64,000 bases of DNA from Saprospiraceae bacterium (GCA_021298335.1 JAJTEZ010000005.1:10822-74821); one strand, 5' to 3'; positions 1 through 64,000 are shown, numbered from the stretch's first letter. The notes: generated by a model not told the origin, from the letters alone. Numbers and translations: made by a program.

Positions 1-1265
1 GTGTACATTTCACCCGCTTTCCCGTTGAAAACCGCATCGTTAAATTCAGGGACCATCATGCCGGGAGCAAAGCTTCCCAAATCTCCACCCTGTTGGGCAG
101 AACCCGGATCCTGGCTGTTGTTTCTGGCAGCATCTGCAAATGTCACGGCTCCGCTGTTGATCACATTTTTCAAGCTATCGATATATTTTTGTGCCGATGC
201 CAGTTGAACAGGATCACCATTGGCAACCGTCCGCAAAATATGAGATGCCCTAGCAGAATCTGCGAGCACCTTTCTGTCAATCAGTTTTGCAAGAAGAAAT
301 ACATTACTCTCCGCATATGGTCCGAAAACCTGTCCTACTGACATAGAGGTAATTGTGTCTTTTACCTTGCCCTGTAGATCGTCTTTCTTAAAAAAAGCTG
401 TAGAATAATATCCACCATTTGTGGTTACAAACAATGAATCGTCTTCCGCAGACTGAAACTCTGTTTTCAATGTTGCAAGATCGCCCCTGACTTGCGCTGT
501 ATCGGTCTGGGTTGCCTTAACTTCATAGATTGCTAAAACAAGGTTTCTCACCTCCTCCTTATTCGTAAATTTTACCTCATTCTTTTTGATGTAGGCAGCA
601 TAATCTTCGTCTGTCAATTTTACCTGATCATCCGCTATAGATTCATATGGAATTCTGACAAAATCCATATTTATGTTTTCATTGTTGATTTTCTCAACCG
701 CCTCAGCATACCAGGTAGGGGCATACAAAGATTTTGATACAAGATTACCAAGTTTTGTCTGCAACTGAGTCTTCACAACCTGCTTTCTCAGCTCATTAAA
801 ACGTGCTGCAAATTCAGGATTAGTTACTGTGCCTTCATCTATTGCCTTCTTGACTTCATTCATCTGCTCTCTGTCCACCTGTCCGGTCTGTGGATTTCTG
901 AAAAATGATTGTACCAGTGGACTAAGGTTTGTTCCAAACTCAAGCTCTGCAAGCTCGTCTGCACCCACGCCAAGCCCTGACGCTTCTGTAATCTCTCCTA
1001 AAATAGCGTTTTCAACAAAGTAATTCCATAGAGAATTTCTCGTACCATATACGTCTCCTGAACCACCATATAACGCAGCTTCTGCACGTTGAAAATCAAG
1101 GTAGTCAATCTTTGTTCCATTGACCTCACCCATGATTGTTCTGGAACCAAAACTTCCGTTGTTGTTCGCATTCATCATGTCCTGAATGATAAAGCCTCCC
1201 AGCGCCACAGCCAAAAGAACAATTATCAACCACATGTTCTTTCTTATCTTACCAATTAATGCCAT
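1..1265 (-). CDS. PpiD/SurA-like periplasmic peptidyl-prolyl isomerase (parvulin type), N-terminal part; the gene runs off the left edge
   Basis: Absent from the ORF track because there is no stop in the window. My reverse translation from the ATG at 1265..1263 gives MALIGKIRKNMWLIIVLLAVALGGFIIQD... (membrane anchor). It stays open to the edge, ending ...QQGGDLGSFAPGMMVPEFNDAVFNGKAGEMYT, a parvulin rotamase motif. Confidence 0.75.
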   Translation of the reverse strand, partial: MALIGKIRKNMWLIIVLLAVALGGFIIQDMMNANNNGSFGSRTIMGEVNGTKIDYLDFQRAEAALYGGSGDVYGTRNSLWNYFVENAILGEITEASGLGVGADELAELEFGTNLSPLVQSFFRNPQTGQVDREQMNEVKKAIDEGTVTNPEFAARFNELRKQVVKTQLQTKLGNLVSKSLYAPTWYAEAVEKINNENINMDFVRIPYESIADDQVKLTDEDYAAYIKKNEVKFTNKEEVRNLVLAIYEVKATQTDTAQVRGDLATLKTEFQSAEDDSLFVTTNGGYYSTAFFKKDDLQGKVKDTITSMSVGQVFGPYAESNVFLLAKLIDRKVLADSARASHILRTVANGDPVQLASAQKYIDSLKNVINSGAVTFADAARNNSQDPGSAQQGGDLGSFAPGMMVPEFNDAVFNGKAGEMY

Positions 1266-1433
1266 AGAATCCTTGTTAATTTATAAACTTCTTAAAAAAA
1301 CATCTTATTGAAAAAGCGGCACAAAGGTAAATTATTTACACTGAAATCCAAATTTACAAGGCGTTTTTACTTGTAATAAAGTGAAATTTAAGGGATTATA
1401 AAAACTTCTAATGTATACTTCCCGCGAAAATTT

Positions 1434-2021
1434 CTAATCTATCGCCTCATCAATGTGTATTGCTGCGGCTTCCAGTTCGTCATAAAAGTCCTGTCCTTTC
1501 AAACGTATGATTGCCTCTTTGACAAAACGATAGAGGGGTGTTTTCTTCTCTTTTCCCAAACTACAGGCCGAACTGCAAATATCCCATTCGTCATAATTCC
1601 AGGCTTCAAAGCCCGAAATATCGTTGCGAGTCACCCGAATTGGATACAAATGGCAGGAAATAGGCTTGTTGACTGGAATTCTCCCCTCCTGATACGCACG
1701 CTCAATTGCACAATACGAAATATGATCTTCACCCCTAAACAAAAACACGCAGGCCCCGTCATCATGACATGTCGTGCCCCATTGGCCCGCTTCCTCATAA
1801 TACGTAAACGCACCGTCTTGTTGAATTTTTTGCACTGACAAGAGTCCCAGCTCGGCCTGGATCACCTCTTTCCACTCCTGATAGAGTCGCATTTCTTCTG
1901 CTGTTACAGGTGCGCCATAATCTCCTTCTGTGCAGCAAGCCCCTTTGCACACTGCCAAATGACAATGAAATGGGGTTTGCACCACATCCAGACTCACCAG
2001 TGTATCCTGAATTACAAGCAT
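1434..2021 (-). CDS. Cys-rich conserved protein, DUF3109-like
   Basis: 195-aa ORF with the cysteine cluster HCHLAVCKGACCTEGDYGAP plus further conserved Cys. Family assignment is from memory only. Confidence 0.55.
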   Translation of the reverse strand: MLVIQDTLVSLDVVQTPFHCHLAVCKGACCTEGDYGAPVTAEEMRLYQEWKEVIQAELGLLSVQKIQQDGAFTYYEEAGQWGTTCHDDGACVFLFRGEDHISYCAIERAYQEGRIPVNKPISCHLYPIRVTRNDISGFEAWNYDEWDICSSACSLGKEKKTPLYRFVKEAIIRLKGQDFYDELEAAAIHIDEAID

Positions 2022-2053
2022 GATATATAGTTCGATGATTAACTCAACAGATA

Positions 2054-3799
2054 TTAAATTTCCTTATCCAGCTTTAAACCAAGCTTTTGAACCAACTGCG
2101 CCAGTTCAGGGCGTTGTTCAACCATATACAGGTATCTTTCTTTTTGCGTCATGGCAACGACTGGTTTTGCCTCTTCAAATTCCGGAAAAAGTGATTTATC
2201 TACCTCGATTTGAAAAACAAGCGCGTCTTGTCCTGTCTCATTTCGAAGCCTGTCAAGCAACGGACTTTCCTGCAAAATCATATCTTTGGAAACCTGTGTC
2301 GGAACTTTGCAGTGAACGACCCGACCCTCATATTCAATGATTGCCAGCTTTAGCGCTGTCTGCACACTTTTGGAAGGAGTAAACTCGGCATATTCATCCC
2401 AAATTTGACGAACCAACTCAACATTAACTTCGTTTCTTGCCGCTTGCTTCGAGACCTCTGCCTGCCTTATGCTGTCCCTAATGGCCTGAAGATCTGTAAA
2501 CAAATTCTTACCTCCATCCGCAGGCCGTTGTGGTACTTCCTTTTCGGTGACAGAACTCGCAGATTTATTCACCCTCTCTCCTTGAAGCGGTTGTTCTACC
2601 GGAGATTCAATTGGAGTTTTTTTTACCTCTATGCGTTGTGTTTGGGTTCGTTCAGGGTTTTTTTTTTCTTCCGAAGAGTCTCCGGTAAAAAGGTTGGTTT
2701 CCACCTTTCGGCTAAGAAATGTAACTTTTGCCAATGCCAGTTCTACCTGTAATCGCTTGTTTTTTGCCCGAACAAGGTCAATATCACACTGGTTTAGAAT
2801 CTGCACTCCTGAAAGTAAAAAGGAGCTGGACGTCAGTTCTGCTTGTCGTATATACCTGTTTTTCATTTCTGTGCTGACTTCCAGAATTTGTGTTGTAGCA
2901 GGCATTCGCGCAATCAAAAGATCTCTGAAATGGTCAGCGAGACCCACCACAAAATGGTCAGCATCAAAACCCTGCCGCACTATTTTGTCCAGAGTAAGAA
3001 ACACTTCAGCCACATCTTCCCGCAACATGGCATCGGTGATGGTGAAGTAAAACTCAACATCCAGGAGGTTTAAGTTTGCAACTACATCTTTATACGTGAT
3101 CACATTGCCCGTGGAACTTGCGATTTTATCAAAAATGGTCAGCGCATCCCGCATGGCACCGTCTGCTTTGGATGCAATCGTATGCAAGGCCTCTTTCTCT
3201 GCCTGAATGCCCTCACTGACACAAATTTTTTCCAGTTGAACAACGGCGTCTGCAATTTGAATGCGTCTAAAGTCAAAAATCTGACACCTGGATAGTATTG
3301 TAGGTATGATTTTATGCTTCTCAGTTGTAGCAAGAATAAAAATTGCGTATGAAGGTGGTTCTTCCAGTGTTTTCAAAAATGCATTGAATGCTGCAGTAGA
3401 CAACATGTGCACCTCGTCGATAATAAACACCTTATATTTCCCATGCTGAGGCTGAAATCGAACCTGTTCTGTCAGTGTGCGGATGTTTTCCACGCTGTTA
3501 TTTGATGCAGCGTCCAGTTCGAGGATGTTAAAAGAGGCGTTATCATTAAACGCTTTACATGAAGAACACTGATTACAGGCCTCAACTTTGTTGATCGGCT
3601 GCTCGCAATTAATAATTTTAGCCAGGATTCGGGCACAAGTAGTTTTGCCTACACCCCGCGGACCTGTAAACAAAAACGCATGAGCCAGATGACCCGTCTG
3701 AAGAGCATTTTTCAATGTCCTTGCGATGTGATCCTGACCCACCACTTCATCAAAAGAAGTGGGTCTGTATTTTCGTGCGGATACTACAAACTGACTCAT
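2054..3799 (-). CDS. dnaX: DNA polymerase III subunit gamma/tau
   Basis: N-terminus SARKYRPTSFDEVVGQDHI, Walker A GPRGVGKTT, zinc module CNQCSSC, DEVHML box, and a long low-complexity C-terminal tau region. Confidence 0.95.
   Translation of the reverse strand: MSQFVVSARKYRPTSFDEVVGQDHIARTLKNALQTGHLAHAFLFTGPRGVGKTTCARILAKIINCEQPINKVEACNQCSSCKAFNDNASFNILELDAASNNSVENIRTLTEQVRFQPQHGKYKVFIIDEVHMLSTAAFNAFLKTLEEPPSYAIFILATTEKHKIIPTILSRCQIFDFRRIQIADAVVQLEKICVSEGIQAEKEALHTIASKADGAMRDALTIFDKIASSTGNVITYKDVVANLNLLDVEFYFTITDAMLREDVAEVFLTLDKIVRQGFDADHFVVGLADHFRDLLIARMPATTQILEVSTEMKNRYIRQAELTSSSFLLSGVQILNQCDIDLVRAKNKRLQVELALAKVTFLSRKVETNLFTGDSSEEKKNPERTQTQRIEVKKTPIESPVEQPLQGERVNKSASSVTEKEVPQRPADGGKNLFTDLQAIRDSIRQAEVSKQAARNEVNVELVRQIWDEYAEFTPSKSVQTALKLAIIEYEGRVVHCKVPTQVSKDMILQESPLLDRLRNETGQDALVFQIEVDKSLFPEFEEAKPVVAMTQKERYLYMVEQRPELAQLVQKLGLKLDKEI
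2658..2667 (-). promoter_or_regulatory. Candidate dnaX slippage site (A10 run in the mRNA sense, in frame as GA_A AAA AAA AAC)
   Basis: The T10 on the + strand is A10 in dnaX codons about 376-380 (..SSEEKKNPE..). The -1 frame reaches TGA two codons later, and the +1 frame stops after about 10 codons. A second A8 run lies at 2627..2634. Confidence 0.4.
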
Positions 3800-3893
3800 A
3801 TATCAAATGAAGTTGCAAAGATAGGCTTTTCTAACAATTTCGAAGATGCAGATGTCCTGAACAAAGGCATGACTTCTCTTACCAAACAGATCC

Positions 3894-4940
3894 TTAAAGA
3901 AATATTTCCTGTATCAGTTTTTGCATCTGGTTTGTCGCAGAATAAATGGATATTTTTCCATCATCGAGAGTCCTTGTTAGATTTTCAAAAGTGGATTTTA
4001 TTTTAGGTTGCTTGAAGGCCTGCTCCTGTATTTCTTGGGCAACCTGCTTTTGAAACCAGTATTTCAATTGGGTTTTCCTTTTCAACTCAAAATAGGATGA
4101 CTCTGAAGATAAGCGCACGTAAGAATCTATGGATTGTTTGATGTCCTCGAGTCCAATTTTCTCCAGTGAGGATACAAGATGTACCGGGCTTTGCCAGCCT
4201 TGAAGTTCATGAAGAAAAAAATGAGCTGCCTGTCCGTACATTTGACGAGTGCGTTCTGCCAAAGCAAGTTGTATCCCGTCAGCTTTGTTGACAACAAACA
4301 GATCTGCCACTTCCATGATTCCCCGTTTTATGCCCTGTATCTCATCACCTGCGCCTGGTTGCAAAAGTACAATATTCAAATCTGTCATCCTGGAAACCTC
4401 GATTTCTGACTGACCAACGCCAACAGTTTCTATCAGAATGTAATTGAAGCCGGCGGCTTCGCACAAACTGATCGCCTCACGTGTCATATCTGCCGTTCCT
4501 CCAAGACTAGAAGAGGAGGGACTAGGTCTGACAAATGCTTTTTCGGAAGATGCCAATGAGAGCATCCGGGTTTTATCGCCCAAAATGCTCCCTTTGTTTT
4601 TAGTGCTGCTGGGATCGATGGCGAGTACCGCAGGCCTGCATCCCTGGGCCACAAGAAATGAACCAAAAGAATCGATAAAAGTGCTCTTTCCCACTCCCGG
4701 CGAACCAGTAATTCCAATCCTGACCGTTCCTTCTACAACAGGCAACCGTGACAGCAGATTCATGGCAAGACTCCTTTTGTCCGGTATTTTACTTTCTAGC
4801 AATGTGATTGCCCTACCCAAAATATATCTGTCTGAGTTTTTCAGCCCCAGCAAAAAATCTTGCAGTTGAAGCTGCGAGGCATGTCTGACCGAAAAGTCCG
4901 GATTGACTAAGTCATGAGTGATCTCATTTTTTCCCTTCAT
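3894..4940 (-). CDS. meaB: MeaB/ArgK-type G3E GTPase (methylmalonyl-CoA mutase-associated)
   Basis: P-loop GITGSPGVGKSTFI, ETVGVGQSE and VVNKADG motifs; 348 aa. Confidence 0.85.
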   Translation of the reverse strand: MKGKNEITHDLVNPDFSVRHASQLQLQDFLLGLKNSDRYILGRAITLLESKIPDKRSLAMNLLSRLPVVEGTVRIGITGSPGVGKSTFIDSFGSFLVAQGCRPAVLAIDPSSTKNKGSILGDKTRMLSLASSEKAFVRPSPSSSSLGGTADMTREAISLCEAAGFNYILIETVGVGQSEIEVSRMTDLNIVLLQPGAGDEIQGIKRGIMEVADLFVVNKADGIQLALAERTRQMYGQAAHFFLHELQGWQSPVHLVSSLEKIGLEDIKQSIDSYVRLSSESSYFELKRKTQLKYWFQKQVAQEIQEQAFKQPKIKSTFENLTRTLDDGKISIYSATNQMQKLIQEIFL

Positions 4941-5109
4941 CGTATTTGTAACCTTTGTATCACATCGGGCAATTAAGAATTTGTTTCAACTACTCTGCAA
5001 ATGTGAGCATGACAAAAATAACAAATTCTGTCTTTCTTTACCTTTTTACAAAGATAGATGTCCTTTTACTCCCATAAATGCAAATCAGCCTTCTTTTTCC
5101 TGCAATCTT

Positions 5110-6984
5110 TTACGAAGATCGGAAAGCTACCGGATGATACAATTTGACATGAGGCCCCAGGTATACCCGGCTATACAATCGAATGGCAGAAATCTCAATA
5201 AAAATCAAGGTAAAAGCAATGATAATTGGCAGAAAAAACTCACCCTTATGCATATTGGAATACACAATATCCAGTCCTACAAACGTAGGAGAAATCGGAA
5301 ACCCGGCAATCGCCAATCCTGCAAACAAAAATCCCATTCCAAGCTTTGGGTGCTCATAAATATGTCCATAATGTCCGGCCAAGTCATGAATGGGCTCCTC
5401 AACGTTGAGTTTATGTAAACAATAATGACCTACTCCTCCAGCCAAAATCACTCCGCTGAGATATAACAGAGACTCATTAAAATCTATCGAACCATTATAA
5501 GCAGCTGCAAATACGATAAAAAACTGTGCGAGCACCAGATACATCCATGCTCTGAAAACAGATTGACGTTCTGTAAACGATTGCAGAACCAACAGGAAGG
5601 AGTAAATGCCAAAAAGTCCTGAAAAAATTAAGTCTATTTTATGATTTACATGTCCTAATGACGTAAAAATGAGTCCAATAGCCGATAGAATGAACAAGCC
5701 TGTGATAATATATCCGGTTTTAGAAGACAAAAATCGCAATTGATAACCCAAAACTTTAAACGGCATCCATAACACTGAATAATGCAGCTTGTCAAGATGA
5801 AATTCTTTCACAGAGAGTATGAATATCGATGACCTCAGCCGGTGATCTTTTTTAAACCAGCTTCGATCACTGGGAGCCTCAAAATGAAAATACTGTTCGT
5901 GAATCAGGTAGTTAAGTACTGATGGAGACACCAGCAACTGATAGGCCCGAAGGAATGCATTTCCTGTAAAATGAAGTACCGCCAACACATGAAGCCCTAA
6001 TGCTACTTCAATAAACATAATACCTATTTGTGCGATGGAAGAATAGCCAATCTGAATTTTTACCGATGACTGCACACTGGCAATACTTGTTGCCACCAGG
6101 CTCGTTGTCAGACCCAGTAATCCTAAAAACACCCGAAATATGATCTTGTCTTCCCATAAAGGCTCTACCCGAAGAAGAAGAAAAATGCCTATGTGGACCG
6201 AAAGGGCACCGTAAAAAATTGCCGTAGAAGTTGTTGGACCCTCCATCGCGCGCGGCAGCCAGGAAGAAAAAGGTAATTGAGCAGATTTTATAGCAGCCAC
6301 CACCAGGAAAAAGAAGGGAATCAGAAAAAAATAGGCCGGATTATGTGCCATTTGTTCTGCCCAGCCGTCCGTATTCGCAAGTTCTACAAAATTGATGTTT
6401 CTGTCAAAAGCCAGATGGCATAACCAAATAGCTAAAAGCAATGTGATATCTGACAAACGATATAGTGAAACAACTTTAATTGCATTCTTTACCGGCAAAT
6501 ACCTTAATCTGTAATATCCAATGAGAAAGAAGGAAGAAATTCCCAAAACCTCCCAGCCAATAATCAGCGTTTCGAAGTTGCCCGCAAAAATGACAAAATT
6601 CAGTCCAAGAAAAAAGAATAGTATATTATTAAAAAATCGCTTGTATCCCTTGTCCCTGTGGAGGTAGTACCTACTAAACCGGACTACCAGAAGGCTTAAT
6701 ATCACGGAAACCCATCCGTAAACCATGGTTAGCCAGTCAAAATATAAATCAAACGAAAGATGACTGTGCCCCTTTTCATAATATGTCAGAATTTCAGTAT
6801 AGAGCGATTGTCTGCCTGTCGAGAAGAAGTAAACGGTGGTAAATATCAATCCTGCAAAATAGACCCATAGAGTACCTAATGATGCAAAATATAATTTTTT
6901 CTCACTCGTTTTTCCTGGCAACAGGGAAACTAACAAACCAATTGCCGGAACCAGTATAAAAAATAGCAATAACTGTGACATCAT
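5110..6984 (-). CDS. dabB: DabB, NuoL/NdhF/MrpA-type proton-conducting membrane subunit of a DAB inorganic-carbon pump
   Basis: 624-aa polytopic protein with NuoL-like core motifs (WEVLGISSFFLIGYY, AAIKSAQLPFSSWLPRAMEGPT). Its start overlaps the dabA stop as ATGA at 6981..6984. Confidence 0.8.
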   Translation of the reverse strand: MMSQLLLFFILVPAIGLLVSLLPGKTSEKKLYFASLGTLWVYFAGLIFTTVYFFSTGRQSLYTEILTYYEKGHSHLSFDLYFDWLTMVYGWVSVILSLLVVRFSRYYLHRDKGYKRFFNNILFFFLGLNFVIFAGNFETLIIGWEVLGISSFFLIGYYRLRYLPVKNAIKVVSLYRLSDITLLLAIWLCHLAFDRNINFVELANTDGWAEQMAHNPAYFFLIPFFFLVVAAIKSAQLPFSSWLPRAMEGPTTSTAIFYGALSVHIGIFLLLRVEPLWEDKIIFRVFLGLLGLTTSLVATSIASVQSSVKIQIGYSSIAQIGIMFIEVALGLHVLAVLHFTGNAFLRAYQLLVSPSVLNYLIHEQYFHFEAPSDRSWFKKDHRLRSSIFILSVKEFHLDKLHYSVLWMPFKVLGYQLRFLSSKTGYIITGLFILSAIGLIFTSLGHVNHKIDLIFSGLFGIYSFLLVLQSFTERQSVFRAWMYLVLAQFFIVFAAAYNGSIDFNESLLYLSGVILAGGVGHYCLHKLNVEEPIHDLAGHYGHIYEHPKLGMGFLFAGLAIAGFPISPTFVGLDIVYSNMHKGEFFLPIIIAFTLIFIEISAIRLYSRVYLGPHVKLYHPVAFRSS

Positions 6985-9524
6985 TTGTGATTTAAAATGT
7001 GAATGGGAAGGTTTTCTTTGGTTGCATGCAAAATATGGTTTGTTTCCATCTCTTTTGCTGCTTCAAGAAACTCGTGGATGTCATCGACGCCAGGAACCTT
7101 GTCTCCCAACGTTTCCACTACTTCAAAGGATTCATTTCTGAAAAAATAAAATTCTCCTGTTTCTGGATGGACTGAAATCAGATGGACCCATTCATTTCGA
7201 AACCATTCGTATAAATCATCCTGAGATTGGATGACTTTCAGGACCACTTCGGGTTTGTGTTCGACAACCATTAACAGCCTGATAGGGTCATGCACCTCTA
7301 TGGTTTGCAAAGGCAATCCGGGCCTGAGGTCTCCATCGCCGCTGTTTACTACTCCAATCAGCCCCATGACGTGATGAGGCAACTTCGTTCCGGCTCCAAA
7401 CTTTTGATTGTCAACCCTGGAAAAATAATATTCCAGATTAATTCCGCCACAAACCACAGGCAGAGGCCTGATGACACCCAACAGCAGCTTTCCTTCAGGA
7501 TCAATCGAATAATCATACGAATTCATAAACGCCCTCCTGTCAAGGAATAGTCCTTTCGTGAGCGATCTTCTTCCCACAATGCACATGGCGTTGGTTCCAT
7601 GGCCAAACTCAGGCCTCGGTTCAAATAAAGAAACAGACCTGGCCTGAATCGCCCTTCGCACCTTGCGGATGTCGGCATCCGTTTTAATGGAGGCAAATCG
7701 CCGTGATCTCTCTTTTGCGTTGAGATCCAGTCCTCTATCAAACTGGTCCCAGTTGACCTGATGCCTGTTGTGGTTTTCGGCTGTCAGTATGTTGAGGTCA
7801 TAAAAATCCATCAAATCACTGGCAGTATCATGCATTCCTCCTATAAATTGGGTGCCTGGAGGAATTAAAAAACCTCGTTCAGCCAAAATTGCTCTGACCT
7901 TCACATGGTTTGCCATAAAGGCAAAAACCCTGGCGTTGACTGCACCCGGTCTACCACTGCAAGCACCGCAATCATAGGCACCATGGTGTGGGTTGTTTGC
8001 TGTGCTGGAGCCATGAGAAATCAAATAGACTAATGGTGCAAAGGCCTTCACCAGGCCAATACCTTTTAAGAGACCCTCGACTCTGTCTGCCATTTCTATC
8101 AGAGTAAAGCCTATCTGCCATCCATTTTCCCGGTCCTCAGGATGCTTGTTTTCCACAGTAAGCACAGAATCTTTACCCACTCTTGAGAAGGCATTCGGTA
8201 ATGCGGGGCTTTTCTTTGGACGTATAAGGTTAAGCAATAATTTGATGCCTGCCCAATAACCAAAAACCACGGAATGAACAAATCCTCCAAAAAATGAGTG
8301 CGTTTGCTTTTGATAAAAAATCTCTTTCCCATGCTGTACATATGGATCTGTCTCTTTAATCAGATAGCTGGGTGTCACCGGAGCCGGGCACAACTTCTCA
8401 TAAAACTTACCTCCCTCGGCAAGAAAATGAAACTCTACACCAAAAAATCCGGGACAACCCATGGTTTCACAGTTTGGTTCAATCATCTCCAGGTGGCGCC
8501 TGAGCGAACACTCCCGTTCATCAATACATAAGATTGCCTGAAATGATTTTTCCTGCGGTTGATTGGACGGCTTATCTCTGAGATGCTTCAAACCTGTCAA
8601 TACCTCATTGTAATAGGTCCACTCAAATGCATTTTGCCACATGATAAAGACTTCCTGTAGCTCACTTACTGGTACATCTGCAAATAAATCAGTGGGCTCA
8701 ACAGAAATCTGATGCGCCAGTGGCTTCCATGTTTCAGAACCCAGTTCCGAATCCAGGCTATCGATTTCAAGCAATAATTCCAGAATAATAAACTCTTCCA
8801 GGGTAATCTTTTTTCTATACAGCAGTGTATCTGGCTGTTCTTCCACCATGGCTACCATGCCGGACCAGCCATGATGTCCAAATTGCTGGTCAAACAAATA
8901 CTCGTGATACAATTCTCTCTTTCCAATCAAAATATCCAGCAACCCTGTGATCGTATAATTGCCGTCAAGCAGGATTTTACGAGCTCTGTGGGTTGAGAAA
9001 AAACTGATGTGGCTATGTTTTTCGAGTTCGCGCAACGAACCTAAAAATCCTAATTCAATGTGAGGAAAATGCCACAAAGCAATACCCTGATCCAGGTAGC
9101 TTGAAACGATTCTGAAGAGTAAAGGATGAATCCTGTCATCCAGATTGACCGTACATACCGATTTCCACAATGACCTGATTCTGCCTATTCGCGGCTCATT
9201 CAAATCATTGTATTCTTCATGGAGAAGCTTTTTTTTCCATGTAGGAACCGATACTTCTCCTTTCTCTATTGAAATCACCCGATTGAGTATGGCTTCAGAT
9301 ATTCGGCCATTTTGGTAAAGTCCCCGATAATCTGACAACTCGAGTGTGACCTGATAACCAAATATCTTTGAGGCCTTAAAAATTGCCTCATAAAATCGGA
9401 TGTGCTGAAAGGCGTGTAATGTATTGTGGTGAATAAAATCTTTAATTGGGGTCTGAGTAGGCAGATAATGCCTTAATTCATGTAAAGTATGTTCTTCTGA
9501 AAACCCAGCATGATGATTATGCAT
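6981..9524 (-). CDS. dabA: DabA, DUF2309 family (beta-CA-like cytoplasmic subunit of the DAB pump)
   Basis: 847 aa. N-terminal LPTQTPIKDFIHHNTLHAF. CIDER (Cys333/Asp335, 8520..8528) and SHGSSTANNPHHGAYDCGAC (His504 to Cys519, 7968..8015) reproduce the Cys/Asp/His/Cys zinc-ligand pattern and spacing described for DabA. Confidence 0.85.
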   Translation of the reverse strand: MHNHHAGFSEEHTLHELRHYLPTQTPIKDFIHHNTLHAFQHIRFYEAIFKASKIFGYQVTLELSDYRGLYQNGRISEAILNRVISIEKGEVSVPTWKKKLLHEEYNDLNEPRIGRIRSLWKSVCTVNLDDRIHPLLFRIVSSYLDQGIALWHFPHIELGFLGSLRELEKHSHISFFSTHRARKILLDGNYTITGLLDILIGKRELYHEYLFDQQFGHHGWSGMVAMVEEQPDTLLYRKKITLEEFIILELLLEIDSLDSELGSETWKPLAHQISVEPTDLFADVPVSELQEVFIMWQNAFEWTYYNEVLTGLKHLRDKPSNQPQEKSFQAILCIDERECSLRRHLEMIEPNCETMGCPGFFGVEFHFLAEGGKFYEKLCPAPVTPSYLIKETDPYVQHGKEIFYQKQTHSFFGGFVHSVVFGYWAGIKLLLNLIRPKKSPALPNAFSRVGKDSVLTVENKHPEDRENGWQIGFTLIEMADRVEGLLKGIGLVKAFAPLVYLISHGSSTANNPHHGAYDCGACSGRPGAVNARVFAFMANHVKVRAILAERGFLIPPGTQFIGGMHDTASDLMDFYDLNILTAENHNRHQVNWDQFDRGLDLNAKERSRRFASIKTDADIRKVRRAIQARSVSLFEPRPEFGHGTNAMCIVGRRSLTKGLFLDRRAFMNSYDYSIDPEGKLLLGVIRPLPVVCGGINLEYYFSRVDNQKFGAGTKLPHHVMGLIGVVNSGDGDLRPGLPLQTIEVHDPIRLLMVVEHKPEVVLKVIQSQDDLYEWFRNEWVHLISVHPETGEFYFFRNESFEVVETLGDKVPGVDDIHEFLEAAKEMETNHILHATKENLPIHILNHK

Positions 9525-9644
9525 GTGTATGTTTTTTGTTTAGTAAAAAATCCAGCAAAAATTTCCCATCCGAAATGCGTTGAACGGGTGCCTTCCAGAA
9601 AATAAAGAACACCAACAGGATGAAACCTATCTTTTTCATATCAA

Positions 9645-11126
9645 CTATAGTTTTTTCTTTCTCGATGCGAGATCGTGATCAGACAGCGGTGTGTGTCCAT
9701 CCAATCCAATTATCCGGACTATTCCGCCGGTTCGCTCATAATCACGCTTAAAATGATGCAGGTTTTCCATCACAGAATGGTCTGTTAACCGGGTTTGCTG
9801 CAGATCAATTGTGACATTAAATCCGCCGGGTATGCTCTCAAGACTGTTTTTAATGCCAATAAAGTTGGTAAAAACAGCCGCTTTATCTACCTCCACATGA
9901 TACTCATCTTCTGCAAAAGAAATTGAGACAGGTGCTTTAAATAAAGACCTTAAAGGAACTCCGTTGATTACATGTAAAATAAGTTTGAGCAATATGCCAG
10001 CTGCAATCCCCACCAGTAAATCTTCCGCCAGTGTAAAAAAGATTGTGGTTAGAAAGATTGCTAACTGCTCTCTTCCAATCTGAAAAGTATGCACAAATTC
10101 CTTTGGATGAGCCAGTTTAATTCCCACCGAAATCAACATGGCTGCCAATGCTGCATTGGGAATCATTTCTATGTATTTTGCAGCCAAAAGCACAAAAATC
10201 AGAATAAAAAACCCGTGGAAAAAGTTGGCCCATCTCGTTTTTGCTCCGTTATTTACGTTGGCTGAACTTCTGGCTACTTCTGAAATCATCGGTAGTCCAC
10301 CAAGAACAGAAGTAATCGCGTTGCCAATGCCTACAGCAATCAGGTCTTTGTTGTTGTCTGATTTTCTCTTGTAGGGGTCTAGCTGATCGATCGCTTTGAC
10401 TGTAAGCAGAGATTCCAGTGAGCCCACCAATGCAAACATTATGACATATTTGATGAAAATACCCGGATGAGCCAATCCTCCAAAATCAACATTCCAATGG
10501 ATGTTTTCCAGCAAATTTCCGATGTTTACCAGCGCATACTGAGGCTCGGTATGTTGAAAATCCATCATCAACTCTGCCGGAACCGCAATACACAATACGA
10601 CCAGAGGTGCTGGAAGTTTTCCCAATGTAAATTTCTTTAAATAAGGCCAGCCCATCATGATTGCAAGACTGATCACACCAATCATTGTTCCTCTCGGATC
10701 CAGGTTTGAAACAATCTCCGGCAGTGAACCCAGGATGGCCAGAGGACCCTTTCCTTTCATGAGGGCAGGATCAACATTCATCATGACAGGTAATTGTTTT
10801 GCAATGATGATGATGCCAATGGCTGCCAACATACCATGTATGGCAGATAAAGGAAAGAAATCAGCCAACTTTCCAAATCGGAATACTCCAAAAAGGATTT
10901 GTACAATTGCGGCAACAAACATAGCCCCCAGAGCCAGATGCCACCCTGTCTCTCCCCCCCCAAATTCTGTCACAGATCCAGCAACAATGACTATTAATCC
11001 GGCAGCAGGACCTTTTATTGTGAGTCGGCTTCCCGCTAAAATGCTGACTACCATGCCCCCTACAATCGCTGTTATCAATCCCATGATGGGGGGAAATTCT
11101 GAAGCTTTGGCTATGCCTAAACTCAA
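9645..11126 (-). CDS. SulP-family anion (probable bicarbonate) transporter with C-terminal STAS domain; 5' end disrupted or ambiguous
   Basis: SulP core motifs GPAAGLIVIVAG and SEVARSSANVNNGAKTRW. The ORF as listed starts at a TTG in the middle of TM1 (..LSLGIAKAS). The likely original ATG is at 11194..11192 in a different frame; see findings. Confidence 0.8.
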   Translation of the reverse strand: MSLGIAKASEFPPIMGLITAIVGGMVVSILAGSRLTIKGPAAGLIVIVAGSVTEFGGGETGWHLALGAMFVAAIVQILFGVFRFGKLADFFPLSAIHGMLAAIGIIIIAKQLPVMMNVDPALMKGKGPLAILGSLPEIVSNLDPRGTMIGVISLAIMMGWPYLKKFTLGKLPAPLVVLCIAVPAELMMDFQHTEPQYALVNIGNLLENIHWNVDFGGLAHPGIFIKYVIMFALVGSLESLLTVKAIDQLDPYKRKSDNNKDLIAVGIGNAITSVLGGLPMISEVARSSANVNNGAKTRWANFFHGFFILIFVLLAAKYIEMIPNAALAAMLISVGIKLAHPKEFVHTFQIGREQLAIFLTTIFFTLAEDLLVGIAAGILLKLILHVINGVPLRSLFKAPVSISFAEDEYHVEVDKAAVFTNFIGIKNSLESIPGGFNVTIDLQQTRLTDHSVMENLHHFKRDYERTGGIVRIIGLDGHTPLSDHDLASRKKKL

Positions 11127-11278
11127 AGGCAGCGCGAGTAAAAAAACTAAAGGCCGGAAATGCCGTCCTGAGGAACTGCTTGATAAGATTCCATATTAAC
11201 TATTTGTTGAAGTACAAAAAAGGAGTACTCGGGACAAGAATTGACACGCGAATACAGAATTTTGAATAATTCTAAATA

Positions 11279-11659
11279 CTAGACTTCAAACAAATCAATC
11301 TTCCAGCAATGGAAAAGGAGAAATAATGATTTTTTGACGTAACCGGGAGGAGTATCAGATAAATCATTGCATTTGTTAAGGAATACCTTTCCTGGCTGCA
11401 AAAATTGCCGTATGTCACATGCCAGGCCTTGAAAAGTGCCGATGCTTTCAGTGTCATCTTCTGAAATTTCTGTCTGCTCTTCCTTATTAAAACCGGAGAA
11501 CTGACCTAAAAAACCCGATTCGTCTTGGGTTTCTTTTGCTGAATTCAAATATGCCTGATCCCCGTGAATAGGAAATTCAATCCTTACAGGAGGAATGGTG
11601 CTCAGCGCAAGAAGCTGAAGAATGAGAAAAAAACTTAAAAGCCGCGATACAATTTTCAT
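11279..11659 (-). CDS. Hypothetical small secreted protein (signal peptide, acidic middle, Cys pair)
   Basis: ATG ORF of 126 aa beginning MKIVSRLLSFFLILQLLALS. It lies 84 nt upstream of the SulP ATG on the same strand. Confidence 0.5.
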   Translation of the reverse strand: MKIVSRLLSFFLILQLLALSTIPPVRIEFPIHGDQAYLNSAKETQDESGFLGQFSGFNKEEQTEISEDDTESIGTFQGLACDIRQFLQPGKVFLNKCNDLSDTPPGYVKKSLFLLFHCWKIDLFEV

Positions 11660-11775
11660 TGAAAATTGGATGGGTGTAAAAAACTGATAACCCCACCAAA
11701 AGTACGGTGGTTTTATAATTCATCACAAAATTCCGGTAAAAAACTAAAAAATCAAGAATCCTCCAATAAGCAATA

Positions 11776-12432
11776 TTATCTGTTGATCATTTTATATACA
11801 AAAGGAATTGTAGTAAACAAAACTATGCACAACACAATATATCCAAGATTACTAGATAAGTCGTAATTATATTTTTCTATTAAAAAAGCGTTTAGATAGT
11901 GTCCTGTCAACACCATTGAGATCGTCCAGGTCAGGCAGCCTGTAATATTAAATAGCATAAAACGTTGATAATTCATCTGTACCGTCCCTGCGACTATAGG
12001 AGCAAAAGTACGTATAAAGGGAATAAACCGGGCGACGAAGATCGTTAATGAACCGTGTTTGTCATAGTACTTTTTAGCATCATTCAAATGCCTGTGCTTA
12101 AAAAATAAGGTATCTTTCCCCTCATACAGGCGCTGACCCCCCTTCTTTCCAAACCAATACCCAAAAATATTGCCCAAAACTCCAGAAAATGAAATACATA
12201 AAATAATGAGCGTGAGTCTCAGAATTTCGTTTTCTACAGGTATCACTCCTTCCATCAGTCGATTGCTAAAAACACCCGCCACAAACAATAAAGAATCTCC
12301 CGGCAAAAAGAACCCAGCAAACAAGCCGGTTTCTGCAAACACCACAAACATAATCAATAGAATACCCCCGTTGGCTACATACCATTGCGGTTGCAGTAAA
12401 TCTGTAAAATGAAGTAAACTAAACAACCACAC
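11776..12432 (-). CDS. DedA-family (VTT domain) membrane protein
   Basis: FFLPGDSLLFVAG, ARFIPFIRTFAPIVAG; 218 aa. Confidence 0.85.
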   Translation of the reverse strand: MWLFSLLHFTDLLQPQWYVANGGILLIMFVVFAETGLFAGFFLPGDSLLFVAGVFSNRLMEGVIPVENEILRLTLIILCISFSGVLGNIFGYWFGKKGGQRLYEGKDTLFFKHRHLNDAKKYYDKHGSLTIFVARFIPFIRTFAPIVAGTVQMNYQRFMLFNITGCLTWTISMVLTGHYLNAFLIEKYNYDLSSNLGYIVLCIVLFTTIPFVYKMINR

Positions 12433-12546
12433 AAATTTTATCTCTACTCTGTGTCATAATCAAATTGAAATACAATCATGCAAATTTGCACACTTTCATT
12501 GTGATTTGATTGATCTTCACAATCTTTTTCTTTTCCCTTTGCTTTG

Positions 12547-13233
12547 TCATTTTCTGTTTCGCAGTACCTCCACCACAATAGGAAGCAATGAAACCCCAAT
12601 AATGCCAAAGATTACTGTTTCAAAATGTTCTTGTATAATGGGTATGTTTCCAAAAAAATATCCCAGCATGGTCAGGCCAACTACCCAGACTATTCCTCCA
12701 ATGACATTGAAGCGAAGAAACTGTGAATAAGCCATTTCTCCAATGCCGGCAACAAACGGGGCAAATGTGCGCACGATTGGGACAAATCTGGCAATAATAA
12801 TCGTCCTGCTTCCATGCTTAGCATAAAACGCACGGGTTTGATCTAAATATTTCTCTTTCACAAGACGAAATCCACCTATTTCCCACTGTAACACCTTCAA
12901 ACCAATCGAACTTCCCAACTTATAGTTTACACTGTCACCCGCTACGGCGGCCACTATCAGGGAAACCAACACAATCCAGAGACTCAGCTCAGCCGACTCT
13001 CCCTGCTCATTGATTACACCTGCACAAAATGCTCCTGCAGCAAAAAGCAAAGAGTCTCCCGGCAAAAAAGGCATCACAACAAGACCTGTTTCCACAAATA
13101 CAATCAGAAACAAAAACACATATATCCAAACACCATATTCCCTGATGAGTGTAAATAAATGGTCGTCAATGTGTAAAATAAAATCAAGTAATGTCTGAAT
13201 AATTTCCATTGGATGCTGAGGATTACTCCACAA
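12547..13233 (-). CDS. DedA-family (VTT domain) membrane protein, tandem paralogue
   Basis: PFLPGDSLLFAAG, ARFVPIVRTFAPFVAG; 228 aa. Confidence 0.85.
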   Translation of the reverse strand: MWSNPQHPMEIIQTLLDFILHIDDHLFTLIREYGVWIYVFLFLIVFVETGLVVMPFLPGDSLLFAAGAFCAGVINEQGESAELSLWIVLVSLIVAAVAGDSVNYKLGSSIGLKVLQWEIGGFRLVKEKYLDQTRAFYAKHGSRTIIIARFVPIVRTFAPFVAGIGEMAYSQFLRFNVIGGIVWVVGLTMLGYFFGNIPIIQEHFETVIFGIIGVSLLPIVVEVLRNRK

Positions 13234-13481
13234 ATGTACATGTTTAGACCTTGCTTTTCCTTCTGCTAAAAAGAATTCTAAGAGATTCTTTTTACGGTCT
13301 TCTCAAATCAGAAATTCAGGATGAATCTGCATCAAAAATTTGATTGCGCACATCCTGTAAGAGAACTATTGTTGTTCTCTGTAATTCAAGGTTTTAAGAA
13401 AAATATTTGGCAAGAAACACACTTGTTTTAAACGCAAATAAAAATATTATTTTATTAAAAACTAAATAAGCAAATTATGCT

Positions 13482-13489
13482 TACTTTTG
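13482..13489 (+). promoter_or_regulatory. Candidate Bacteroidota -7 promoter box (TAnnTTTG) upstream of nuoA
   Basis: TACTTTTG lies about 40 nt upstream of the nuoA ATG. No clear -33 element was found. Confidence 0.3.
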
Positions 13490-13529
13490 CAATGCGATAG
13501 TAAATGACTGTCTGTAAACCCTTTGAGAG

Positions 13530-13910
13530 ATGGAGAGTATATCTATTGATGCCATTCAAATGGACTATCTTGCGATTTTAGCGCAATTCGTTATAGCATC
13601 AGGTTTTGTTTTGGGGACCTTTTTTTTGACTCATAAGCTGGGGCCAAAGTTTAAAAGTGATAAAAAACTACAGGCTTTCGAATGTGGTCTTGAGTCAATC
13701 GGCGATGCGCGTCTTCCCTTCTCTGTAAAATATTTTCTTGCGGCCATCTTGTTTGTCTTGTTTGATGCAGAAATTATTTTTTTCTATCCCTGGGCGGTAA
13801 ATTTCAGAGAACTTGGCGAATCCGGATTACTTAAAATGGTGCTGTTTGTATCTCCCTTCCTTCTGGGATTTTATTATGTCATTAAAAAGGGTGCATTGAA
13901 ATGGGAATAA
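13530..13910 (+). CDS. nuoA: NADH-quinone oxidoreductase subunit A
   Basis: 126 aa; FECG..., FLAAILFVLFDAEIIFFYPWA; first gene of the operon. Confidence 0.9.
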   Translation: MESISIDAIQMDYLAILAQFVIASGFVLGTFFLTHKLGPKFKSDKKLQAFECGLESIGDARLPFSVKYFLAAILFVLFDAEIIFFYPWAVNFRELGESGLLKMVLFVSPFLLGFYYVIKKGALKWE

Positions 13911-14455
13911 ATCCAGAACTGATACCAATAAAAAATGGTCCGGAAATGTATACCGGAGAAGGGTATGGGCTGACTCAAATCGAAAAAGTCATCGGTCTTG
14001 CCAGAGCCAATTCCATCTGGCCTCTTCCCTTTGCTACCTCTTGTTGTGGAATTGAGTTTATGGCCACAATGGCAGCCACCTACGATTTAGGAAGATTCGG
14101 TGCCGAAAGGCTTAGCTTCTCTCCGAGACAGGCAGATCTTCTGATGGTTATGGGTACGATTGCAAAAAAAATGGGCCCAGTACTTAGACAGGTTTATATC
14201 CAAATGGCGGAACCAAAATGGGTGATTGCCGTGGGTGCATGCGCCAGCAGTGGTGGTATTTTTGACACTTACTCGGTTCTCCAGGGCATTGATAAGGTAA
14301 TCCCTGTCGATGTGTATGTGCCTGGCTGCCCCCCCCCTCCTGAAGCAATTCTCGACGGTATTCTGAAAATTCAGGATCTGATCAAACAAGAGCCTATCCG
14401 GCGAAGAGAATCACCGCAGTATAAAGAATTACTCGCGAGTTACGACATACAATGA
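13901..14455 (+). CDS. nuoB: NADH-quinone oxidoreductase subunit B
   Basis: SCCGIEFMA, GACASSGG and PGCPP cluster N2 motifs. Confidence 0.95.
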   Translation: MGINPELIPIKNGPEMYTGEGYGLTQIEKVIGLARANSIWPLPFATSCCGIEFMATMAATYDLGRFGAERLSFSPRQADLLMVMGTIAKKMGPVLRQVYIQMAEPKWVIAVGACASSGGIFDTYSVLQGIDKVIPVDVYVPGCPPPPEAILDGILKIQDLIKQEPIRRRESPQYKELLASYDIQ

Positions 14456-14967
14456 GTAAGGTAGAAAAAACAGACAACCAGTTTGTCAGAGAAAGCATTC
14501 AAAACCAGTTTGGACCAGCCGTAAAAAGCATCGAAGAGAGCTATGGTATGCTCGATATTGTGATCAGCAAGGACACCCTGATTCCTGTAATTACATGGTT
14601 AAAAAAAACTGAAACACTTCGGTTTCAGTTTTTGACAAGCCTTTGCGGTGTGCATTATCCGGAGCAGAAGGAATTTGAGTTTTCAGTGGTTTATCACCTG
14701 CATAGTCTGACGCAAAATATCCGCATTCGCATTCATATTTTCATGCCTGAATCTGATCTGAAGGTGCCCACACTCACCACCTTGTTTGCCGGAGCCAACT
14801 GGATGGAACGGGAAACATTTGAATTTTATGGCATTCAATTCACTGGACACCCTGATCTTCGTACCATATTGAATGTCGAAGACATGAACTATCACCCACT
14901 GAGAAAACAATACCCTCTTGTAGACAACACAAGAACTGACAAAGATGATAAATATTTCGGACGATAA
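14452..14967 (+). CDS. nuoC: NADH-quinone oxidoreductase subunit C
   Basis: ANWMERETFEFYGIQFTGHPDLR motif; ATGA overlap with nuoB. Confidence 0.9.
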   Translation: MSKVEKTDNQFVRESIQNQFGPAVKSIEESYGMLDIVISKDTLIPVITWLKKTETLRFQFLTSLCGVHYPEQKEFEFSVVYHLHSLTQNIRIRIHIFMPESDLKVPTLTTLFAGANWMERETFEFYGIQFTGHPDLRTILNVEDMNYHPLRKQYPLVDNTRTDKDDKYFGR

Positions 14968-16183
14968 TTTTCACAATGACCATCGGATTAATGGTCATGT
15001 AGAACCGGAGGAAGACATCCGGCAATACAATTACCTTAATTTGGGACCTACCCATCCCGCCACTCATGGCATCTTCCAGAATATCCTGAAAATGGATGGT
15101 GAAATCATCGTAGAAGCGGAGCCCACAATCGGTTATATACACCGCGCGTTCGAAAAACTAGCAGAAAACAGACCTTTTTACCAAATACCTACAATCACTG
15201 ACCGACTCAATTACTGTTCTGCGCCCATCAACAATATCGGATGGCATCTGACCATTGAAAAACTACTCGGTGTTGAAACGCCCAAACGGGTAGATTACCT
15301 TCGCGTCATCATTATGGAACTGGCGCGTATTGCTGACCACATCATCTGCAACAGTGTAATTGCCGTCGACACTGGTGCTCTTACGGGATTTTTGTATGTT
15401 TTTCAGTGGAGGGAAAAAATTTATGATATTTACGAAGAAATCTGTGGCGCAAGACTCACAACCAATATCGGTCGAATCGGTGGCTTTGAAAGGGATTTCA
15501 ACGAAACAGTTTTTGCCCGAATTGAACACTTTCTGAAAGAGTTTCCGGCAGCACTCAAAGAATTCGAAAGTTTGGTCATGAGAAACCGAATTTTCATGGA
15601 TAGGACCATCCAGGTAGGGGGAATATCAGCAGAAAGGGCTCTTGAGTATAGCTTTACTGGTCCAAATCTTCGTGCAGCGGGAGTGGATTATGACGTGCGG
15701 GTCATGACCCCCTACTGTTCATATGAGGATTTTGATTTTACAATACCCCTAGGATCTTCTGGTGATACCTATGACAGATTTTGTGTCCGCCAGGAAGAAA
15801 TGTGGCAAAGCCTAAGCATCATTCGTCAGGCACTGAAAAACCTTCCGGAGGGAAATTTTCATGCTGATGTTCCTGAATTTTACCTTCCTCCAAAAGAAAA
15901 TGTATACAATTCCATGGAAGGCCTCATTTGGCACTTTAAAATTGTGATGGGTGAGATCAATGTTCCCAAAGGACAGGTTTACCAGTGTGTAGAAGGCGGC
16001 AATGGTGAATTGGGATTTTATCTGATTTCAGACGGTGGAAGACAACCTTTCCGTCTTCACTTTAGAAGACCATGTTTTATTTATTATCAGGCATACCCTG
16101 AAATGATTCAGGGCAGTATGCTTAGTGATGCCATTCTGACTATGAGTAGCATGAATGTCATTGCCGGTGAACTTGATGCATAA
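14945..16183 (+). CDS. nuoD: NADH-quinone oxidoreductase subunit D
   Basis: LNLGPTHPATHG, RIADHI, and C-terminal PCFIYYQAYPEMIQG..DAILTMSSMNVIAGELD. Confidence 0.95.
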   Translation: MINISDDNFHNDHRINGHVEPEEDIRQYNYLNLGPTHPATHGIFQNILKMDGEIIVEAEPTIGYIHRAFEKLAENRPFYQIPTITDRLNYCSAPINNIGWHLTIEKLLGVETPKRVDYLRVIIMELARIADHIICNSVIAVDTGALTGFLYVFQWREKIYDIYEEICGARLTTNIGRIGGFERDFNETVFARIEHFLKEFPAALKEFESLVMRNRIFMDRTIQVGGISAERALEYSFTGPNLRAAGVDYDVRVMTPYCSYEDFDFTIPLGSSGDTYDRFCVRQEEMWQSLSIIRQALKNLPEGNFHADVPEFYLPPKENVYNSMEGLIWHFKIVMGEINVPKGQVYQCVEGGNGELGFYLISDGGRQPFRLHFRRPCFIYYQAYPEMIQGSMLSDAILTMSSMNVIAGELDA

Positions 16184-16194
16184 AAGCAGTAAAA

Positions 16195-16710
16195 ATGACA
16201 AACTTGCAGGAATTATCTATCAGCACTGAAGCAGCCGAAAATGTCCGGAGGATTATCTCTCAATATCCTGCAGACAAAAAAAAATCAGCGCTGCTTCCAG
16301 TGTTGCACATTGTTCAGAATGAAACCGAAGGGTGGCTCACAATCAATACAATGGATAATGTAGCTAAATTGCTCGAAATCACTCCCATTGAAGTGTACGA
16401 AGTGGCCACATTTTACTCTATGTATCATATTGAGCCTGTGGGAAAACACGTCATCGAAGTTTGCCAGACCGGACCCTGTATGATTTGTGGATCAGAAAAA
16501 CTAGTGCACTACCTTGAAAAGAAACTGGGAATCCTTGTTGGACAAACAACTCCTGACGGCATGTTTACTCTGAAAACTGTAGAATGTCTGGGAGCCTGCG
16601 GTTACGCACCCATGTTTCAGATTGGCGAAACCTATTACGAAAACCTGACCGAAGAAAAAGTAGATCAAATCCTTGACTCACTTCTTTCTGCAACGTCTTC
16701 CAATATATAA
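16195..16710 (+). CDS. nuoE: NADH-quinone oxidoreductase subunit E (2Fe-2S)
   Basis: CQTGPCMICG ... CLGACGYAP cysteine pattern. Confidence 0.9.
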   Translation: MTNLQELSISTEAAENVRRIISQYPADKKKSALLPVLHIVQNETEGWLTINTMDNVAKLLEITPIEVYEVATFYSMYHIEPVGKHVIEVCQTGPCMICGSEKLVHYLEKKLGILVGQTTPDGMFTLKTVECLGACGYAPMFQIGETYYENLTEEKVDQILDSLLSATSSNI

Positions 16711-16714
16711 TGTG

Positions 16715-18070
16715 ATGGCGAGAAAGTTATTACTTGAACTTGCGGATATACCACAAATTCAAAACATCGATACTTATATCAGTCATGGGGGGTACAGGTC
16801 TCTGGAAAAGGCATTGAAAAAAATGACCCCTGACGAAATTACTGAGGAAGTAAAAAAATCGGGCCTTCGGGGTCGGGGAGGAGCTGGATTTTCCACGGGC
16901 CTGAAATGGTCGTTTCTGGACAAATCAACCGACAAACCCAGATACCTTCTATGCAATGCAGATGAAAGTGAGCCAGGTACATTCAAGGACAGATACCTAA
17001 TGGAAAAGCTGCCGCATTTACTGATTGAGGGAATGATTCTTTCCAGCTATGCACTAGGGTCAAATACCAGCTATATTTATATCAGAGGAGAATATATGTT
17101 TGTGCTGAGAAAGCTGGAAAAAGCCATTCAGGAAGCATATTCCAAAGGATTTCTGGGAAAAAACATATTAAATTCAGGGTTTGATCTCGACCTATACGTA
17201 CATCCAGGTGCAGGAGCCTATATCTGTGGGGAAGAAACTGCTCTGATCGAATCGCTGGAGGGAAAGCGAGGTAATCCCCGCATCAAGCCCCCGTTTCCCG
17301 CAGTTTCAGGGCTTTGGGGTTGTCCTACAATTGTCAACAATGTGGAAAGTATCGCTGCTGTCGTTCCGATTATAAATGATGGCGGAGATGAGTATGCAAA
17401 AATCGGATTGGGTAAGTCTACCGGCACAAAATTAATTTCTGCTTCCGGAAATATTCAAAAACCCGGAGTTTACGAAATTGACATGGGTATTACTGTAGAA
17501 GAGTTTATATATTCCGATGAGTATTGTGGCGGCATGAAAGATGGTCTGGAATTAAAAGCCTGTGTGCCTGGCGGATCTTCTGTTCCGATTTTACCCAGAC
17601 ACCTTTTATTCAGGGAAAGTAATGGCGATTCTCGGCGAATGACATACGAAAGCCTCTCCGAAGGAGGTTTTACATCAGGTTCTATGCTGGGTTCCGGCGG
17701 CTTTATAGTCTACGATGAAAAACAGTGCATCGTAAGAAATACATGGAATTTCGCACGGTTTTATCACCATGAAAGTTGTGGCCAGTGTAGTCCTTGCAGG
17801 GAAGGGACCGGCTGGATGGAGAGGATTTTACATAATATCGAAAATGGTCGCGGAACAGAAGATGATATCCAATTACTCTGGCAGGTTCAAAAAAACATCG
17901 AGGGTAATACCATCTGTCCTCTTGGGGATGCCGCTGCTTGGCCGGTAGCTGCAGCTATAAGGCATTTCAGACACGAATTTGAATACCATGTAAAATACCC
18001 TGAAAGAGTTTTCGATGCAGATCACACATATCAGCCAGAAATTCAGCAGACTTATAGTTTGACAACTTAA
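16715..18070 (+). CDS. nuoF: NADH-quinone oxidoreductase subunit F (FMN, NADH, 4Fe-4S)
   Basis: GLRGRGGAGFSTGLKW, CNADESEPGTFKDR, ESCGQCSPCREG. I chose the ATG at 16715 (MARKLL), just after the nuoE stop, rather than the longer overlapping ORF. Confidence 0.95.
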   Translation: MARKLLLELADIPQIQNIDTYISHGGYRSLEKALKKMTPDEITEEVKKSGLRGRGGAGFSTGLKWSFLDKSTDKPRYLLCNADESEPGTFKDRYLMEKLPHLLIEGMILSSYALGSNTSYIYIRGEYMFVLRKLEKAIQEAYSKGFLGKNILNSGFDLDLYVHPGAGAYICGEETALIESLEGKRGNPRIKPPFPAVSGLWGCPTIVNNVESIAAVVPIINDGGDEYAKIGLGKSTGTKLISASGNIQKPGVYEIDMGITVEEFIYSDEYCGGMKDGLELKACVPGGSSVPILPRHLLFRESNGDSRRMTYESLSEGGFTSGSMLGSGGFIVYDEKQCIVRNTWNFARFYHHESCGQCSPCREGTGWMERILHNIENGRGTEDDIQLLWQVQKNIEGNTICPLGDAAAWPVAAAIRHFRHEFEYHVKYPERVFDADHTYQPEIQQTYSLTT

Positions 18071-18085
18071 AATTGCGTACGGACA

Positions 18086-19048
18086 ATGCCAAAAGTCACA
18101 ATAGACGATATTTCTTTAGAGGTTCCATTAGGAACAACGATTCTACAGGCAGCCAGAATGATCGGCCAGAATGTGCCACCAGCTATGTGTTATTATAGTA
18201 AGCTGGAAGGCAGTGGTGGAAAGTGTCGCACATGCCTGGTACAAGTCGTAGCCGGATCTTATAAGGACCCCAGACCTATGCCAAAGTTGGTAGCCAGTTG
18301 CCGAACTACTGTCATGGATGGTATGGAGGTCAGAAATACGACTTCTTCTGAAGTACAGGAGGCACGAAAAGGTGTCACAGAGTTTCTTCTCGCAAATCAT
18401 CCCCTGGACTGTCCGGTATGTGATCAGGCCGGAGAATGCAAATTGCAAGATCTAAGCTATGAACATGGCCTCTCCAAAAGCAGGTATGAGTTTAAAAGAA
18501 GAGAATTTGACCGCATTGACATCGGTGATAAAATACAGCTGCACATGAACCGCTGTATACTTTGTTACCGTTGTACTCAAGTGGCAGAACAGCTGACCCC
18601 GGAAAGAGTCCATGGCGTTCTACACAGAGGGGAACATTCTGAAATTTCCACGATGATAGAAAAGGCAATTGACAACGACTTTTCAGGCAATATGATTGAT
18701 GTTTGCCCTGTAGGAGCTCTGACAGACAAAACATTTCGATTTAAGTCCCGGGTATGGTTTACAAAACCTGTTTTTGCCCACAGAAACTGTCCAGGTTGCG
18801 AAGGAAAAGTGACTCTTTGGTATCAGGGAAGTGAAGTACTGCGTGTCACTTCCAGAAAAGACAAGTGGGGTGAAGCTGAATCCTTTATCTGTAACTCTTG
18901 TCGGTTTGACCATAAAAAAACAGAAGACTGGGTCATAGAAGGACCAGCGAAAATTGACAGCCATTCCGTCATTTCTCAGAATCACATGAAGTTCGAACTG
19001 CCTGTAATTCAACCTCTTTTAACAACTGAAAACGAGCAAACAGCATGA
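18086..19048 (+). CDS. nuoG: NADH-quinone oxidoreductase subunit G, short form (N-terminal Fe-S domains only)
   Basis: 2Fe-2S pattern CYYSKLEGSGGKCRTCLV, then HPLDCPVCDQAGECKLQD and CILCYRCTQV..CPVGAL. 320 aa; ATGA overlap with nuoH. Confidence 0.85.
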   Translation: MPKVTIDDISLEVPLGTTILQAARMIGQNVPPAMCYYSKLEGSGGKCRTCLVQVVAGSYKDPRPMPKLVASCRTTVMDGMEVRNTTSSEVQEARKGVTEFLLANHPLDCPVCDQAGECKLQDLSYEHGLSKSRYEFKRREFDRIDIGDKIQLHMNRCILCYRCTQVAEQLTPERVHGVLHRGEHSEISTMIEKAIDNDFSGNMIDVCPVGALTDKTFRFKSRVWFTKPVFAHRNCPGCEGKVTLWYQGSEVLRVTSRKDKWGEAESFICNSCRFDHKKTEDWVIEGPAKIDSHSVISQNHMKFELPVIQPLLTTENEQTA

Positions 19049-20079
19049 CAATTCTGGTATTCAAAATTCTGCTGGTGCTTGTGCTATTCCTGATTTCTCT
19101 TGGAGTGGCAGCATACAGTACATATTCTGAACGGAAGGTTGCCGCTTTTATTCAAGACAGGCTTGGTCCCAATCGCGCGGGGCCTTTTGGCATTCTCCAA
19201 CCAATTGCTGATGGGATAAAAATGATCATGAAGGAGGAAATCATTCCTTTGACTTCAAACAAAATTTTATTTGTTGCTGGGCCCGCGATTACAATGATTA
19301 CGGCCCTGATGACCAGTGCCGTCATTCCCTGGGGACCCTCGGTTACCATCGATGGTATGAAGGTGCCTTTGCAGGTGGCCGACATCAATATCGGTATTTT
19401 GTACGTCATGGGGGTAGTCAGCCTTGGAGTATATGGAATCATGATTGGAGGCTGGGCGTCAAACAACAAATATGCGCTTCTAGGAGCTGTTCGTGCCTCC
19501 ACTCAAATGATCAGTTATGAACTGGCAATGGGCATGAGCATCATTGCCATCATTATGACTACGGGCTCACTTAGCATCGGAGATATGGTAACTGGCCAGC
19601 ACGGGACATGGGGTATGGGTTGGAACATTTTTGTGCAACCTCTGGGGTTTTTAATCTTTCTCATTTGTGCATTTGCAGAATGTAACCGCACACCATTTGA
19701 CCTGCCGGAAAGTGAAACAGAACTTGTGGGTGGATATCACACGGAATATTCAAGTATGAAACTCGGATTTTATCTTTTTGCCGAGTATGTCAACATGTTT
19801 ATTTCAAGCGCCATTATCACCTGCCTGTATTTTGGAGGTTATCATTTTCCGTTTATGGATAAAGTTTCTGCCATCATGGGGGAAGTACCCTTTGCAATCT
19901 TATGTGTCATGGTGTTTTTTCTGAAAATACTATTTTTTATCTTCTTTTTTATGTGGGTCCGTTGGACAATTCCACGTTTTCGTTTCGATCAACTGATGAA
20001 TCTTGGATGGAAAGTACTCCTACCCCTTTCAGTATTGAATATGCTGGCTACAGGAACAATAATAGTATTAAATTCTTAG
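19045..20079 (+). CDS. nuoH: NADH-quinone oxidoreductase subunit H
   Basis: ERKVAAFIQDRLGPNRAGPFGILQPIADGIK, NRTPFDLPESETELVGGYHTEYS. Confidence 0.95.
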   Translation: MTILVFKILLVLVLFLISLGVAAYSTYSERKVAAFIQDRLGPNRAGPFGILQPIADGIKMIMKEEIIPLTSNKILFVAGPAITMITALMTSAVIPWGPSVTIDGMKVPLQVADINIGILYVMGVVSLGVYGIMIGGWASNNKYALLGAVRASTQMISYELAMGMSIIAIIMTTGSLSIGDMVTGQHGTWGMGWNIFVQPLGFLIFLICAFAECNRTPFDLPESETELVGGYHTEYSSMKLGFYLFAEYVNMFISSAIITCLYFGGYHFPFMDKVSAIMGEVPFAILCVMVFFLKILFFIFFFMWVRWTIPRFRFDQLMNLGWKVLLPLSVLNMLATGTIIVLNS

Positions 20080-20083
20080 TCTT

Positions 20084-20632
20084 ATGCAACCCTTATCCTC
20101 CAGAAGTAAAATTGTTTCCAATAAAACCATGTCCTGGTCAGAACGCTTGTATATTCCTGCGATACTGGCTGGATTAAAGGTAACACTCCATCATTTGTTT
20201 AAAAAGAAAGTCACGGTGAGCTATCCCGAACAAACAAGACCTCACAGTAAATTCTATCGAGGACGACACGTTCTGAAACGGGATGATCAGGGGAGAGAGA
20301 ATTGTACAGCATGCGGACTTTGTGCTATCGCCTGTCCTGCTGAGGCAATTACCATGGTTGCTGAAGAACGTCAAAAGGGAGAAGAAACTCTCTACAGAGA
20401 AGAGAAATACGCAGCGGAATACAATATAAATATGCTTCGTTGTATTTTTTGTGGATTATGCGAAGAAGCCTGTCCTAAAGATGCAATTTACCTAACGGAT
20501 ACCATCAGTACCTCAGGATACAACAGAGATACTTTTCTTTATACCAAGGACATGCTACTGGAAGGTGCATTACCGGAAACACGAATTGATATTCAGGCAC
20601 GCAGAAAAGGTCAGAGAGAAGGTGCCATGTAA
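20084..20632 (+). CDS. nuoI: NADH-quinone oxidoreductase subunit I (2x 4Fe-4S)
   Basis: CTACGLCAIACP and CIFCGLCEEACP. The start is uncertain; an internal ATG at 20129 is possible. Confidence 0.9.
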   Translation: MQPLSSRSKIVSNKTMSWSERLYIPAILAGLKVTLHHLFKKKVTVSYPEQTRPHSKFYRGRHVLKRDDQGRENCTACGLCAIACPAEAITMVAEERQKGEETLYREEKYAAEYNINMLRCIFCGLCEEACPKDAIYLTDTISTSGYNRDTFLYTKDMLLEGALPETRIDIQARRKGQREGAM

Positions 20633-20644
20633 AAACAACGTATT

Positions 20645-21151
20645 ATGATTACAGAAATCTCTTTCTATTCATTGTCTTTTCTGGCCATTGTATCCAGCAT
20701 TTTGATGATTTTTCATAAAAATGCCATGTACAGTGTGCTTTTTCTGCTTATTTGCTTTTTTTCTGTAGCCGGACTATATGTGATGTTGAATGCCCAATTT
20801 CTGGGTATTGTGCACATCATCGTCTATGCAGGAGCAATCATGGTGCTGTTTCTTTATGTCATTATGTTTTTAAATATGAGCAGCCCCATTACCATTCGAA
20901 AAAGCAAGCTGATTATGCTGGCTGCCATTTGTACGGGTCTGATGTTTCTATTTGTTTTGTTTGCCGCTCTTTGGTCTGTACCTTTTGGGCATGCACCTCA
21001 GCAGGTAGATCAAAACATAGGCCTGGCAAAGACGCTGGGAAAAGTTCTTTTCAATGAATATTTAATCCCTTTTGAAGTAACCAGTGTGCTATTTCTGTCA
21101 GGGATGATTGGAGTGGTCATCTTTAATAAAAAAGAAACAGAAAATGAATGA
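20645..21151 (+). CDS. nuoJ: NADH-quinone oxidoreductase subunit J
   Basis: 168-aa membrane protein in the conserved operon position; VHIIVYAGAIMVLFLYVIM. Confidence 0.85.
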   Translation: MITEISFYSLSFLAIVSSILMIFHKNAMYSVLFLLICFFSVAGLYVMLNAQFLGIVHIIVYAGAIMVLFLYVIMFLNMSSPITIRKSKLIMLAAICTGLMFLFVLFAALWSVPFGHAPQQVDQNIGLAKTLGKVLFNEYLIPFEVTSVLFLSGMIGVVIFNKKETENE

Positions 21152-21482
21152 GTTACTGGAGCTGAAAGACCAGCTCAGACTGATACCTCTAAGCCACTAT
21201 GTCTTCCTTTGCCTTGCCTTGTTTAGTATCGGAATGACAGGGGTGCTGCTAAGAAGAAATATGATCATTGTATTTTTAAGCATTGAGCTCATGCTGAATT
21301 CCGTCAATCTGCTGGCAGTTGCATTTTCGGTTTATCACAATGATCCTGGAGCGCAGGCTTTTGTTTTCTTCAACATGGTAGTGGCAGCTGCCGAGGTGGC
21401 TGTTGGTCTGGCGATGCTCGTTATGATCTACCGAAATATTAAAACCATAGACATTAATGCATTAAACCGTCTGAAATGGTAA
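21144..21482 (+). CDS. nuoK: NADH-quinone oxidoreductase subunit K
   Basis: LSIELMLNSVNLLAVAF..AAAEVAVGLA. I chose the ATG at 21144 (MNELLE). Confidence 0.9.
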   Translation: MNELLELKDQLRLIPLSHYVFLCLALFSIGMTGVLLRRNMIIVFLSIELMLNSVNLLAVAFSVYHNDPGAQAFVFFNMVVAAAEVAVGLAMLVMIYRNIKTIDINALNRLKW

Positions 21483-23437
21483 TGGTTTCTCTCTTTCAAT
21501 TTTTTTCCGTGAATAACACTTTGATTCAAAATATTGCAACACTGATTCCTTTTCTGCCTTTGATGGGATTTATACTCCTCTTTGCACTGGGTAAAAAACT
21601 GTCTCACTCTCTTTCAGGAATATTGGCTTCGGGCTTAATGGTTGCATCTTTTTTTCTCAGTGCTCTGTTGTTTTTTCAGATTCCTCAAAATCAGTCCGTT
21701 GAGATCCACCTGATGCATTGGTTACGCTTAGATACCTGGGATGTTTCATTCTCCTGGTCCATCGATGCACTTTCAGGAATAATGATGCTCGTGATTACCG
21801 GTATTGGCGCACTAATACATATTTTTTCTGTGGCTTACATGCACGATGACAAGGATATAAACAGATATTTTTCTTATCTGAACCTCTTTGTCTTTTTCAT
21901 GCTTGTGCTGGTGATGGCAGATAATTTTGTACTAATGTTTGCTGGTTGGGAAGGAGTGGGACTTTGTTCTTACCTGTTGATTGGTTTCTGGTATGATCAT
22001 CAGGCTTACAACGATGCAGCAAATAAAGCATTCATTATCAATCGGGTAGGAGATCTAGCTTTCTTGCTGGGAATGTTTCTTCTTTTCCAGCAGCTGGGTA
22101 CATTAAACTTTAGAGAAATCAGCAATCTTGTTTCCGGAGGTGCTGATTCTGCATCTATAAATCCTTCTCCCCTGGCCCCAGGTATTCTATTTGCTGCCAC
22201 TTTGCTTCTATTTTTAGGAGCAACTGGAAAAAGTGCTCAGATTCCATTGTTTACCTGGCTTCCAGATGCTATGGCCGGGCCAACTCCTGTTAGTGCCCTC
22301 ATCCATGCGGCAACAATGGTGACGGCTGGAATCTATCTGATCCTAAGAAATCACCTTTTGTTTTCCATGAGTCCAGCTACTATGGATATCATCACGATGA
22401 CAGGACTGGCAACTTCACTGCTTGCAGGTCTGATTGCGTTGAAGCAAAATGATATAAAGAAAATCCTGGCATATTCAACAGTAAGTCAACTGGGACTAAT
22501 CTTTTTTGCACTTGGCATTGGAGCCTTCCACGCTGCATTTTTTCACCTGCTCACTCACGCATTTTTCAAAGCACTTCTGTTCCTTTCAGCAGGAAGTATT
22601 ATACATGCATTGCACGGTGAACAGGATATTCGGCGAATGGGTGGGTTAAAAAACAAATTAAAAGTCACACATTTTGTTTTTGGAATTGCTCTTCTTGCGA
22701 TTATAGCATTACCACCTTTTTCAGGTTTTTTTTCGAAAGATGCCATATTAGTAGCTGCCTTTGATAAAAGCCCTGTGTTATGGATGTTTGGTCTGCTATC
22801 CGGACTGATTACCGCCTGGTATATGCTGCGTCTGTATTTTGTGGCCTTTTCCGGAGAACCTAGATGGCGCTCTGATTTAAGTCTGGATGTGCACGATGCC
22901 CCCCCGGCTATGTCTGTACCACTACTTGTTCTGGCTATTTTTTCATTTTTTGGAGGACTTTTAAATGTTCCTTCCTTATTTCATGGTAATGAATGGCTGG
23001 GGCATACACTCGAATCCATCATTCCATTCAGACAGTTAAGCCTTCAGCATTCCACTGAATGGATTCTAATGGCCATTTCTACCTCTCTGATTCTACTGGT
23101 CCTGTGGCTTACATTTCATAAATTTCATCAACATCAGATTCTTCCATCTTCGGACGAAGGTCTACCAGACATATTGATCCAAAAATGGATTCGTAACAAA
23201 TTTTATGTGGATGAAGCATATGAAAAAATTGTTGTCAAACCATTATTCAGAATCTCTAAAGTTTTCTATTCCGTGCTGGACAGAAAAGTGATTCACAACG
23301 TTGTAGAAAGTTCAGGTAACTTATCACTCTATTTGGGTCGAAAGTGGAAGGAAACCCAAAATGGGTATATCAGCTATTATCTGTTTGCATTGGCTCTTGG
23401 AATGGCTGGTATCTTAATCATATTTATATTATTGTAG
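21476..23437 (+). CDS. nuoL: NADH-quinone oxidoreductase subunit L
   Basis: 653 aa; WEGVGLCSYLLIGFWY, GKSAQIPLFTWLPDAMAGPTPVSALIHAATMV. Confidence 0.95.
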   Translation: MVMVSLFQFFSVNNTLIQNIATLIPFLPLMGFILLFALGKKLSHSLSGILASGLMVASFFLSALLFFQIPQNQSVEIHLMHWLRLDTWDVSFSWSIDALSGIMMLVITGIGALIHIFSVAYMHDDKDINRYFSYLNLFVFFMLVLVMADNFVLMFAGWEGVGLCSYLLIGFWYDHQAYNDAANKAFIINRVGDLAFLLGMFLLFQQLGTLNFREISNLVSGGADSASINPSPLAPGILFAATLLLFLGATGKSAQIPLFTWLPDAMAGPTPVSALIHAATMVTAGIYLILRNHLLFSMSPATMDIITMTGLATSLLAGLIALKQNDIKKILAYSTVSQLGLIFFALGIGAFHAAFFHLLTHAFFKALLFLSAGSIIHALHGEQDIRRMGGLKNKLKVTHFVFGIALLAIIALPPFSGFFSKDAILVAAFDKSPVLWMFGLLSGLITAWYMLRLYFVAFSGEPRWRSDLSLDVHDAPPAMSVPLLVLAIFSFFGGLLNVPSLFHGNEWLGHTLESIIPFRQLSLQHSTEWILMAISTSLILLVLWLTFHKFHQHQILPSSDEGLPDILIQKWIRNKFYVDEAYEKIVVKPLFRISKVFYSVLDRKVIHNVVESSGNLSLYLGRKWKETQNGYISYYLFALALGMAGILIIFILL

Positions 23438-23440
23438 CTT

Positions 23441-24907
23441 ATGTTGTCCTTACTATCTGTAACCATACCGGCGATGTTCGGTTTCATTGCGTTTTCCACG
23501 CCCCCGAAACATAGTCGGTGGATATCTCTTGTTTCAGTCTGGGCAACTATCGGTATTGCAATTCTGGCAGGTTTTACCCTGGATGCAACACAGTCTGTCC
23601 AACACGTATTTCGAATTTCCTGGTTTAAATCTGCAGGAATTGAGTTTTATGTCGGTATGGACAGCCTGAGCCACATCATGCTGCTACTTTCTGGTTTTAC
23701 TTCTTTGTTTGCAGTCCTTCTTGCATGCCGCTCCACGTTGAAGCAAAAAGGTAGATTTTTTGGTCTGATTCTTCTGATGCAAGCTGCCATCAATGGTTCT
23801 TTTGTTGCTTTTGATTTATTTGTATATTATATTTTCTGGGAACTTTCCTTAATACCGGCTATTTTTCTGCTTCTCTTATGGGGAGCAGAAAACAACAAGA
23901 AAACAACCCTCCTTTTTTTCCTTTATACTCTTGCAGGAAGCCTTTTGATGCTGCTTGCAATTATATGGCTGGGGCTGGAAGGTCCAACCGTAGGCTTCAG
24001 TTTTGAAAAAATAGCAACTCTCAACATCAGTCCCAGCGCTCAAACCTGGTTGCTATGCGCCTTTGTCGTAGCATATGCCATCAAAATTCCCATTTTTCCA
24101 TTTCATACGTGGCAGGCAGACACCTATTCTACATCTCCACTTCCATTAACGCTGATGCTTGCTGGCATTATGTTAAAAATGGCACTTTTTAGTCTGGTAC
24201 GTTGGGTTATTCCAATTGCGCCTATCGCTTTTGAAGGTGTAGGACAGATATTTTTATGGCTTTCTGTGGCTGGTGTTGTCTATGCTTCCGTAATAGCCTT
24301 GCAACAACAAGAAATAAAAAGATTATTCGCCTGGTCATCCATGGCGCATGTTGGCTTAATCGCTGCCGGTATTTTTACACTTAATCCGACAGGATTAAAC
24401 GGGGCATTTATACAAATGACAGCACACACAATTCATTCGGCGGCACTGTTGTTTATTATCCTACTGCTTACGCGTTGGGGCGCAGGTGATCAAATGAATA
24501 CCATGGGTGGATTCAGGAGGAAAAATCCGTTTTTCGGTGGCATATTTCTACTGATCGTTTTCTCCTCCATTGCTGTGCCCTTGACTGCTGGTTTTCCAGG
24601 GGAATTGTCAATACTTATCGCTTTGTTTTCATGGAATCCCTGGGTAGCATTACTGACAGGGCTTTCTGTCATCCTTGGGGCTGTCTACATGTTAAAAGCA
24701 TACCAATCAATCATGCTCGGTTCTCTGAATTCTGCATTTATCCCTAACGAAAACTCTTTTCATCTTTCATTTTCTGAAAAAATCATGCTGTTGTTTCTTG
24801 CTTTCCTCATTTTATTTCTTGGTTTATTTCCACAATGGGTCATCGACTGGGTAAACACCCCTATTCAGGAGCTTTTATCAAAGTCAAATATTCTCATGCA
24901 AAAATAA
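23441..24907 (+). CDS. nuoM: NADH-quinone oxidoreductase subunit M
   Basis: 488 aa; AYAIKIPIFPFHTWQADTY; operon position. Confidence 0.9.
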   Translation: MLSLLSVTIPAMFGFIAFSTPPKHSRWISLVSVWATIGIAILAGFTLDATQSVQHVFRISWFKSAGIEFYVGMDSLSHIMLLLSGFTSLFAVLLACRSTLKQKGRFFGLILLMQAAINGSFVAFDLFVYYIFWELSLIPAIFLLLLWGAENNKKTTLLFFLYTLAGSLLMLLAIIWLGLEGPTVGFSFEKIATLNISPSAQTWLLCAFVVAYAIKIPIFPFHTWQADTYSTSPLPLTLMLAGIMLKMALFSLVRWVIPIAPIAFEGVGQIFLWLSVAGVVYASVIALQQQEIKRLFAWSSMAHVGLIAAGIFTLNPTGLNGAFIQMTAHTIHSAALLFIILLLTRWGAGDQMNTMGGFRRKNPFFGGIFLLIVFSSIAVPLTAGFPGELSILIALFSWNPWVALLTGLSVILGAVYMLKAYQSIMLGSLNSAFIPNENSFHLSFSEKIMLLFLAFLILFLGLFPQWVIDWVNTPIQELLSKSNILMQK

Positions 24908-25014
24908 CTTTTAAATGAGGCAGCATACTTCTATTAGAATGAAACACCACAAACAGGTCTCTTTAGGGCAATCAATTCATCTAAAGCGTATAACGGCATA
25001 CCAACCTTAAACTC

Positions 25015-26433
25015 ATGAACGTATTTATCATTTTAGCTGTATCTGGAATCCTGGCCATGATGGCAGGAGTCCACGGAAAAAAATCCCTGGGCTTGCCTGT
25101 TGTTTTAACCGCATGTCTGCTGGCTCTGGCGGCAATTTATGTTCCATGGCCAGGAGACTATAGTGAATACCTTCATCAGATGCTTGTGTTTGATTCAGTT
25201 TCCTATTCGTTCAGCAGTATCATGGTCTTTCTTTCCATCGGAATCTTCGTTCTGAGTTATTATTATTATCCTGCGGGCATCGAACACCAGTCTGACATTT
25301 ACTCCTTGTTTGTGTTTTCGTTATCGGGAGCATTTTTACTGGTCTCCTTTCACCATTTAGTCATGTTGTTTTTGGGAGCAGAAATCATGTCTATACCTCT
25401 CTACGTTCTGGCGGCAAGCAACAGAAAAAATCTTCTTTCAAACGAAGCAGGTCTTAAATACTACCTCATGGGCTCCTTTGCCACCTGCTTTTTGTTATTG
25501 GGGATAACGTTGATGTATGGTGCTGCTGGCACTTATGATCTAAAGGAAATTCATGATTTTATCGTTCGTGAAGGAGTCGATGTCCCAATGTTTTCTATCG
25601 GAATGACACTCGTTTTAGGGGCACTCCTTTTTAAACTTTCTGCAGTGCCTTTTCATTTTTGGGCACCGGATGTATATGAGGGCTCTCCTACTGTTTTGAC
25701 TGCATTTGTTTCTACAGTTGTAAAAATAGCCGTCGTGGGGGCCATTGTCCGACTCATTTCAATACTCAATCTTCCCGTTGGTTCTTCAGAGTCAGTTATG
25801 GAAGAGATTGCATTTTACAGTACCCCCTGGTTTTGGCTACTGGTCCTGGCTTCTGCTGCCTCTATGATCTTTGGAAGTATCGCCGCTTTACAACAAACAG
25901 AGCTAAAAAGATTTCTGGCGTATACCGGTATTTTTAATGCTGGATTTGTTTTAGTACCGGTTCTTTCCGGACCATCAGATCATTCCCGCATTATCCTGTA
26001 TTATCTCGTAGGATATGGAGTGGCGTCCATCCTCTGTTTTACGATTTATGCAGAAATTAAAAAAATTACCGGTGAAAACTCTATAAAAAGCCTGCAAGGT
26101 TTACTTTACAAAAACAAAGCTGCAGGCATTGCCATGATTTTTTGCCTATTATCTTTTACAGGAATTCCACCCCTCGCAGGATTCTGGGGAAAATTTGGCA
26201 TTTTATCAGCTGGACTAAGCAGTCATTTGTTACCTCTGGTGGTCTGTGCTATTGTTGCTTCATTGATTGGAGCCTATAATTACTTAAGCCTCGTAATTCG
26301 CATTGCCACTCCAGAATCAGATCAAGATGCATCCTATTCCCTTCATCCTGTTTTCACTGTCTGGATTCTGTTTGGAGCTTTACTTCTGCTTGGTATAGGC
26401 CTTACTCCAGAATTTTTTCAGCAATTGATATAG
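25015..26433 (+). CDS. nuoN: NADH-quinone oxidoreductase subunit N
   Basis: 472 aa; KLSAVPFHFWAPDVYEGSPT; last gene of the operon, after a 107-nt gap. Confidence 0.9.
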   Translation: MNVFIILAVSGILAMMAGVHGKKSLGLPVVLTACLLALAAIYVPWPGDYSEYLHQMLVFDSVSYSFSSIMVFLSIGIFVLSYYYYPAGIEHQSDIYSLFVFSLSGAFLLVSFHHLVMLFLGAEIMSIPLYVLAASNRKNLLSNEAGLKYYLMGSFATCFLLLGITLMYGAAGTYDLKEIHDFIVREGVDVPMFSIGMTLVLGALLFKLSAVPFHFWAPDVYEGSPTVLTAFVSTVVKIAVVGAIVRLISILNLPVGSSESVMEEIAFYSTPWFWLLVLASAASMIFGSIAALQQTELKRFLAYTGIFNAGFVLVPVLSGPSDHSRIILYYLVGYGVASILCFTIYAEIKKITGENSIKSLQGLLYKNKAAGIAMIFCLLSFTGIPPLAGFWGKFGILSAGLSSHLLPLVVCAIVASLIGAYNYLSLVIRIATPESDQDASYSLHPVFTVWILFGALLLLGIGLTPEFFQQLI

Positions 26434-26639
26434 TCTAAAATTCTCTGAAGCTTATTTCTGCAAAACTGTTTGGTATTTTACAAAAAATAAACAAACATCA
26501 TATTTTTGTTTTGACAATTAAGAAAGATTTAAAAACTTTATTTTCCTGTAAAGGTATAAAATGGCAATCTTATTGAATATTATGAGAAATATCCCATTGA
26601 TTTGTCTGTTTTCTTTGCTTGTTAGTTACCTTTAAACCG

Positions 26640-26647
26640 TATTTTTG
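26640..26647 (+). promoter_or_regulatory. Candidate -7 promoter box (TATTTTTG) for the NhaD-like gene
   Basis: Matches TAnnTTTG, 18 nt upstream of the ATG at 26666. Confidence 0.3.
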
Positions 26648-26665
26648 TTAATAAAGAGTATAGTA

Positions 26666-28030
26666 ATGATTCAAAAAATATTGAAAAGTTCTCTGATGAT
26701 GTCTTTCATCCTCATGCCTCTTTTGGTGTTTGCTGAAAGTCATTCGGATGGTTTTTCCATTGGCGGAGTGAGAGTGGAATTCCTTCTGTTTGGGATTACC
26801 CTACTTTCCGTTGCTATATTCCATAATCATACATATTGGGTAGGCATTACAGGGTTGATTGTCATTTTATTGTATAAACTACTTTTTACTTCTGGATATC
26901 CGTTTTACGAACACTTTTTAGGCAATAATGCTTTTTTAGATCAGATAAAAGACAAGCATCTTCGGCAGGGTGAATGGTCTGTGTTGTTAAACCTGATGGG
27001 TTTACTGCTTGGTTTTGGTATGTTGGCAAAAGTTTTTGAAGAGTCTGGTGTGCCGGACAAATTGCCAAAATTCCTCCCTTCAGGCTGGAAGGGGGCTGCC
27101 TTGCTTTTAGTCTTTGTATTTATTTTGTCATCTTTTCTGGATAATATCGCAGCTGCCATGATTGGTGGCACGGTGGCTTTAGTCGTATTTAAAAACAAGG
27201 TGCACATTGGTTACATTGCAGCAATTGTAGCAGCATCTAATGCAGGAGGCTCAGGAAGTATCGTCGGAGATACAACGACTACCATGATGTGGATTGATGG
27301 TGTGGACGCCTTGAATGTCCTGCATGCTTATGTTGCAGCTATTGTGGCTTTGGTGATAGTGGCTTGGTTTGCTTCACATCAACAAGATAAATATCAGCCT
27401 ATTTCTTCAGAAATTGCCTCTGCTACGAAAATCGACTGGGGAAGTATAGGTGTTGTAGTTCTCATTCTGGCTGGTGCAATACTTTCAAATGTGTATTACG
27501 ATATGCCTGCCTTAGGTGTCTGGGTAGCTATTTTAGTTGGTGCTATGTTTCGAAAAATGCCGTGGCACGAGGTCAACGACTCCTTGAAAGGCACAATTTT
27601 TCTCCTTTGTCTTGTGACTGCAGCATCTCTGATGCCGGTAGAAACACTGCCCAATGCTTCGTGGTTGACAGCTTTTATTCTTGGATTTGTTTCTGCTGTT
27701 TTTGACAATATTCCCCTCACAAAACTCTGTCTTGAACAGGGACATTATGACTGGGGAATGCTCGCTTATTCCGTTGGTTTCGGGGGGTCCATGATCTGGT
27801 TTGGTTCCTCTGCCGGTGTAGCCATTACCAACAAATTTACAGAAGCCCGTAATGTAACCACCTGGATACAGAAGGGATGGCATGTGATTGTGGCTTATGT
27901 CCTCGGCTTCTTCGTGCTTTTCCTTACAATGGGCTGGGAGCCCGCAGACAATAAAAAACACAAGGAACCTGCTGCAAGTTGTCCGGTAGAAGATTGTAAA
28001 GCGAAAATAGATGCCTCTACGCTAGAGTAA
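26666..28030 (+). CDS. NhaD/ArsB-superfamily ion transporter (NhaD-like Na+/H+ antiporter)
   Basis: Polytopic; SSFLDNIAAAMIGG and ASNAGGSGSIVGDTTTTMMW resemble the NhaD signature regions. I chose the ATG at 26666 (MIQKIL). Confidence 0.55.
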   Translation: MIQKILKSSLMMSFILMPLLVFAESHSDGFSIGGVRVEFLLFGITLLSVAIFHNHTYWVGITGLIVILLYKLLFTSGYPFYEHFLGNNAFLDQIKDKHLRQGEWSVLLNLMGLLLGFGMLAKVFEESGVPDKLPKFLPSGWKGAALLLVFVFILSSFLDNIAAAMIGGTVALVVFKNKVHIGYIAAIVAASNAGGSGSIVGDTTTTMMWIDGVDALNVLHAYVAAIVALVIVAWFASHQQDKYQPISSEIASATKIDWGSIGVVVLILAGAILSNVYYDMPALGVWVAILVGAMFRKMPWHEVNDSLKGTIFLLCLVTAASLMPVETLPNASWLTAFILGFVSAVFDNIPLTKLCLEQGHYDWGMLAYSVGFGGSMIWFGSSAGVAITNKFTEARNVTTWIQKGWHVIVAYVLGFFVLFLTMGWEPADNKKHKEPAASCPVEDCKAKIDASTLE

Positions 28031-28118
28031 CCTTTCTTAAAATTTCATAGCAAACATTTCCATAGATAAATTCTGAAGCGTTGGTCCTGCTACAATTTTA
28101 TAAGTAATGGTTGCCACA

Positions 28119-28595
28119 CTATTTATTGTGTAATTTTTGCGCTACACTATCGTAATATTCTTGTGTTAGTTTTTCTGTCCACGTGGTTGGCTGAGTTCCG
28201 CCATAAATTGCAAGGTATGTGACTGATTGCTTTTTGCTGGATGTATGCCAATGTTCAATTTCCTTAGAGCATTTAATAACATCCCCCTTCCTTAAAATAA
28301 CAGGTTCTTTCCCTCGTTCTTGATAATACCCTTCACCATCTACTATAATCAATACCTGTGGTGTTGAATGTTTATGCCAATCCAGGGTAGAGTTTGCCTT
28401 AAAAGTAGCTTTAGTAATATTGTAATGAATTTCATCATCTGCTTGTAGTATTGAATTTAGCCAAGCTTCACCTATGTAATGTGTATTTGGTGCTTTTGCC
28501 CCCTCTGTCAGGAATGAAGAGATTTTGTATTCAGGGACCTGAGAAGCACCAATAAATGGAAGAATAACAAATAAAATTTTAACAAAAGCCTTCAT
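28119..28595 (-). CDS. Secreted cupin-domain protein
   Basis: Signal peptide MKAFVKILFVILPFIGASQ. Cupin core WHKHSTPQVLIIVDGEGYY...IEHWH. I chose the internal ATG at 28595. Confidence 0.6.
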   Translation of the reverse strand: MKAFVKILFVILPFIGASQVPEYKISSFLTEGAKAPNTHYIGEAWLNSILQADDEIHYNITKATFKANSTLDWHKHSTPQVLIIVDGEGYYQERGKEPVILRKGDVIKCSKEIEHWHTSSKKQSVTYLAIYGGTQPTTWTEKLTQEYYDSVAQKLHNK

Positions 28596-28787
28596 TTTTT
28601 GTAAATTTTTTGAAGTACTGCAAAACAATTCCTCTGGAAAAAATGAAGAGGTAGGAGTTTTTAAAGTGTCCATTAAAACCACCCACCTCTCTTAAATTCT
28701 TTCTTAACTGAGATTTTTAGAAGATAATCAATTAACATTAATGTACAAACTTACAACAATCTGCCGTAAACGAAAATACACTGTTGA

Positions 28788-29420
28788 TCATTCCAGTTTA
28801 TACACATCAGGCAACTCTGCATTGCTGCCAAAGTTCACGTTCAAATCTTTGACGAGTCCATTTTTAATGGAATACACCCAGCCGTGAATCCAAAGTTGCT
28901 GACCCTTCTCCCAGGCATTTTGCACAATTGATGTCTTGGCAAGATCGTGTACTTGTTCAACCACATTCAATTCAACAAACCGGTTAAAACGCATCTCTTC
29001 ATCCTGAATGCTGTCAAGTTCCTGCTGATGAAACCTGTATACATCTTTTATGTGACGGATCCAGTTGTCAATCAGTCCAAACTGATGATTCCCCATAGCC
29101 GCCTTGACTCCTCCACACCCATAGTGTCCGCAGACAATAACATGCCGTACCTTTAATACATTGACTGCATAATCCAGTACACTGAGCATATTCATATCTG
29201 TGTGCACCACCATATTTGCAATGTTTCTGTGCACAAATACCTCTCCCGGAAGAGTTCCTGTTATTTCATTGGCTGGAACCCGGCTGTCTGCACACCCAAT
29301 CCACAACAATGGCGGACTTTGACCATTTGATAATCGTTCAAAAAACTCAGGGTCATCTTTAGTTTTTTCTGCTACCCAACGTTTGTTATTTTCCAGTATT
29401 TTCTGATAAAATTCACTCAT
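28788..29420 (-). CDS. can: Beta-class carbonic anhydrase
   Basis: CADSRVPANE (CxDxR) and GHYGCGGV (HxxC) zinc motifs. The ATG at 29420 (MSEFYQ) lies 13 nt after the SulP stop at 29434..29436. Confidence 0.9.
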   Translation of the reverse strand: MSEFYQKILENNKRWVAEKTKDDPEFFERLSNGQSPPLLWIGCADSRVPANEITGTLPGEVFVHRNIANMVVHTDMNMLSVLDYAVNVLKVRHVIVCGHYGCGGVKAAMGNHQFGLIDNWIRHIKDVYRFHQQELDSIQDEEMRFNRFVELNVVEQVHDLAKTSIVQNAWEKGQQLWIHGWVYSIKNGLVKDLNVNFGSNAELPDVYKLE

Positions 29421-29433
29421 GATTTGATTTTTT

Positions 29434-30900
29434 TTAACTTTCAATAATTTTAGACTCTATCCAGACCCTGTTTTCAACAGCCGGACTATTTTCAATATTA
29501 TATGCCTGCTTAAAGCCAACCAGCTCCAGCTTTATATCCTTTTGTATTGCATGTATATCCCTGAATTCACGGATTAAATCAAGAATATCATGAGCTATAT
29601 AAAATGTATTTGTTGCATTAATCACAACATTACTGCCTTCAGGTAGGTGTACCAGCGTCTGTTTAATCGAAGCTTTATTTAAAAAGGATACTTCCTGGGT
29701 CAGGTCCAAATGAATTACATCGCCATGGCTGTATTGTTCTTTTCTGAAAAAATAACCTCGTTTTGCATTTCCCAATAAGACATACACAAAACTTATCACC
29801 ATGCCAACAGCAACACCCTTCAATAAATCAATGAAGACAACCGCCAACAAGGTAGCCAGGAAAGGAACAAACTGATACTTGCCCTGTGACCAAAAATGCC
29901 TGATCTTGGAAGGACTTGCCAGTTTATACCCTATAAGCAATAAAATTGCAGCCAACGTTGCCAGTGGTATTTGATTTAGGATTGTCGGAATTGCAAGCAC
30001 AGAAACCAGAAGCATCAACCCGTGTAGAATCGTCGAAGCTTTGGTTTTTGAGCCCGCCTGAATATTAGCTGTTGTTCTCACCACAACTGAAGTCATCGGT
30101 AAGCCACCTATCAACCCACTCAAAATATTTCCAATACCTTGTGCTTTTAACTCATTGTTTGCGCTTGTAAATCTCTTTTGAGAGTCAAGCCTGTCTCCTG
30201 CCTCTATACACAACAAGGTCTCAATTGAAGCCACCACCGCTATAGTCACAGCAATGACCCAAACACGGTTGTCGGCCAGCCCCGCCCATTCCGGAAATGC
30301 AAGTATAGAAGTTATATCTCCGAAACCTTGCATGACAGGTAACGTAACTAAGTGTTCGCCAGAAATAGCAAATGATGACCCTAGTGATATGAAAACAAAA
30401 TTAAGCAATATACCTCCCACCACCGCTATCAAAGCCCCCGGTATTAATTTCATCCTTTTTAAAATGGAAACCCTATCCCATAATAATAACACCGAAAGTG
30501 AAAATAGGGTAATGATGACTGCTCCTGGTTGTATGTTTTCCAATGCTGAAAAAAGAGAACTAATCGTATTTCCTCCTTGCTTTTCAACAAAGTACATATC
30601 CCCTTCAGCGTCCTTATCATAGCCTACCGCGTGAGGAATTTGTTTTAAAAATATAATGACACCTATTCCAGCCAGCATACCCTCTATGACGTTGTTGGGA
30701 AAGTAATTTGCAACGACTCCCGCTTTTATCAATCCGAATATAAACTGAATCACTCCGGCTAAAACTACCGCGGTTAAAAATAATTGGAACTGACCCAGTT
30801 CACCAATGGCCGATAATACAATGGCTGTTAAACCCGCGGCAGGTCCCGTGACGCACACATGAGAATTACTCAAGAAACCTACAACAATTCCCCCTATCAA
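29434..30900 (-). CDS. SulP-family anion (probable bicarbonate) transporter with STAS domain; 5' end ambiguous
   Basis: GPAAGLTAIVLSAIG, SVVVRTTANIQAGSKTKAS. The same frame stays open upstream to 31017 and encodes TM1 (..LVVFLVALPLCLGIALASGAPLFAGIISG) but contains no ATG/GTG/TTG. An ATG at 31001..30999 lies in another frame; see findings. Confidence 0.8.
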   Translation of the reverse strand: MIGGIVVGFLSNSHVCVTGPAAGLTAIVLSAIGELGQFQLFLTAVVLAGVIQFIFGLIKAGVVANYFPNNVIEGMLAGIGVIIFLKQIPHAVGYDKDAEGDMYFVEKQGGNTISSLFSALENIQPGAVIITLFSLSVLLLWDRVSILKRMKLIPGALIAVVGGILLNFVFISLGSSFAISGEHLVTLPVMQGFGDITSILAFPEWAGLADNRVWVIAVTIAVVASIETLLCIEAGDRLDSQKRFTSANNELKAQGIGNILSGLIGGLPMTSVVVRTTANIQAGSKTKASTILHGLMLLVSVLAIPTILNQIPLATLAAILLLIGYKLASPSKIRHFWSQGKYQFVPFLATLLAVVFIDLLKGVAVGMVISFVYVLLGNAKRGYFFRKEQYSHGDVIHLDLTQEVSFLNKASIKQTLVHLPEGSNVVINATNTFYIAHDILDLIREFRDIHAIQKDIKLELVGFKQAYNIENSPAVENRVWIESKIIES

Positions 30901-31148
30901 CCCAGAAATTATACCCGCAAATAAAGGGGCTCCTGAAGCAAGGGCAATACCCAGGCAAAGTGGAAGTGCTACCAGAAAGACAACAAGCTTCTGGATTCCA
31001 TTGTGTGAAATCCCAACTCAACGGAAATACAATGTTGAACTTGTTTTCCGAGAGACAAAACTGTCTTCAAAAAATCCAGAATTAGTTAAAAAATTGTTTT
31101 AGAAAAGATTCTCCTTATCTCCTATCACTAAGAAGCCTGTATGGAAAA

Positions 31149-31457
31149 CTAACTAAAAGATAGTTCGGGTGGACTGAAATGATCTAATGTAAACTGGCAA
31201 TCATGAAAGCCGAATCCCATTCCTTCACCTTTTTGGTCACAAGAAAGAAAATTAGAATTCTTCGAAGTTAAATAAATCTGTATTGTAGATTCTATTGAGT
31301 AATGTTCAAGTTCTGCTTCTTCTTCCAAAGTCGATCTTTCCACCAATTCTTCAGCCAGGATTTGCTGATACCCAAAATAATTTCCAGGCAGAATCATCGT
31401 TATCGTTGATAACGTAAATAAAAACAAAAGAAAATAGGCTGTAAGCTGATGATTCAC
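31149..31457 (-). CDS. Hypothetical small secreted protein (hydrophobic N-terminus, acidic middle, Cys pair)
   Basis: 102-aa ORF with a GTG start, immediately upstream of the second SulP. Its layout is similar to ORF 11279..11659. Confidence 0.4.
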   Translation of the reverse strand: MNHQLTAYFLLFLFTLSTITMILPGNYFGYQQILAEELVERSTLEEEAELEHYSIESTIQIYLTSKNSNFLSCDQKGEGMGFGFHDCQFTLDHFSPPELSFS

Positions 31458-31643
31458 TCGATAATTTTAGTTTGACACACTCAGACTAGTTTAGTTTTAT
31501 TGCCCGTTTGAATTCGAAGAAGACAACTCTCTTTTGGGTATTACGATTTGCCTGTTTTCACAATCCACAATTGACCAATTGCTTTAAACGTAAAAATGGG
31601 AATCTTTGTTCATTTGAAAACTATGTTGAATCAAATATTCTAC

Positions 31644-34600
31644 TTATCTTTTGATAAAATGAATAGCTTCATTTTCTGCAATAGAAAACCAATAATTTCC
31701 TGGTATCAATGCTGAAATATCCACTTCGAAAGTATCTTCTGACTGATTCAACAAGCCTGTTTCCATCGCTTTCTTTCCATCAATTGTATAAATAGAAATC
31801 GTGCCCCGGAAAACATTTGCTCTATTCTTCCTTACTTTTAAGATACTCCCTGCCGGATTTCCTATAATTGTATAATTCTCCTCATTGGAGCCAGAAAATG
31901 AATTCAGTGCTGAAAGATTTCTGCTGCCATTACTAAACCAAACAGCCCATCTCTTGGAAGAAGTCAGCAAAACAGGACTACCGGACGGCATAATCTTACT
32001 TGTAGACAAATTTAAAACTCCTACATTCAAGCCATTTGTTCCCTCATTGTCAAATGCAATGCGGTTATCTTTACTGCTATAGTTAGGATAGCCCAAGGTA
32101 TTGTTTTCAAATAATAAACCCACATCGCCCCGTTCAATATTGGCGCCCAGGATACTCACATTGCCCTCTTCATCCAAATAATCGAAACAAATGATGTAGG
32201 GACTGTTTTTGGAAAATGACGGATTTCCCACGCTGACATCTTCCGGAAGTGAGGTAAACAACTTTTCTACCCTGCCGCTTCCAAAATCATCTAGTTCGTT
32301 ATCCCAAACCTGTAAAAAACTGATGTCCCAATAGGTAATATCTCCCGCTGTATTGCTGGAAATCTGGTTTTCAGCATCATACATGACATATTCACCCGAA
32401 ATATCAAACTCCATGGCGTCCGCATACAATACATCTCCCGTTGAAACGCCCGTTGAAAATGTCGGGTTATACAATTCAAAATCCTGCTCTGTATTCGACT
32501 CAAAATCATAGACCAGAATCTGAGGTGTTTGATCATCAAACAATGCAGCTATTCTTCCACCATCCTTTGAGATTACAATGTTGCGCCAGACAGGATTGTT
32601 GTCAAGAGACTGATCTGCTGTAAACTTGGCCTGTGCCCAGTCGATTGTTGTGTAATACAGCTTTTTGTCAGAAGCCACATATACAATGACTGTACCATCA
32701 TCTGTGATACTGGGCTTACTTAAAATGGATTTTGGAGACAGCTTTGCAAGCTCTTTTCCATCCTTGTCCAATAAAAACAAACCCACATTGCTGGGCCCAG
32801 TTGTGAGAAGAAATTCAGTGCCGGGATTCATAGACACATCATCTTCATAATCACCTCCTGTTTCACCCACGATGCCCACCTCATCAAACGCCTTACGGGC
32901 GGCATTCACTTCCGTTGCACCAAATAAATCACCTGCTGCCTTGACAACCGCAACTCTGCAATCGACAAACTGTGATGACTTTGTCAGATACAAGGACAAA
33001 GCTCGGTAATACACCTTTTCTGCCTTGTCCTTGCCAACCGCTGTGGCAAACTTAAAAAATGCAAAATTGGGTATACCACTGTTGATATGAACACCTCCGT
33101 TGTCTTGTGTACCTTTAAACCGTTCGTTGTAATGTCGTGGCTGCCACCCATTGTTAAAATCATTCGTGGCTGCGCCGTTGTGCGGATCTTCCATGTTGCG
33201 CAATGCACCTGACGGAAAAGACGCAACTTTGACCACGTCCTCTCCGATCTTCCAGTCATCACGATCAATCATAGCTCCAAAAATATCTGCAAATGATTCA
33301 TTCAAAGCGCCCGACTCTCCTTCATACTCAAGATTAGCAGTATTTTGCACTACTCCATGAGTCATTTCATGACCCGCCACATCGAGACCCCTGGCTAAAG
33401 GCAAAAATGCACCATCGCCATTCCCATAAAACATGGCCTGCCCATTCCAAAACGCATTACCCAGAGATGAACCATCCTCATCGGCCACATTGATCAAAGA
33501 GATAATGTTTCCGCCATTTCCATTAATCGATTTTCTATTGTGAATGTTTCTGAAATATTCAAAGGCTTTGCCTCCATTATAATGTGACGAAACTGCGGTT
33601 TTATTGCTCCAGATATTGTTTGATGAAGTGACATGGTCATACCTGAAATCATCCTTGACCGGCGATGAGTTGAATGCATCTATGGTCCAGATAACACCAT
33701 TCGGATCGTTTGGTAATTCTGATGGAACAGAACTAAACATATCCCTCGACCCGTCAATCATGAAAAATTTACCGGAAACTTCATACGTGTTGATCAAACG
33801 ATTGATATTGAATAAGTCCTGAGCATTGGCTGTAGCCTTTCCATCCAATATATCTTCCGGAACTTCGGCATGTGTACATTGTTTTCCGTGCTCATGGTTA
33901 TGGTGAAACTTACAAATACTTTGAAATTTTTTTAAAACACTGCCTTTCGTAGCATGGATAAAATATTCCCATCTCTCAATTAAGTTTTTATAAGTCGTAA
34001 TATGATAGGCAGGAATCAAAACCCCCTCCTTCCAGAGATATACCAGGCGGTTTGTCGTTTCCATTGAACCTGCATGTCCAATATCATTTTTGTAATCAGG
34101 ACGCTCTCCCAAGTCCTCTTCTACCAAACCAACTGCATGTGCTGCTGAAAAAACAACCTCTCCTTCCACCCGGTCTGTTGAAGGGAAATAGTGTCCATTG
34201 ACAAACTCCATCTGATCCCCTCTGCCATGAACGATGACTTCAGCGCCGTAGATGGGAATATTTCGGTATGCCTGAGAAAATTTTACATGGACCATACCCA
34301 GCTCATCTGTGACAGTTTCAGACATTTTCCATTCCTCTTCCGGAGTTTGAATCCTCATCAGAGACGCCGCTTCAGAAAGATACCTGGCGGCAAGTACTCC
34401 TGCAGGCTGACCTTTGGCTACCTCTGCTGTTCCTGTCCCCTGAATGTAGGCAGGCACTTTTCTGTCGGTCAAAAATCCTGCTATCAAACCGGTTTCTGCT
34501 TCAGTTAGCTTTGCGGTTGCTATTGGTCTGAAGGCAACTTTCTGTTGTTCGGAGACAGATCCTTTGCTGATTTGCCAGGCAGGAGGTTGTATCTTTACTG

Positions 34601-34709
34601 AACTTCTATACCCTTGGGGCACCGTGCCAAATGGAATGGTTTTAAATTGAGCATGAGCTGTCGCTGTAATTCCAATTAAAAGGATAAAAAGGCGTAAAAG
34701 AATTCCCAT
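31644..34709 (-). CDS. Secreted M4 (thermolysin-family) zinc metalloprotease with a large C-terminal extension and a T9SS sorting domain
   Basis: VAGHEMTHGV (HExxH) plus GALNESFADIFG. The C-terminus IGNPAGSILKV...ISIYTIDGKKA...GNYWFSI resembles a Por/T9SS CTD. I chose the ATG at 34709 (MGILLRLFILLIGITATAHAQ signal peptide). Confidence 0.85.
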   Translation of the reverse strand: MGILLRLFILLIGITATAHAQFKTIPFGTVPQGYRSSVKIQPPAWQISKGSVSEQQKVAFRPIATAKLTEAETGLIAGFLTDRKVPAYIQGTGTAEVAKGQPAGVLAARYLSEAASLMRIQTPEEEWKMSETVTDELGMVHVKFSQAYRNIPIYGAEVIVHGRGDQMEFVNGHYFPSTDRVEGEVVFSAAHAVGLVEEDLGERPDYKNDIGHAGSMETTNRLVYLWKEGVLIPAYHITTYKNLIERWEYFIHATKGSVLKKFQSICKFHHNHEHGKQCTHAEVPEDILDGKATANAQDLFNINRLINTYEVSGKFFMIDGSRDMFSSVPSELPNDPNGVIWTIDAFNSSPVKDDFRYDHVTSSNNIWSNKTAVSSHYNGGKAFEYFRNIHNRKSINGNGGNIISLINVADEDGSSLGNAFWNGQAMFYGNGDGAFLPLARGLDVAGHEMTHGVVQNTANLEYEGESGALNESFADIFGAMIDRDDWKIGEDVVKVASFPSGALRNMEDPHNGAATNDFNNGWQPRHYNERFKGTQDNGGVHINSGIPNFAFFKFATAVGKDKAEKVYYRALSLYLTKSSQFVDCRVAVVKAAGDLFGATEVNAARKAFDEVGIVGETGGDYEDDVSMNPGTEFLLTTGPSNVGLFLLDKDGKELAKLSPKSILSKPSITDDGTVIVYVASDKKLYYTTIDWAQAKFTADQSLDNNPVWRNIVISKDGGRIAALFDDQTPQILVYDFESNTEQDFELYNPTFSTGVSTGDVLYADAMEFDISGEYVMYDAENQISSNTAGDITYWDISFLQVWDNELDDFGSGRVEKLFTSLPEDVSVGNPSFSKNSPYIICFDYLDEEGNVSILGANIERGDVGLLFENNTLGYPNYSSKDNRIAFDNEGTNGLNVGVLNLSTSKIMPSGSPVLLTSSKRWAVWFSNGSRNLSALNSFSGSNEENYTIIGNPAGSILKVRKNRANVFRGTISIYTIDGKKAMETGLLNQSEDTFEVDISALIPGNYWFSIAENEAIHFIKR

Positions 34710-34714
34710 GTTTA

Positions 34715-35176
34715 TTATTTTTTTTGATCCTGCAAGATTGCAATTTGATTCCATAAAAAGCGATGAAATTGATATAAGATTTCCGGCTGACCGGATTCCT
34801 TGCCCCAAATTAGTTTTTTGACAGTTCCTGCCTTATGCCGTTCGATAAAATAGTATGTATTGCCTGGAGCATGAGTATCCATTTCCTCAAGATTTTGAGT
34901 TTCATAGACAAAAAATGCCTGTCGCGCCCATTTTATATCCATGATTCCAACTTTCTCATATTGAGAGGCTTTTTTCTGATAAAGTAAGCCCTTTGAGGTC
35001 AAAAGATAAGCTGTTTCCCTCCCTGTAAATCCACCTCCTGTTCCTATGAGCAAAGAATCTGCTCCCATCTCTGATTCGCTTAAAACCGAAGGAACAATAG
35101 CACAGGAGAAAAATGTCAGAATCAGAAAAAGACAGCAGATGAACTTTTGAAAAGATAGATGCATAAAGATTTTCAA
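34715..35176 (-). CDS. Hypothetical lipoprotein
   Basis: Lipobox LTFFSC; 153 aa. Its stop lies 5 nt before the protease ATG. Confidence 0.55.
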   Translation of the reverse strand: MKIFMHLSFQKFICCLFLILTFFSCAIVPSVLSESEMGADSLLIGTGGGFTGRETAYLLTSKGLLYQKKASQYEKVGIMDIKWARQAFFVYETQNLEEMDTHAPGNTYYFIERHKAGTVKKLIWGKESGQPEILYQFHRFLWNQIAILQDQKK

Positions 35177-35267
35177 TTACTGGACTTCAAACAAATATAT
35201 CAATAATTGCCAAGAAAGTAACGCAAAGAAATAAAAACAAAAAAGTGAAAAACAAAATATTTTGTCA

Positions 35268-35301
35268 TCACATCTGATGACAAAATATTGATTTTAAATG
35301 A
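35268..35301 (-). terminator. Rho-independent terminator downstream of the polyprenyl synthase remnant
   Basis: Perfect 15-bp stem AATATTTTGTCATCA / TGATGACAAAATATT with a 4-nt loop. In the - sense it is followed by TTTTGTTTTTCACTTTTTTG. Confidence 0.7.
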
Positions 35302-35353
35302 CAATGTAGATGTAAAAAATCCGGGGTTTTGTCAGAAGAAGGCAGGGTAGAAC

Positions 35354-36165
35354 TTACGACTCCCTCGCAATAAACTGACCTATAAACGATTGTAATGCCT
35401 TCTTCTCATCAGGTAGGACGTGCGCGGCCTCCAGATGAGAAAGAGCCAGGTCCCTGTAAGCCTCGACCAGCTGAGCAGTGTATTCCTGCACCAGAGTTTG
35501 CCGGAAGATGGCTGTCACTTCCTGTATTTTGGATTCTTCAGACACTGTTTCTGTTTGAGAATACAGGTGTATCAGCCGCTCTTGTTGTTGTTGATCGGCC
35601 AGTTCAAGGGCTTTGAGATATAGGTATGTCTTTTTGTTTTGTAATATATCTCCTCCTATTTTAAGGTAATCATCTGAATATATTCAGTCAATGTGACATC
35701 AGACCTTTTTTCAAAGTCCATATCCAATTGCTGTCCTTCACAAACCTCAAATGCCATTTTGTTAAAAATCTGCAACAGCGAATTGACCAACTCAGGTTGC
35801 CGGTAATCAAGCAAGTACTGATACGACTGAATCATCATCACATCACCTGTCAAAATAGCCGTGTTTAATCCATATTTTTCATGGACAGTAGGCTTTCCCC
35901 GACGTAAGCCCGCATTATCCATGATATCATCGTGGAGAAGCGTAAAACTATGAAACACCTCCACCGCCAATGCTGCAGGCAATGCTTCAGCCGGTTCCTT
36001 TCCAAACAATCTGCAGCCAAGCAATACAAAAACAGGCCTCATTCTCTTCCCCCCTATGGAAAGAATATAGTCTGCAGGACTATACAAATTCACCGGCTCC
36101 CTTGTCAGAGGGTGATTGGTCAGATATTGCTCAAATTGTTCCTTGAGGGGCCGAATCAATTCCAT
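35354..36165 (-). pseudogene. Polyprenyl-diphosphate synthase (IdsA/GGPPS-like) with an internal out-of-frame deletion
   Basis: The N-terminal 169 aa (FARM LHDDIMD present) end at ..EYIQMITLK* (stop 35656..35658). A different frame continues IGGDILQNKKTYLYLKALE...ARES* to 35354. The segment that normally carries the second Asp-rich motif is absent. Confidence 0.7.
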
Positions 36166-36265
36166 CTTTTTTCCTTTTTGTATTTCTATTTGAACTATTC
36201 AGTCTGTTACGCTCCCTTATTGGGCTTTAAATTGAACGGATGTAGGACCATGCAGACAAACAGTT

Positions 36266-36958
36266 TTATGTGATCAAAAATCTGATATATTTAATTTTTC
36301 TCCCCACTGCCAAATGAGCAGTCTCATAATATGTCTTATATTCCAGTTCCTGGAAAGGCAAAGGCTTACTGTAAATGTCGTCATCAAAATAAATAATTTC
36401 AGCCCCTTCAAAACCGGAAAGAGTGTCCAGCGTAAACTGATAGAGCGTAGGGTCGTCTGTTTTCAAATGAATCAAAGCTCCCGGCCGAAGAAAACTCTTG
36501 TACCTCGTCAGAAATCTTTCTGATGTCAACCGTTTGCTTTCCTTGCTTTCCCGCAAAAAGGGATCCGGAAACGTAATCCAAATGCCGGATACCTCTTCCC
36601 TGCCGAAAAACAAATCTATTTGCTCAATCCGCGTACGTAAAAAAGCCGCATTTGCAAGGCCTCTCTCCAATGCAATCGAAGCGCCCTGCCACATTCTGGC
36701 ACCTTTTACATCTACCCCAATAAAGTTTTGAGAAGCATATGCTTGAGCAAGAGCAACAGTATATTCGCCACGTCCGCAAGCCAGTTCAAGAATAATATCC
36801 TGATTGTTTCCAAAATGCTGTCCAGCCCAGTTTCCTTTCATCTCTACAGCTACTCCAGGAGCCGACACAAGCTGGGGGTGCTTCGGATCAAAGTTTTCAT
36901 ATACGTTAGAATATGAATGTAAATCTGCAAATTTGCTGAGTTTGTTCTTTTTCCCCAT
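36266..36958 (-). CDS. trmB: tRNA (guanine-N7)-methyltransferase
   Basis: ILELACGRGEYTVALA, IWITFPDPF. I chose the ATG at 36958 (MGKKNKLSKF). Confidence 0.85.
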   Translation of the reverse strand: MGKKNKLSKFADLHSYSNVYENFDPKHPQLVSAPGVAVEMKGNWAGQHFGNNQDIILELACGRGEYTVALAQAYASQNFIGVDVKGARMWQGASIALERGLANAAFLRTRIEQIDLFFGREEVSGIWITFPDPFLRESKESKRLTSERFLTRYKSFLRPGALIHLKTDDPTLYQFTLDTLSGFEGAEIIYFDDDIYSKPLPFQELEYKTYYETAHLAVGRKIKYIRFLIT

Positions 36959-37071
36959 AATGGAAATGATTGAATGCAAAAGTACAGATATTGCCCCATA
37001 CCCGCAACTGAATTGCAGGGTCAGGGCAGTGAGAGAAAAAACGTATCTTTGCATTTTTAAAAAAATTAGGT

Positions 37072-37929
37072 ATGTCTTACCGGTTTAAAATCATGGCCCT
37101 GATTCTTATCCTCTCTGGAAGTTTGGGTGCGCAAAGTTTCGGGATTCGTGCAGGGTTGAATTATACAAAATTTGGAGGACCCCTTGAATCAAATGTCAAT
37201 GAGAACTTCAGTCTAGCCAATGGCTTTCATTTTGGCATCAATTACGCCTACCCAATCGCTGACCAGTTTTCTGTCAGAGGTGAAGTGGTCTACACTCAGA
37301 TAGGTACAGGATATTCTTATGATGGTCCTTCGTTTTATAAAATACCTTTGGGAAATGCCTTTGTGTACGAAAAAGGAAATTCCACAATAGAAATGAAGGT
37401 CTCTAATGCCTATGTGAGTATTCCTTTGGCGTTGAGCTGGCAGGTATCCAAAAAATGGGAAATTTCTGCCGGGGCCTATGTGTCTTTTCTTGTGGGTCCA
37501 CGAGGAAACGGCACCCTGTATTTCGAGAAAAACACAGATTCCTTGTTTTTTAAGCAATCTCTGATTCATAACTACAATAATGATGTGGCAGGCGGTACGG
37601 CCACAGGAACAATTGGTCCTTCCGTTTGGGTAGATGGCAAAATCGTTACTCTTGCAAGAGATGCAGGTGCTTACTACAATTATCTATCAACTGAAAAAAC
37701 GGGAAAACTTTACAATTTTATGGATGTAGGTCTGACCGGCAACGTGAATTACTTTATCAATAAAGGTTTTTATGTGGGGCTGAAATATTCTTATGGTCTG
37801 CTTGATGTCACCAATAATGAAATGGATGTTCTTCGGAAAGAATATGACGAAACCACAAACAGGGCAATACCCGCCAATCACTTCGACCGAAATTTGGGGT
37901 TTGAAGTGTCCTTTGGATTCAGGTTTTAA
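37072..37929 (+). CDS. Outer-membrane beta-barrel (porin-family) protein
   Basis: Signal peptide, alternating beta-strand pattern, and C-terminal ..EVSFGFRF. Confidence 0.65.
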   Translation: MSYRFKIMALILILSGSLGAQSFGIRAGLNYTKFGGPLESNVNENFSLANGFHFGINYAYPIADQFSVRGEVVYTQIGTGYSYDGPSFYKIPLGNAFVYEKGNSTIEMKVSNAYVSIPLALSWQVSKKWEISAGAYVSFLVGPRGNGTLYFEKNTDSLFFKQSLIHNYNNDVAGGTATGTIGPSVWVDGKIVTLARDAGAYYNYLSTEKTGKLYNFMDVGLTGNVNYFINKGFYVGLKYSYGLLDVTNNEMDVLRKEYDETTNRAIPANHFDRNLGFEVSFGFRF

Positions 37930-37975
37930 GTCTCCTCAAAAAGGCTATCCGCTTAAATAAATGTCATAGAAAAAT

Positions 37976-38662
37976 ATGATCAAGCCTTCAACCCTCCATT
38001 TTTTGACAGACCTTGCAGAAAATAACCATAAACCCTGGTTAGATGCAAACAAAAAAATATATTCCACGGCAAAACAAAATTGTCTGGATCTAACCTCTGC
38101 CCTTCTTTCAGAGATGCAAAAGTTTGATGCTGGCCTGGAGCCCCTTCAACCAAAGGATTGTATGTTCAGAATCAACCGGGACATCCGCTTCTCAGCAGAC
38201 AAGTCTCCGTACAAAAGCCACTTTGGTATTGCCATGCACATTGGGGGGAAAAAGTCTGGCCTGGCAGCATACTATTTACACATTGAACCAGAAAAGTCAT
38301 TTGTGGGCGGGGGTGTTTGGATGCCGGAGGCTCCAGCTCTGAAAAAAATCCGAAAGGAAATCCATTATTTTCCTAAGGAATGGACCTCTATTCTCAATAA
38401 TCCGGATTTTATCAGAGTTTATAATACCCCTGATGAAGAAAGTGGTGCAAAACTCAGCAGACCTCCCAAGGGATTTGATGCAGAAGATCCTATGATTGAA
38501 TGGATCAAACTAAAAAGTTTTACCGCAACCCGCCCAGTTTCAAACGAACAACTTTGTTCTGAAAAAGCACTTCCTATAGTCATCGATGCATGGAAAAGCT
38601 TGAAACCGATGCTGCAGTTTTTAAATAGTGGCATGTTAAGTGACGAAGAAGGTGGCCTATAA
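37976..38662 (+). CDS. DUF2461 / TIGR02453-family protein
   Basis: FLTDLAENNHKPWLDANKKIY ... FRINRDIRFSADKSPYKSHF. Confidence 0.7.
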   Translation: MIKPSTLHFLTDLAENNHKPWLDANKKIYSTAKQNCLDLTSALLSEMQKFDAGLEPLQPKDCMFRINRDIRFSADKSPYKSHFGIAMHIGGKKSGLAAYYLHIEPEKSFVGGGVWMPEAPALKKIRKEIHYFPKEWTSILNNPDFIRVYNTPDEESGAKLSRPPKGFDAEDPMIEWIKLKSFTATRPVSNEQLCSEKALPIVIDAWKSLKPMLQFLNSGMLSDEEGGL

Positions 38663-38674
38663 CCTAAAACACAA

Positions 38675-39910
38675 ATGAAGGCAGGAATTATAACCATCGG
38701 AGATGAAATCCTCATCGGTCAGATTATCAATACGAATGCAGCGTGGCTGGGCGAACAATTGACCCTCTTAGGCATTGAAGTCATTAAAACTTGGACTGTT
38801 GGTGATAGTCATATTCAAATCGGACAAACACTTCATGAATCAACTCAGGCATGTGATCTGGTTCTGATTACCGGAGGACTAGGGCCTACTCGTGACGATG
38901 TGACAAAAAAAGCCATTGCTGATTTTATGGGTGTAGCTCTGTTTTTTCATCAGGCCACATTCGAGCGAATACAACGTATATTTGAAAAATTGGGCAGAGT
39001 CATGTCTCCCTCGCACAATGACCAGTGCCTGATGCCGGAAGGCGTCACTCTATTGCAGAATAGGCTAGGCACAGCACCCGGCATGCTTTTTCACTACAAC
39101 GATAAAATCATCATTTCCATGCCTGGGGTGCCTTTCGAAATGAAGGCAATCATGACAGATGAAGTATTGCCCATGTTGCAGAAACTGAGTAAAAACAAGA
39201 TTGCTCATACTACCCTGCTTACTGCCGGCGAGGGAGAAACAACCATTGAAAATAAAATCACAGACATCGTCAACCGAATGCCTGAAAATTTATCCATTGC
39301 ATACCTGCCTTCGCTTGGCCAGGTTAGGGTACGCATCACAGGGAAAGGACCTGAGGAAAATAGGGTGCTTAAACAGGTAGAAGAAGTGGCTGATCAAATC
39401 CATAATCGACTGCAAGACATTGTATTTGGCAGCGAAAAAGAACTCCTGGCGCTTTCCAGAAAGTTTGGGCTTACCCTTGGTACTGCCGAAAGTTGTACGG
39501 GCGGAGCCATCGCTGCAAAAATTGTTTCTGTACCAGGATCTTCAGATGTATTTACTGGCAGCATTGTCTCCTATGCCAATGAAATAAAGACGCACCTATT
39601 GCATGTGCCGGAAGAGACACTTATTGAATACGGCGCAGTAAGCGAACAAACAGCCATTGCGATGATGAAAGGTGCAATCCAAACACTTGGAGTCTCTGCA
39701 GCCGTGGCTGTATCAGGGATTGCCGGTCCTGATGGAGGTACACCGGAAAAACCCGTGGGAACAATCTGGATCTGTGCAGGAAACGAATCCGGCCATAGTA
39801 CCTTTTTACTAAAAGCCGGCAAAGACCGATCTGGCAATATTGAAGCCGCAACCGTCTGTGCATTGAATGTCTTGAGAAAATGGATACTCAATGCATATAA
39901 TCCTTCGTAA
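38675..39910 (+). CDS. cinA: CinA-family protein (MoCF-like domain plus nicotinamide-nucleotide amidase domain)
   Basis: IITIGDEILIGQIINTNAAWL, TGGLGPTRDD, and C-terminal TAESCTGG. Confidence 0.9.
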   Translation: MKAGIITIGDEILIGQIINTNAAWLGEQLTLLGIEVIKTWTVGDSHIQIGQTLHESTQACDLVLITGGLGPTRDDVTKKAIADFMGVALFFHQATFERIQRIFEKLGRVMSPSHNDQCLMPEGVTLLQNRLGTAPGMLFHYNDKIIISMPGVPFEMKAIMTDEVLPMLQKLSKNKIAHTTLLTAGEGETTIENKITDIVNRMPENLSIAYLPSLGQVRVRITGKGPEENRVLKQVEEVADQIHNRLQDIVFGSEKELLALSRKFGLTLGTAESCTGGAIAAKIVSVPGSSDVFTGSIVSYANEIKTHLLHVPEETLIEYGAVSEQTAIAMMKGAIQTLGVSAAVAVSGIAGPDGGTPEKPVGTIWICAGNESGHSTFLLKAGKDRSGNIEAATVCALNVLRKWILNAYNPS

Positions 39911-40021
39911 GCGGTACCTGTTTGCGGTTTACATTAGCAGAAAAAGCCTTGCTGATAATTTTCCGGAAGTGCTGTAGAAAGGAAATTGTTACCCGCACCT
40001 CCACAAACCCCTATTTATTCG

Positions 40022-40029
40022 TAATTTTG
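40022..40029 (+). promoter_or_regulatory. Candidate -7 promoter box (TAATTTTG) for the E2 gene
   Basis: Matches TAnnTTTG, 30 nt upstream of the ATG at 40060. Confidence 0.3.
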
Positions 40030-40059
40030 CAACATACCTAACCCGAACCTTCAAATTTT

Positions 40060-41388
40060 ATGGCAAAAGTTGAATTGATCATGCCCAAGATGGGCGAAAG
40101 CATCATCGAAGCCACAATCCTGAAATGGACAAAAAAAGTAGGCGAACCGGTTGCCCAGGATGAAACCATTCTTGAGATTGCAACTGACAAAGTGGATTCT
40201 GAAATCCCCTCTCCTGTAACCGGCGTATTATCTGAAATCCTATTTCCTGAAGACAGTGTTGTCGCTGTTGGGAAAGTGGTAGCGATTATCCTGACAGAAG
40301 GAGAATCTGCCGTAGCAATAACTTCTCCCGCTGTAGAAGTCCCCATTTCCACCGAGGTCACAAGTCAGGTAATCGCAAAAGAAATTGAAGTGGTCTCAGA
40401 CCAAATTGCAATTCAGCCAACATCTGGAAATACAAGATTCTATTCCCCTTTGGTAAAAAGCATGGCCAAAGAAGAGCGAATTAGTGAGGTTGAGCTGGAT
40501 AAAATTCAAGGCAGCGGTGCCAATGGCAGAGTGACAAAACAGGATATGCTTACGTACATTGAACAACGTCAGAGCCATCCCAACGTGACTGCAGAACCGG
40601 TACTCCAGCCTAAACCACTGAATGAAGGCATACTTTCACCTACAAGCCCGTCAAACTTTGTGAATACACAGGCTTCAGGAAATGTTGAAATCATCGAAAT
40701 GGACAGAATGCGGCGACTGATAGCCGACCACATGGTGATGTCCAAACAAACTTCTCCGCATGTCACCTCATTTGTAGAATCAGACGTAACCAATCTGGTG
40801 ATATGGAGAGAAAAAAATAAAAAACGTTTCCTGGAAAAATATGGGGAAAATATCACCTTTACCCCTTTATTTATACATGCCATCGTCAGAGCTATCAAAG
40901 AATTTCCCATGATCAATGCTTCGTTGGATGGCAACCGGATCATTGTGAAAAAAGACATCCACATTGGCATGGCTGCAGCACTTCCGTCTGGCAATCTGAT
41001 CGTGCCTGTGGTAAGGAATGCAGACCTGCTCAATCTGGCCGGCCTGGCAAAATCCGTTAACGACCTGGCAAACCGGGCTAGACAAAACAAATTAAAACCC
41101 GAAGAAATCAAGGAAGGTACTTTCACACTAACCAATGTGGGCACCTTTGGTAACCTCATGGGAACCCCGATCATCAACCAGCCCCAGGTAGCCATTATGG
41201 CAACCGGTGTTATCAAGAAAAAACCCGCCGTACTTGAAACAGAATATGGTGATGTCATTGCAATCCGCCATATGATGTTCTTGTCAATGTCATATGATCA
41301 TCGCATCGTTGACGGTGGCCTTGGAGGTGCCTTTCTGAAAAGAGTGAGCGACTTACTAGAGTCGTTCGATCCGGGCACTGACGTTTAA
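40060..41388 (+). CDS. 2-oxoacid dehydrogenase E2 component (dihydrolipoamide acyltransferase)
   Basis: Lipoyl domain EIATDKVDSEIPS, E3-binding segment SPLVKSMAKEERISEVELDKIQGSGANGRVTKQD, catalytic SYDHRIVDG. Confidence 0.9.
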   Translation: MAKVELIMPKMGESIIEATILKWTKKVGEPVAQDETILEIATDKVDSEIPSPVTGVLSEILFPEDSVVAVGKVVAIILTEGESAVAITSPAVEVPISTEVTSQVIAKEIEVVSDQIAIQPTSGNTRFYSPLVKSMAKEERISEVELDKIQGSGANGRVTKQDMLTYIEQRQSHPNVTAEPVLQPKPLNEGILSPTSPSNFVNTQASGNVEIIEMDRMRRLIADHMVMSKQTSPHVTSFVESDVTNLVIWREKNKKRFLEKYGENITFTPLFIHAIVRAIKEFPMINASLDGNRIIVKKDIHIGMAAALPSGNLIVPVVRNADLLNLAGLAKSVNDLANRARQNKLKPEEIKEGTFTLTNVGTFGNLMGTPIINQPQVAIMATGVIKKKPAVLETEYGDVIAIRHMMFLSMSYDHRIVDGGLGGAFLKRVSDLLESFDPGTDV

Positions 41389-41397
41389 ATACTAGTT

Positions 41398-41985
41398 TTA
41401 AGAAAGGACGTCAAACAGCAGGTCCAGGTTGTCAAACGATTTAAATCCGGTTTTTTCTTCTTCTCCTCCCCTCACGATAATACCATATATGGGTAGTTGC
41501 TCGTTAAGTTGAGCCCATTCTCCCGGCGTAAATGGAAGATCCAGAAACACGTTTTTTTTTGCACATAAATTTCTGACATTTTCTATGTCTATTGCTTCCA
41601 GAAGATCCCACGATCGTTCAGAGCGAATCACAGGAAAGTCTACATGTGAAAAGTCAGATTCTCCTATATTTTCCAAAATAAAATCTTGAAAAACAGGCAA
41701 TCCAAACGATTTGTCGTATTGGGCAAATGCCCCGAAATGAAGGGCTTGTCCCAACTCACTTTGTATGATTGTGTAAATTTCTTCCTCGCTTTGCCAACCA
41801 TCAAGTTCAAGTACAAATTCAGGCCCCTCTACCCATGCTGTGATTTCCCTGATTTTGGCAGGTGAACAATACAATTCTGTGCCCACATTGCAACAAAAGC
41901 CTAGAAAATCTACACCTGCTGCGGCAAAATAGCGGGCATCCGTGAGGCTGGATACTTTGCTTGCTTTAATCTTTATCTCAGGCAT
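41398..41985 (-). CDS. Phosphoribosylanthranilate isomerase-like (TrpF-family) protein
   Basis: N-terminus MPEIKIKASKVSSLTDARYFAAAGVDFLGF resembles PRAI. Stand-alone; convergent with E2. Confidence 0.5.
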   Translation of the reverse strand: MPEIKIKASKVSSLTDARYFAAAGVDFLGFCCNVGTELYCSPAKIREITAWVEGPEFVLELDGWQSEEEIYTIIQSELGQALHFGAFAQYDKSFGLPVFQDFILENIGESDFSHVDFPVIRSERSWDLLEAIDIENVRNLCAKKNVFLDLPFTPGEWAQLNEQLPIYGIIVRGGEEEKTGFKSFDNLDLLFDVLS

Positions 41986-42017
41986 TGTTGTTATTTTGTA
42001 CAAAAATAGGAAGTGTT

Positions 42018-42380
42018 ATGGCTGAAAAAAAATGGAAAGAGAAGAAAGAAGCAGCATCTCCACATTATTTTGATCTTGTCTATGATATTACTTGCCTGGT
42101 ACCCGAAGGCAGAGTCACCACCTACGGAGCCATCGCCGACTATCTCGCCCTCGGTTCGGCGCGAATGGTGGGTTGGGCCCTCAATCACTGCCACAGTCAG
42201 GATACCACCATTCCTGCTCACCGTGTAGTGAACAGAAAAGGCGAATTGTCCGGAAGGATGCATTTTGCTACACCCTCTCTCATGCAGGAACGACTGGAAA
42301 AAGAAGGAGTGGAAATTAGAAATGACATAGTCTGTGATTTTCCCACCCTCTTTTGGCATCCACGGGAGCTTGGATATTAA
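42018..42380 (+). CDS. MGMT-family / alkyltransferase-like DNA-binding protein lacking the acceptor cysteine
   Basis: VPEGRVTTYGAIA ... IPAHRVVNRKGELSG. The canonical PCHRV is PAHRV here (42213..42227). Confidence 0.7.
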   Translation: MAEKKWKEKKEAASPHYFDLVYDITCLVPEGRVTTYGAIADYLALGSARMVGWALNHCHSQDTTIPAHRVVNRKGELSGRMHFATPSLMQERLEKEGVEIRNDIVCDFPTLFWHPRELGY

Positions 42381-42443
42381 ATTGATTCTATCAAATATTT
42401 AAACCCTTTTCCATCTTTTTGGTTATATGCAAAATAATAGTTT

Positions 42444-42866
42444 ATGCTGCGTCTTTTCACACTTTTCACCTTTACAACTTTATCCTCAATTCTGTTCGCC
42501 CAAAGTCCAATTGGAATATGGAAAAATCTTGACGATACAGACGGTAAAGAAAAATCCCACATCGAAATTTACGAATCAAATGGCAAATTGAGGGGAAAGG
42601 TTGTAAAACTTCTTCCAGCAGCTACCATCACACGCTGTGATAAGTGTGAAGGTGCTAATAAAGGAAAATCGCTCGTTGGCATGGACATCCTTTGGGACTT
42701 AAAGAAATCTGGTAACGCCTGGGATGGTGGAGAAATTCTGGATCCCAAATCAGGTGATGTCTACTCTTGTAAAATTGAGGCCGACGGCCCTTCAAAGCTT
42801 AACGTGCGCGGTTTTCTTGGTTTGGCACTTTTTGGAAGAACACAGGTCTGGTATCGGGTGAAATAA
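42444..42866 (+). CDS. DUF2147-domain secreted protein
   Basis: Signal peptide; GIWKNLDDTDGKEKSHIEIYESNGKLRGKVV ... DGGEILDPKSGDVYSCKI. Confidence 0.7.
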   Translation: MLRLFTLFTFTTLSSILFAQSPIGIWKNLDDTDGKEKSHIEIYESNGKLRGKVVKLLPAATITRCDKCEGANKGKSLVGMDILWDLKKSGNAWDGGEILDPKSGDVYSCKIEADGPSKLNVRGFLGLALFGRTQVWYRVK

Positions 42867-42941
42867 ATCATCAACTTCAGTACAATAATTCAGCTCGTTT
42901 GGCGTTTTGTAGTTGTATTTTCACTACTTAACCTGAATTGC

Positions 42942-43160
42942 ATGATACAAATGTACACCGAAGAATCACTCATCAATTTCCTGAATAATCCATCCGGCTT
43001 CTTCGAAAGACTGGAATTCGAATTTTCTCTTAATGAAGACAGTCGAATGACTGACATTTCACACTCATTTTCTGAAATTAGTACGCCTGATGAAGAATGC
43101 CTTCTTAGCCCTTCAAATTCTGTCATTGACCGAATCCTGGAATATAGCAGAACGATTTGA
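42942..43160 (+). CDS. Hypothetical small acidic protein
   Basis: A 72-aa ATG ORF that fills an otherwise empty gap. No recognisable motif. Confidence 0.3.
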   Translation: MIQMYTEESLINFLNNPSGFFERLEFEFSLNEDSRMTDISHSFSEISTPDEECLLSPSNSVIDRILEYSRTI

Positions 43161-43164
43161 CGAT

Positions 43165-43926
43165 TTATCCGCCGACCGTAAAGGAGTCGATCGCTTGTCT
43201 GACTGAACCATATTCAATCAAAAGGGATTTTGCCTCCTCGTAGGAAAGCCCCGTTTTTTCCATGACCATTCGACTTCCTCTGTCCACAAGTTTTTCATTG
43301 GAGAGTTGCATGTCCACCATACGGTTGTCCCTGACTCTGCCCAGTTGAATCATAACACTGGTACTAATCATGTTTAATACAAGTTTCTGGGCAGTTCCAC
43401 TTTTCATACGGGTACTGCCAGTGACATATTCCGGCCCTACGACAACCTCGATCGGAAAATCAGCCTGATCTGCAACGGGGCTTGCAGGATTGCAGGTGAT
43501 ACAGGCCGTAAGAATACCTTCCTGCCGGGCTCTGCGCAGTCCATTCACAACATAGGGCGTCGTACCGGAAGCTGCGATACCAATCAATACGTCAGATTCG
43601 TCTATCTGATAAGCACTCACATCTTTCCAGGCCTGCTCTGGGTCGTCTTCTGCCCTTTCCACAGCATTTCGAAGGGCAGTATCACCTCCCGCAATGAGGC
43701 CAATCACCCAATCTCTGGGAATTCCATAGGTTGGCGGACATTCCGATGCGTCCAATACGCCCAGACGGCCGCTTGTCCCTGCGCCAATATAAAACAGTCG
43801 TCCCCCGTCCTTCATTCGCGCTACAATTGCGTCAACCAGTGGTATCAGGTGAGGAATAACAGCTTCTACTGCCACCGCCACCTTCTGATTTCTATAGGTC
43901 GATGGCGCTTCAGTAATACGTTCCAT
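43165..43926 (-). CDS. murQ: N-acetylmuramic acid 6-phosphate etherase (SIS domain), unusually short N-terminus
   Basis: GGRLFYIGAGTSGRLGVLDASECPPTYG, TGSTRMKSGTAQKLVLNMIST. Confidence 0.85.
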   Translation of the reverse strand: MERITEAPSTYRNQKVAVAVEAVIPHLIPLVDAIVARMKDGGRLFYIGAGTSGRLGVLDASECPPTYGIPRDWVIGLIAGGDTALRNAVERAEDDPEQAWKDVSAYQIDESDVLIGIAASGTTPYVVNGLRRARQEGILTACITCNPASPVADQADFPIEVVVGPEYVTGSTRMKSGTAQKLVLNMISTSVMIQLGRVRDNRMVDMQLSNEKLVDRGSRMVMEKTGLSYEEAKSLLIEYGSVRQAIDSFTVGG

Positions 43927-43928
43927 TC

Positions 43929-45452
43929 TTATTGAAGTTTCGGTTTTTTTGAGATTAGAAACATCCCGGCAAACGTAAGTAATCCATTGATGATCAATAT
44001 TTCAATACCAATTTTAAATCCAGAAAAAACCTGCTCTGATAGTGTCAGCATTGCCTGGGCTGTGTTTCCTTCAAGTCCCAGCTTTCCGACAAACCATTCA
44101 GCATTATTGATCATATCCAGACCCAAAACAAGCAATGGAGATGCAAGACAAATCCAGATGACCATTGAATCCCGAACTTCTCGCTTTGTAAACATTCCAA
44201 AGGCAAACATTCCAAGCAATGGACCATAGGTATAACCCGCTAGTTTTAAAATTACGTCAATGATAGATTTATCATCAATCCACTTAAACCCAAGCACACA
44301 TAAAAAAAACAGCACGGCAAAACTCAGGTGGACAGTAAGTCGAATCCGGCGCTTTCGGGCATCTGAAGTGTGAGTATCTTTCTGCATACCCAGCATATCG
44401 ATACAAAAAGAGGATGTCATCGCAGTCAGGGCACCATCGGCGCTTGGAAAAAGAGCAGAAATAAGGGCAATGATAAAAATCACACCCATGCCTGCAGACA
44501 AATAATTGCCTAATGCAATGGTTGGAAATAAATCGTCACCGGCCAAGGTAAGCTGATTTTTCTGCGCAAACAATGTCAGGAGGCCCCCCAATAACAAAAA
44601 CAGTATGTTTACTACTAGTAGTGTTGTGGCAAGAGTAAGAACGTTTTTCTGCGAATCAACAAGGCGCTTTACACTGATGTTTTTTTGCATCATCTCCTGA
44701 TCCAGCCCGGTCATAGTGATTGTTATAAAGGCTCCTCCCAAAATCTGCTTCAGGAAAAACCCGGAAGAATTCACATCTGTATTTATGACTCGGGTGTATC
44801 CTCCGGCTGACAACTGTGCAAATGTCTCACCCAAACCCATATCCATCTTTTGCATGATTACAATAATGCAAAGAATCAGTCCTCCCAGCATAAATGATGT
44901 CTGCAAAGTATCTGTATAAACTATTGTCTTTACTCCCCCCTCAAACGTATACAACAAAATTAAAAGCAGGATAATAAAGGCAGTAAGCACAAAAGATATA
45001 CCGAGCTGATTCAAAATAAAAAGCTGCAATACATTAATGACCAGATACATGCGTGCCGTCGCCCCAAGCGTGCGTGATATAATAAAAAACAAAGCCCCTG
45101 TTTTGTATGATACCACTCCAAACCGATCCTCCAGAAAGCGATAAATAGAAGTAAGGTTCATTCTGTAATACAGGGGAAGCAACACAAATGCAATCACGAA
45201 ATAACCGATAAAATATCCCAGCACAACCTGGTAATACCCAAATCCGGCTGATCCCACAGTACCGGGAACACTCACAAACGTAACCCCGCTTAACGAAGTA
45301 CCTACCATACCAAATGCGACAAGCATCCAGTTACTGTTTTTATTACCTATAAAAAAGGAATCGTTGGTCGCATTTTTTGATGTGTACCAGGCAACCGCCA
45401 ATAGCAACAAAAAATAGCCAAAAACAAAGGAAAAAAGTACAATAGGAGACAT
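43929..45452 (-). CDS. Sodium:solute symporter (SSF) family transporter
   Basis: 507-aa polytopic protein. Its stop lies 2 nt before the murQ ATG. Confidence 0.75.
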   Translation of the reverse strand: MSPIVLFSFVFGYFLLLLAVAWYTSKNATNDSFFIGNKNSNWMLVAFGMVGTSLSGVTFVSVPGTVGSAGFGYYQVVLGYFIGYFVIAFVLLPLYYRMNLTSIYRFLEDRFGVVSYKTGALFFIISRTLGATARMYLVINVLQLFILNQLGISFVLTAFIILLLILLYTFEGGVKTIVYTDTLQTSFMLGGLILCIIVIMQKMDMGLGETFAQLSAGGYTRVINTDVNSSGFFLKQILGGAFITITMTGLDQEMMQKNISVKRLVDSQKNVLTLATTLLVVNILFLLLGGLLTLFAQKNQLTLAGDDLFPTIALGNYLSAGMGVIFIIALISALFPSADGALTAMTSSFCIDMLGMQKDTHTSDARKRRIRLTVHLSFAVLFFLCVLGFKWIDDKSIIDVILKLAGYTYGPLLGMFAFGMFTKREVRDSMVIWICLASPLLVLGLDMINNAEWFVGKLGLEGNTAQAMLTLSEQVFSGFKIGIEILIINGLLTFAGMFLISKKPKLQ

Positions 45453-45510
45453 AATTGCTTCAATTAAAACCTCAAAATAGGGTTCTTTTTCTGTTTTGTG
45501 GAAAGAAAAC

Positions 45511-46599
45511 TTAAGACGATTTTAATCGAATATGATTTTCTATGCCATTTCTATCAAGTATACCCATAATATGCCCGTCATCCCCCACACCAACGATGGC
45601 AATGCCCTCTTTTTTCATCAATTCAATGACATCTTTCAAATTAGTTCCTGGAGTAACAAGTACTGCCCTGGATGACATCAATTGCTGGACTGTTTTATCA
45701 GGCGTGTTGTTTTTAATGATGTCTTTGATAAATAACTCGGGTACTGTGCCACTAAAATTTCCCAAAGAGTCAAAAACAAGAAAATTTTGTTCTCCTTCCC
45801 TGTAATATTTTTCAATCACCATTGAATACGCATCACTCAGGTGTAAGCGGGTAAACGTTGTGCGCATAATCTCTGAGGCAGAGGTTTTTGCCAGAAAGGC
45901 ATCGATCCTGGCCTGATTATATTCCTTGCCTGCCATCATAAAAATAAAAAGCCCTATAAGACCTAATACCATCTCTGCCATAAAAATTCCAGATACAATA
46001 AATAAAGCCGCAATGACCCTTCCTACAAACGTAGCAATGCGAGTACCCATCACGCGACCCAGTCTGGCAGATAAAATTGCACGAAGAATTCTTCCTCCGT
46101 CCATGGGGAAGGCAGGAATCAAATTAAAACCAAATAAAAGAAAATTGATAAAGGCAGTATATCTGAAAAATTCAGTGCTGTCAGTAAAATGAAAATCCAC
46201 AACCTTTGGGAATACCTCTCCGGTAAAAACATACAGATACACGGATAGAGATATGGCAATCACTAAGTTGACCATCGGTCCGGCAAGTGCAATTACAAAT
46301 TCCTGGAAGGGCTTCTCCGGTATACTTTCCATACGGGCTACCCCTCCTATGGGAGACAGAATGATGTCACGGGTCACCACGCCAAATCGTTTTGCTGTCA
46401 AAGCATGTCCATATTCATGCATGACAACACACAAAAACACAACTATAAGGAAAGCCATGGAAACCAAATTCTCCTGCACCCTCTGCTCACTGGTCAACAC
46501 CGAGTAACTGATGAAAATTGCCAGTAAACCGAACGTCCAATGCAGCTTAACTGGTATTTGACTGATCCTTCCAATAGTAATACTTCCTCCTGCCATCAT
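45511..46599 (-). CDS. M50 site-2 protease family membrane metalloprotease with C-terminal CBS pair
   Basis: HEYGHALTAKRFG (HExxH), FNLIPAFPMDGGR, and a CBS-like C-terminus. I chose the ATG at 46599. Confidence 0.8.
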   Translation of the reverse strand: MMAGGSITIGRISQIPVKLHWTFGLLAIFISYSVLTSEQRVQENLVSMAFLIVVFLCVVMHEYGHALTAKRFGVVTRDIILSPIGGVARMESIPEKPFQEFVIALAGPMVNLVIAISLSVYLYVFTGEVFPKVVDFHFTDSTEFFRYTAFINFLLFGFNLIPAFPMDGGRILRAILSARLGRVMGTRIATFVGRVIAALFIVSGIFMAEMVLGLIGLFIFMMAGKEYNQARIDAFLAKTSASEIMRTTFTRLHLSDAYSMVIEKYYREGEQNFLVFDSLGNFSGTVPELFIKDIIKNNTPDKTVQQLMSSRAVLVTPGTNLKDVIELMKKEGIAIVGVGDDGHIMGILDRNGIENHIRLKSS

Positions 46600-46604
46600 T
46601 GCGA

Positions 46605-47780
46605 TTATGTTGTTTCTAACCAAATTGGCTCATATAGCATTCCAGATAAGATCTTTCGGCTAATGACAACTCTCTGCATCTCTGAGGTGCCTTCATAAAT
46701 TTGAGTAATTTTTGCATCACGCATGAGCCTTTCCACATGATATTCCTTTACAAATCCATAACCACCGTGTACCTGTACTGACTCAACAGTATGTTTCATA
46801 GCGACCTCAGAAGCATAAAGTTTTGCCATAGCAGCCGCTGAAGTGTAATCCATGCCCTGGTCCTTCATCCATGCCGCTCTGTATACCATTAGCCTTGCTG
46901 CCTCTATCTCTGTAGCCATATCAGCAAGTTTAAAGGCAATAGCCTGATGCTGCCCAATCGGCTTACCAAAGGCTTCCCTTTCCTTTGCATATTTTACGGC
47001 AAGTTCATAAGCGCCCGCTGCTATTCCCAATGCCTGCGCTGCAATACCAATTCTGCCGCCAGATAATACTTTCATCGCAAATTTAAATCCAAAGCCATCT
47101 TCTCCTATCCTGTTTGACTTAGGGACCTTCACATCCGTATACATGATGGTATGCGTATCAGAAGCGCGTATTCCCAACTTATCCTCCTTCGCTCCAACTA
47201 CCACACCAGGCCAGGACGTTTCTACCAGAAAAGCATTGATTCCCAGATGCTTTTTGGCTGAGTCCGTCTGGGCAATCACAATATGTAGTGAAGAGGTGCC
47301 TCCGTTGGTAATCCAGTTTTTTGTCCCATTCAAGAGGTAATAGTCTCCCATATCAATCGCCGTAGTGCGCTGACTCGTGGCATCGCTACCAGCCTCCGGC
47401 TCTGACAAACAAAAGGAGCCAATCCATTGACCTGAAGCCAGCTTTGGCAAATACGCAGCTTTTTGCCCTTCACTGCCATATTCTTCGATACCCCAGCATA
47501 CAAGGGAATTGTTGACAGACATGATGACAGAACATGAACTGTCCACTTTGCTGATTTCCTCCATGGCGAGTACATATGATATTGTATCCATGCCTCCACC
47601 ACTATATTCGGGCGAGACCATCATTCCCATAAATCCAAGCTCAGACATCTTCCGAACCTGTTCTTTTGGATATGACATAGACCTATCTCTTTCAATCACG
47701 CCCGGCAATAATTCCTGTTCTGTAAACTCACGTGCTGCTTCCCGAACAGAAAATTGTTCTTCTGAGAGTTGAAATTGCAT
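46605..47780 (-). CDS. Acyl-CoA dehydrogenase
   Basis: CLSEPEAGSDA, QVHGGYGFVKEY, IYEGTSEMQR. Confidence 0.9.
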   Translation of the reverse strand: MQFQLSEEQFSVREAAREFTEQELLPGVIERDRSMSYPKEQVRKMSELGFMGMMVSPEYSGGGMDTISYVLAMEEISKVDSSCSVIMSVNNSLVCWGIEEYGSEGQKAAYLPKLASGQWIGSFCLSEPEAGSDATSQRTTAIDMGDYYLLNGTKNWITNGGTSSLHIVIAQTDSAKKHLGINAFLVETSWPGVVVGAKEDKLGIRASDTHTIMYTDVKVPKSNRIGEDGFGFKFAMKVLSGGRIGIAAQALGIAAGAYELAVKYAKEREAFGKPIGQHQAIAFKLADMATEIEAARLMVYRAAWMKDQGMDYTSAAAMAKLYASEVAMKHTVESVQVHGGYGFVKEYHVERLMRDAKITQIYEGTSEMQRVVISRKILSGMLYEPIWLETT

Positions 47781-47905
47781 ATTGATAAATTTTGGTTAGG
47801 TACAGCAAAAATAACGCTTTTCACTGCCTTTTTGCCAGATAGTTTTTATTTTTCTGGTTGATTTTGCTTGAAAACGGGCTCTATAATTCCGATTCGATCT
47901 TGGTT

Positions 47906-48541
47906 TTACAGACATGGACTTTCTTCAACATCAAAGAAAGGCAATTCTGCCTGCCGCGGCGGGGGCGTCAATTGAAAACTCTTCCTGTGATATTCGCTTA
48001 TTCCGTACTCAAGTATAGCTTTGCGGTGAGTCATTGTCGGGTATCCCTTGTTTTGATGCCACTCATACTGCGGATATTTTTCGTGCAGAACATGCATATA
48101 ATCATCTCTATAAGTTTTGGCCAGAATGGATGCAGCGGATACAGATGCGTAAATACCATCACCTCCAACAAAACACTGGTGCGGAATATCCTTGTAATTC
48201 CTAAATCGGTTGCCATCCACCAGAATAAATTCCGGTTTTACTGTAAGATGGTCCAAAGCTATATGCATCGCCTTTACAGAAGCCCATAAAATATTGATGT
48301 TGTCAATTTCAGGGGCATCAACTTGTGCTACAGAATATGCTACCGCATTCGCTTCAACTTCCTTCCGTAATAGATTGCGCTGCTTTTCTGTAATCTGCTT
48401 GGAATCATTGAGCAAAGGATGAAAATAATCCACCGGAAGTATCACCGCAGCTGCAAATACAGGACCTGCAAGACATCCTCTGCCAGCCTCATCACAACCC
48501 GCTTCGGGAAATACTTTAAAACAGCTCTGAAGTGAGGACAT
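47906..48541 (-). CDS. rnhB: Ribonuclease HII
   Basis: AGCDEAGRGCLAGPV, DSKQITEKQR, and SILAK in ASVSAASILAKTYRD. Confidence 0.9.
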   Translation of the reverse strand: MSSLQSCFKVFPEAGCDEAGRGCLAGPVFAAAVILPVDYFHPLLNDSKQITEKQRNLLRKEVEANAVAYSVAQVDAPEIDNINILWASVKAMHIALDHLTVKPEFILVDGNRFRNYKDIPHQCFVGGDGIYASVSAASILAKTYRDDYMHVLHEKYPQYEWHQNKGYPTMTHRKAILEYGISEYHRKSFQLTPPPRQAELPFFDVEESPCL

Positions 48542-48573
48542 TTTCTTAGTTTACAAAGAAATATATCAATTCG

Positions 48574-49815
48574 TTACTCATAACGCAACGCCTCAATCGG
48601 ATCAAGCCTCGAAGCTTTCAGGGCTGGATACAACCCCGAAACCAAACCCACTACTATACAAACACTAAAACCCAGAATCATCCAATTCCAGGGGATAAAA
48701 AATCGCCCGTCCACCATTGTCGAGACCCCAAATCCCATCAGAATACCCAGAGAAACACCTACTACGCCTCCTAAAAGACAAATGACGATAGCCTCAATTA
48801 AAAACTGCAGAAGAATATTCCGCCTGGTGGCTCCAAGCGCCTTTCGAATTCCTATTTCTTTAGTCCTTTCTGTGACCGAAACGAGCATAATATTCATTAG
48901 CCCAATGGAAGCGCCCAGCAGCGTGAGCATCGCAATTACAACAGTACTCCACCTTAGTGTACTTGTCATGTCCTTTAGCTGATTCAGTATTCCGTCACTT
49001 TTTCTGATTTCAAAGTCATTCTCCTCAGAAACCTTGAGCTTTCTGGATTTGCGCATGGTACCAATAGCGTGATTGATTGCTTCTTCCATATCATTTTGCG
49101 CAGAAACAGCCACAGTGAGATTATAGGCCTTATCTGCATATCCATACAAAACCTTCGAATTGTACAAGGGGATGAAGACCCGACGGTCTGAAGACCCACC
49201 AGAGGCAGAACCCTTGCTTTTCAATGCTCCTATGACTTTGTATTTGTCACTATTGATAAAAATATCCTTACCAACAGCCTTCTCGGGGTTTTCCTGAAAC
49301 AAAACCTTGACAATATCGCTTCCAATAATCACTTTTTGATTTGTAGAATACACTTCATCATACGAAAAATTCCTGCCAGCCTCCAGCTCAAATGAAGAGT
49401 TATTCAGAAAATTTTCATCAATACCTGCTACCCTTACATTGGGGTTGGTTTTTTTAGTTCCATATTTTACCGTAGCATCAGATGTACAAAAGGACTCAAT
49501 AGCCACCTTTGCTGTGCCAAAAGCATAATTTGTTTTAAAATCCATCGCCTGGTCAAACAAAATGGGATCAGAAGGTTTTTGCTGCCTTCCTCTTTCCCTG
49601 TTTCTCAAGGATTCAGAAAGTGGTCTTATATTGAATGAATTTGCCCCCAGTCTGTTGAAATTATCGCTCATCGAAAACAAGATGCTGTCAATCGCTGTAA
49701 GTATGCCAACCAGGCAGGTGATTCCCACAGCAATAATCATGAGAGTGAGCATCGTACGCAGTAGATTGGAACGAACTGACCCCAAGGCAAGTTTGACATT
49801 TTCACTATAATGCAT
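48574..49815 (-). CDS. ABC transporter permease, FtsX/MacB-like
   Basis: N-terminal TM, MacB-type periplasmic domain, and C-terminal FtsX fold with ERTKEIGIRKALGA. Confidence 0.85.
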   Translation of the reverse strand: MHYSENVKLALGSVRSNLLRTMLTLMIIAVGITCLVGILTAIDSILFSMSDNFNRLGANSFNIRPLSESLRNRERGRQQKPSDPILFDQAMDFKTNYAFGTAKVAIESFCTSDATVKYGTKKTNPNVRVAGIDENFLNNSSFELEAGRNFSYDEVYSTNQKVIIGSDIVKVLFQENPEKAVGKDIFINSDKYKVIGALKSKGSASGGSSDRRVFIPLYNSKVLYGYADKAYNLTVAVSAQNDMEEAINHAIGTMRKSRKLKVSEENDFEIRKSDGILNQLKDMTSTLRWSTVVIAMLTLLGASIGLMNIMLVSVTERTKEIGIRKALGATRRNILLQFLIEAIVICLLGGVVGVSLGILMGFGVSTMVDGRFFIPWNWMILGFSVCIVVGLVSGLYPALKASRLDPIEALRYE

Positions 49816-49841
49816 ACTGATATTTCATGCGCGATTATTTG

Positions 49842-49849
49842 CAAAGATA
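49842..49849 (-). promoter_or_regulatory. Candidate -7 promoter box (TATCTTTG) for the permease gene
   Basis: Reverse complement of caaagata, 27 nt upstream of the ATG at 49815. Confidence 0.3.
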
Positions 49850-49948
49850 ATGGTCCTTCATCTTTCTTCGGCTTTTAATGGAGCAATGAGCCATCTATAT
49901 CGACAAAGGCACAATGCCTCCATTCCAGAATAAAGCTTCATGTTTTTT

Positions 49949-50290
49949 CTACCCTTTGTTTTCAGTATACCTGAAGGCAATGATGCGAGCAATCAAGTCA
50001 TATGGCATGGGCTGGTCTAATGGAAATTGCACTGACCCTTTACCCTGCTTGTATTTTGATAATTCTTCTGAAAAAGCACGATGTCCGGAAGGCGTTGCAT
50101 ACAATCCGATATGATGTTTAAATCCTGCAAAATATATAAGAGGCCTGCCATTTGTCTTATATGCAGGCATACCATAGCCAAACCCTTCAACTACTCCCGG
50201 GGCATTATCAAACACACAAATTCTGATCTTTTGAAGAATGATTTGTACTTCTTCCGGGAATGTCTGAATGTACTGGTCAACTGAAGTCAT
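49949..50290 (-). CDS. DUF1801 (YdhG-like) domain protein
   Basis: 113 aa; VDQYIQTFPEEVQIILQKIR...GYGMPAYK. Confidence 0.65.
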   Translation of the reverse strand: MTSVDQYIQTFPEEVQIILQKIRICVFDNAPGVVEGFGYGMPAYKTNGRPLIYFAGFKHHIGLYATPSGHRAFSEELSKYKQGKGSVQFPLDQPMPYDLIARIIAFRYTENKG

Positions 50291-50356
50291 TGGATCAAGT
50301 TCTTACTCTATTCCATAAAAATAAATCGTTTCCTTTGAATTCCCATCATCCATCTC

Positions 50357-51478
50357 TCATCTATATAACTGCATCGCCCTGCACACAGCATTATTTAAAC
50401 GTTGACTTGAACACCTGATACTTTCAGCGATTGTCTCTCCTTCCTCATGCAATGTGTAAATTGTGGGGTTGCCAAGAGTTGCCTTTTCAGTGGAAGTAAG
50501 TTCAGAGGTGCCGCAAAATATCAGACATGGCTTTTTATACAGTGAACACATTGCTGCAACACCACCAACACATTTTCCTTCCAGTGACATTCCGTCCAGC
50601 TTGCCTTCCCCTGTGATGACTATGTCTGCCAAAGCAATTTTTTGTTCCAATCGGTGTGCCCCTGAAAAAAAATCCCAGCCACTTCCAATACGTGCTTCTA
50701 AAAATACAGCTGCTCCGGCTGCAAGTCCTCCAGCAGCTCCTCCCCCTCGAACATTAGTGTGATAATGCCTGGGAAATTGTTCTAAAAATAATGATGAAAT
50801 GTGGTCTGTACCTTGAGCAAGAACTCGGATGTCGGAAGAAGAAGCCCCTTTTTGAGGTGCAAAAAGGATGGCCCCCCTTTCTCCTGTAAGCGGAACCAGG
50901 ACATCGGCCCAGACCTTGAAGCTGATTCCGTCCAGAAGTTTCGTATCCAATGTCTTAGTTATCTTTTGAATCCTTGTCAATGTGCCGCCTGAAGGAATAA
51001 ATATACTGCCTGCAACATCTGAGAATTTGTATCCAAGAGCAGCTGCCATGCCGGTGCCTACGTCATGAGTGCCACTGCCCCCAAGAAAAAGATGCACCTC
51101 TGTACATCCATGAAGAATCGCGTGACTGATCATCATGCCTACACCAAAAGTATTCGTTTGAATCGGATTCCTTTCAGATTCTTCAAGCAACATCAAGCCG
51201 CAACTTTGGCTTGTTTCAATATAGGCCTTATTATCCTTCCTCAAATACATGGCATCGATTAAGCGACCCAATCCATCATTCACCTGGCAATACACTTCTT
51301 CGCATTGCAAGGCCTCTTGTAAAGACATTAAACTGCCCTCCCCTCCATCAGCAACAGAAATGCCTTCACAGAAACTATGCGGGTGTTGTTCACGACATGC
51401 TTCTGTGATTACGTGAATGACTTCAGCAGAATTCATCGAACCCTTGAATTTATCTGGGATTATCAAGATGCGCATCAT
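50357..51478 (-). CDS. Glycerate kinase
   Basis: RILIIPDKFKGS, VADGGEG, TGEGKLD. Confidence 0.85.
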   Translation of the reverse strand: MMRILIIPDKFKGSMNSAEVIHVITEACREQHPHSFCEGISVADGGEGSLMSLQEALQCEEVYCQVNDGLGRLIDAMYLRKDNKAYIETSQSCGLMLLEESERNPIQTNTFGVGMMISHAILHGCTEVHLFLGGSGTHDVGTGMAAALGYKFSDVAGSIFIPSGGTLTRIQKITKTLDTKLLDGISFKVWADVLVPLTGERGAILFAPQKGASSSDIRVLAQGTDHISSLFLEQFPRHYHTNVRGGGAAGGLAAGAAVFLEARIGSGWDFFSGAHRLEQKIALADIVITGEGKLDGMSLEGKCVGGVAAMCSLYKKPCLIFCGTSELTSTEKATLGNPTIYTLHEEGETIAESIRCSSQRLNNAVCRAMQLYR

Positions 51479-51564
51479 GAAAAGAACTGAACGTGATGAA
51501 CTAATAAAGATAGGGGTGAAGGAGCATAGTTTTAATAAAAATCAACATGTTTTTATAAAAAGAA

Positions 51565-51594
51565 AACAGACAATCAACTTTTTGATTGTCTGTT
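51565..51594 (-). terminator. Rho-independent terminator (end of the mutY-ssb-gldE-gldD transcription unit)
   Basis: 13-bp perfect stem AACAGACAATCAA / TTGATTGTCTGTT with a 4-nt loop. In the - sense it is followed by TTCTTTTTAT. Confidence 0.6.
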
Positions 51595-51877
51595 ATTCTA
51601 ATCATTAAAGCCACATTATTTCTTGTTTTCTTTCATATAACACAAAGATGCATTAAAAATTGTATGCAAAACGAGTACAATTCTTTTGAAATTGTGGTTT
51701 TTAAGGAATTTAATTTCTTAATAATGTGCTGTAATTCAGTTGTTTATGGCGTTAATTTTGCTATTTTAAAGCATTGTTTTCACTTTCTAATTTAGAAAAC
51801 ATTAACTTTTTTAACAAAACGCTATGAGCATGAGAATCGCTTCACGACTCAGATCGCTGTTTGAGACAGAGTCTTGT

Positions 51878-52471
51878 TTAGTTTTTCCAACGAAAACTCG
51901 TAATGAGCGTATCAATATCCTGGCGCAAAAATTTCAATACCGGACGAGTTGAGTCAGGATCAACCTTTGCATTGAAATACAGAGAGGCGCGGAAAAAATG
52001 ATGTTGTTCATCCGTGAGGTAAAACTGCAAAGGGCTTGCAACAGGACCCTCCATTTCAAATAAAATACCCTTGACTCCGTGTGCATTGACAATTTCTGAC
52101 TCTTTCCTGTAATTCGCCTTGATATTATGCTTTCCGGCAAGAGCAAAAACATCGTTGATGAGTAAGGATAGAGTTTTTTCCTTTGTGATGGGATAATAAC
52201 TGCAATGCAGGCTTGCATTCAGTTCCGGCACCTGAAGATCAAACCAACAATCAGACCCCGGTTTGCCATCGAATAAGAAAGAATCTCTGACAACTTTACT
52301 ATACATGGCCTGTCGAAAGGTGAAGGCGCAGTCCGTTTTTTGAAATTCCCCAAATTGCTTGTCCGGATATACCACGCGCGGATACATCCTGGGGCGAGGA
52401 ATTCTGATTGTTTCTTCGCTGCATGCCTGCAAAATGATGACAAGCAAACAGATATATTTAATCATTTTCAT
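51878..52471 (-). CDS. gldD: Gliding motility lipoprotein GldD
   Basis: Lipobox ILQACS, RIPRPRMYPRVVYPDKQF. Lies immediately downstream of gldE, as in Flavobacterium johnsoniae. Confidence 0.75.
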   Translation of the reverse strand: MKMIKYICLLVIILQACSEETIRIPRPRMYPRVVYPDKQFGEFQKTDCAFTFRQAMYSKVVRDSFLFDGKPGSDCWFDLQVPELNASLHCSYYPITKEKTLSLLINDVFALAGKHNIKANYRKESEIVNAHGVKGILFEMEGPVASPLQFYLTDEQHHFFRASLYFNAKVDPDSTRPVLKFLRQDIDTLITSFRWKN

Positions 52472-53783
52472 GGTGCACTATCTCTAATTTTATCCTCTCA
52501 ATCCTGTTTTTATTCACATTCTCTACGCTAAGAACAATGTTTCCAAATTGAAAAACACGGCCTATCACAGGCAAATTTCCAGAAGCCTCTACCAATAACC
52601 CTCCCAGCGAGTCAGCCTCTTTTCTAAATGTATCAAAAAAGCCTGATGAAATTCCCGCAATTCTGCACACGTCCTGGATTAGCGTTTTGCCATCAAATAA
52701 AAACTGATTGTCTTTAATCTTTAAAAATACCTGCTCATCTTCTCCATCAAACTCATCTTTAATTTCGCCTACAAGTTCCTCCATTACATCTTCCAGCGTT
52801 GCAATTCCCGATGTTCCGCCGTACTCATCCACAATAATTGCCATGTGTTGCCGGTTGTTTTGGAACTCGCGCAGCAACATGTCTACGCGTATTGATTCGG
52901 GAACAAAGAGAATGTCCTCCCTGATCAGCTTCGTCCAGTCGTGATTGTCTTGCCCCAAAGCCAACGGCAAAATATCCTTTACAACCAAAATACCGGAAAT
53001 CGTATCCAGTTCACCATGAAATACCGGAAACCTCGAGTAACCCGTGGTTTTTATGTATGCCAGTACTTCTTCAAATTTCCACGAATCAGAAATGGCTGAT
53101 ATATCCATTCGCGGGCACATAATTTGCCTCGCTGTGATAAATCTCAAGTCCCTGACATCCTGTAGATTGACATCATCATCGTGGTCAACCTCCTGATCGC
53201 CTTCAAAACTTGAGGTAGTCTGTAATAAAAAGGATTTATCCGAATTTTCCTGGGATTGCACCACAGATGCCTCTCCTGTAAACCACTTGATCTGTATATA
53301 AATAACAGGAAACAATGGCAAAAATAACCAGCGAAAAATGTGGGCATATTTTTGATGTGTTGACTGAGTAATGTTCAACTCCAGGAGAGGCATTACTGCC
53401 TCAAGAACAATCACAATCAGCAATGTGCAAATCCATGACGGAGCATTATAGAAAATGTGGTAGGCATGAATAATGTCCTTTTGAAAAAATACAGTTTGTA
53501 TCAAGAAAAAAAAACATACATATACCAACATCATAGATACCCTGGCAAAATACAGGGAAGCATTCCTGGAGGCACGACGCGAATCTTTGTTTCTCAATAG
53601 TGTGCGGAAGAATTTGATAGTATTCATCCAGCCCGATGCAGCCTGAATTCTCGCCTCAGAAAAATAGATGTATGCCTGCAGCAAAAAAAAGAAACATCCA
53701 AACGTGAGTAAAATTGTTCCCGGCACTCCTGTTGCACTGGAAAAGAAATGTTCGGCTTGTTCTGTTAATGGATCTGTATCCAA
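52458..53783 (-). CDS. gldE: Gliding motility-associated protein GldE (membrane domain + CBS pair + CorC/HlyC C-terminal domain)
   Basis: CBS region ARQIMCPRMDI...; MAIIVDEYGGTSGIATLEDVMEELVGEI; synteny with ssb and mutY. Confidence 0.75.
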   Translation of the reverse strand: MDTDPLTEQAEHFFSSATGVPGTILLTFGCFFFLLQAYIYFSEARIQAASGWMNTIKFFRTLLRNKDSRRASRNASLYFARVSMMLVYVCFFFLIQTVFFQKDIIHAYHIFYNAPSWICTLLIVIVLEAVMPLLELNITQSTHQKYAHIFRWLFLPLFPVIYIQIKWFTGEASVVQSQENSDKSFLLQTTSSFEGDQEVDHDDDVNLQDVRDLRFITARQIMCPRMDISAISDSWKFEEVLAYIKTTGYSRFPVFHGELDTISGILVVKDILPLALGQDNHDWTKLIREDILFVPESIRVDMLLREFQNNRQHMAIIVDEYGGTSGIATLEDVMEELVGEIKDEFDGEDEQVFLKIKDNQFLFDGKTLIQDVCRIAGISSGFFDTFRKEADSLGGLLVEASGNLPVIGRVFQFGNIVLSVENVNKNRIERIKLEIVHHEND

Positions 53784-53810
53784 AATTAGGTGTGTTTTTC
53801 GAGTGTGTCC

Positions 53811-54257
53811 TTAAAAAGGCAAATCATTGTCATCAGGCACACCAGATGGGGTGCTTGTTGTCTGACTGGTTTTGGACTGAAAGTCATCCTCAATTCCGGG
53901 GAATCCAGCAGAAATACCCGGCTGACGTACTTCCCGTTTTTCCAGCGACTGTATTACGGATGCCACAATTTCGGTCACCGTCCTTTCAACACCTTCCTTG
54001 TCTTGATACTTTCTGTGTGTGAGTTTCCCCTCTACAAAGACTAAATGACCTTTTTTCAAGTCCCTTTCTGCTTTTTCTGCAAGTCCACGCCAAACTACGA
54101 TCGTGTGCCATTCCGTCAATGTCTGCCACTGGTCATTTTTGTCGCGATAGTTCTCATTTGTAGCCAGCGAAAAAGTGCCTACTTTCGTCCCGTTTTCAAG
54201 AGTTCTGATTTCCGGATCCCTCCCTAAATTACCTATTAGCGTTACTTTATTAAACAT
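53811..54257 (-). CDS. ssb: Single-stranded DNA-binding protein
   Basis: MFNKVTLIGNLGRDPEIR, OB fold, and acidic tail DDNDLPF. Confidence 0.95.
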   Translation of the reverse strand: MFNKVTLIGNLGRDPEIRTLENGTKVGTFSLATNENYRDKNDQWQTLTEWHTIVVWRGLAEKAERDLKKGHLVFVEGKLTHRKYQDKEGVERTVTEIVASVIQSLEKREVRQPGISAGFPGIEDDFQSKTSQTTSTPSGVPDDNDLPF

Positions 54258-54309
54258 GTTTTTTCATTTTTGTTTGGTATTCCAAATGACGGTATTGTTC
54301 ACACTGTTT

Positions 54310-55434
54310 TTATTCCCCGGATTCCGCCATACTCAGTCCATTTGAGTATGCATTTGACCTGATATATTCCGAAACTAATTTAGGAAATGCAAATTTTGAT
54401 ACTTTTTCCCGTTCCACCAAATATAGGTCGGTATTTTTTATGATATTTAACTTGTTCACTTTCAATTTATAAAAATTTCCATAAATCTTCTGGTGTGATA
54501 AAACCTGGCTGGACTTTGCAATCAACGGGTAAGTTGACAAAGCAGGTGTTGTCTGACCTGTTATTGAAAACATTAAACCATCAAAGTCTTCCTTTCTAAG
54601 AATATACTCCTGGGCAGTTTCTATGAGAGGTAATTGAAAAAGCCTTGGCCAGATTTCACCTGAAGTCCGTTGCTGGATTAGTGTGTGTCCGTCTTCGCAT
54701 TCAATATCCAAAAAGTGAAAATACCTTTTTACTAGTGGTTGTTTTTTTTTCTTTACCGGAATTTCAGTGGTTTTTTCTTCCTGAAATGCCCTGCAGTATT
54801 CAGACAAAACACATACCTGACAGTTGGGTCTTCCGGGAGTACACTGTAACGAACCAAAGTCCATCAAGGCTTGGTTAAAATCTTCTGGCACAGCAAACTC
54901 GATGGCCTTTTCCAGAAACTGTTGGATTTCTTTTACCGTAGCCGGTTGCTGTATATCTGAGGTAATACCAAGGACTCTGCTTATCAGACGCAATACATTA
55001 CCATCAATTACCGGATGAGGTAGCCCAAAAGAAAACGATGCAATTGCTGCGGCAGTATACGGGCCAATTCCCTTCAATTGACTTAATTCCTGAATTGTAG
55101 TTGGAAAGGCTCCCTGGTTTTGTTCCACAAGATATTTTGCAGTAAAATGCATATTTCTCGCCCGGTTATAATAACCGAGCCCTTCCCAAGTCTTTAATAG
55201 CAACTCCTCTGGTGCAGAAGCGAGAATATCTATAGTCGGAAAGACGGTTAGAAATCGATCGAAGTATTTCTTGCCCTGTTCCACCCTGGTTTGTTGAAGA
55301 ATAATTTCAGAAACCCAGACTTTGTACGGATCCGTAGATTTTTTCCAGGGGAGGTCCCTTTTATGCTCCAGCCACCAGTTTAGCAACTCTGAAGAAAAGC
55401 GGGCAGGCAGTACCGAAACATTCATTTTTAGCAT
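54310..55434 (-). CDS. mutY: A/G-specific adenine DNA glycosylase
   Basis: WYLEHKRDLPW-like N-terminus, VSEIILQQTRV, Fe-S cysteines CTPGRPNCQVCVLSEYC, and a NUDIX-like C-terminal domain. Confidence 0.9.
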   Translation of the reverse strand: MLKMNVSVLPARFSSELLNWWLEHKRDLPWKKSTDPYKVWVSEIILQQTRVEQGKKYFDRFLTVFPTIDILASAPEELLLKTWEGLGYYNRARNMHFTAKYLVEQNQGAFPTTIQELSQLKGIGPYTAAAIASFSFGLPHPVIDGNVLRLISRVLGITSDIQQPATVKEIQQFLEKAIEFAVPEDFNQALMDFGSLQCTPGRPNCQVCVLSEYCRAFQEEKTTEIPVKKKKQPLVKRYFHFLDIECEDGHTLIQQRTSGEIWPRLFQLPLIETAQEYILRKEDFDGLMFSITGQTTPALSTYPLIAKSSQVLSHQKIYGNFYKLKVNKLNIIKNTDLYLVEREKVSKFAFPKLVSEYIRSNAYSNGLSMAESGE

Positions 55435-55461
55435 TCACCCGTAAAATACGGCATAAAACCT

Positions 55462-55998
55462 TTAGGCTGACATAGATCTTACCAGGGAAAAGTCGCCATA
55501 ACTCTCCTTAATCATCTCCTTTAATGCTTTCCGAGCAAAAAATATCCGACTCTTGACTGTTCCCAAGGGAAGATTAAATTCATCCGCAATTTCCTGGTAC
55601 TTGAACCCCTCAAAGTGCATGACAAATGGAATTCTGATGCTGTCTTCCAATGACTCAATCATCGCATTCAATTCTGCAAGAAGTATGTTTCTGTTCGCAT
55701 CATTCTCGGTAGCAACGCTACCTGAATTAATGAAATATAAATTGTCGGTAGAATCAATAATCGTGTTTGATTTGGCCTTTTTACGATAGTTGTTTATGAA
55801 GATATTCTTCATAATCGTAAAAGTCCAGGCCTTAAAATTAGTATCAGGTCTGAATTTGTCCCGATTCGTGATTGCCCGGATTGCCGTCTCCTGATACAAA
55901 TCCCTCGCGTCTTCGGTATTTTTAGTCAAATTATACGCAAACGCATTAAGTGAATCTGTAAGCACCTCAAAATTCTTATCAAACTCCAGGGTAGACAT
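55462..55998 (-). CDS. ECF-type sigma-70 family RNA polymerase sigma factor
   Basis: Region 2 DLYQETAIRAI..FKAWTFTIMKNIFINNYRK; region 4 YQEIADEFNLPLGTVKSRIFFARKALK. Confidence 0.85.
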   Translation of the reverse strand: MSTLEFDKNFEVLTDSLNAFAYNLTKNTEDARDLYQETAIRAITNRDKFRPDTNFKAWTFTIMKNIFINNYRKKAKSNTIIDSTDNLYFINSGSVATENDANRNILLAELNAMIESLEDSIRIPFVMHFEGFKYQEIADEFNLPLGTVKSRIFFARKALKEMIKESYGDFSLVRSMSA

Positions 55999-56019
55999 TT
56001 TCTATCATTTTTGTTGCAA

Positions 56020-56035
56020 CAAATGTACAAAGTTA
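56020..56035 (-). promoter_or_regulatory. Candidate promoter: two adjacent TAnnTTTG boxes upstream of the sigma gene 55462..55998
   Basis: In the - sense, TAACTTTG followed directly by TACATTTG, 21 nt before the ATG. Confidence 0.3.
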
Positions 56036-56153
56036 TTGAACAACTATCAACAACATGAAATACCATGAATGTTAAAAAAAACCTAAAGTGTCGCAACGAT
56101 AAATCTTTTTCCGGATTTTAGTCCGAAAAACAATGCTATAAAGTATCCGCGAA

Positions 56154-56690
56154 TTACGCAATCATTGATCTGACAGTCGGATAATCACCGTAACTTTTAT
56201 AGATCTGCTCCTTAAGTGCTTTTCTGGCAAAAAATATGCGACTTTTCACCGTTCCCAACGGTAAATCAAACATTTCGGCAATTTCATTGTACTTGTAGCC
56301 CTCATGGTGCATCACGAAAGGAATTCTTATGGAGTCTTCCAATGAATCTATCATAGTCTGCAATTCTTTCATCAGAATATTTCTGTTGCCATCATTGTGC
56401 GACGTGTGCTGCCCGTTGTCAATATAGTATGTATTGTCCGTTGCATCGAGAATTGTATTGGCCTTTACTTTCTTTCTATAGTTATTGATAAAGATGTTTT
56501 TCATAATTGTGAATGTCCATGCCTTAAAATTAGTCTCCGGCCTAAATTTATCCCTGTTGTGTATGGCTCTGAAAGCAGTTTCCTGGTATAAATCCTTTGC
56601 ATCTTCAGTATTCTTGGTTAGGCTGTATGCAAATGCATTGAGTGACTCCGTAAGGAAATTCAGATTCTGGTTAAATTCAATGATTGACAT
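56154..56690 (-). CDS. ECF-type sigma-70 family RNA polymerase sigma factor, tandem paralogue
   Basis: Same 178-aa length. By hand alignment, roughly three quarters of residues are identical to the downstream copy. Confidence 0.85.
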   Translation of the reverse strand: MSIIEFNQNLNFLTESLNAFAYSLTKNTEDAKDLYQETAFRAIHNRDKFRPETNFKAWTFTIMKNIFINNYRKKVKANTILDATDNTYYIDNGQHTSHNDGNRNILMKELQTMIDSLEDSIRIPFVMHHEGYKYNEIAEMFDLPLGTVKSRIFFARKALKEQIYKSYGDYPTVRSMIA

Positions 56691-56707
56691 GGCTATTTAA
56701 TTTCAGA

Positions 56708-56715
56708 CAAAGATA
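56708..56715 (-). promoter_or_regulatory. Candidate -7 box (TATCTTTG) upstream of the sigma gene 56154..56690
   Basis: Reverse complement of caaagata, 17 nt upstream of the ATG. Confidence 0.3.
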
Positions 56716-56807
56716 CATAATGTTCAATGTTTTTAAACAAATTGTTGAACAAAATTGCTGAAAGTTTTTGTCAAAGGAAATTTATACCTAAATAGCTGCA
56801 GAAGTCC

Positions 56808-57248
56808 TTAGTAAAAATCTTCGACTCTTACTTCATACACCAACACTTCTCCTTCTCTGACACCAAACGGGGCATTGTTGCCATACGCTTCTCCGGGAGG
56901 TATCACGATCACACCTTTTCCTTTACGACCAAACAAAGCAAGTCCCTTACGTAGGCCGGGTATTGCAGTGGAAAGTACAATTTTTACTGGGGCATCAGCG
57001 GGAGAAGCATCAAATACCGCGTCGTCCAGGTATTTTGCAGTGTAATCAAAGGTGATAGTTTGTGTTTGTACAGGCTTTTCTTCCTCTCCCATGTCTTGAA
57101 AGTACACATAGACGCCCAGTGTATCTGTAAAGAGATAGCCCTTTTCTTTGCCGTAGCTGGCAATTTCTTCTTCAAACACCAAATCAGCCTTTCCACATGA
57201 GGTAGTCAGCACAATGACGACCCACAACAGGTTCCGGTAGTTGTTCAC
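56808..57248 (-). CDS. FKBP-type peptidyl-prolyl cis-trans isomerase lipoprotein
   Basis: Lipobox LTTSCG; FKBP C-terminal half ...GLRKGLALFGRKGKGVIVIPPGEAYG...LVYEVRVEDF. Confidence 0.75.
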   Translation of the reverse strand: MNNYRNLLWVVIVLTTSCGKADLVFEEEIASYGKEKGYLFTDTLGVYVYFQDMGEEEKPVQTQTITFDYTAKYLDDAVFDASPADAPVKIVLSTAIPGLRKGLALFGRKGKGVIVIPPGEAYGNNAPFGVREGEVLVYEVRVEDFY

Positions 57249-57263
57249 CTTTAAACTAGTTTT

Positions 57264-57704
57264 TTAAAAATTGAATACCTCTATGTCAAAAATCAGAACC
57301 GCATTTGTACGGCCGGCAATATTCTGACTTCCATAAGCATATTTTGAAGGAATCAGTAACATCCCTTTTCCTCCTTTACCAAATTTAGGGATACCGATCT
57401 GCCATCCCTGAATCACAGAGTACAATGGAAAGGTCGCTTTTTCAGCTGCATCAAAAACCTGGCCATCCAAAAAATATCCTTTGTAGGTGACTGTCACCTG
57501 ACTGGTGATTTTTGGTTTTTCAGATGAACCCTCTGCCGTCGTCACATAATATATACCATCTGCTGTTTTTGTGGCCGTAAGGTTTTTGGTATTGATGTAT
57601 TCTTCAATGAGCCGAATATCTTCTGTAAACTGTTCTTCAACAGACAACTGGTCGTCTCCACACGACACTAAAAATGCAACACAAAAGAAAAACAAGTACT
57701 TCAT
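57264..57704 (-). CDS. FKBP-type peptidyl-prolyl cis-trans isomerase lipoprotein
   Basis: Lipobox FLVSCG; YKGYFLDGQVFD..VIQGWQIGIPKFGKGGKGMLLIPSKYAYG..LIFDIEV. Confidence 0.85.
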   Translation of the reverse strand: MKYLFFFCVAFLVSCGDDQLSVEEQFTEDIRLIEEYINTKNLTATKTADGIYYVTTAEGSSEKPKITSQVTVTYKGYFLDGQVFDAAEKATFPLYSVIQGWQIGIPKFGKGGKGMLLIPSKYAYGSQNIAGRTNAVLIFDIEVFNF

Positions 57705-57819
57705 ATCTTTATTTTTATATTGTCACTCTTTGTGTGACTGATTATCAAAACCATATGGAATGTGCATGAGAAAAAAATTCAAACTGCTTATGCAACCGAT
57801 TCATGTGCATTCCATACAT

Positions 57820-59919
57820 TTACTTATTAACAGATTTTTGTGCTTCAGAAAGCCCACACTCTAAGAAAGACAAATACCCATCCACACCCTCTACAAATGG
57901 TCGGGGACGACTGATAACTTCTTGATTGTTTGTTACCATCACATACAATGGCTGTGAATTCTGTTGAAAATTTACTATCTGAAAATCAGCCCACTTATTC
58001 CCGACATTTCTGATTTTCCGTTGAGTCTGTTCTGAAATATAAACTTTAGGTAACTTTTTATCCTCATCGACGTACAACGAAATTAAGACAAGGGAATCAT
58101 TGAGGATAGATCTGATCCTGTCATCCACCCAGATATGCTCTTCCGTTTTTCGGCAATTGACACATCCATGTCCCGTAAAATCGAGCATGACTGGTTTGTT
58201 TACCTCTCGCGCATATGCCATACCTTCAAAATAATCCTTGAAACAGTTGATGTTATTTGCACATTTGGTATATGAAGGATATTTTGCCTGAATTGTAGCA
58301 TCGACGTCCTGGGCTTTCAGGAAAAAATTATAATGAGCAGGAGGCGCCAATCCACTCATCAAAGATAAAGCCTGATAATCGCCGGTCTTTTCATTGACTT
58401 TAAATCCAGTCGTAAGATATGCCACCAAGGCAAGGGATAGAAGCGCGAATACTTTTCGGGAACCAGACAATCTTTTTACTGGACTATCATGCGGAAATTT
58501 GATTTTACCAAACAGATAAATTGTCATAGCTGTAAAAATGACCACCCACAGTCCCATAAACAATTCATATTTCAGGAAATCCCAACCATTTGTCATGTCT
58601 GCAACTGATAAAAACTTTAATGCCAAAGCAAGTTCCAAAAATCCCAGAACAACCTTAACAGTATTCATCCAACTACCTGATTTAGGCAACGTATTCAGCC
58701 ACGCAGGAAATGCGGCAAACAAACCAAACGGCAGGGCAAGTGCGGAAGAAAATCCCAGCATTACCAAAAAAGGCCCCATGTATTCTCCTTTCGTGGCTGC
58801 TTGAACAATAGCTGTGCCAATGATAGGACCTGTACACGAAAACGAGACCAGAGCCAATGTGAAAGCCATAAAGAAAATGCCCAGTAAGCCACCCTTGTCT
58901 GCAAGCTTATCGCTCCCTGTACTCCAGCTACTCGGTAATGTGATTTCATAAAATCCAAAAAACGAAAAAGCAAAGACAATGAAAATGAGAAAGAACAAAG
59001 AGTTTGCAACCCAGTTTGTAGACAATCTGTTAAGTGCTTCTGGGCCTACAAAAATTGTAATCAATAGACCTATCAGCACATAAATCACGATGATCGAAAG
59101 GCCGTAAATCATGCCATTAACCCAGCCTTTTCTTTTTGTGTCCTTTGTAAAGAAGCTGATTGTAATAGGAAGCATTGGAAACACACAAGGAGTGAGTAAG
59201 GCAAGAAGACCGCCAATGAATCCAAACAAAAACGTCCACAGCAATCCTTCTTTTTTCTGTTCCTCCCCTCCGCAATTACTGATCGGGTGTTCATAAGTGG
59301 ATGCAAGTGCAGAAATTTTCTGATCAATCTTGTCTCCGGTAATTTTTGCACCCACAAATGTGGTTTCTTCAAAGGGGGTAGAATCTTTTACAATATTCTG
59401 AGGTATAGACTCAGGTTCGTCTGACTGACTTTCTGCTTTCTCACTTTTTACTTCTTTTGCCTTGCCGGGAATCGTGAATGTAAAGTCTGCATCTGTGGGA
59501 GGAAGACATTTTTCCTGATCACATGCCATATAATTTACGTATCCCTTAATGGTCGAGCCGGGGTTTAATGCTTTTATCTTTTGTTCAATAATAAACGCTT
59601 TATCAGAAGTAAATTTGATAACATTGACCCCAAACAGCGCATCCATTCCTTCCTTCCTGGCTCCGGATTCTTTTGCCTTCCCCAATAGTTGTATTCCTGC
59701 CATCTCCTCATAATTCACGCTGGTGGGCACAGGTCCGTCTTCAGATGTATATTGAGAATAAATGGTCCAACCCTTGTCAACAGTCGCAGTATACCTTAAA
59801 ACATACTCATCACCTTTGACGGCCACGATGTCAAATTTCCATTTTACGGGTGTAAAAACCTGTGAAAACAGGTTAGAAAATAGAATTGTCAGTGTAAAAA
59901 TCAATGAAAAACGTCTCAT
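57820..59919 (-). CDS. dsbD: DsbD-like thiol:disulfide reductase (N-terminal DsbD-alpha domain + CcdA-type membrane core + C-terminal thioredoxin domain)
   Basis: Alpha domain ..YVNYMACDQEKCLPP; membrane core LLALLTPCVFPMLPI and SFSCTGPIIG; thioredoxin FTGHGCVNCRK. Confidence 0.85.
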   Translation of the reverse strand: MRRFSLIFTLTILFSNLFSQVFTPVKWKFDIVAVKGDEYVLRYTATVDKGWTIYSQYTSEDGPVPTSVNYEEMAGIQLLGKAKESGARKEGMDALFGVNVIKFTSDKAFIIEQKIKALNPGSTIKGYVNYMACDQEKCLPPTDADFTFTIPGKAKEVKSEKAESQSDEPESIPQNIVKDSTPFEETTFVGAKITGDKIDQKISALASTYEHPISNCGGEEQKKEGLLWTFLFGFIGGLLALLTPCVFPMLPITISFFTKDTKRKGWVNGMIYGLSIIVIYVLIGLLITIFVGPEALNRLSTNWVANSLFFLIFIVFAFSFFGFYEITLPSSWSTGSDKLADKGGLLGIFFMAFTLALVSFSCTGPIIGTAIVQAATKGEYMGPFLVMLGFSSALALPFGLFAAFPAWLNTLPKSGSWMNTVKVVLGFLELALALKFLSVADMTNGWDFLKYELFMGLWVVIFTAMTIYLFGKIKFPHDSPVKRLSGSRKVFALLSLALVAYLTTGFKVNEKTGDYQALSLMSGLAPPAHYNFFLKAQDVDATIQAKYPSYTKCANNINCFKDYFEGMAYAREVNKPVMLDFTGHGCVNCRKTEEHIWVDDRIRSILNDSLVLISLYVDEDKKLPKVYISEQTQRKIRNVGNKWADFQIVNFQQNSQPLYVMVTNNQEVISRPRPFVEGVDGYLSFLECGLSEAQKSVNK

Positions 59920-59937
59920 CAGCTAAATTCTTTGTCT

Positions 59938-60375
59938 TTAGTATATCTCGTCAAACTGGATTTCTTTTGGAGGTAGGCACCTTGTACCATCACACGTCAT
60001 GAATTCAACTGTACCTAGTACCCTTCTTGAATCACTGACTGGAATTCGCAAGGTAAATAATGCCTTGTTCTTAAATTTTAAGACTGTCATGTCAAACATT
60101 TCATCAAAAACAGAATCGGGGGTAGTCTTTTCTTCAAACTGGACACTTTTTCCAGCAATGGTAAAGCTTGTGGGAATCGGCCCTCCCTCGTCGGTATTTT
60201 GAGAATAAATGACCCAACCTGCCTGCATGGTCGCCGTTGCCAAAATCTCAACTTCCCTGTCGGTTAGTTTTTTGGCGTTGAACTCCCACTTTACTGGGTT
60301 CTGCGACTGTCCCTTTGTGACTTCGGCAAAGCAACAAACTATAAATATACTCAGCAATGTAATATGTGCACTCAT
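59938..60375 (-). CDS. Secreted stand-alone DsbD N-terminal (alpha) domain protein
   Basis: Signal peptide MSAHITLLSIFIVCCFA. VKWEFNAKK...GWVIYSQ...EFMTCDGTRCLPP parallels the N-terminus of the adjacent DsbD. I chose the ATG at 60375. Confidence 0.65.
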   Translation of the reverse strand: MSAHITLLSIFIVCCFAEVTKGQSQNPVKWEFNAKKLTDREVEILATATMQAGWVIYSQNTDEGGPIPTSFTIAGKSVQFEEKTTPDSVFDEMFDMTVLKFKNKALFTLRIPVSDSRRVLGTVEFMTCDGTRCLPPKEIQFDEIY

Positions 60376-60495
60376 AAAATCCCGAAAAACCGAAGCTAAA
60401 TAAAGTGCGAAAGTACTTCTATTTGGCGTCTTATTGAAAGAGAGATCCTGCATTAATAAAAGTTTAACCAAGCATCTGCATTACTTCGGAATGCA

Positions 60496-61476
60496 TTACA
60501 AAAATCCCGGCGACAAAGCGCAGGCCAGAAATGCCAAATGCAAAAACTCATTCAAAAGTCTAGACGAGGAATCACTCACCAACACTCCCCCTAAGAAAGC
60601 TATAGGAAGAGATAATGTCAACAAATGCTCCCATCCGTTTGAAAAAACAAGAAAATACGACCCAAAGGCAAACAAAAGAGCAAGAAATTGAATGTTGTAT
60701 TTTTTTTGAAGCTGAATGTTCTTTTTACCAGTAATGGAGTCATAATTGATAAGAATCAGGATCGTTGCCAGAAGAACCATAAATATTCCAACCATTGAAA
60801 AACTAACTACGAACTCCTGAAATTTGACGCTCATGTCAAACATTTTTCGAATTTCGACAAAGTCAATCAATTTCCGGTTATTCCAAAACCGATGGGTTCC
60901 CAACAAAATAACGGGAGTAAAATATCCACACAGGAACTGAATGATTTCAAGAAAACGAAACTTTCTTAATTGCACGATTGACAAAAACCCCCATACACAA
61001 AAGAGAAAATATGGAAAATAAAAAACGGTAGCCAGGGAAAGATAAAATCCTGCCATATACACAGGAACTGTTACCGTGGAAACCTTATAGGTTGAATACA
61101 TATGTAACACAGACAAAGCAACAAACGTGCTTGCAATGATTCCTGGAGAAAAAATAGCGTTTTGAGGCACAACGGATACAATCAGGACATAAATGACTGC
61201 TGGTATCAATGTGTTTTCCTTCAGGAGCCTGTGCTTTACGGCAATAGCATTGACAAGTAACGCCTGTATGTATATAAGAATAACGGCAGCAATGTTCTGC
61301 ATTAATGCATCCGGCAACAATTGGATAAACGCCTGTTGAACTTCATTTCCACTGGATGAAACTGAATACGAAACAGGTTCTATCAATGAAAAAATGCGGA
61401 CAATACACACGTATGGCAGCAAAAGCAGCTGGGTAAAAAAATTGTTTCTTCTAAATACTGCAATCACTATAATCAA
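60496..61476 (-). CDS. Hypothetical polytopic membrane protein
   Basis: 326-aa ORF that is strongly hydrophobic throughout. The start is a TTG and is uncertain. Confidence 0.5.
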   Translation of the reverse strand: MIIVIAVFRRNNFFTQLLLLPYVCIVRIFSLIEPVSYSVSSSGNEVQQAFIQLLPDALMQNIAAVILIYIQALLVNAIAVKHRLLKENTLIPAVIYVLIVSVVPQNAIFSPGIIASTFVALSVLHMYSTYKVSTVTVPVYMAGFYLSLATVFYFPYFLFCVWGFLSIVQLRKFRFLEIIQFLCGYFTPVILLGTHRFWNNRKLIDFVEIRKMFDMSVKFQEFVVSFSMVGIFMVLLATILILINYDSITGKKNIQLQKKYNIQFLALLFAFGSYFLVFSNGWEHLLTLSLPIAFLGGVLVSDSSSRLLNEFLHLAFLACALSPGFL

Positions 61477-61793
61477 AAAATTAGCTCAACAATTGGGTGT
61501 CTGGTGCTATCATTCCTAAACATGATGCCTTTGCAAACATACAATTATTTCTATTTCAAAAAGAAAAGAATTGAAACCTCCAGGAAAAATCAAAAGCATC
61601 CATGATCAATTATTCCATGGAGAAATACCCGAATGAAAAAATTCTCAGTGTCCCTCTTTCGAGAAAAACTTAAGTCAGATCCGGGATTCAGGTTTTTGGG
61701 AATGATCATTTTTTGAATTCTGTACTAAACTGTCTGACCTACCCTCTGTTTTTATGTATATTGCATCTTTTTTAGCAGGCTTGTGTGGTAGGT

Positions 61794-62605
61794 ATGTCCA
61801 TTTCTATTGATAAAATCAAAGAACCTGTAAAGGGTGAACTTCTGGACTTCGAAAAGCATTTTCGGGAGGCAATGAAAAGCTCTGCCCCCTTAATGGATAA
61901 AATCACCTATTACATCATCCAGAAAAAGGGCAAACAAATCAGACCTGTGCTGGTTTTTCTGTCTGCAAAAATGTGTGGCACCATCAATCCTTCTACTTAT
62001 GTAGCTGCGTCACTGATAGAGCTTTTACATACTGCAACCCTGGTGCATGATGACGTAGTAGATGACGCTTATATGCGGAGGGGGTTTTTTTCAGTAAATG
62101 CACTTTGGAAAAATAAAGTCGCGGTACTTGTAGGCGATTACTTGCTGTCCAAGGGACTCTTGATCGCACTTGACTCACAAAATTATAACCACCTGCATAC
62201 TCTGTCTACTGCTGTCAGGCTTATGTCTGAAGGAGAGTTGCTGCAAATTGAAAAAGCGAGGAAATTAGACATCACAGAGGATGTTTATTTTGATATTATC
62301 CGACAAAAAACTGCTTCACTGATTGCTGCTGCTTGCAAGGCTGGAGCCGCTTCTGTGACAGAAAATCTGGATGTCCAGAATCAGTTGTGGTTGTTTGGGG
62401 AAAAACTGGGCATGGCTTTCCAAATAAAAGACGATTTGTTTAAGTCATTGAATTCGTAAAAGAAACCGGAGGCATGGAATATGCTGTAGAAAAAATGAAC
62501 TTTTTTAAATCAGAGGCGCTTTCCATACTTGAACCTTTGCCCGAGAACCCTGCAAAGCAAGCAATGAACGAGCTGGTTGAATATTTCACTGCAAGAAAAC
62601 TGTAA
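61794..62605 (+). pseudogene. ispB: Long-chain polyprenyl-diphosphate synthase (IspB-like) with an internal out-of-frame deletion
   Basis: The N-terminal part runs from MSISIDKIKEP through FARM LVHDDVVDD and SARM FQIKDDLF, then KSLNS* (stop 62457..62459). A second frame opens at 62444 and reads VIEFVKETGGMEYAVEKM...YFTARKL* (stop 62603..62605), the normal C-terminus. Confidence 0.7.
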
Positions 62606-62643
62606 TCCGAATTGATTTCTCAGAATGCTATAACTTTTCCAAC

Positions 62644-64000
62644 ATGCAACAAGTCGCTTTAATCATCCTTGACGGCTGGGGAATCAACCCCGATGAAAAC
62701 GTCAGTGCAATCTCTGCAGCAAATACACCTGTGATGGACGCACTGATTTCAAATTACCCCAATGCAACGCTTACAACTTTTGGTGAAGATGTGGGACTAC
62801 CGGAAGGACAAATGGGTAATTCTGAGGTAGGACACACAAATATCGGCGCAGGCAGAGTAGTGTACCAGGAACTTGCCCGCATCCATAAAGCTTTCAGAGA
62901 AGACGAACTTCTTTCCAATCAGGTGTTTATCGACGCCCTTGAATTTGCGTCCAATAACACAAAGCGAATTCATCTGATGGGCCTAGTCTCTGATGGCGGT
63001 GTTCATTCGCATATCAGCCACCTAACTGGGCTCTGTGGGCTTCTGGACCAGCACGCCAGAGATTCGCAGATATTTATCCACGCTTTTACCGACGGCAGAG
63101 ACACTGACCCCAAAGGAGGCGCGGACTATCTAAGGCAAATTGAATTGCTGACAAATGATCATATCCATCTCGCTACTGTGGTGGGAAGATATTATGCGAT
63201 GGACAGAGATAAACGCTGGGAAAGGGTGAAAATTGCCTATGACCTTTTGGTCAACGGCAAAGGTGATGTTGCTGACGATCTTTCCAGCGCACTGGAGTTG
63301 AAATACCTGGAAGGAGAAACGGACGAGTTTGTGAAACCCCTGATCCTAAAGAAATCACTTTTCAATCAACCCTTTCTTCAGGAGGATGATGTTGTTATCT
63401 TCTTCAACTTTAGAACAGACAGGCCCCGGCAATTGACAGAAGTGCTGACTCAAAAAGACCTACATGAATTCGACATGCACAAACTTCGCCTGCATTTTGT
63501 TTCATTCTCCAACTACGACCAAAGTTTCGAAAACATTGCTGTACTGTTTGAAAAGGATAATCTGACAAAAACACTTGGAGAGGTCATTAGTCAGCAGGGG
63601 CTCTCCCAGTTAAGAATTGCAGAAACAGAAAAATATCCACATGTCACCTTCTTTTTTAACGGAGGTGTCGAAAAAAGTTTTCCTGGCGAAGAAAGAATTA
63701 TGATTCCTTCTCCCAAGGTACCTACGTACGATCTTGCTCCTGAAATGAGTGCCGGACAAATTACAGATCAACTGATTGAGTTTGTGGATAAAAACCGGCC
63801 AGATTTTATTTGCCTGAACTATGCAAATACCGATATGGTGGGTCATACTGGTGTTTTTTCGGCGGCAGTGAAGGCAACGGAATATGTAGATAGCTGTTTG
63901 GGGCGCTTGCTGGATACGCTGATATCACATGAATATGTTTCAGTTATTCTGGCGGACCACGGAAATTCTGATATCATGGTCAACCCCGATGGTTCACCGA
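62644..64000 (+). CDS. gpmI: 2,3-bisphosphoglycerate-independent phosphoglycerate mutase, 5' part; runs off the right edge
   Basis: Absent from the ORF track because there is no stop in the window. My translation from the ATG at 62644: MQQVALIILDGWGINPDENVSAI...GQMGNSEVGHTNIGAGR...SDGGVHSH...YANTDMVGHTG. Confidence 0.9.
   Translation, partial: MQQVALIILDGWGINPDENVSAISAANTPVMDALISNYPNATLTTFGEDVGLPEGQMGNSEVGHTNIGAGRVVYQELARIHKAFREDELLSNQVFIDALEFASNNTKRIHLMGLVSDGGVHSHISHLTGLCGLLDQHARDSQIFIHAFTDGRDTDPKGGADYLRQIELLTNDHIHLATVVGRYYAMDRDKRWERVKIAYDLLVNGKGDVADDLSSALELKYLEGETDEFVKPLILKKSLFNQPFLQEDDVVIFFNFRTDRPRQLTEVLTQKDLHEFDMHKLRLHFVSFSNYDQSFENIAVLFEKDNLTKTLGEVISQQGLSQLRIAETEKYPHVTFFFNGGVEKSFPGEERIMIPSPKVPTYDLAPEMSAGQITDQLIEFVDKNRPDFICLNYANTDMVGHTGVFSAAVKATEYVDSCLGRLLDTLISHEYVSVILADHGNSDIMVNPDGSP

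Follow-up and report, generated by a model that had tools for sequence, protein, structure and literature searches.

The question raised by this locus is whether two adjacent minus-strand genes of a Saprospiraceae bacterium encode an energy-coupled pump converting CO2 to bicarbonate, as a preliminary description held, and how closely such a pump resembles the DAB complexes whose mechanism is known. The window, meaning the whole stretch of DNA that was analysed, is 64,000 nucleotides long. The locus probably encodes a two-subunit DAB (MpsAB/DAC-type) complex carrying out ion-driven, one-way hydration of CO2. DabA would contribute a cytoplasmic, buried beta-carbonic-anhydrase-like Zn(Cys2His) site and would dock onto DabB, a NuoL-like ion-conducting membrane protein, and ion flow through DabB would drive the intracellular hydration of CO2 to bicarbonate in one direction. 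In a heterotroph the bicarbonate would most likely feed bicarbonate-dependent carboxylases, with respiratory CO2 being recaptured. That CO2 is the substrate, which way the reaction runs and which ion is coupled to it are all inferred.

It is established that complexes of the DAB/MpsAB kind are frequent among heterotrophic Bacteroidota. The main point of this report is a divergence, read from alignments, that runs across the branch to which the locus belongs (His-type, COGNAT clade C) at residues held to be conserved or essential by the 2026 DAB structures. As aligned, the channel and active-site residue set of the branch differs from that of the mechanistically known DAB1 and DAB2. Literature searches found no experimentally tested member of the branch.

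The gene pair and its family

6981..9524, minus strand: dabA, 847 aa, cytoplasmic beta-carbonic-anhydrase-like subunit (PF10070)
5110..6984, minus strand: dabB, 624 aa, NuoL-like membrane subunit (PF00662 and PF00361)

The coordinates first given for the 847-aa DUF2309 reading frame hold. In a Pfam scan its product matches PF10070 over profile positions 2–747 of 747 (E=7e-208, 693 bits against a cut-off of 25), and the dabB product matches PF00361 (121.8 bits) and PF00662, so that the PF10070 and PF00361 searches proposed earlier both found their family. The minus strand at the junction reads AAT CAC AAA TGA TGT CAC. The dabA stop codon and the dabB ATG thus share the sequence ATGA, and the overlap described at 6981..6984 with a 624-aa NuoL-like protein is directly visible. 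Both reading frames are intact, and their lengths and E-values exclude a chance origin. Relative to a strain with a 99.6%-identical contig, dabA shows 18 synonymous and 9 non-synonymous changes, all outside the ligands.

DabA aligns with DabA2 of Halothiobacillus neapolitanus (PDB 9rd0_A) at E=6e-69 (phmmer, 236 bits), and DabB scores 88 bits against DabB2. The AF2 models have a pLDDT of 78.9 and pTM of 0.82 (DabA) and a pLDDT of 82.3 (DabB). The first ~357 residues of the DabB model match Escherichia coli NuoL at 2.0 Å and the C-terminal part departs from it. This divergence beyond NuoL TM1–11 agrees with the published description of DabB2.

The pair resembles DAB2 (PDB 9rd0, Lo et al. 2026, PMC13144422) in consisting of two subunits, PF10070 plus PF00361, with no DabC. 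It is flanked by meaB, a 40-aa reading frame and sulP, with no DabC-like gene among them. DabB is longer here than DabB2 (624 against 551 aa), and the host, unlike that of DAB2, is a heterotroph with no carboxysome genes in view. The DAB1 complexes (DabABC) of T. albus and H. neapolitanus have the catalytic core and motifs in common with the present pair, but DAB1 requires the small membrane protein DabC, and its DabA is about 1000 aa long with NNPYESALDCGACGG and Leu.

Conserved and divergent residues of DabA

8520..8528, minus strand: codons of C333-I334-D335 (zinc-ligand Cys and catalytic Asp, then R337), aligned to C351/D353 of DabA2
8439..8459, minus strand: lid motif GCPGFFG, residues 356–362, equivalent of GI(A/G)GFFG
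8223..8309, minus strand: hydrophobic helical hairpin, residues ~406–434, corresponding by alignment and AF2 model to the 'finger/elbow' with which DabA inserts into DabB
7968..8015, minus strand: zinc ligands H504 and C519 in SHGSSTANNPHHGAYDC, the NNP...DCGAC DAB motif, aligned to H524/C539 of DabA2
7599..7616, minus strand: RPEFGH, residues 637–642, with His642 at Leu658 of DabA2 (Leu825 of DabA1) and Phe640 at a strictly conserved Trp

The metal site is intact. The four proposed ligands, C333, D335, H504 and C519, fall on C351, D353, H524 and C539 when aligned to a characterised DabA (9rd0_A). CIDER begins at residue 333 and SHGSS at residue 503, in agreement with the positions assigned to CIDER (8520..8528) and to His504/Cys519 (7968..8015). 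All four residues are invariant wherever the column is occupied, being found in 159–160 of 162 family representatives (C333 in 160, D335 in 159) with gaps in the rest, and each is present in 80/80 Bacteroidota homologues. The same 80 all carry N510, N511 and D518 next to C519, as well as G359 and F361 of the lid; P358 and F360 are kept in 79/80. Both DAB-specific motifs, GI(A/G)GFFG and NNP....DCGAC, are present, as GCPGFFG and NNPHHGAYDCGACSG, the second of which is known from the DAB1 preprint. Across the 162 representatives and 80 clade members, the D-x-R dyad is conserved along with the GFFG lid and NNP..DCGAC. DAB2 is therefore matched in its four zinc-site residues, D-x-R dyad, GFFG lid, NNPH..DCGAC and hydrophobic DabA hairpin.

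This site bears on a symporter reading, modelled on a proposal for Staphylococcus aureus MpsAB, in which the pair would cotransport Na+ and bicarbonate, taking up HCO3- with no hydration of CO2. MpsAB has been proposed in the literature as a Na+/HCO3- cotransporter, a fused homologue carries the NCBI name 'Na-translocating system protein MpsB', and the changed DabB channel residues (below) could reflect a different ion. However, an intact, invariant carbonic-anhydrase-type zinc site argues for CO2 chemistry, and DAB2 is sodium-independent and uses CO2. The staphylococcal homologue sampled is 26% identical to the present DabA and of the RPEWGL/His type, unlike the present locus, so the Mps model is not directly transferable. 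We regard symport as improbable.

The DW(xxx)RPEWGL motif, with its conserved Trp and Leu, is absent from DabA, which reads SLFEPRPEFGH. The His642 column holds His in 158/162 representatives and 80/80 Bacteroidota homologues, and Leu in 4/4 of the RPEWGL-type sequences sampled. The finger hairpin comprises helices 406–409 and 411–434 in the AF2 model. Its H417 aligns with Glu444 of DabA2, although the hairpin is variable and can be aligned with less confidence than the other sites; no acidic residue occurs at this position in the clade (I/S/L/A/Y in the Bacteroidota homologues). DabA thus differs from DabA2 in having His642 for Leu658, Phe640 for Trp656 and H417 (non-acidic in the clade) for Glu444. 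In DAB2, a change of Trp656 uncouples the complex and the finger Glu444 is essential; L658Q/G/A/N variants remain functional in vivo.

CsoSCA, the alpha-carboxysomal beta-carbonic anhydrase, likewise has a His where DabA has His642. CsoSCA (8thm_C) is the best Foldseek match of the DabA model and the sole one with a carbonic-anhydrase fold, at a non-significant E=0.06 in a library that extends to 2026-04-08 and is without DAB structures. Unlike the DAB complexes it is soluble, not membrane-coupled and reversible.

Channel residues of DabB and the distinction from complex I

6286..6552, minus strand: NuoL residues kept in DabB (E145, R176, D179, K233)
6550..6552, minus strand: E145, equivalent of NuoL Glu144 (Ile151 in DabB2)
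6286..6288, minus strand: K233, a retained NuoL residue
5947..6213, minus strand: channel residues differing from NuoL and DabB2 (Y258, N342, R346), from a phmmer alignment to E. coli NuoL
6211..6213, minus strand: Y258 (NuoL H254, DabB2 H260)
5959..5961, minus strand: N342 (NuoL H338, DabB2 H343)
5947..5949, minus strand: R346 (NuoL K342, DabB2 K347)

The NuoL-like TM1–11 of DabB retains K/D/R/K/H as DabB2 does, with K309 and H338 kept within the 5947..6213 span. It differs from DabB2 in Y258, N342 and R346 for H260, H343 and K347, and in Glu145 for Ile151. These replacements are conserved across the clade (Y258 and R346 75/75, N342 72/75), as is H264 (75/75). The relay residues His260, His343 and Lys347 are each essential in DAB2, and mutating the His at the Y258 position abolishes the function of both DAB1 and DAB2. 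N342 and R346 put Asn and Arg at two further essential positions of DAB2, in TM11. The Glu is kept in the DabB of this branch and the equivalent of NuoL Glu144 is missing from DabB2-type partners.

Since the branch is without several residues that are essential or strictly conserved in DAB1 and DAB2, its coupling mechanism is a matter of inference. For the energy-coupled CO2-to-bicarbonate pump first proposed, the DAB/MpsAB pair with its intact zinc site stands, and coupling as in H. neapolitanus is an extrapolation.

DabB scores 63–93 bits against its counterparts in RPEWGL-type systems and 123 bits against the NuoL of its own host, so that it stands no nearer to the former, a point against the DAB reading. 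Its best matches by sequence among solved structures are NuoL/ND5 chains. The nuo operon (13530..26433), which does not include dabB, lies just 4 kb away. The structure matches and the nearby operon would fit a surplus antiporter subunit of the complex I type, or a relic in decay that plays no part in inorganic-carbon metabolism. However, DabB falls under all NuoL/Mrp family cut-offs, including the NCBIfam NuoL cut-offs of 407.5 (TIGR01974) and 556 bits, against which it scores 184 and 190, respectively. The genuine nuoL at 21476..23437 scores 708 bits against 407.5, which upholds the earlier distinction between the two proteins. In addition, a separate and complete nuoA–N set is present, dabB is paired with dabA in all related loci carrying both, the two reading frames are undamaged and the catalytic residues are invariant. 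A spare subunit or relic is therefore extremely improbable; family match, ligand alignment, conserved pairing and the failed NuoL cut-offs all agree with the original view that this is not a complex I fragment.

Gene neighbourhood and relation to known systems

11279..11659, minus strand: 126-aa protein with a hydrophobic N-terminus, first in the cluster
9645..11194, minus strand: SulP1, SulP-family anion transporter gene directly upstream of the pair (PF00916, 200.6 bits)
9517..9639, minus strand: 40-aa reading frame MKKIGFILLVFFIFW..., between sulP and dabA and overlapping the dabA start; also called in L001, the 99.6%-identical contig

The SulP gene and the gene for a small secreted protein, here the 126-aa one, do lie upstream as described, but the layout is not unusual. 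The order dabA then dabB, with dabB directly following, holds in 71/71 related loci containing both genes, and SulP adjoins the pair in about 60/80 loci (54 on the same strand, 5 more on the opposite strand). A beta-carbonic anhydrase or a DUF2490 protein often sits between sulP and dabA, and in some Saprospiraceae (L066/P0122) SulP is fused to DabA in proteins of 1390 aa. SulP does not occur within 6 kb in many members of the clade.

In the present strain the 5' end of SulP1 is broken by a 37-bp frameshifting deletion (junction about 11151–11161) between ATTTCCGG(C/T)C repeats, leaving TTG 11126 as the start of the longest reading frame; the counterpart in L001 is intact (528 aa). Both SulP genes of the window appear damaged at the 5' end. 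SulP1 is a member of the SulP family only, falling below the NCBIfam BicA equivalog cut-off (130.7 bits against 880), so its substrate is taken from context.

The 126-aa protein has no Pfam or NCBIfam match. Counterparts at the equivalent position in two related loci (L089 and L090) are 36–37% identical and share KxEQ..ED..E and a C-terminal LFxxFHxWK, which marks it, on these alignments, as specific to the sub-lineage. The 40-aa frame has no match in any locus other than L001, no gene being called there in L089 or L090, and is unlikely to be a conserved gene.

A Can-type beta-carbonic anhydrase, on which the preliminary description was silent, is likewise encoded in the window. DabAB beside a SulP-type, probably bicarbonate, transporter and a conventional beta-carbonic anhydrase would constitute a redundant inorganic-carbon toolkit. 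The suggested host, a glider with no RuBisCO in view, fits a GldD lipoprotein (51878..52471) and the Pfam scan of the window. That a heterotrophic host would be unusual does not hold, DAB/MpsAB homologues having been reported in heterotrophs, and in Bacteroidetes specifically, in 2018–2019.

Heterotrophs employ DAB/MpsAB systems redundantly with carbonic anhydrase, and characterised DAB relatives rescue carbonic-anhydrase-free E. coli, with CCCP-sensitive uptake. S. aureus MpsAB and Bacillus subtilis CanC-NdhF-MpsB(YbcC) represent the same two-family pair in heterotrophic hosts, supplying bicarbonate for growth in air and functionally redundant with beta-carbonic anhydrase. A beta-carbonic anhydrase may lie in the same cluster in MpsAB-type systems, as in many Bacteroidota loci. 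The MpsAB order, mpsA (nuoL-like) then mpsB, is the opposite of that seen here. The present order was described in 2017 for COGNAT 'clade C' (Klimchuk et al. 2017, PMC5700660), where ybcC (dabA) lies upstream of a nuoL homologue with a COG0659 SulP nearby. That paper treats gene neighbourhoods only, predates the DAB function and mentions a NuoM-like gene that is absent at the present locus. Cyanobacterial NDH-1(3/4)-CupA/B with BicA follows an analogous logic, combining an antiporter-like NuoL/NdhF subunit, one-way CO2 hydration and a SulP-family bicarbonate transporter alongside; CupA/B differ in being unrelated to DabA and coupled to the redox-driven NDH-1.

The frequent SulP neighbour and the SulP–DabA fusions also favour a mechanistically distinct SulP–DabA–DabB assembly, in which a canonical-His carbonic anhydrase site would be linked to SulP bicarbonate transport, with an ion path and coupling ion unlike those of DAB1/DAB2, and which could be a regulated or reversible carbonic anhydrase metabolon in place of a strictly vectorial CO2 pump. 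SulP–carbonic anhydrase fusions are a known theme, credited by citation to Felce & Saier 2004. Co-varying changes point the same way: L to H, W to L/F and finger E to non-acidic in DabA; H to Y, H to N and K to R in DabB with the GWE Glu kept; and the switched gene order. However, since the DAB2 L658 variants still work in vivo, a His there need not alter the mechanism; SulP is not a constant neighbour; and with SulP1 disrupted and dabAB intact in the present strain, DabAB can arguably work alone. We consider such an assembly unlikely at this locus and prefer the ion-driven DAB complex.

His-type (clade C) DABs occur in Bacteroidota, Myxococcota, Bdellovibrionota and other phyla. It is conceivable, if rather doubtful, that they constitute a second class of membrane-coupled carbonic anhydrase that works by a mechanism of its own, with the canonical His kept, another DabB ion path (TM5 Glu kept, Tyr/Asn/Arg for His/His/Lys) and a SulP partner that is sometimes fused. 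If so, the rules that the 2026 DAB1/DAB2 structures suggest for one-way catalysis would lack general validity.

The dabA–dabB pair

The locus consists of two overlapping minus-strand genes, both present exactly as first called.

6981..9524, minus strand: dabA, 847 aa
5110..6984, minus strand: dabB, 624 aa, NuoL-like membrane partner

The overlap noted at the junction is borne out by the coding strand, AAT CAC AAA TGA TGT, where ATGA contains both the stop of dabA and the start of dabB. In Pfam, the first protein matches PF10070 (DabA) at E=7e-208 and 693 bits, with all 747 profile positions covered, and the second carries PF00662 and PF00361. DabA has no NCBIfam family match at E<=0.01. For comparison with solved structures, a fuller copy of the PDB containing 9rd0, the DAB2 structure of Halothiobacillus neapolitanus, was searched by sequence. 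In the alignment to 9rd0_A (E=6e-69) the zinc ligands that had been proposed, C333, D335, H504 and C519, fall on C351, D353, H524 and C539 of DabA2, and the DNA coordinates assigned to the zinc-site codons are correct. Conservation was assessed in the 150 nearest cluster representatives and 11 closer relatives, with counts given over 162. The four zinc-site residues are unchanged wherever the column is occupied (159–160/162), and the count is 157–158 for R337 of the D-x-R dyad and for either Asn in the NNP motif. The lid GCPGFFG and NNPHHGAYDCGACSG represent two of the three DAB-specific motifs from the T. albus DAB1 structure.

The resemblance of DabB to NuoL could also indicate a spare part of complex I or a decaying relic. 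The nuoL gene of the nuo operon (21476..23437) is separate and genuine, scoring 708 bits on TIGR01974 against a cut-off of 407.5, and the dabB product scores 184 bits on the same model, below every NuoL/Mrp cut-off. As the preliminary description had argued, the pair is not a complex I fragment; that candidate is ruled out by the NCBIfam cut-offs and by the conserved pairing with dabA, and a spare part or relic is very improbable. A DAB1 type is also ruled out, DabC being absent. The assignment of the locus to the two-gene DAB (MpsAB/DAC) family is near certain.

AlphaFold2 models DabA with good overall confidence (pLDDT 78.9, pTM 0.82) and poorly in loops 507–521, 631–642 and 704–742, which bear active-site and DabB-contact motifs. 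In the DabB model (pLDDT 82.3) the first ~357 residues superimpose on E. coli NuoL at 2.0 A, after which the chains diverge; DabB2 is reported to behave likewise. A Foldseek search with the DabA model (PDB to 2026-04-08, without DAB structures) gave CsoSCA as its best hit at a non-significant E=0.06. The DAB1 authors also name CsoSCA as the closest structural homologue of DabA, and the Foldseek match by itself is no evidence.

Related loci and gene order

The window DabA belongs to a branch with His at the Leu658 position of DabA2 (the His-type branch, COGNAT clade C). At least 587 stretches in a scanned one-genome-per-species collection encode a relative matching the sequence patterns of this branch, and the neighbourhood counts are drawn from the best 80. 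Nearly all of these 80 are labelled Bacteroidota, with about ten carrying other phylum labels, and they include Saprospiraceae, Chitinophagaceae, Cytophagales, Flavobacterium laiguense, Runella limosa and Fibrivirga algicola. Among the matches listed, the closest DabA in species-representative genomes is 66% identical (a Bacteroidota MAG), the closest named matches are from Saprospiraceae and other Bacteroidota, and close metagenome matches indicate Saprospiraceae. A GldD gliding lipoprotein at 51878..52471 is consistent with this placement of the host. Myxococcota and Bdellovibrionota also have His-type members.

Both the dabA-then-dabB order and the upstream SulP gene had been regarded as unusual. 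The order is instead the norm for the branch, as dabB lies directly 3' of dabA in 71/71 of the best-80 loci carrying both genes. The SulP gene is likewise typical, occurring upstream on the same strand in 45 of the 80 loci, downstream in 9 and on the opposite strand in 5 more. This arrangement is already published: Klimchuk et al. 2017 (PMC5700660) described ybcC upstream of a nuoL homologue, often with a COG0659 sulfate-permease gene nearby (clade C). Fan et al. 2019 (PMC6689103) list Bacteroidetes as one of the phyla in which mpsAB homologues are adjacent, and Desmarais et al. report DABs in heterotrophs. In Saprospiraceae, SulP and DabA are also found fused in frame (locus L066, 246..4421, and protein P0122, 1390 aa); P0122 carries PF00916 at residues 22–394 and PF10070 at 556–1323. 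Fusion proteins of ~1390 aa bear the NCBI name 'Na-translocating system protein MpsB'. Some genomes contain two nearby His-type DAB pairs (L067, 590..5296; L007, 10560..14526), and one of the L067 pairs is far more divergent (DabA 431 bits and DabB 117 bits against the window proteins).

The gap between sulP and dabA frequently holds a further gene. Five of the ten gap ORFs scanned match PF00484 and are beta-carbonic anhydrases without a signal peptide; the order sulP, cytoplasmic beta-carbonic anhydrase, dabA, dabB is seen in L008, L009, L010, L015 and L024. An ordinary carbonic anhydrase next to a one-way enzyme would short-circuit a true CO2-concentrating mechanism; the arrangement fits a role in bicarbonate supply instead. 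Three of the ten are DUF2490 proteins with a signal-peptide-like N-terminus.

DUF2490 (PF10677) proteins with a signal-peptide-like N-terminus in related loci
L002, 1143..1913: in the sulP–dabA gap
L005, 1606..2400: in the sulP–dabA gap
L024, 4591..5256: between sulP and the beta-carbonic anhydrase gene

In L047 the gap protein is 454 aa long, with a comparable N-terminus and no Pfam match. The DUF2490 proteins and the L047 protein may serve the cluster as outer-membrane channels.

The surrounding cluster and a second inorganic-carbon locus

The first 17.4 kb of the window is matched by a metagenome contig, L001, in two blocks at 99.6–99.95% identity. The two share one cluster layout, made up of two DedA genes, the gene of a 126-aa protein, sulP, a 40-aa ORF, dabA, dabB and meaB. 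The 40-aa ORF, in the sulP–dabA gap, is ruled out as a small subunit, as it is present only in the 99.6%-identical L001. The 126-aa protein (11279..11659, minus strand) heads the cluster and matches no known family. It has counterparts at the same position in two other loci, L089 and L090, which are 36–37% identical and have in common an acidic segment, KxEQ..ED..E, and LFxxFHxWK at the C-terminus.

3894..4940, minus strand: MeaB (methylmalonyl-CoA mutase-associated GTPase), directly downstream of dabB

L001, too, has a MeaB homologue 3' of dabB, and L008 has one ~830 bp further on. MeaB acts in bicarbonate-dependent propionyl-CoA metabolism, and the adjacency is too rare for a functional link to be claimed. 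Between the window and L001, 27 of 42 substitutions fall within dabA (18 synonymous and 9 non-synonymous, residues 227–726), compared with one in dabB and 1–2 each in meaB and sulP. This clustering suggests a recombination tract inside dabA. Scanning 4700..13600 for promoters and terminators, with a method that does not model Bacteroidota promoters, gave counts not above those of shuffled sequence. Rfam and tRNA scans of the window gave no matches, so the cluster is without a known riboswitch ahead of it.

The 5' end of the minus-strand sulP1, directly upstream of dabA, has lost 37 bp relative to L001 (11151..11194), between two ATTTCCGG(C/T)C repeats. The flanking direct repeats are ATTTCCGGCC/ATTTCCGGTC. 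As a result the reading frame is lost beyond codon 15, along with most of TM1, leaving an ORF from TTG 11126; sulP1 may be a true pseudogene, or the assembly may be at fault here. A second inorganic-carbon locus occupies 28788..31010.

28788..29444, minus strand: Can-type beta-carbonic anhydrase (NF007756, 269 bits, cut-off 251)
29434..30900, minus strand: SulP2, overlapping the beta-carbonic anhydrase gene

An exact database match was found for the ATG-start product of the carbonic anhydrase gene. SulP2 is without an in-frame canonical start, its apparent ATG (MESRSLLSFW*) lying in the +1 frame; an intact homologue of 541 aa is found in the related contig L086. The two loci thus flank the nuo operon, with SulP apparently damaged in both and dabAB and the beta-carbonic anhydrase gene intact. 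The recurrent SulP gene and the fusions are what a distinct SulP-linked machine would lead one to expect, and in this window DabA and DabB are whole beside a broken sulP1; we consider such a machine unlikely.

Elsewhere in the window, two partial polyprenyl synthetase ORFs (35656..36165, minus strand, and 61785..62459, plus strand) cover PF00348 positions 4–145 and 3–189 of 251, and could represent genes cut short by truncation or a frameshift. A tandem pair of ECF-type sigma factor genes, both of 178 aa (55462..56690, minus strand), lies beside two tandem FKBP-type isomerase genes (56808..57704).

Divergent residues and the probable function of the branch

In the window DabA the sequence at the third DAB motif, DW(xxx)RPEWGL, is SLFEPRPEFGH. 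The Leu of this motif (Leu658 in DabA2, Leu825 in T. albus DabA1) stands in place of the Gln/His hydrogen-bond donor of ordinary beta-carbonic anhydrases. Its position is His642 here, and is His in 158/162 representatives and 80/80 Bacteroidota homologues. Trp656, whose mutation uncouples DAB2, is replaced by Phe in the window and, for most of the clade, by Leu. In the membrane finger, the DabA2 residue Glu444, essential in DAB2, aligns with H417 in the window and I/S/L/A in the clade. DabB diverges at positions placed by alignment to E. coli NuoL and the window's own NuoL, including the counterpart of DabB2 His260, whose mutation (or that of the T. albus equivalent, His229) abolishes function.

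DabB positions: residue in the clade, in NuoL and in DabB2
258: Tyr in 75/75, with an invariant His at +6; NuoL His254; DabB2 His260
342: Asn in 72/75; NuoL His338; DabB2 His343
346: Arg in 75/75; NuoL Lys342; DabB2 Lys347
145: Glu in 74/75, the remaining one a gap; NuoL Glu144; DabB2 Ile151

Four plasmid loci, from Staphylococcus pettenkoferi, Methylocystis, Pantoea and the archaeon Halorussus, served as an outgroup. All four have the opposite state at each of these diverged positions, the dabB-then-dabA order and a shorter DabB (492–529 aa). On this evidence the family has two types, each with its own co-varying set of features. All structurally or genetically characterised members that can be placed, namely H. 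neapolitanus DabA2, T. albus DabA1 (assigned from its published motif) and the staphylococcal homologue (the S. pettenkoferi plasmid protein, standing in for S. aureus MpsAB), are of the RPEWGL/His type. By BLAST the window DabB scores 63–93 bits against RPEWGL-type DabB and 123 bits against the host NuoL, and so is no nearer to the former. A literature search of incomplete coverage, in which absence is not proof, found no tested Bacteroidota or clade C DAB.

In the proposed mechanism, DabA would sit on the cytoplasmic face of DabB with a hydrophobic hairpin inserted into it. CO2 would reach the buried zinc site of DabA, and ion movement through DabB would gate access, making hydration run one way only, towards bicarbonate. 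For a heterotrophic host the bicarbonate would supply carboxylases, and respiratory CO2 would be trapped. A bicarbonate-supply role is established for S. aureus MpsAB and in B. subtilis, where the function of canC-ndhF-mpsB overlaps redundantly with that of other carbonic anhydrases. Coupled one-way hydration feeding carboxylases is the probable function of the window pair; confidence is held at this level because the coupling residues differ. The Na+/HCO3- symport proposed for MpsAB would instead take up bicarbonate itself; the zinc site is kept throughout the branch, and we give symport only a slim chance.

Returning to one-way hydration, the L658Q/G/A/N variants of DAB2 are still active in vivo, so that His642 by itself implies no different mechanism. 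The combined ion-path changes are a stronger ground for caution. The divergent C-terminal part of DabB contains invariant ionisable residues (E394, R473, D572, R602, R606, H612 and H617), which by inference could form an outer half-channel.

As a gene call the locus adds little: the family is known, widespread and already annotated, DabA has a named Pfam family, and the gene order and SulP link have been in print since 2017. Two 2026 cryo-EM studies built the one-way CO2 hydration model on residues reported as conserved or essential, namely Leu658/Leu825, Trp656 and Glu444 of DabA and His260/His343/Lys347 of DabB. Judged from alignments, a large and widespread branch exchanges all of these in a co-varying manner, with the zinc site and lid kept, and is at odds with several of those statements. 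The branch thus offers a useful natural experiment in the enforcement of one-way catalysis by a carbonic anhydrase, both for the features that set directionality and for the ion used. The SulP–DabA fusions offer a handle on physical coupling of CO2 hydration and bicarbonate transport. In ecological terms, the locus favours the view that abundant heterotrophic Bacteroidota of freshwater and soil invest in active inorganic-carbon capture.
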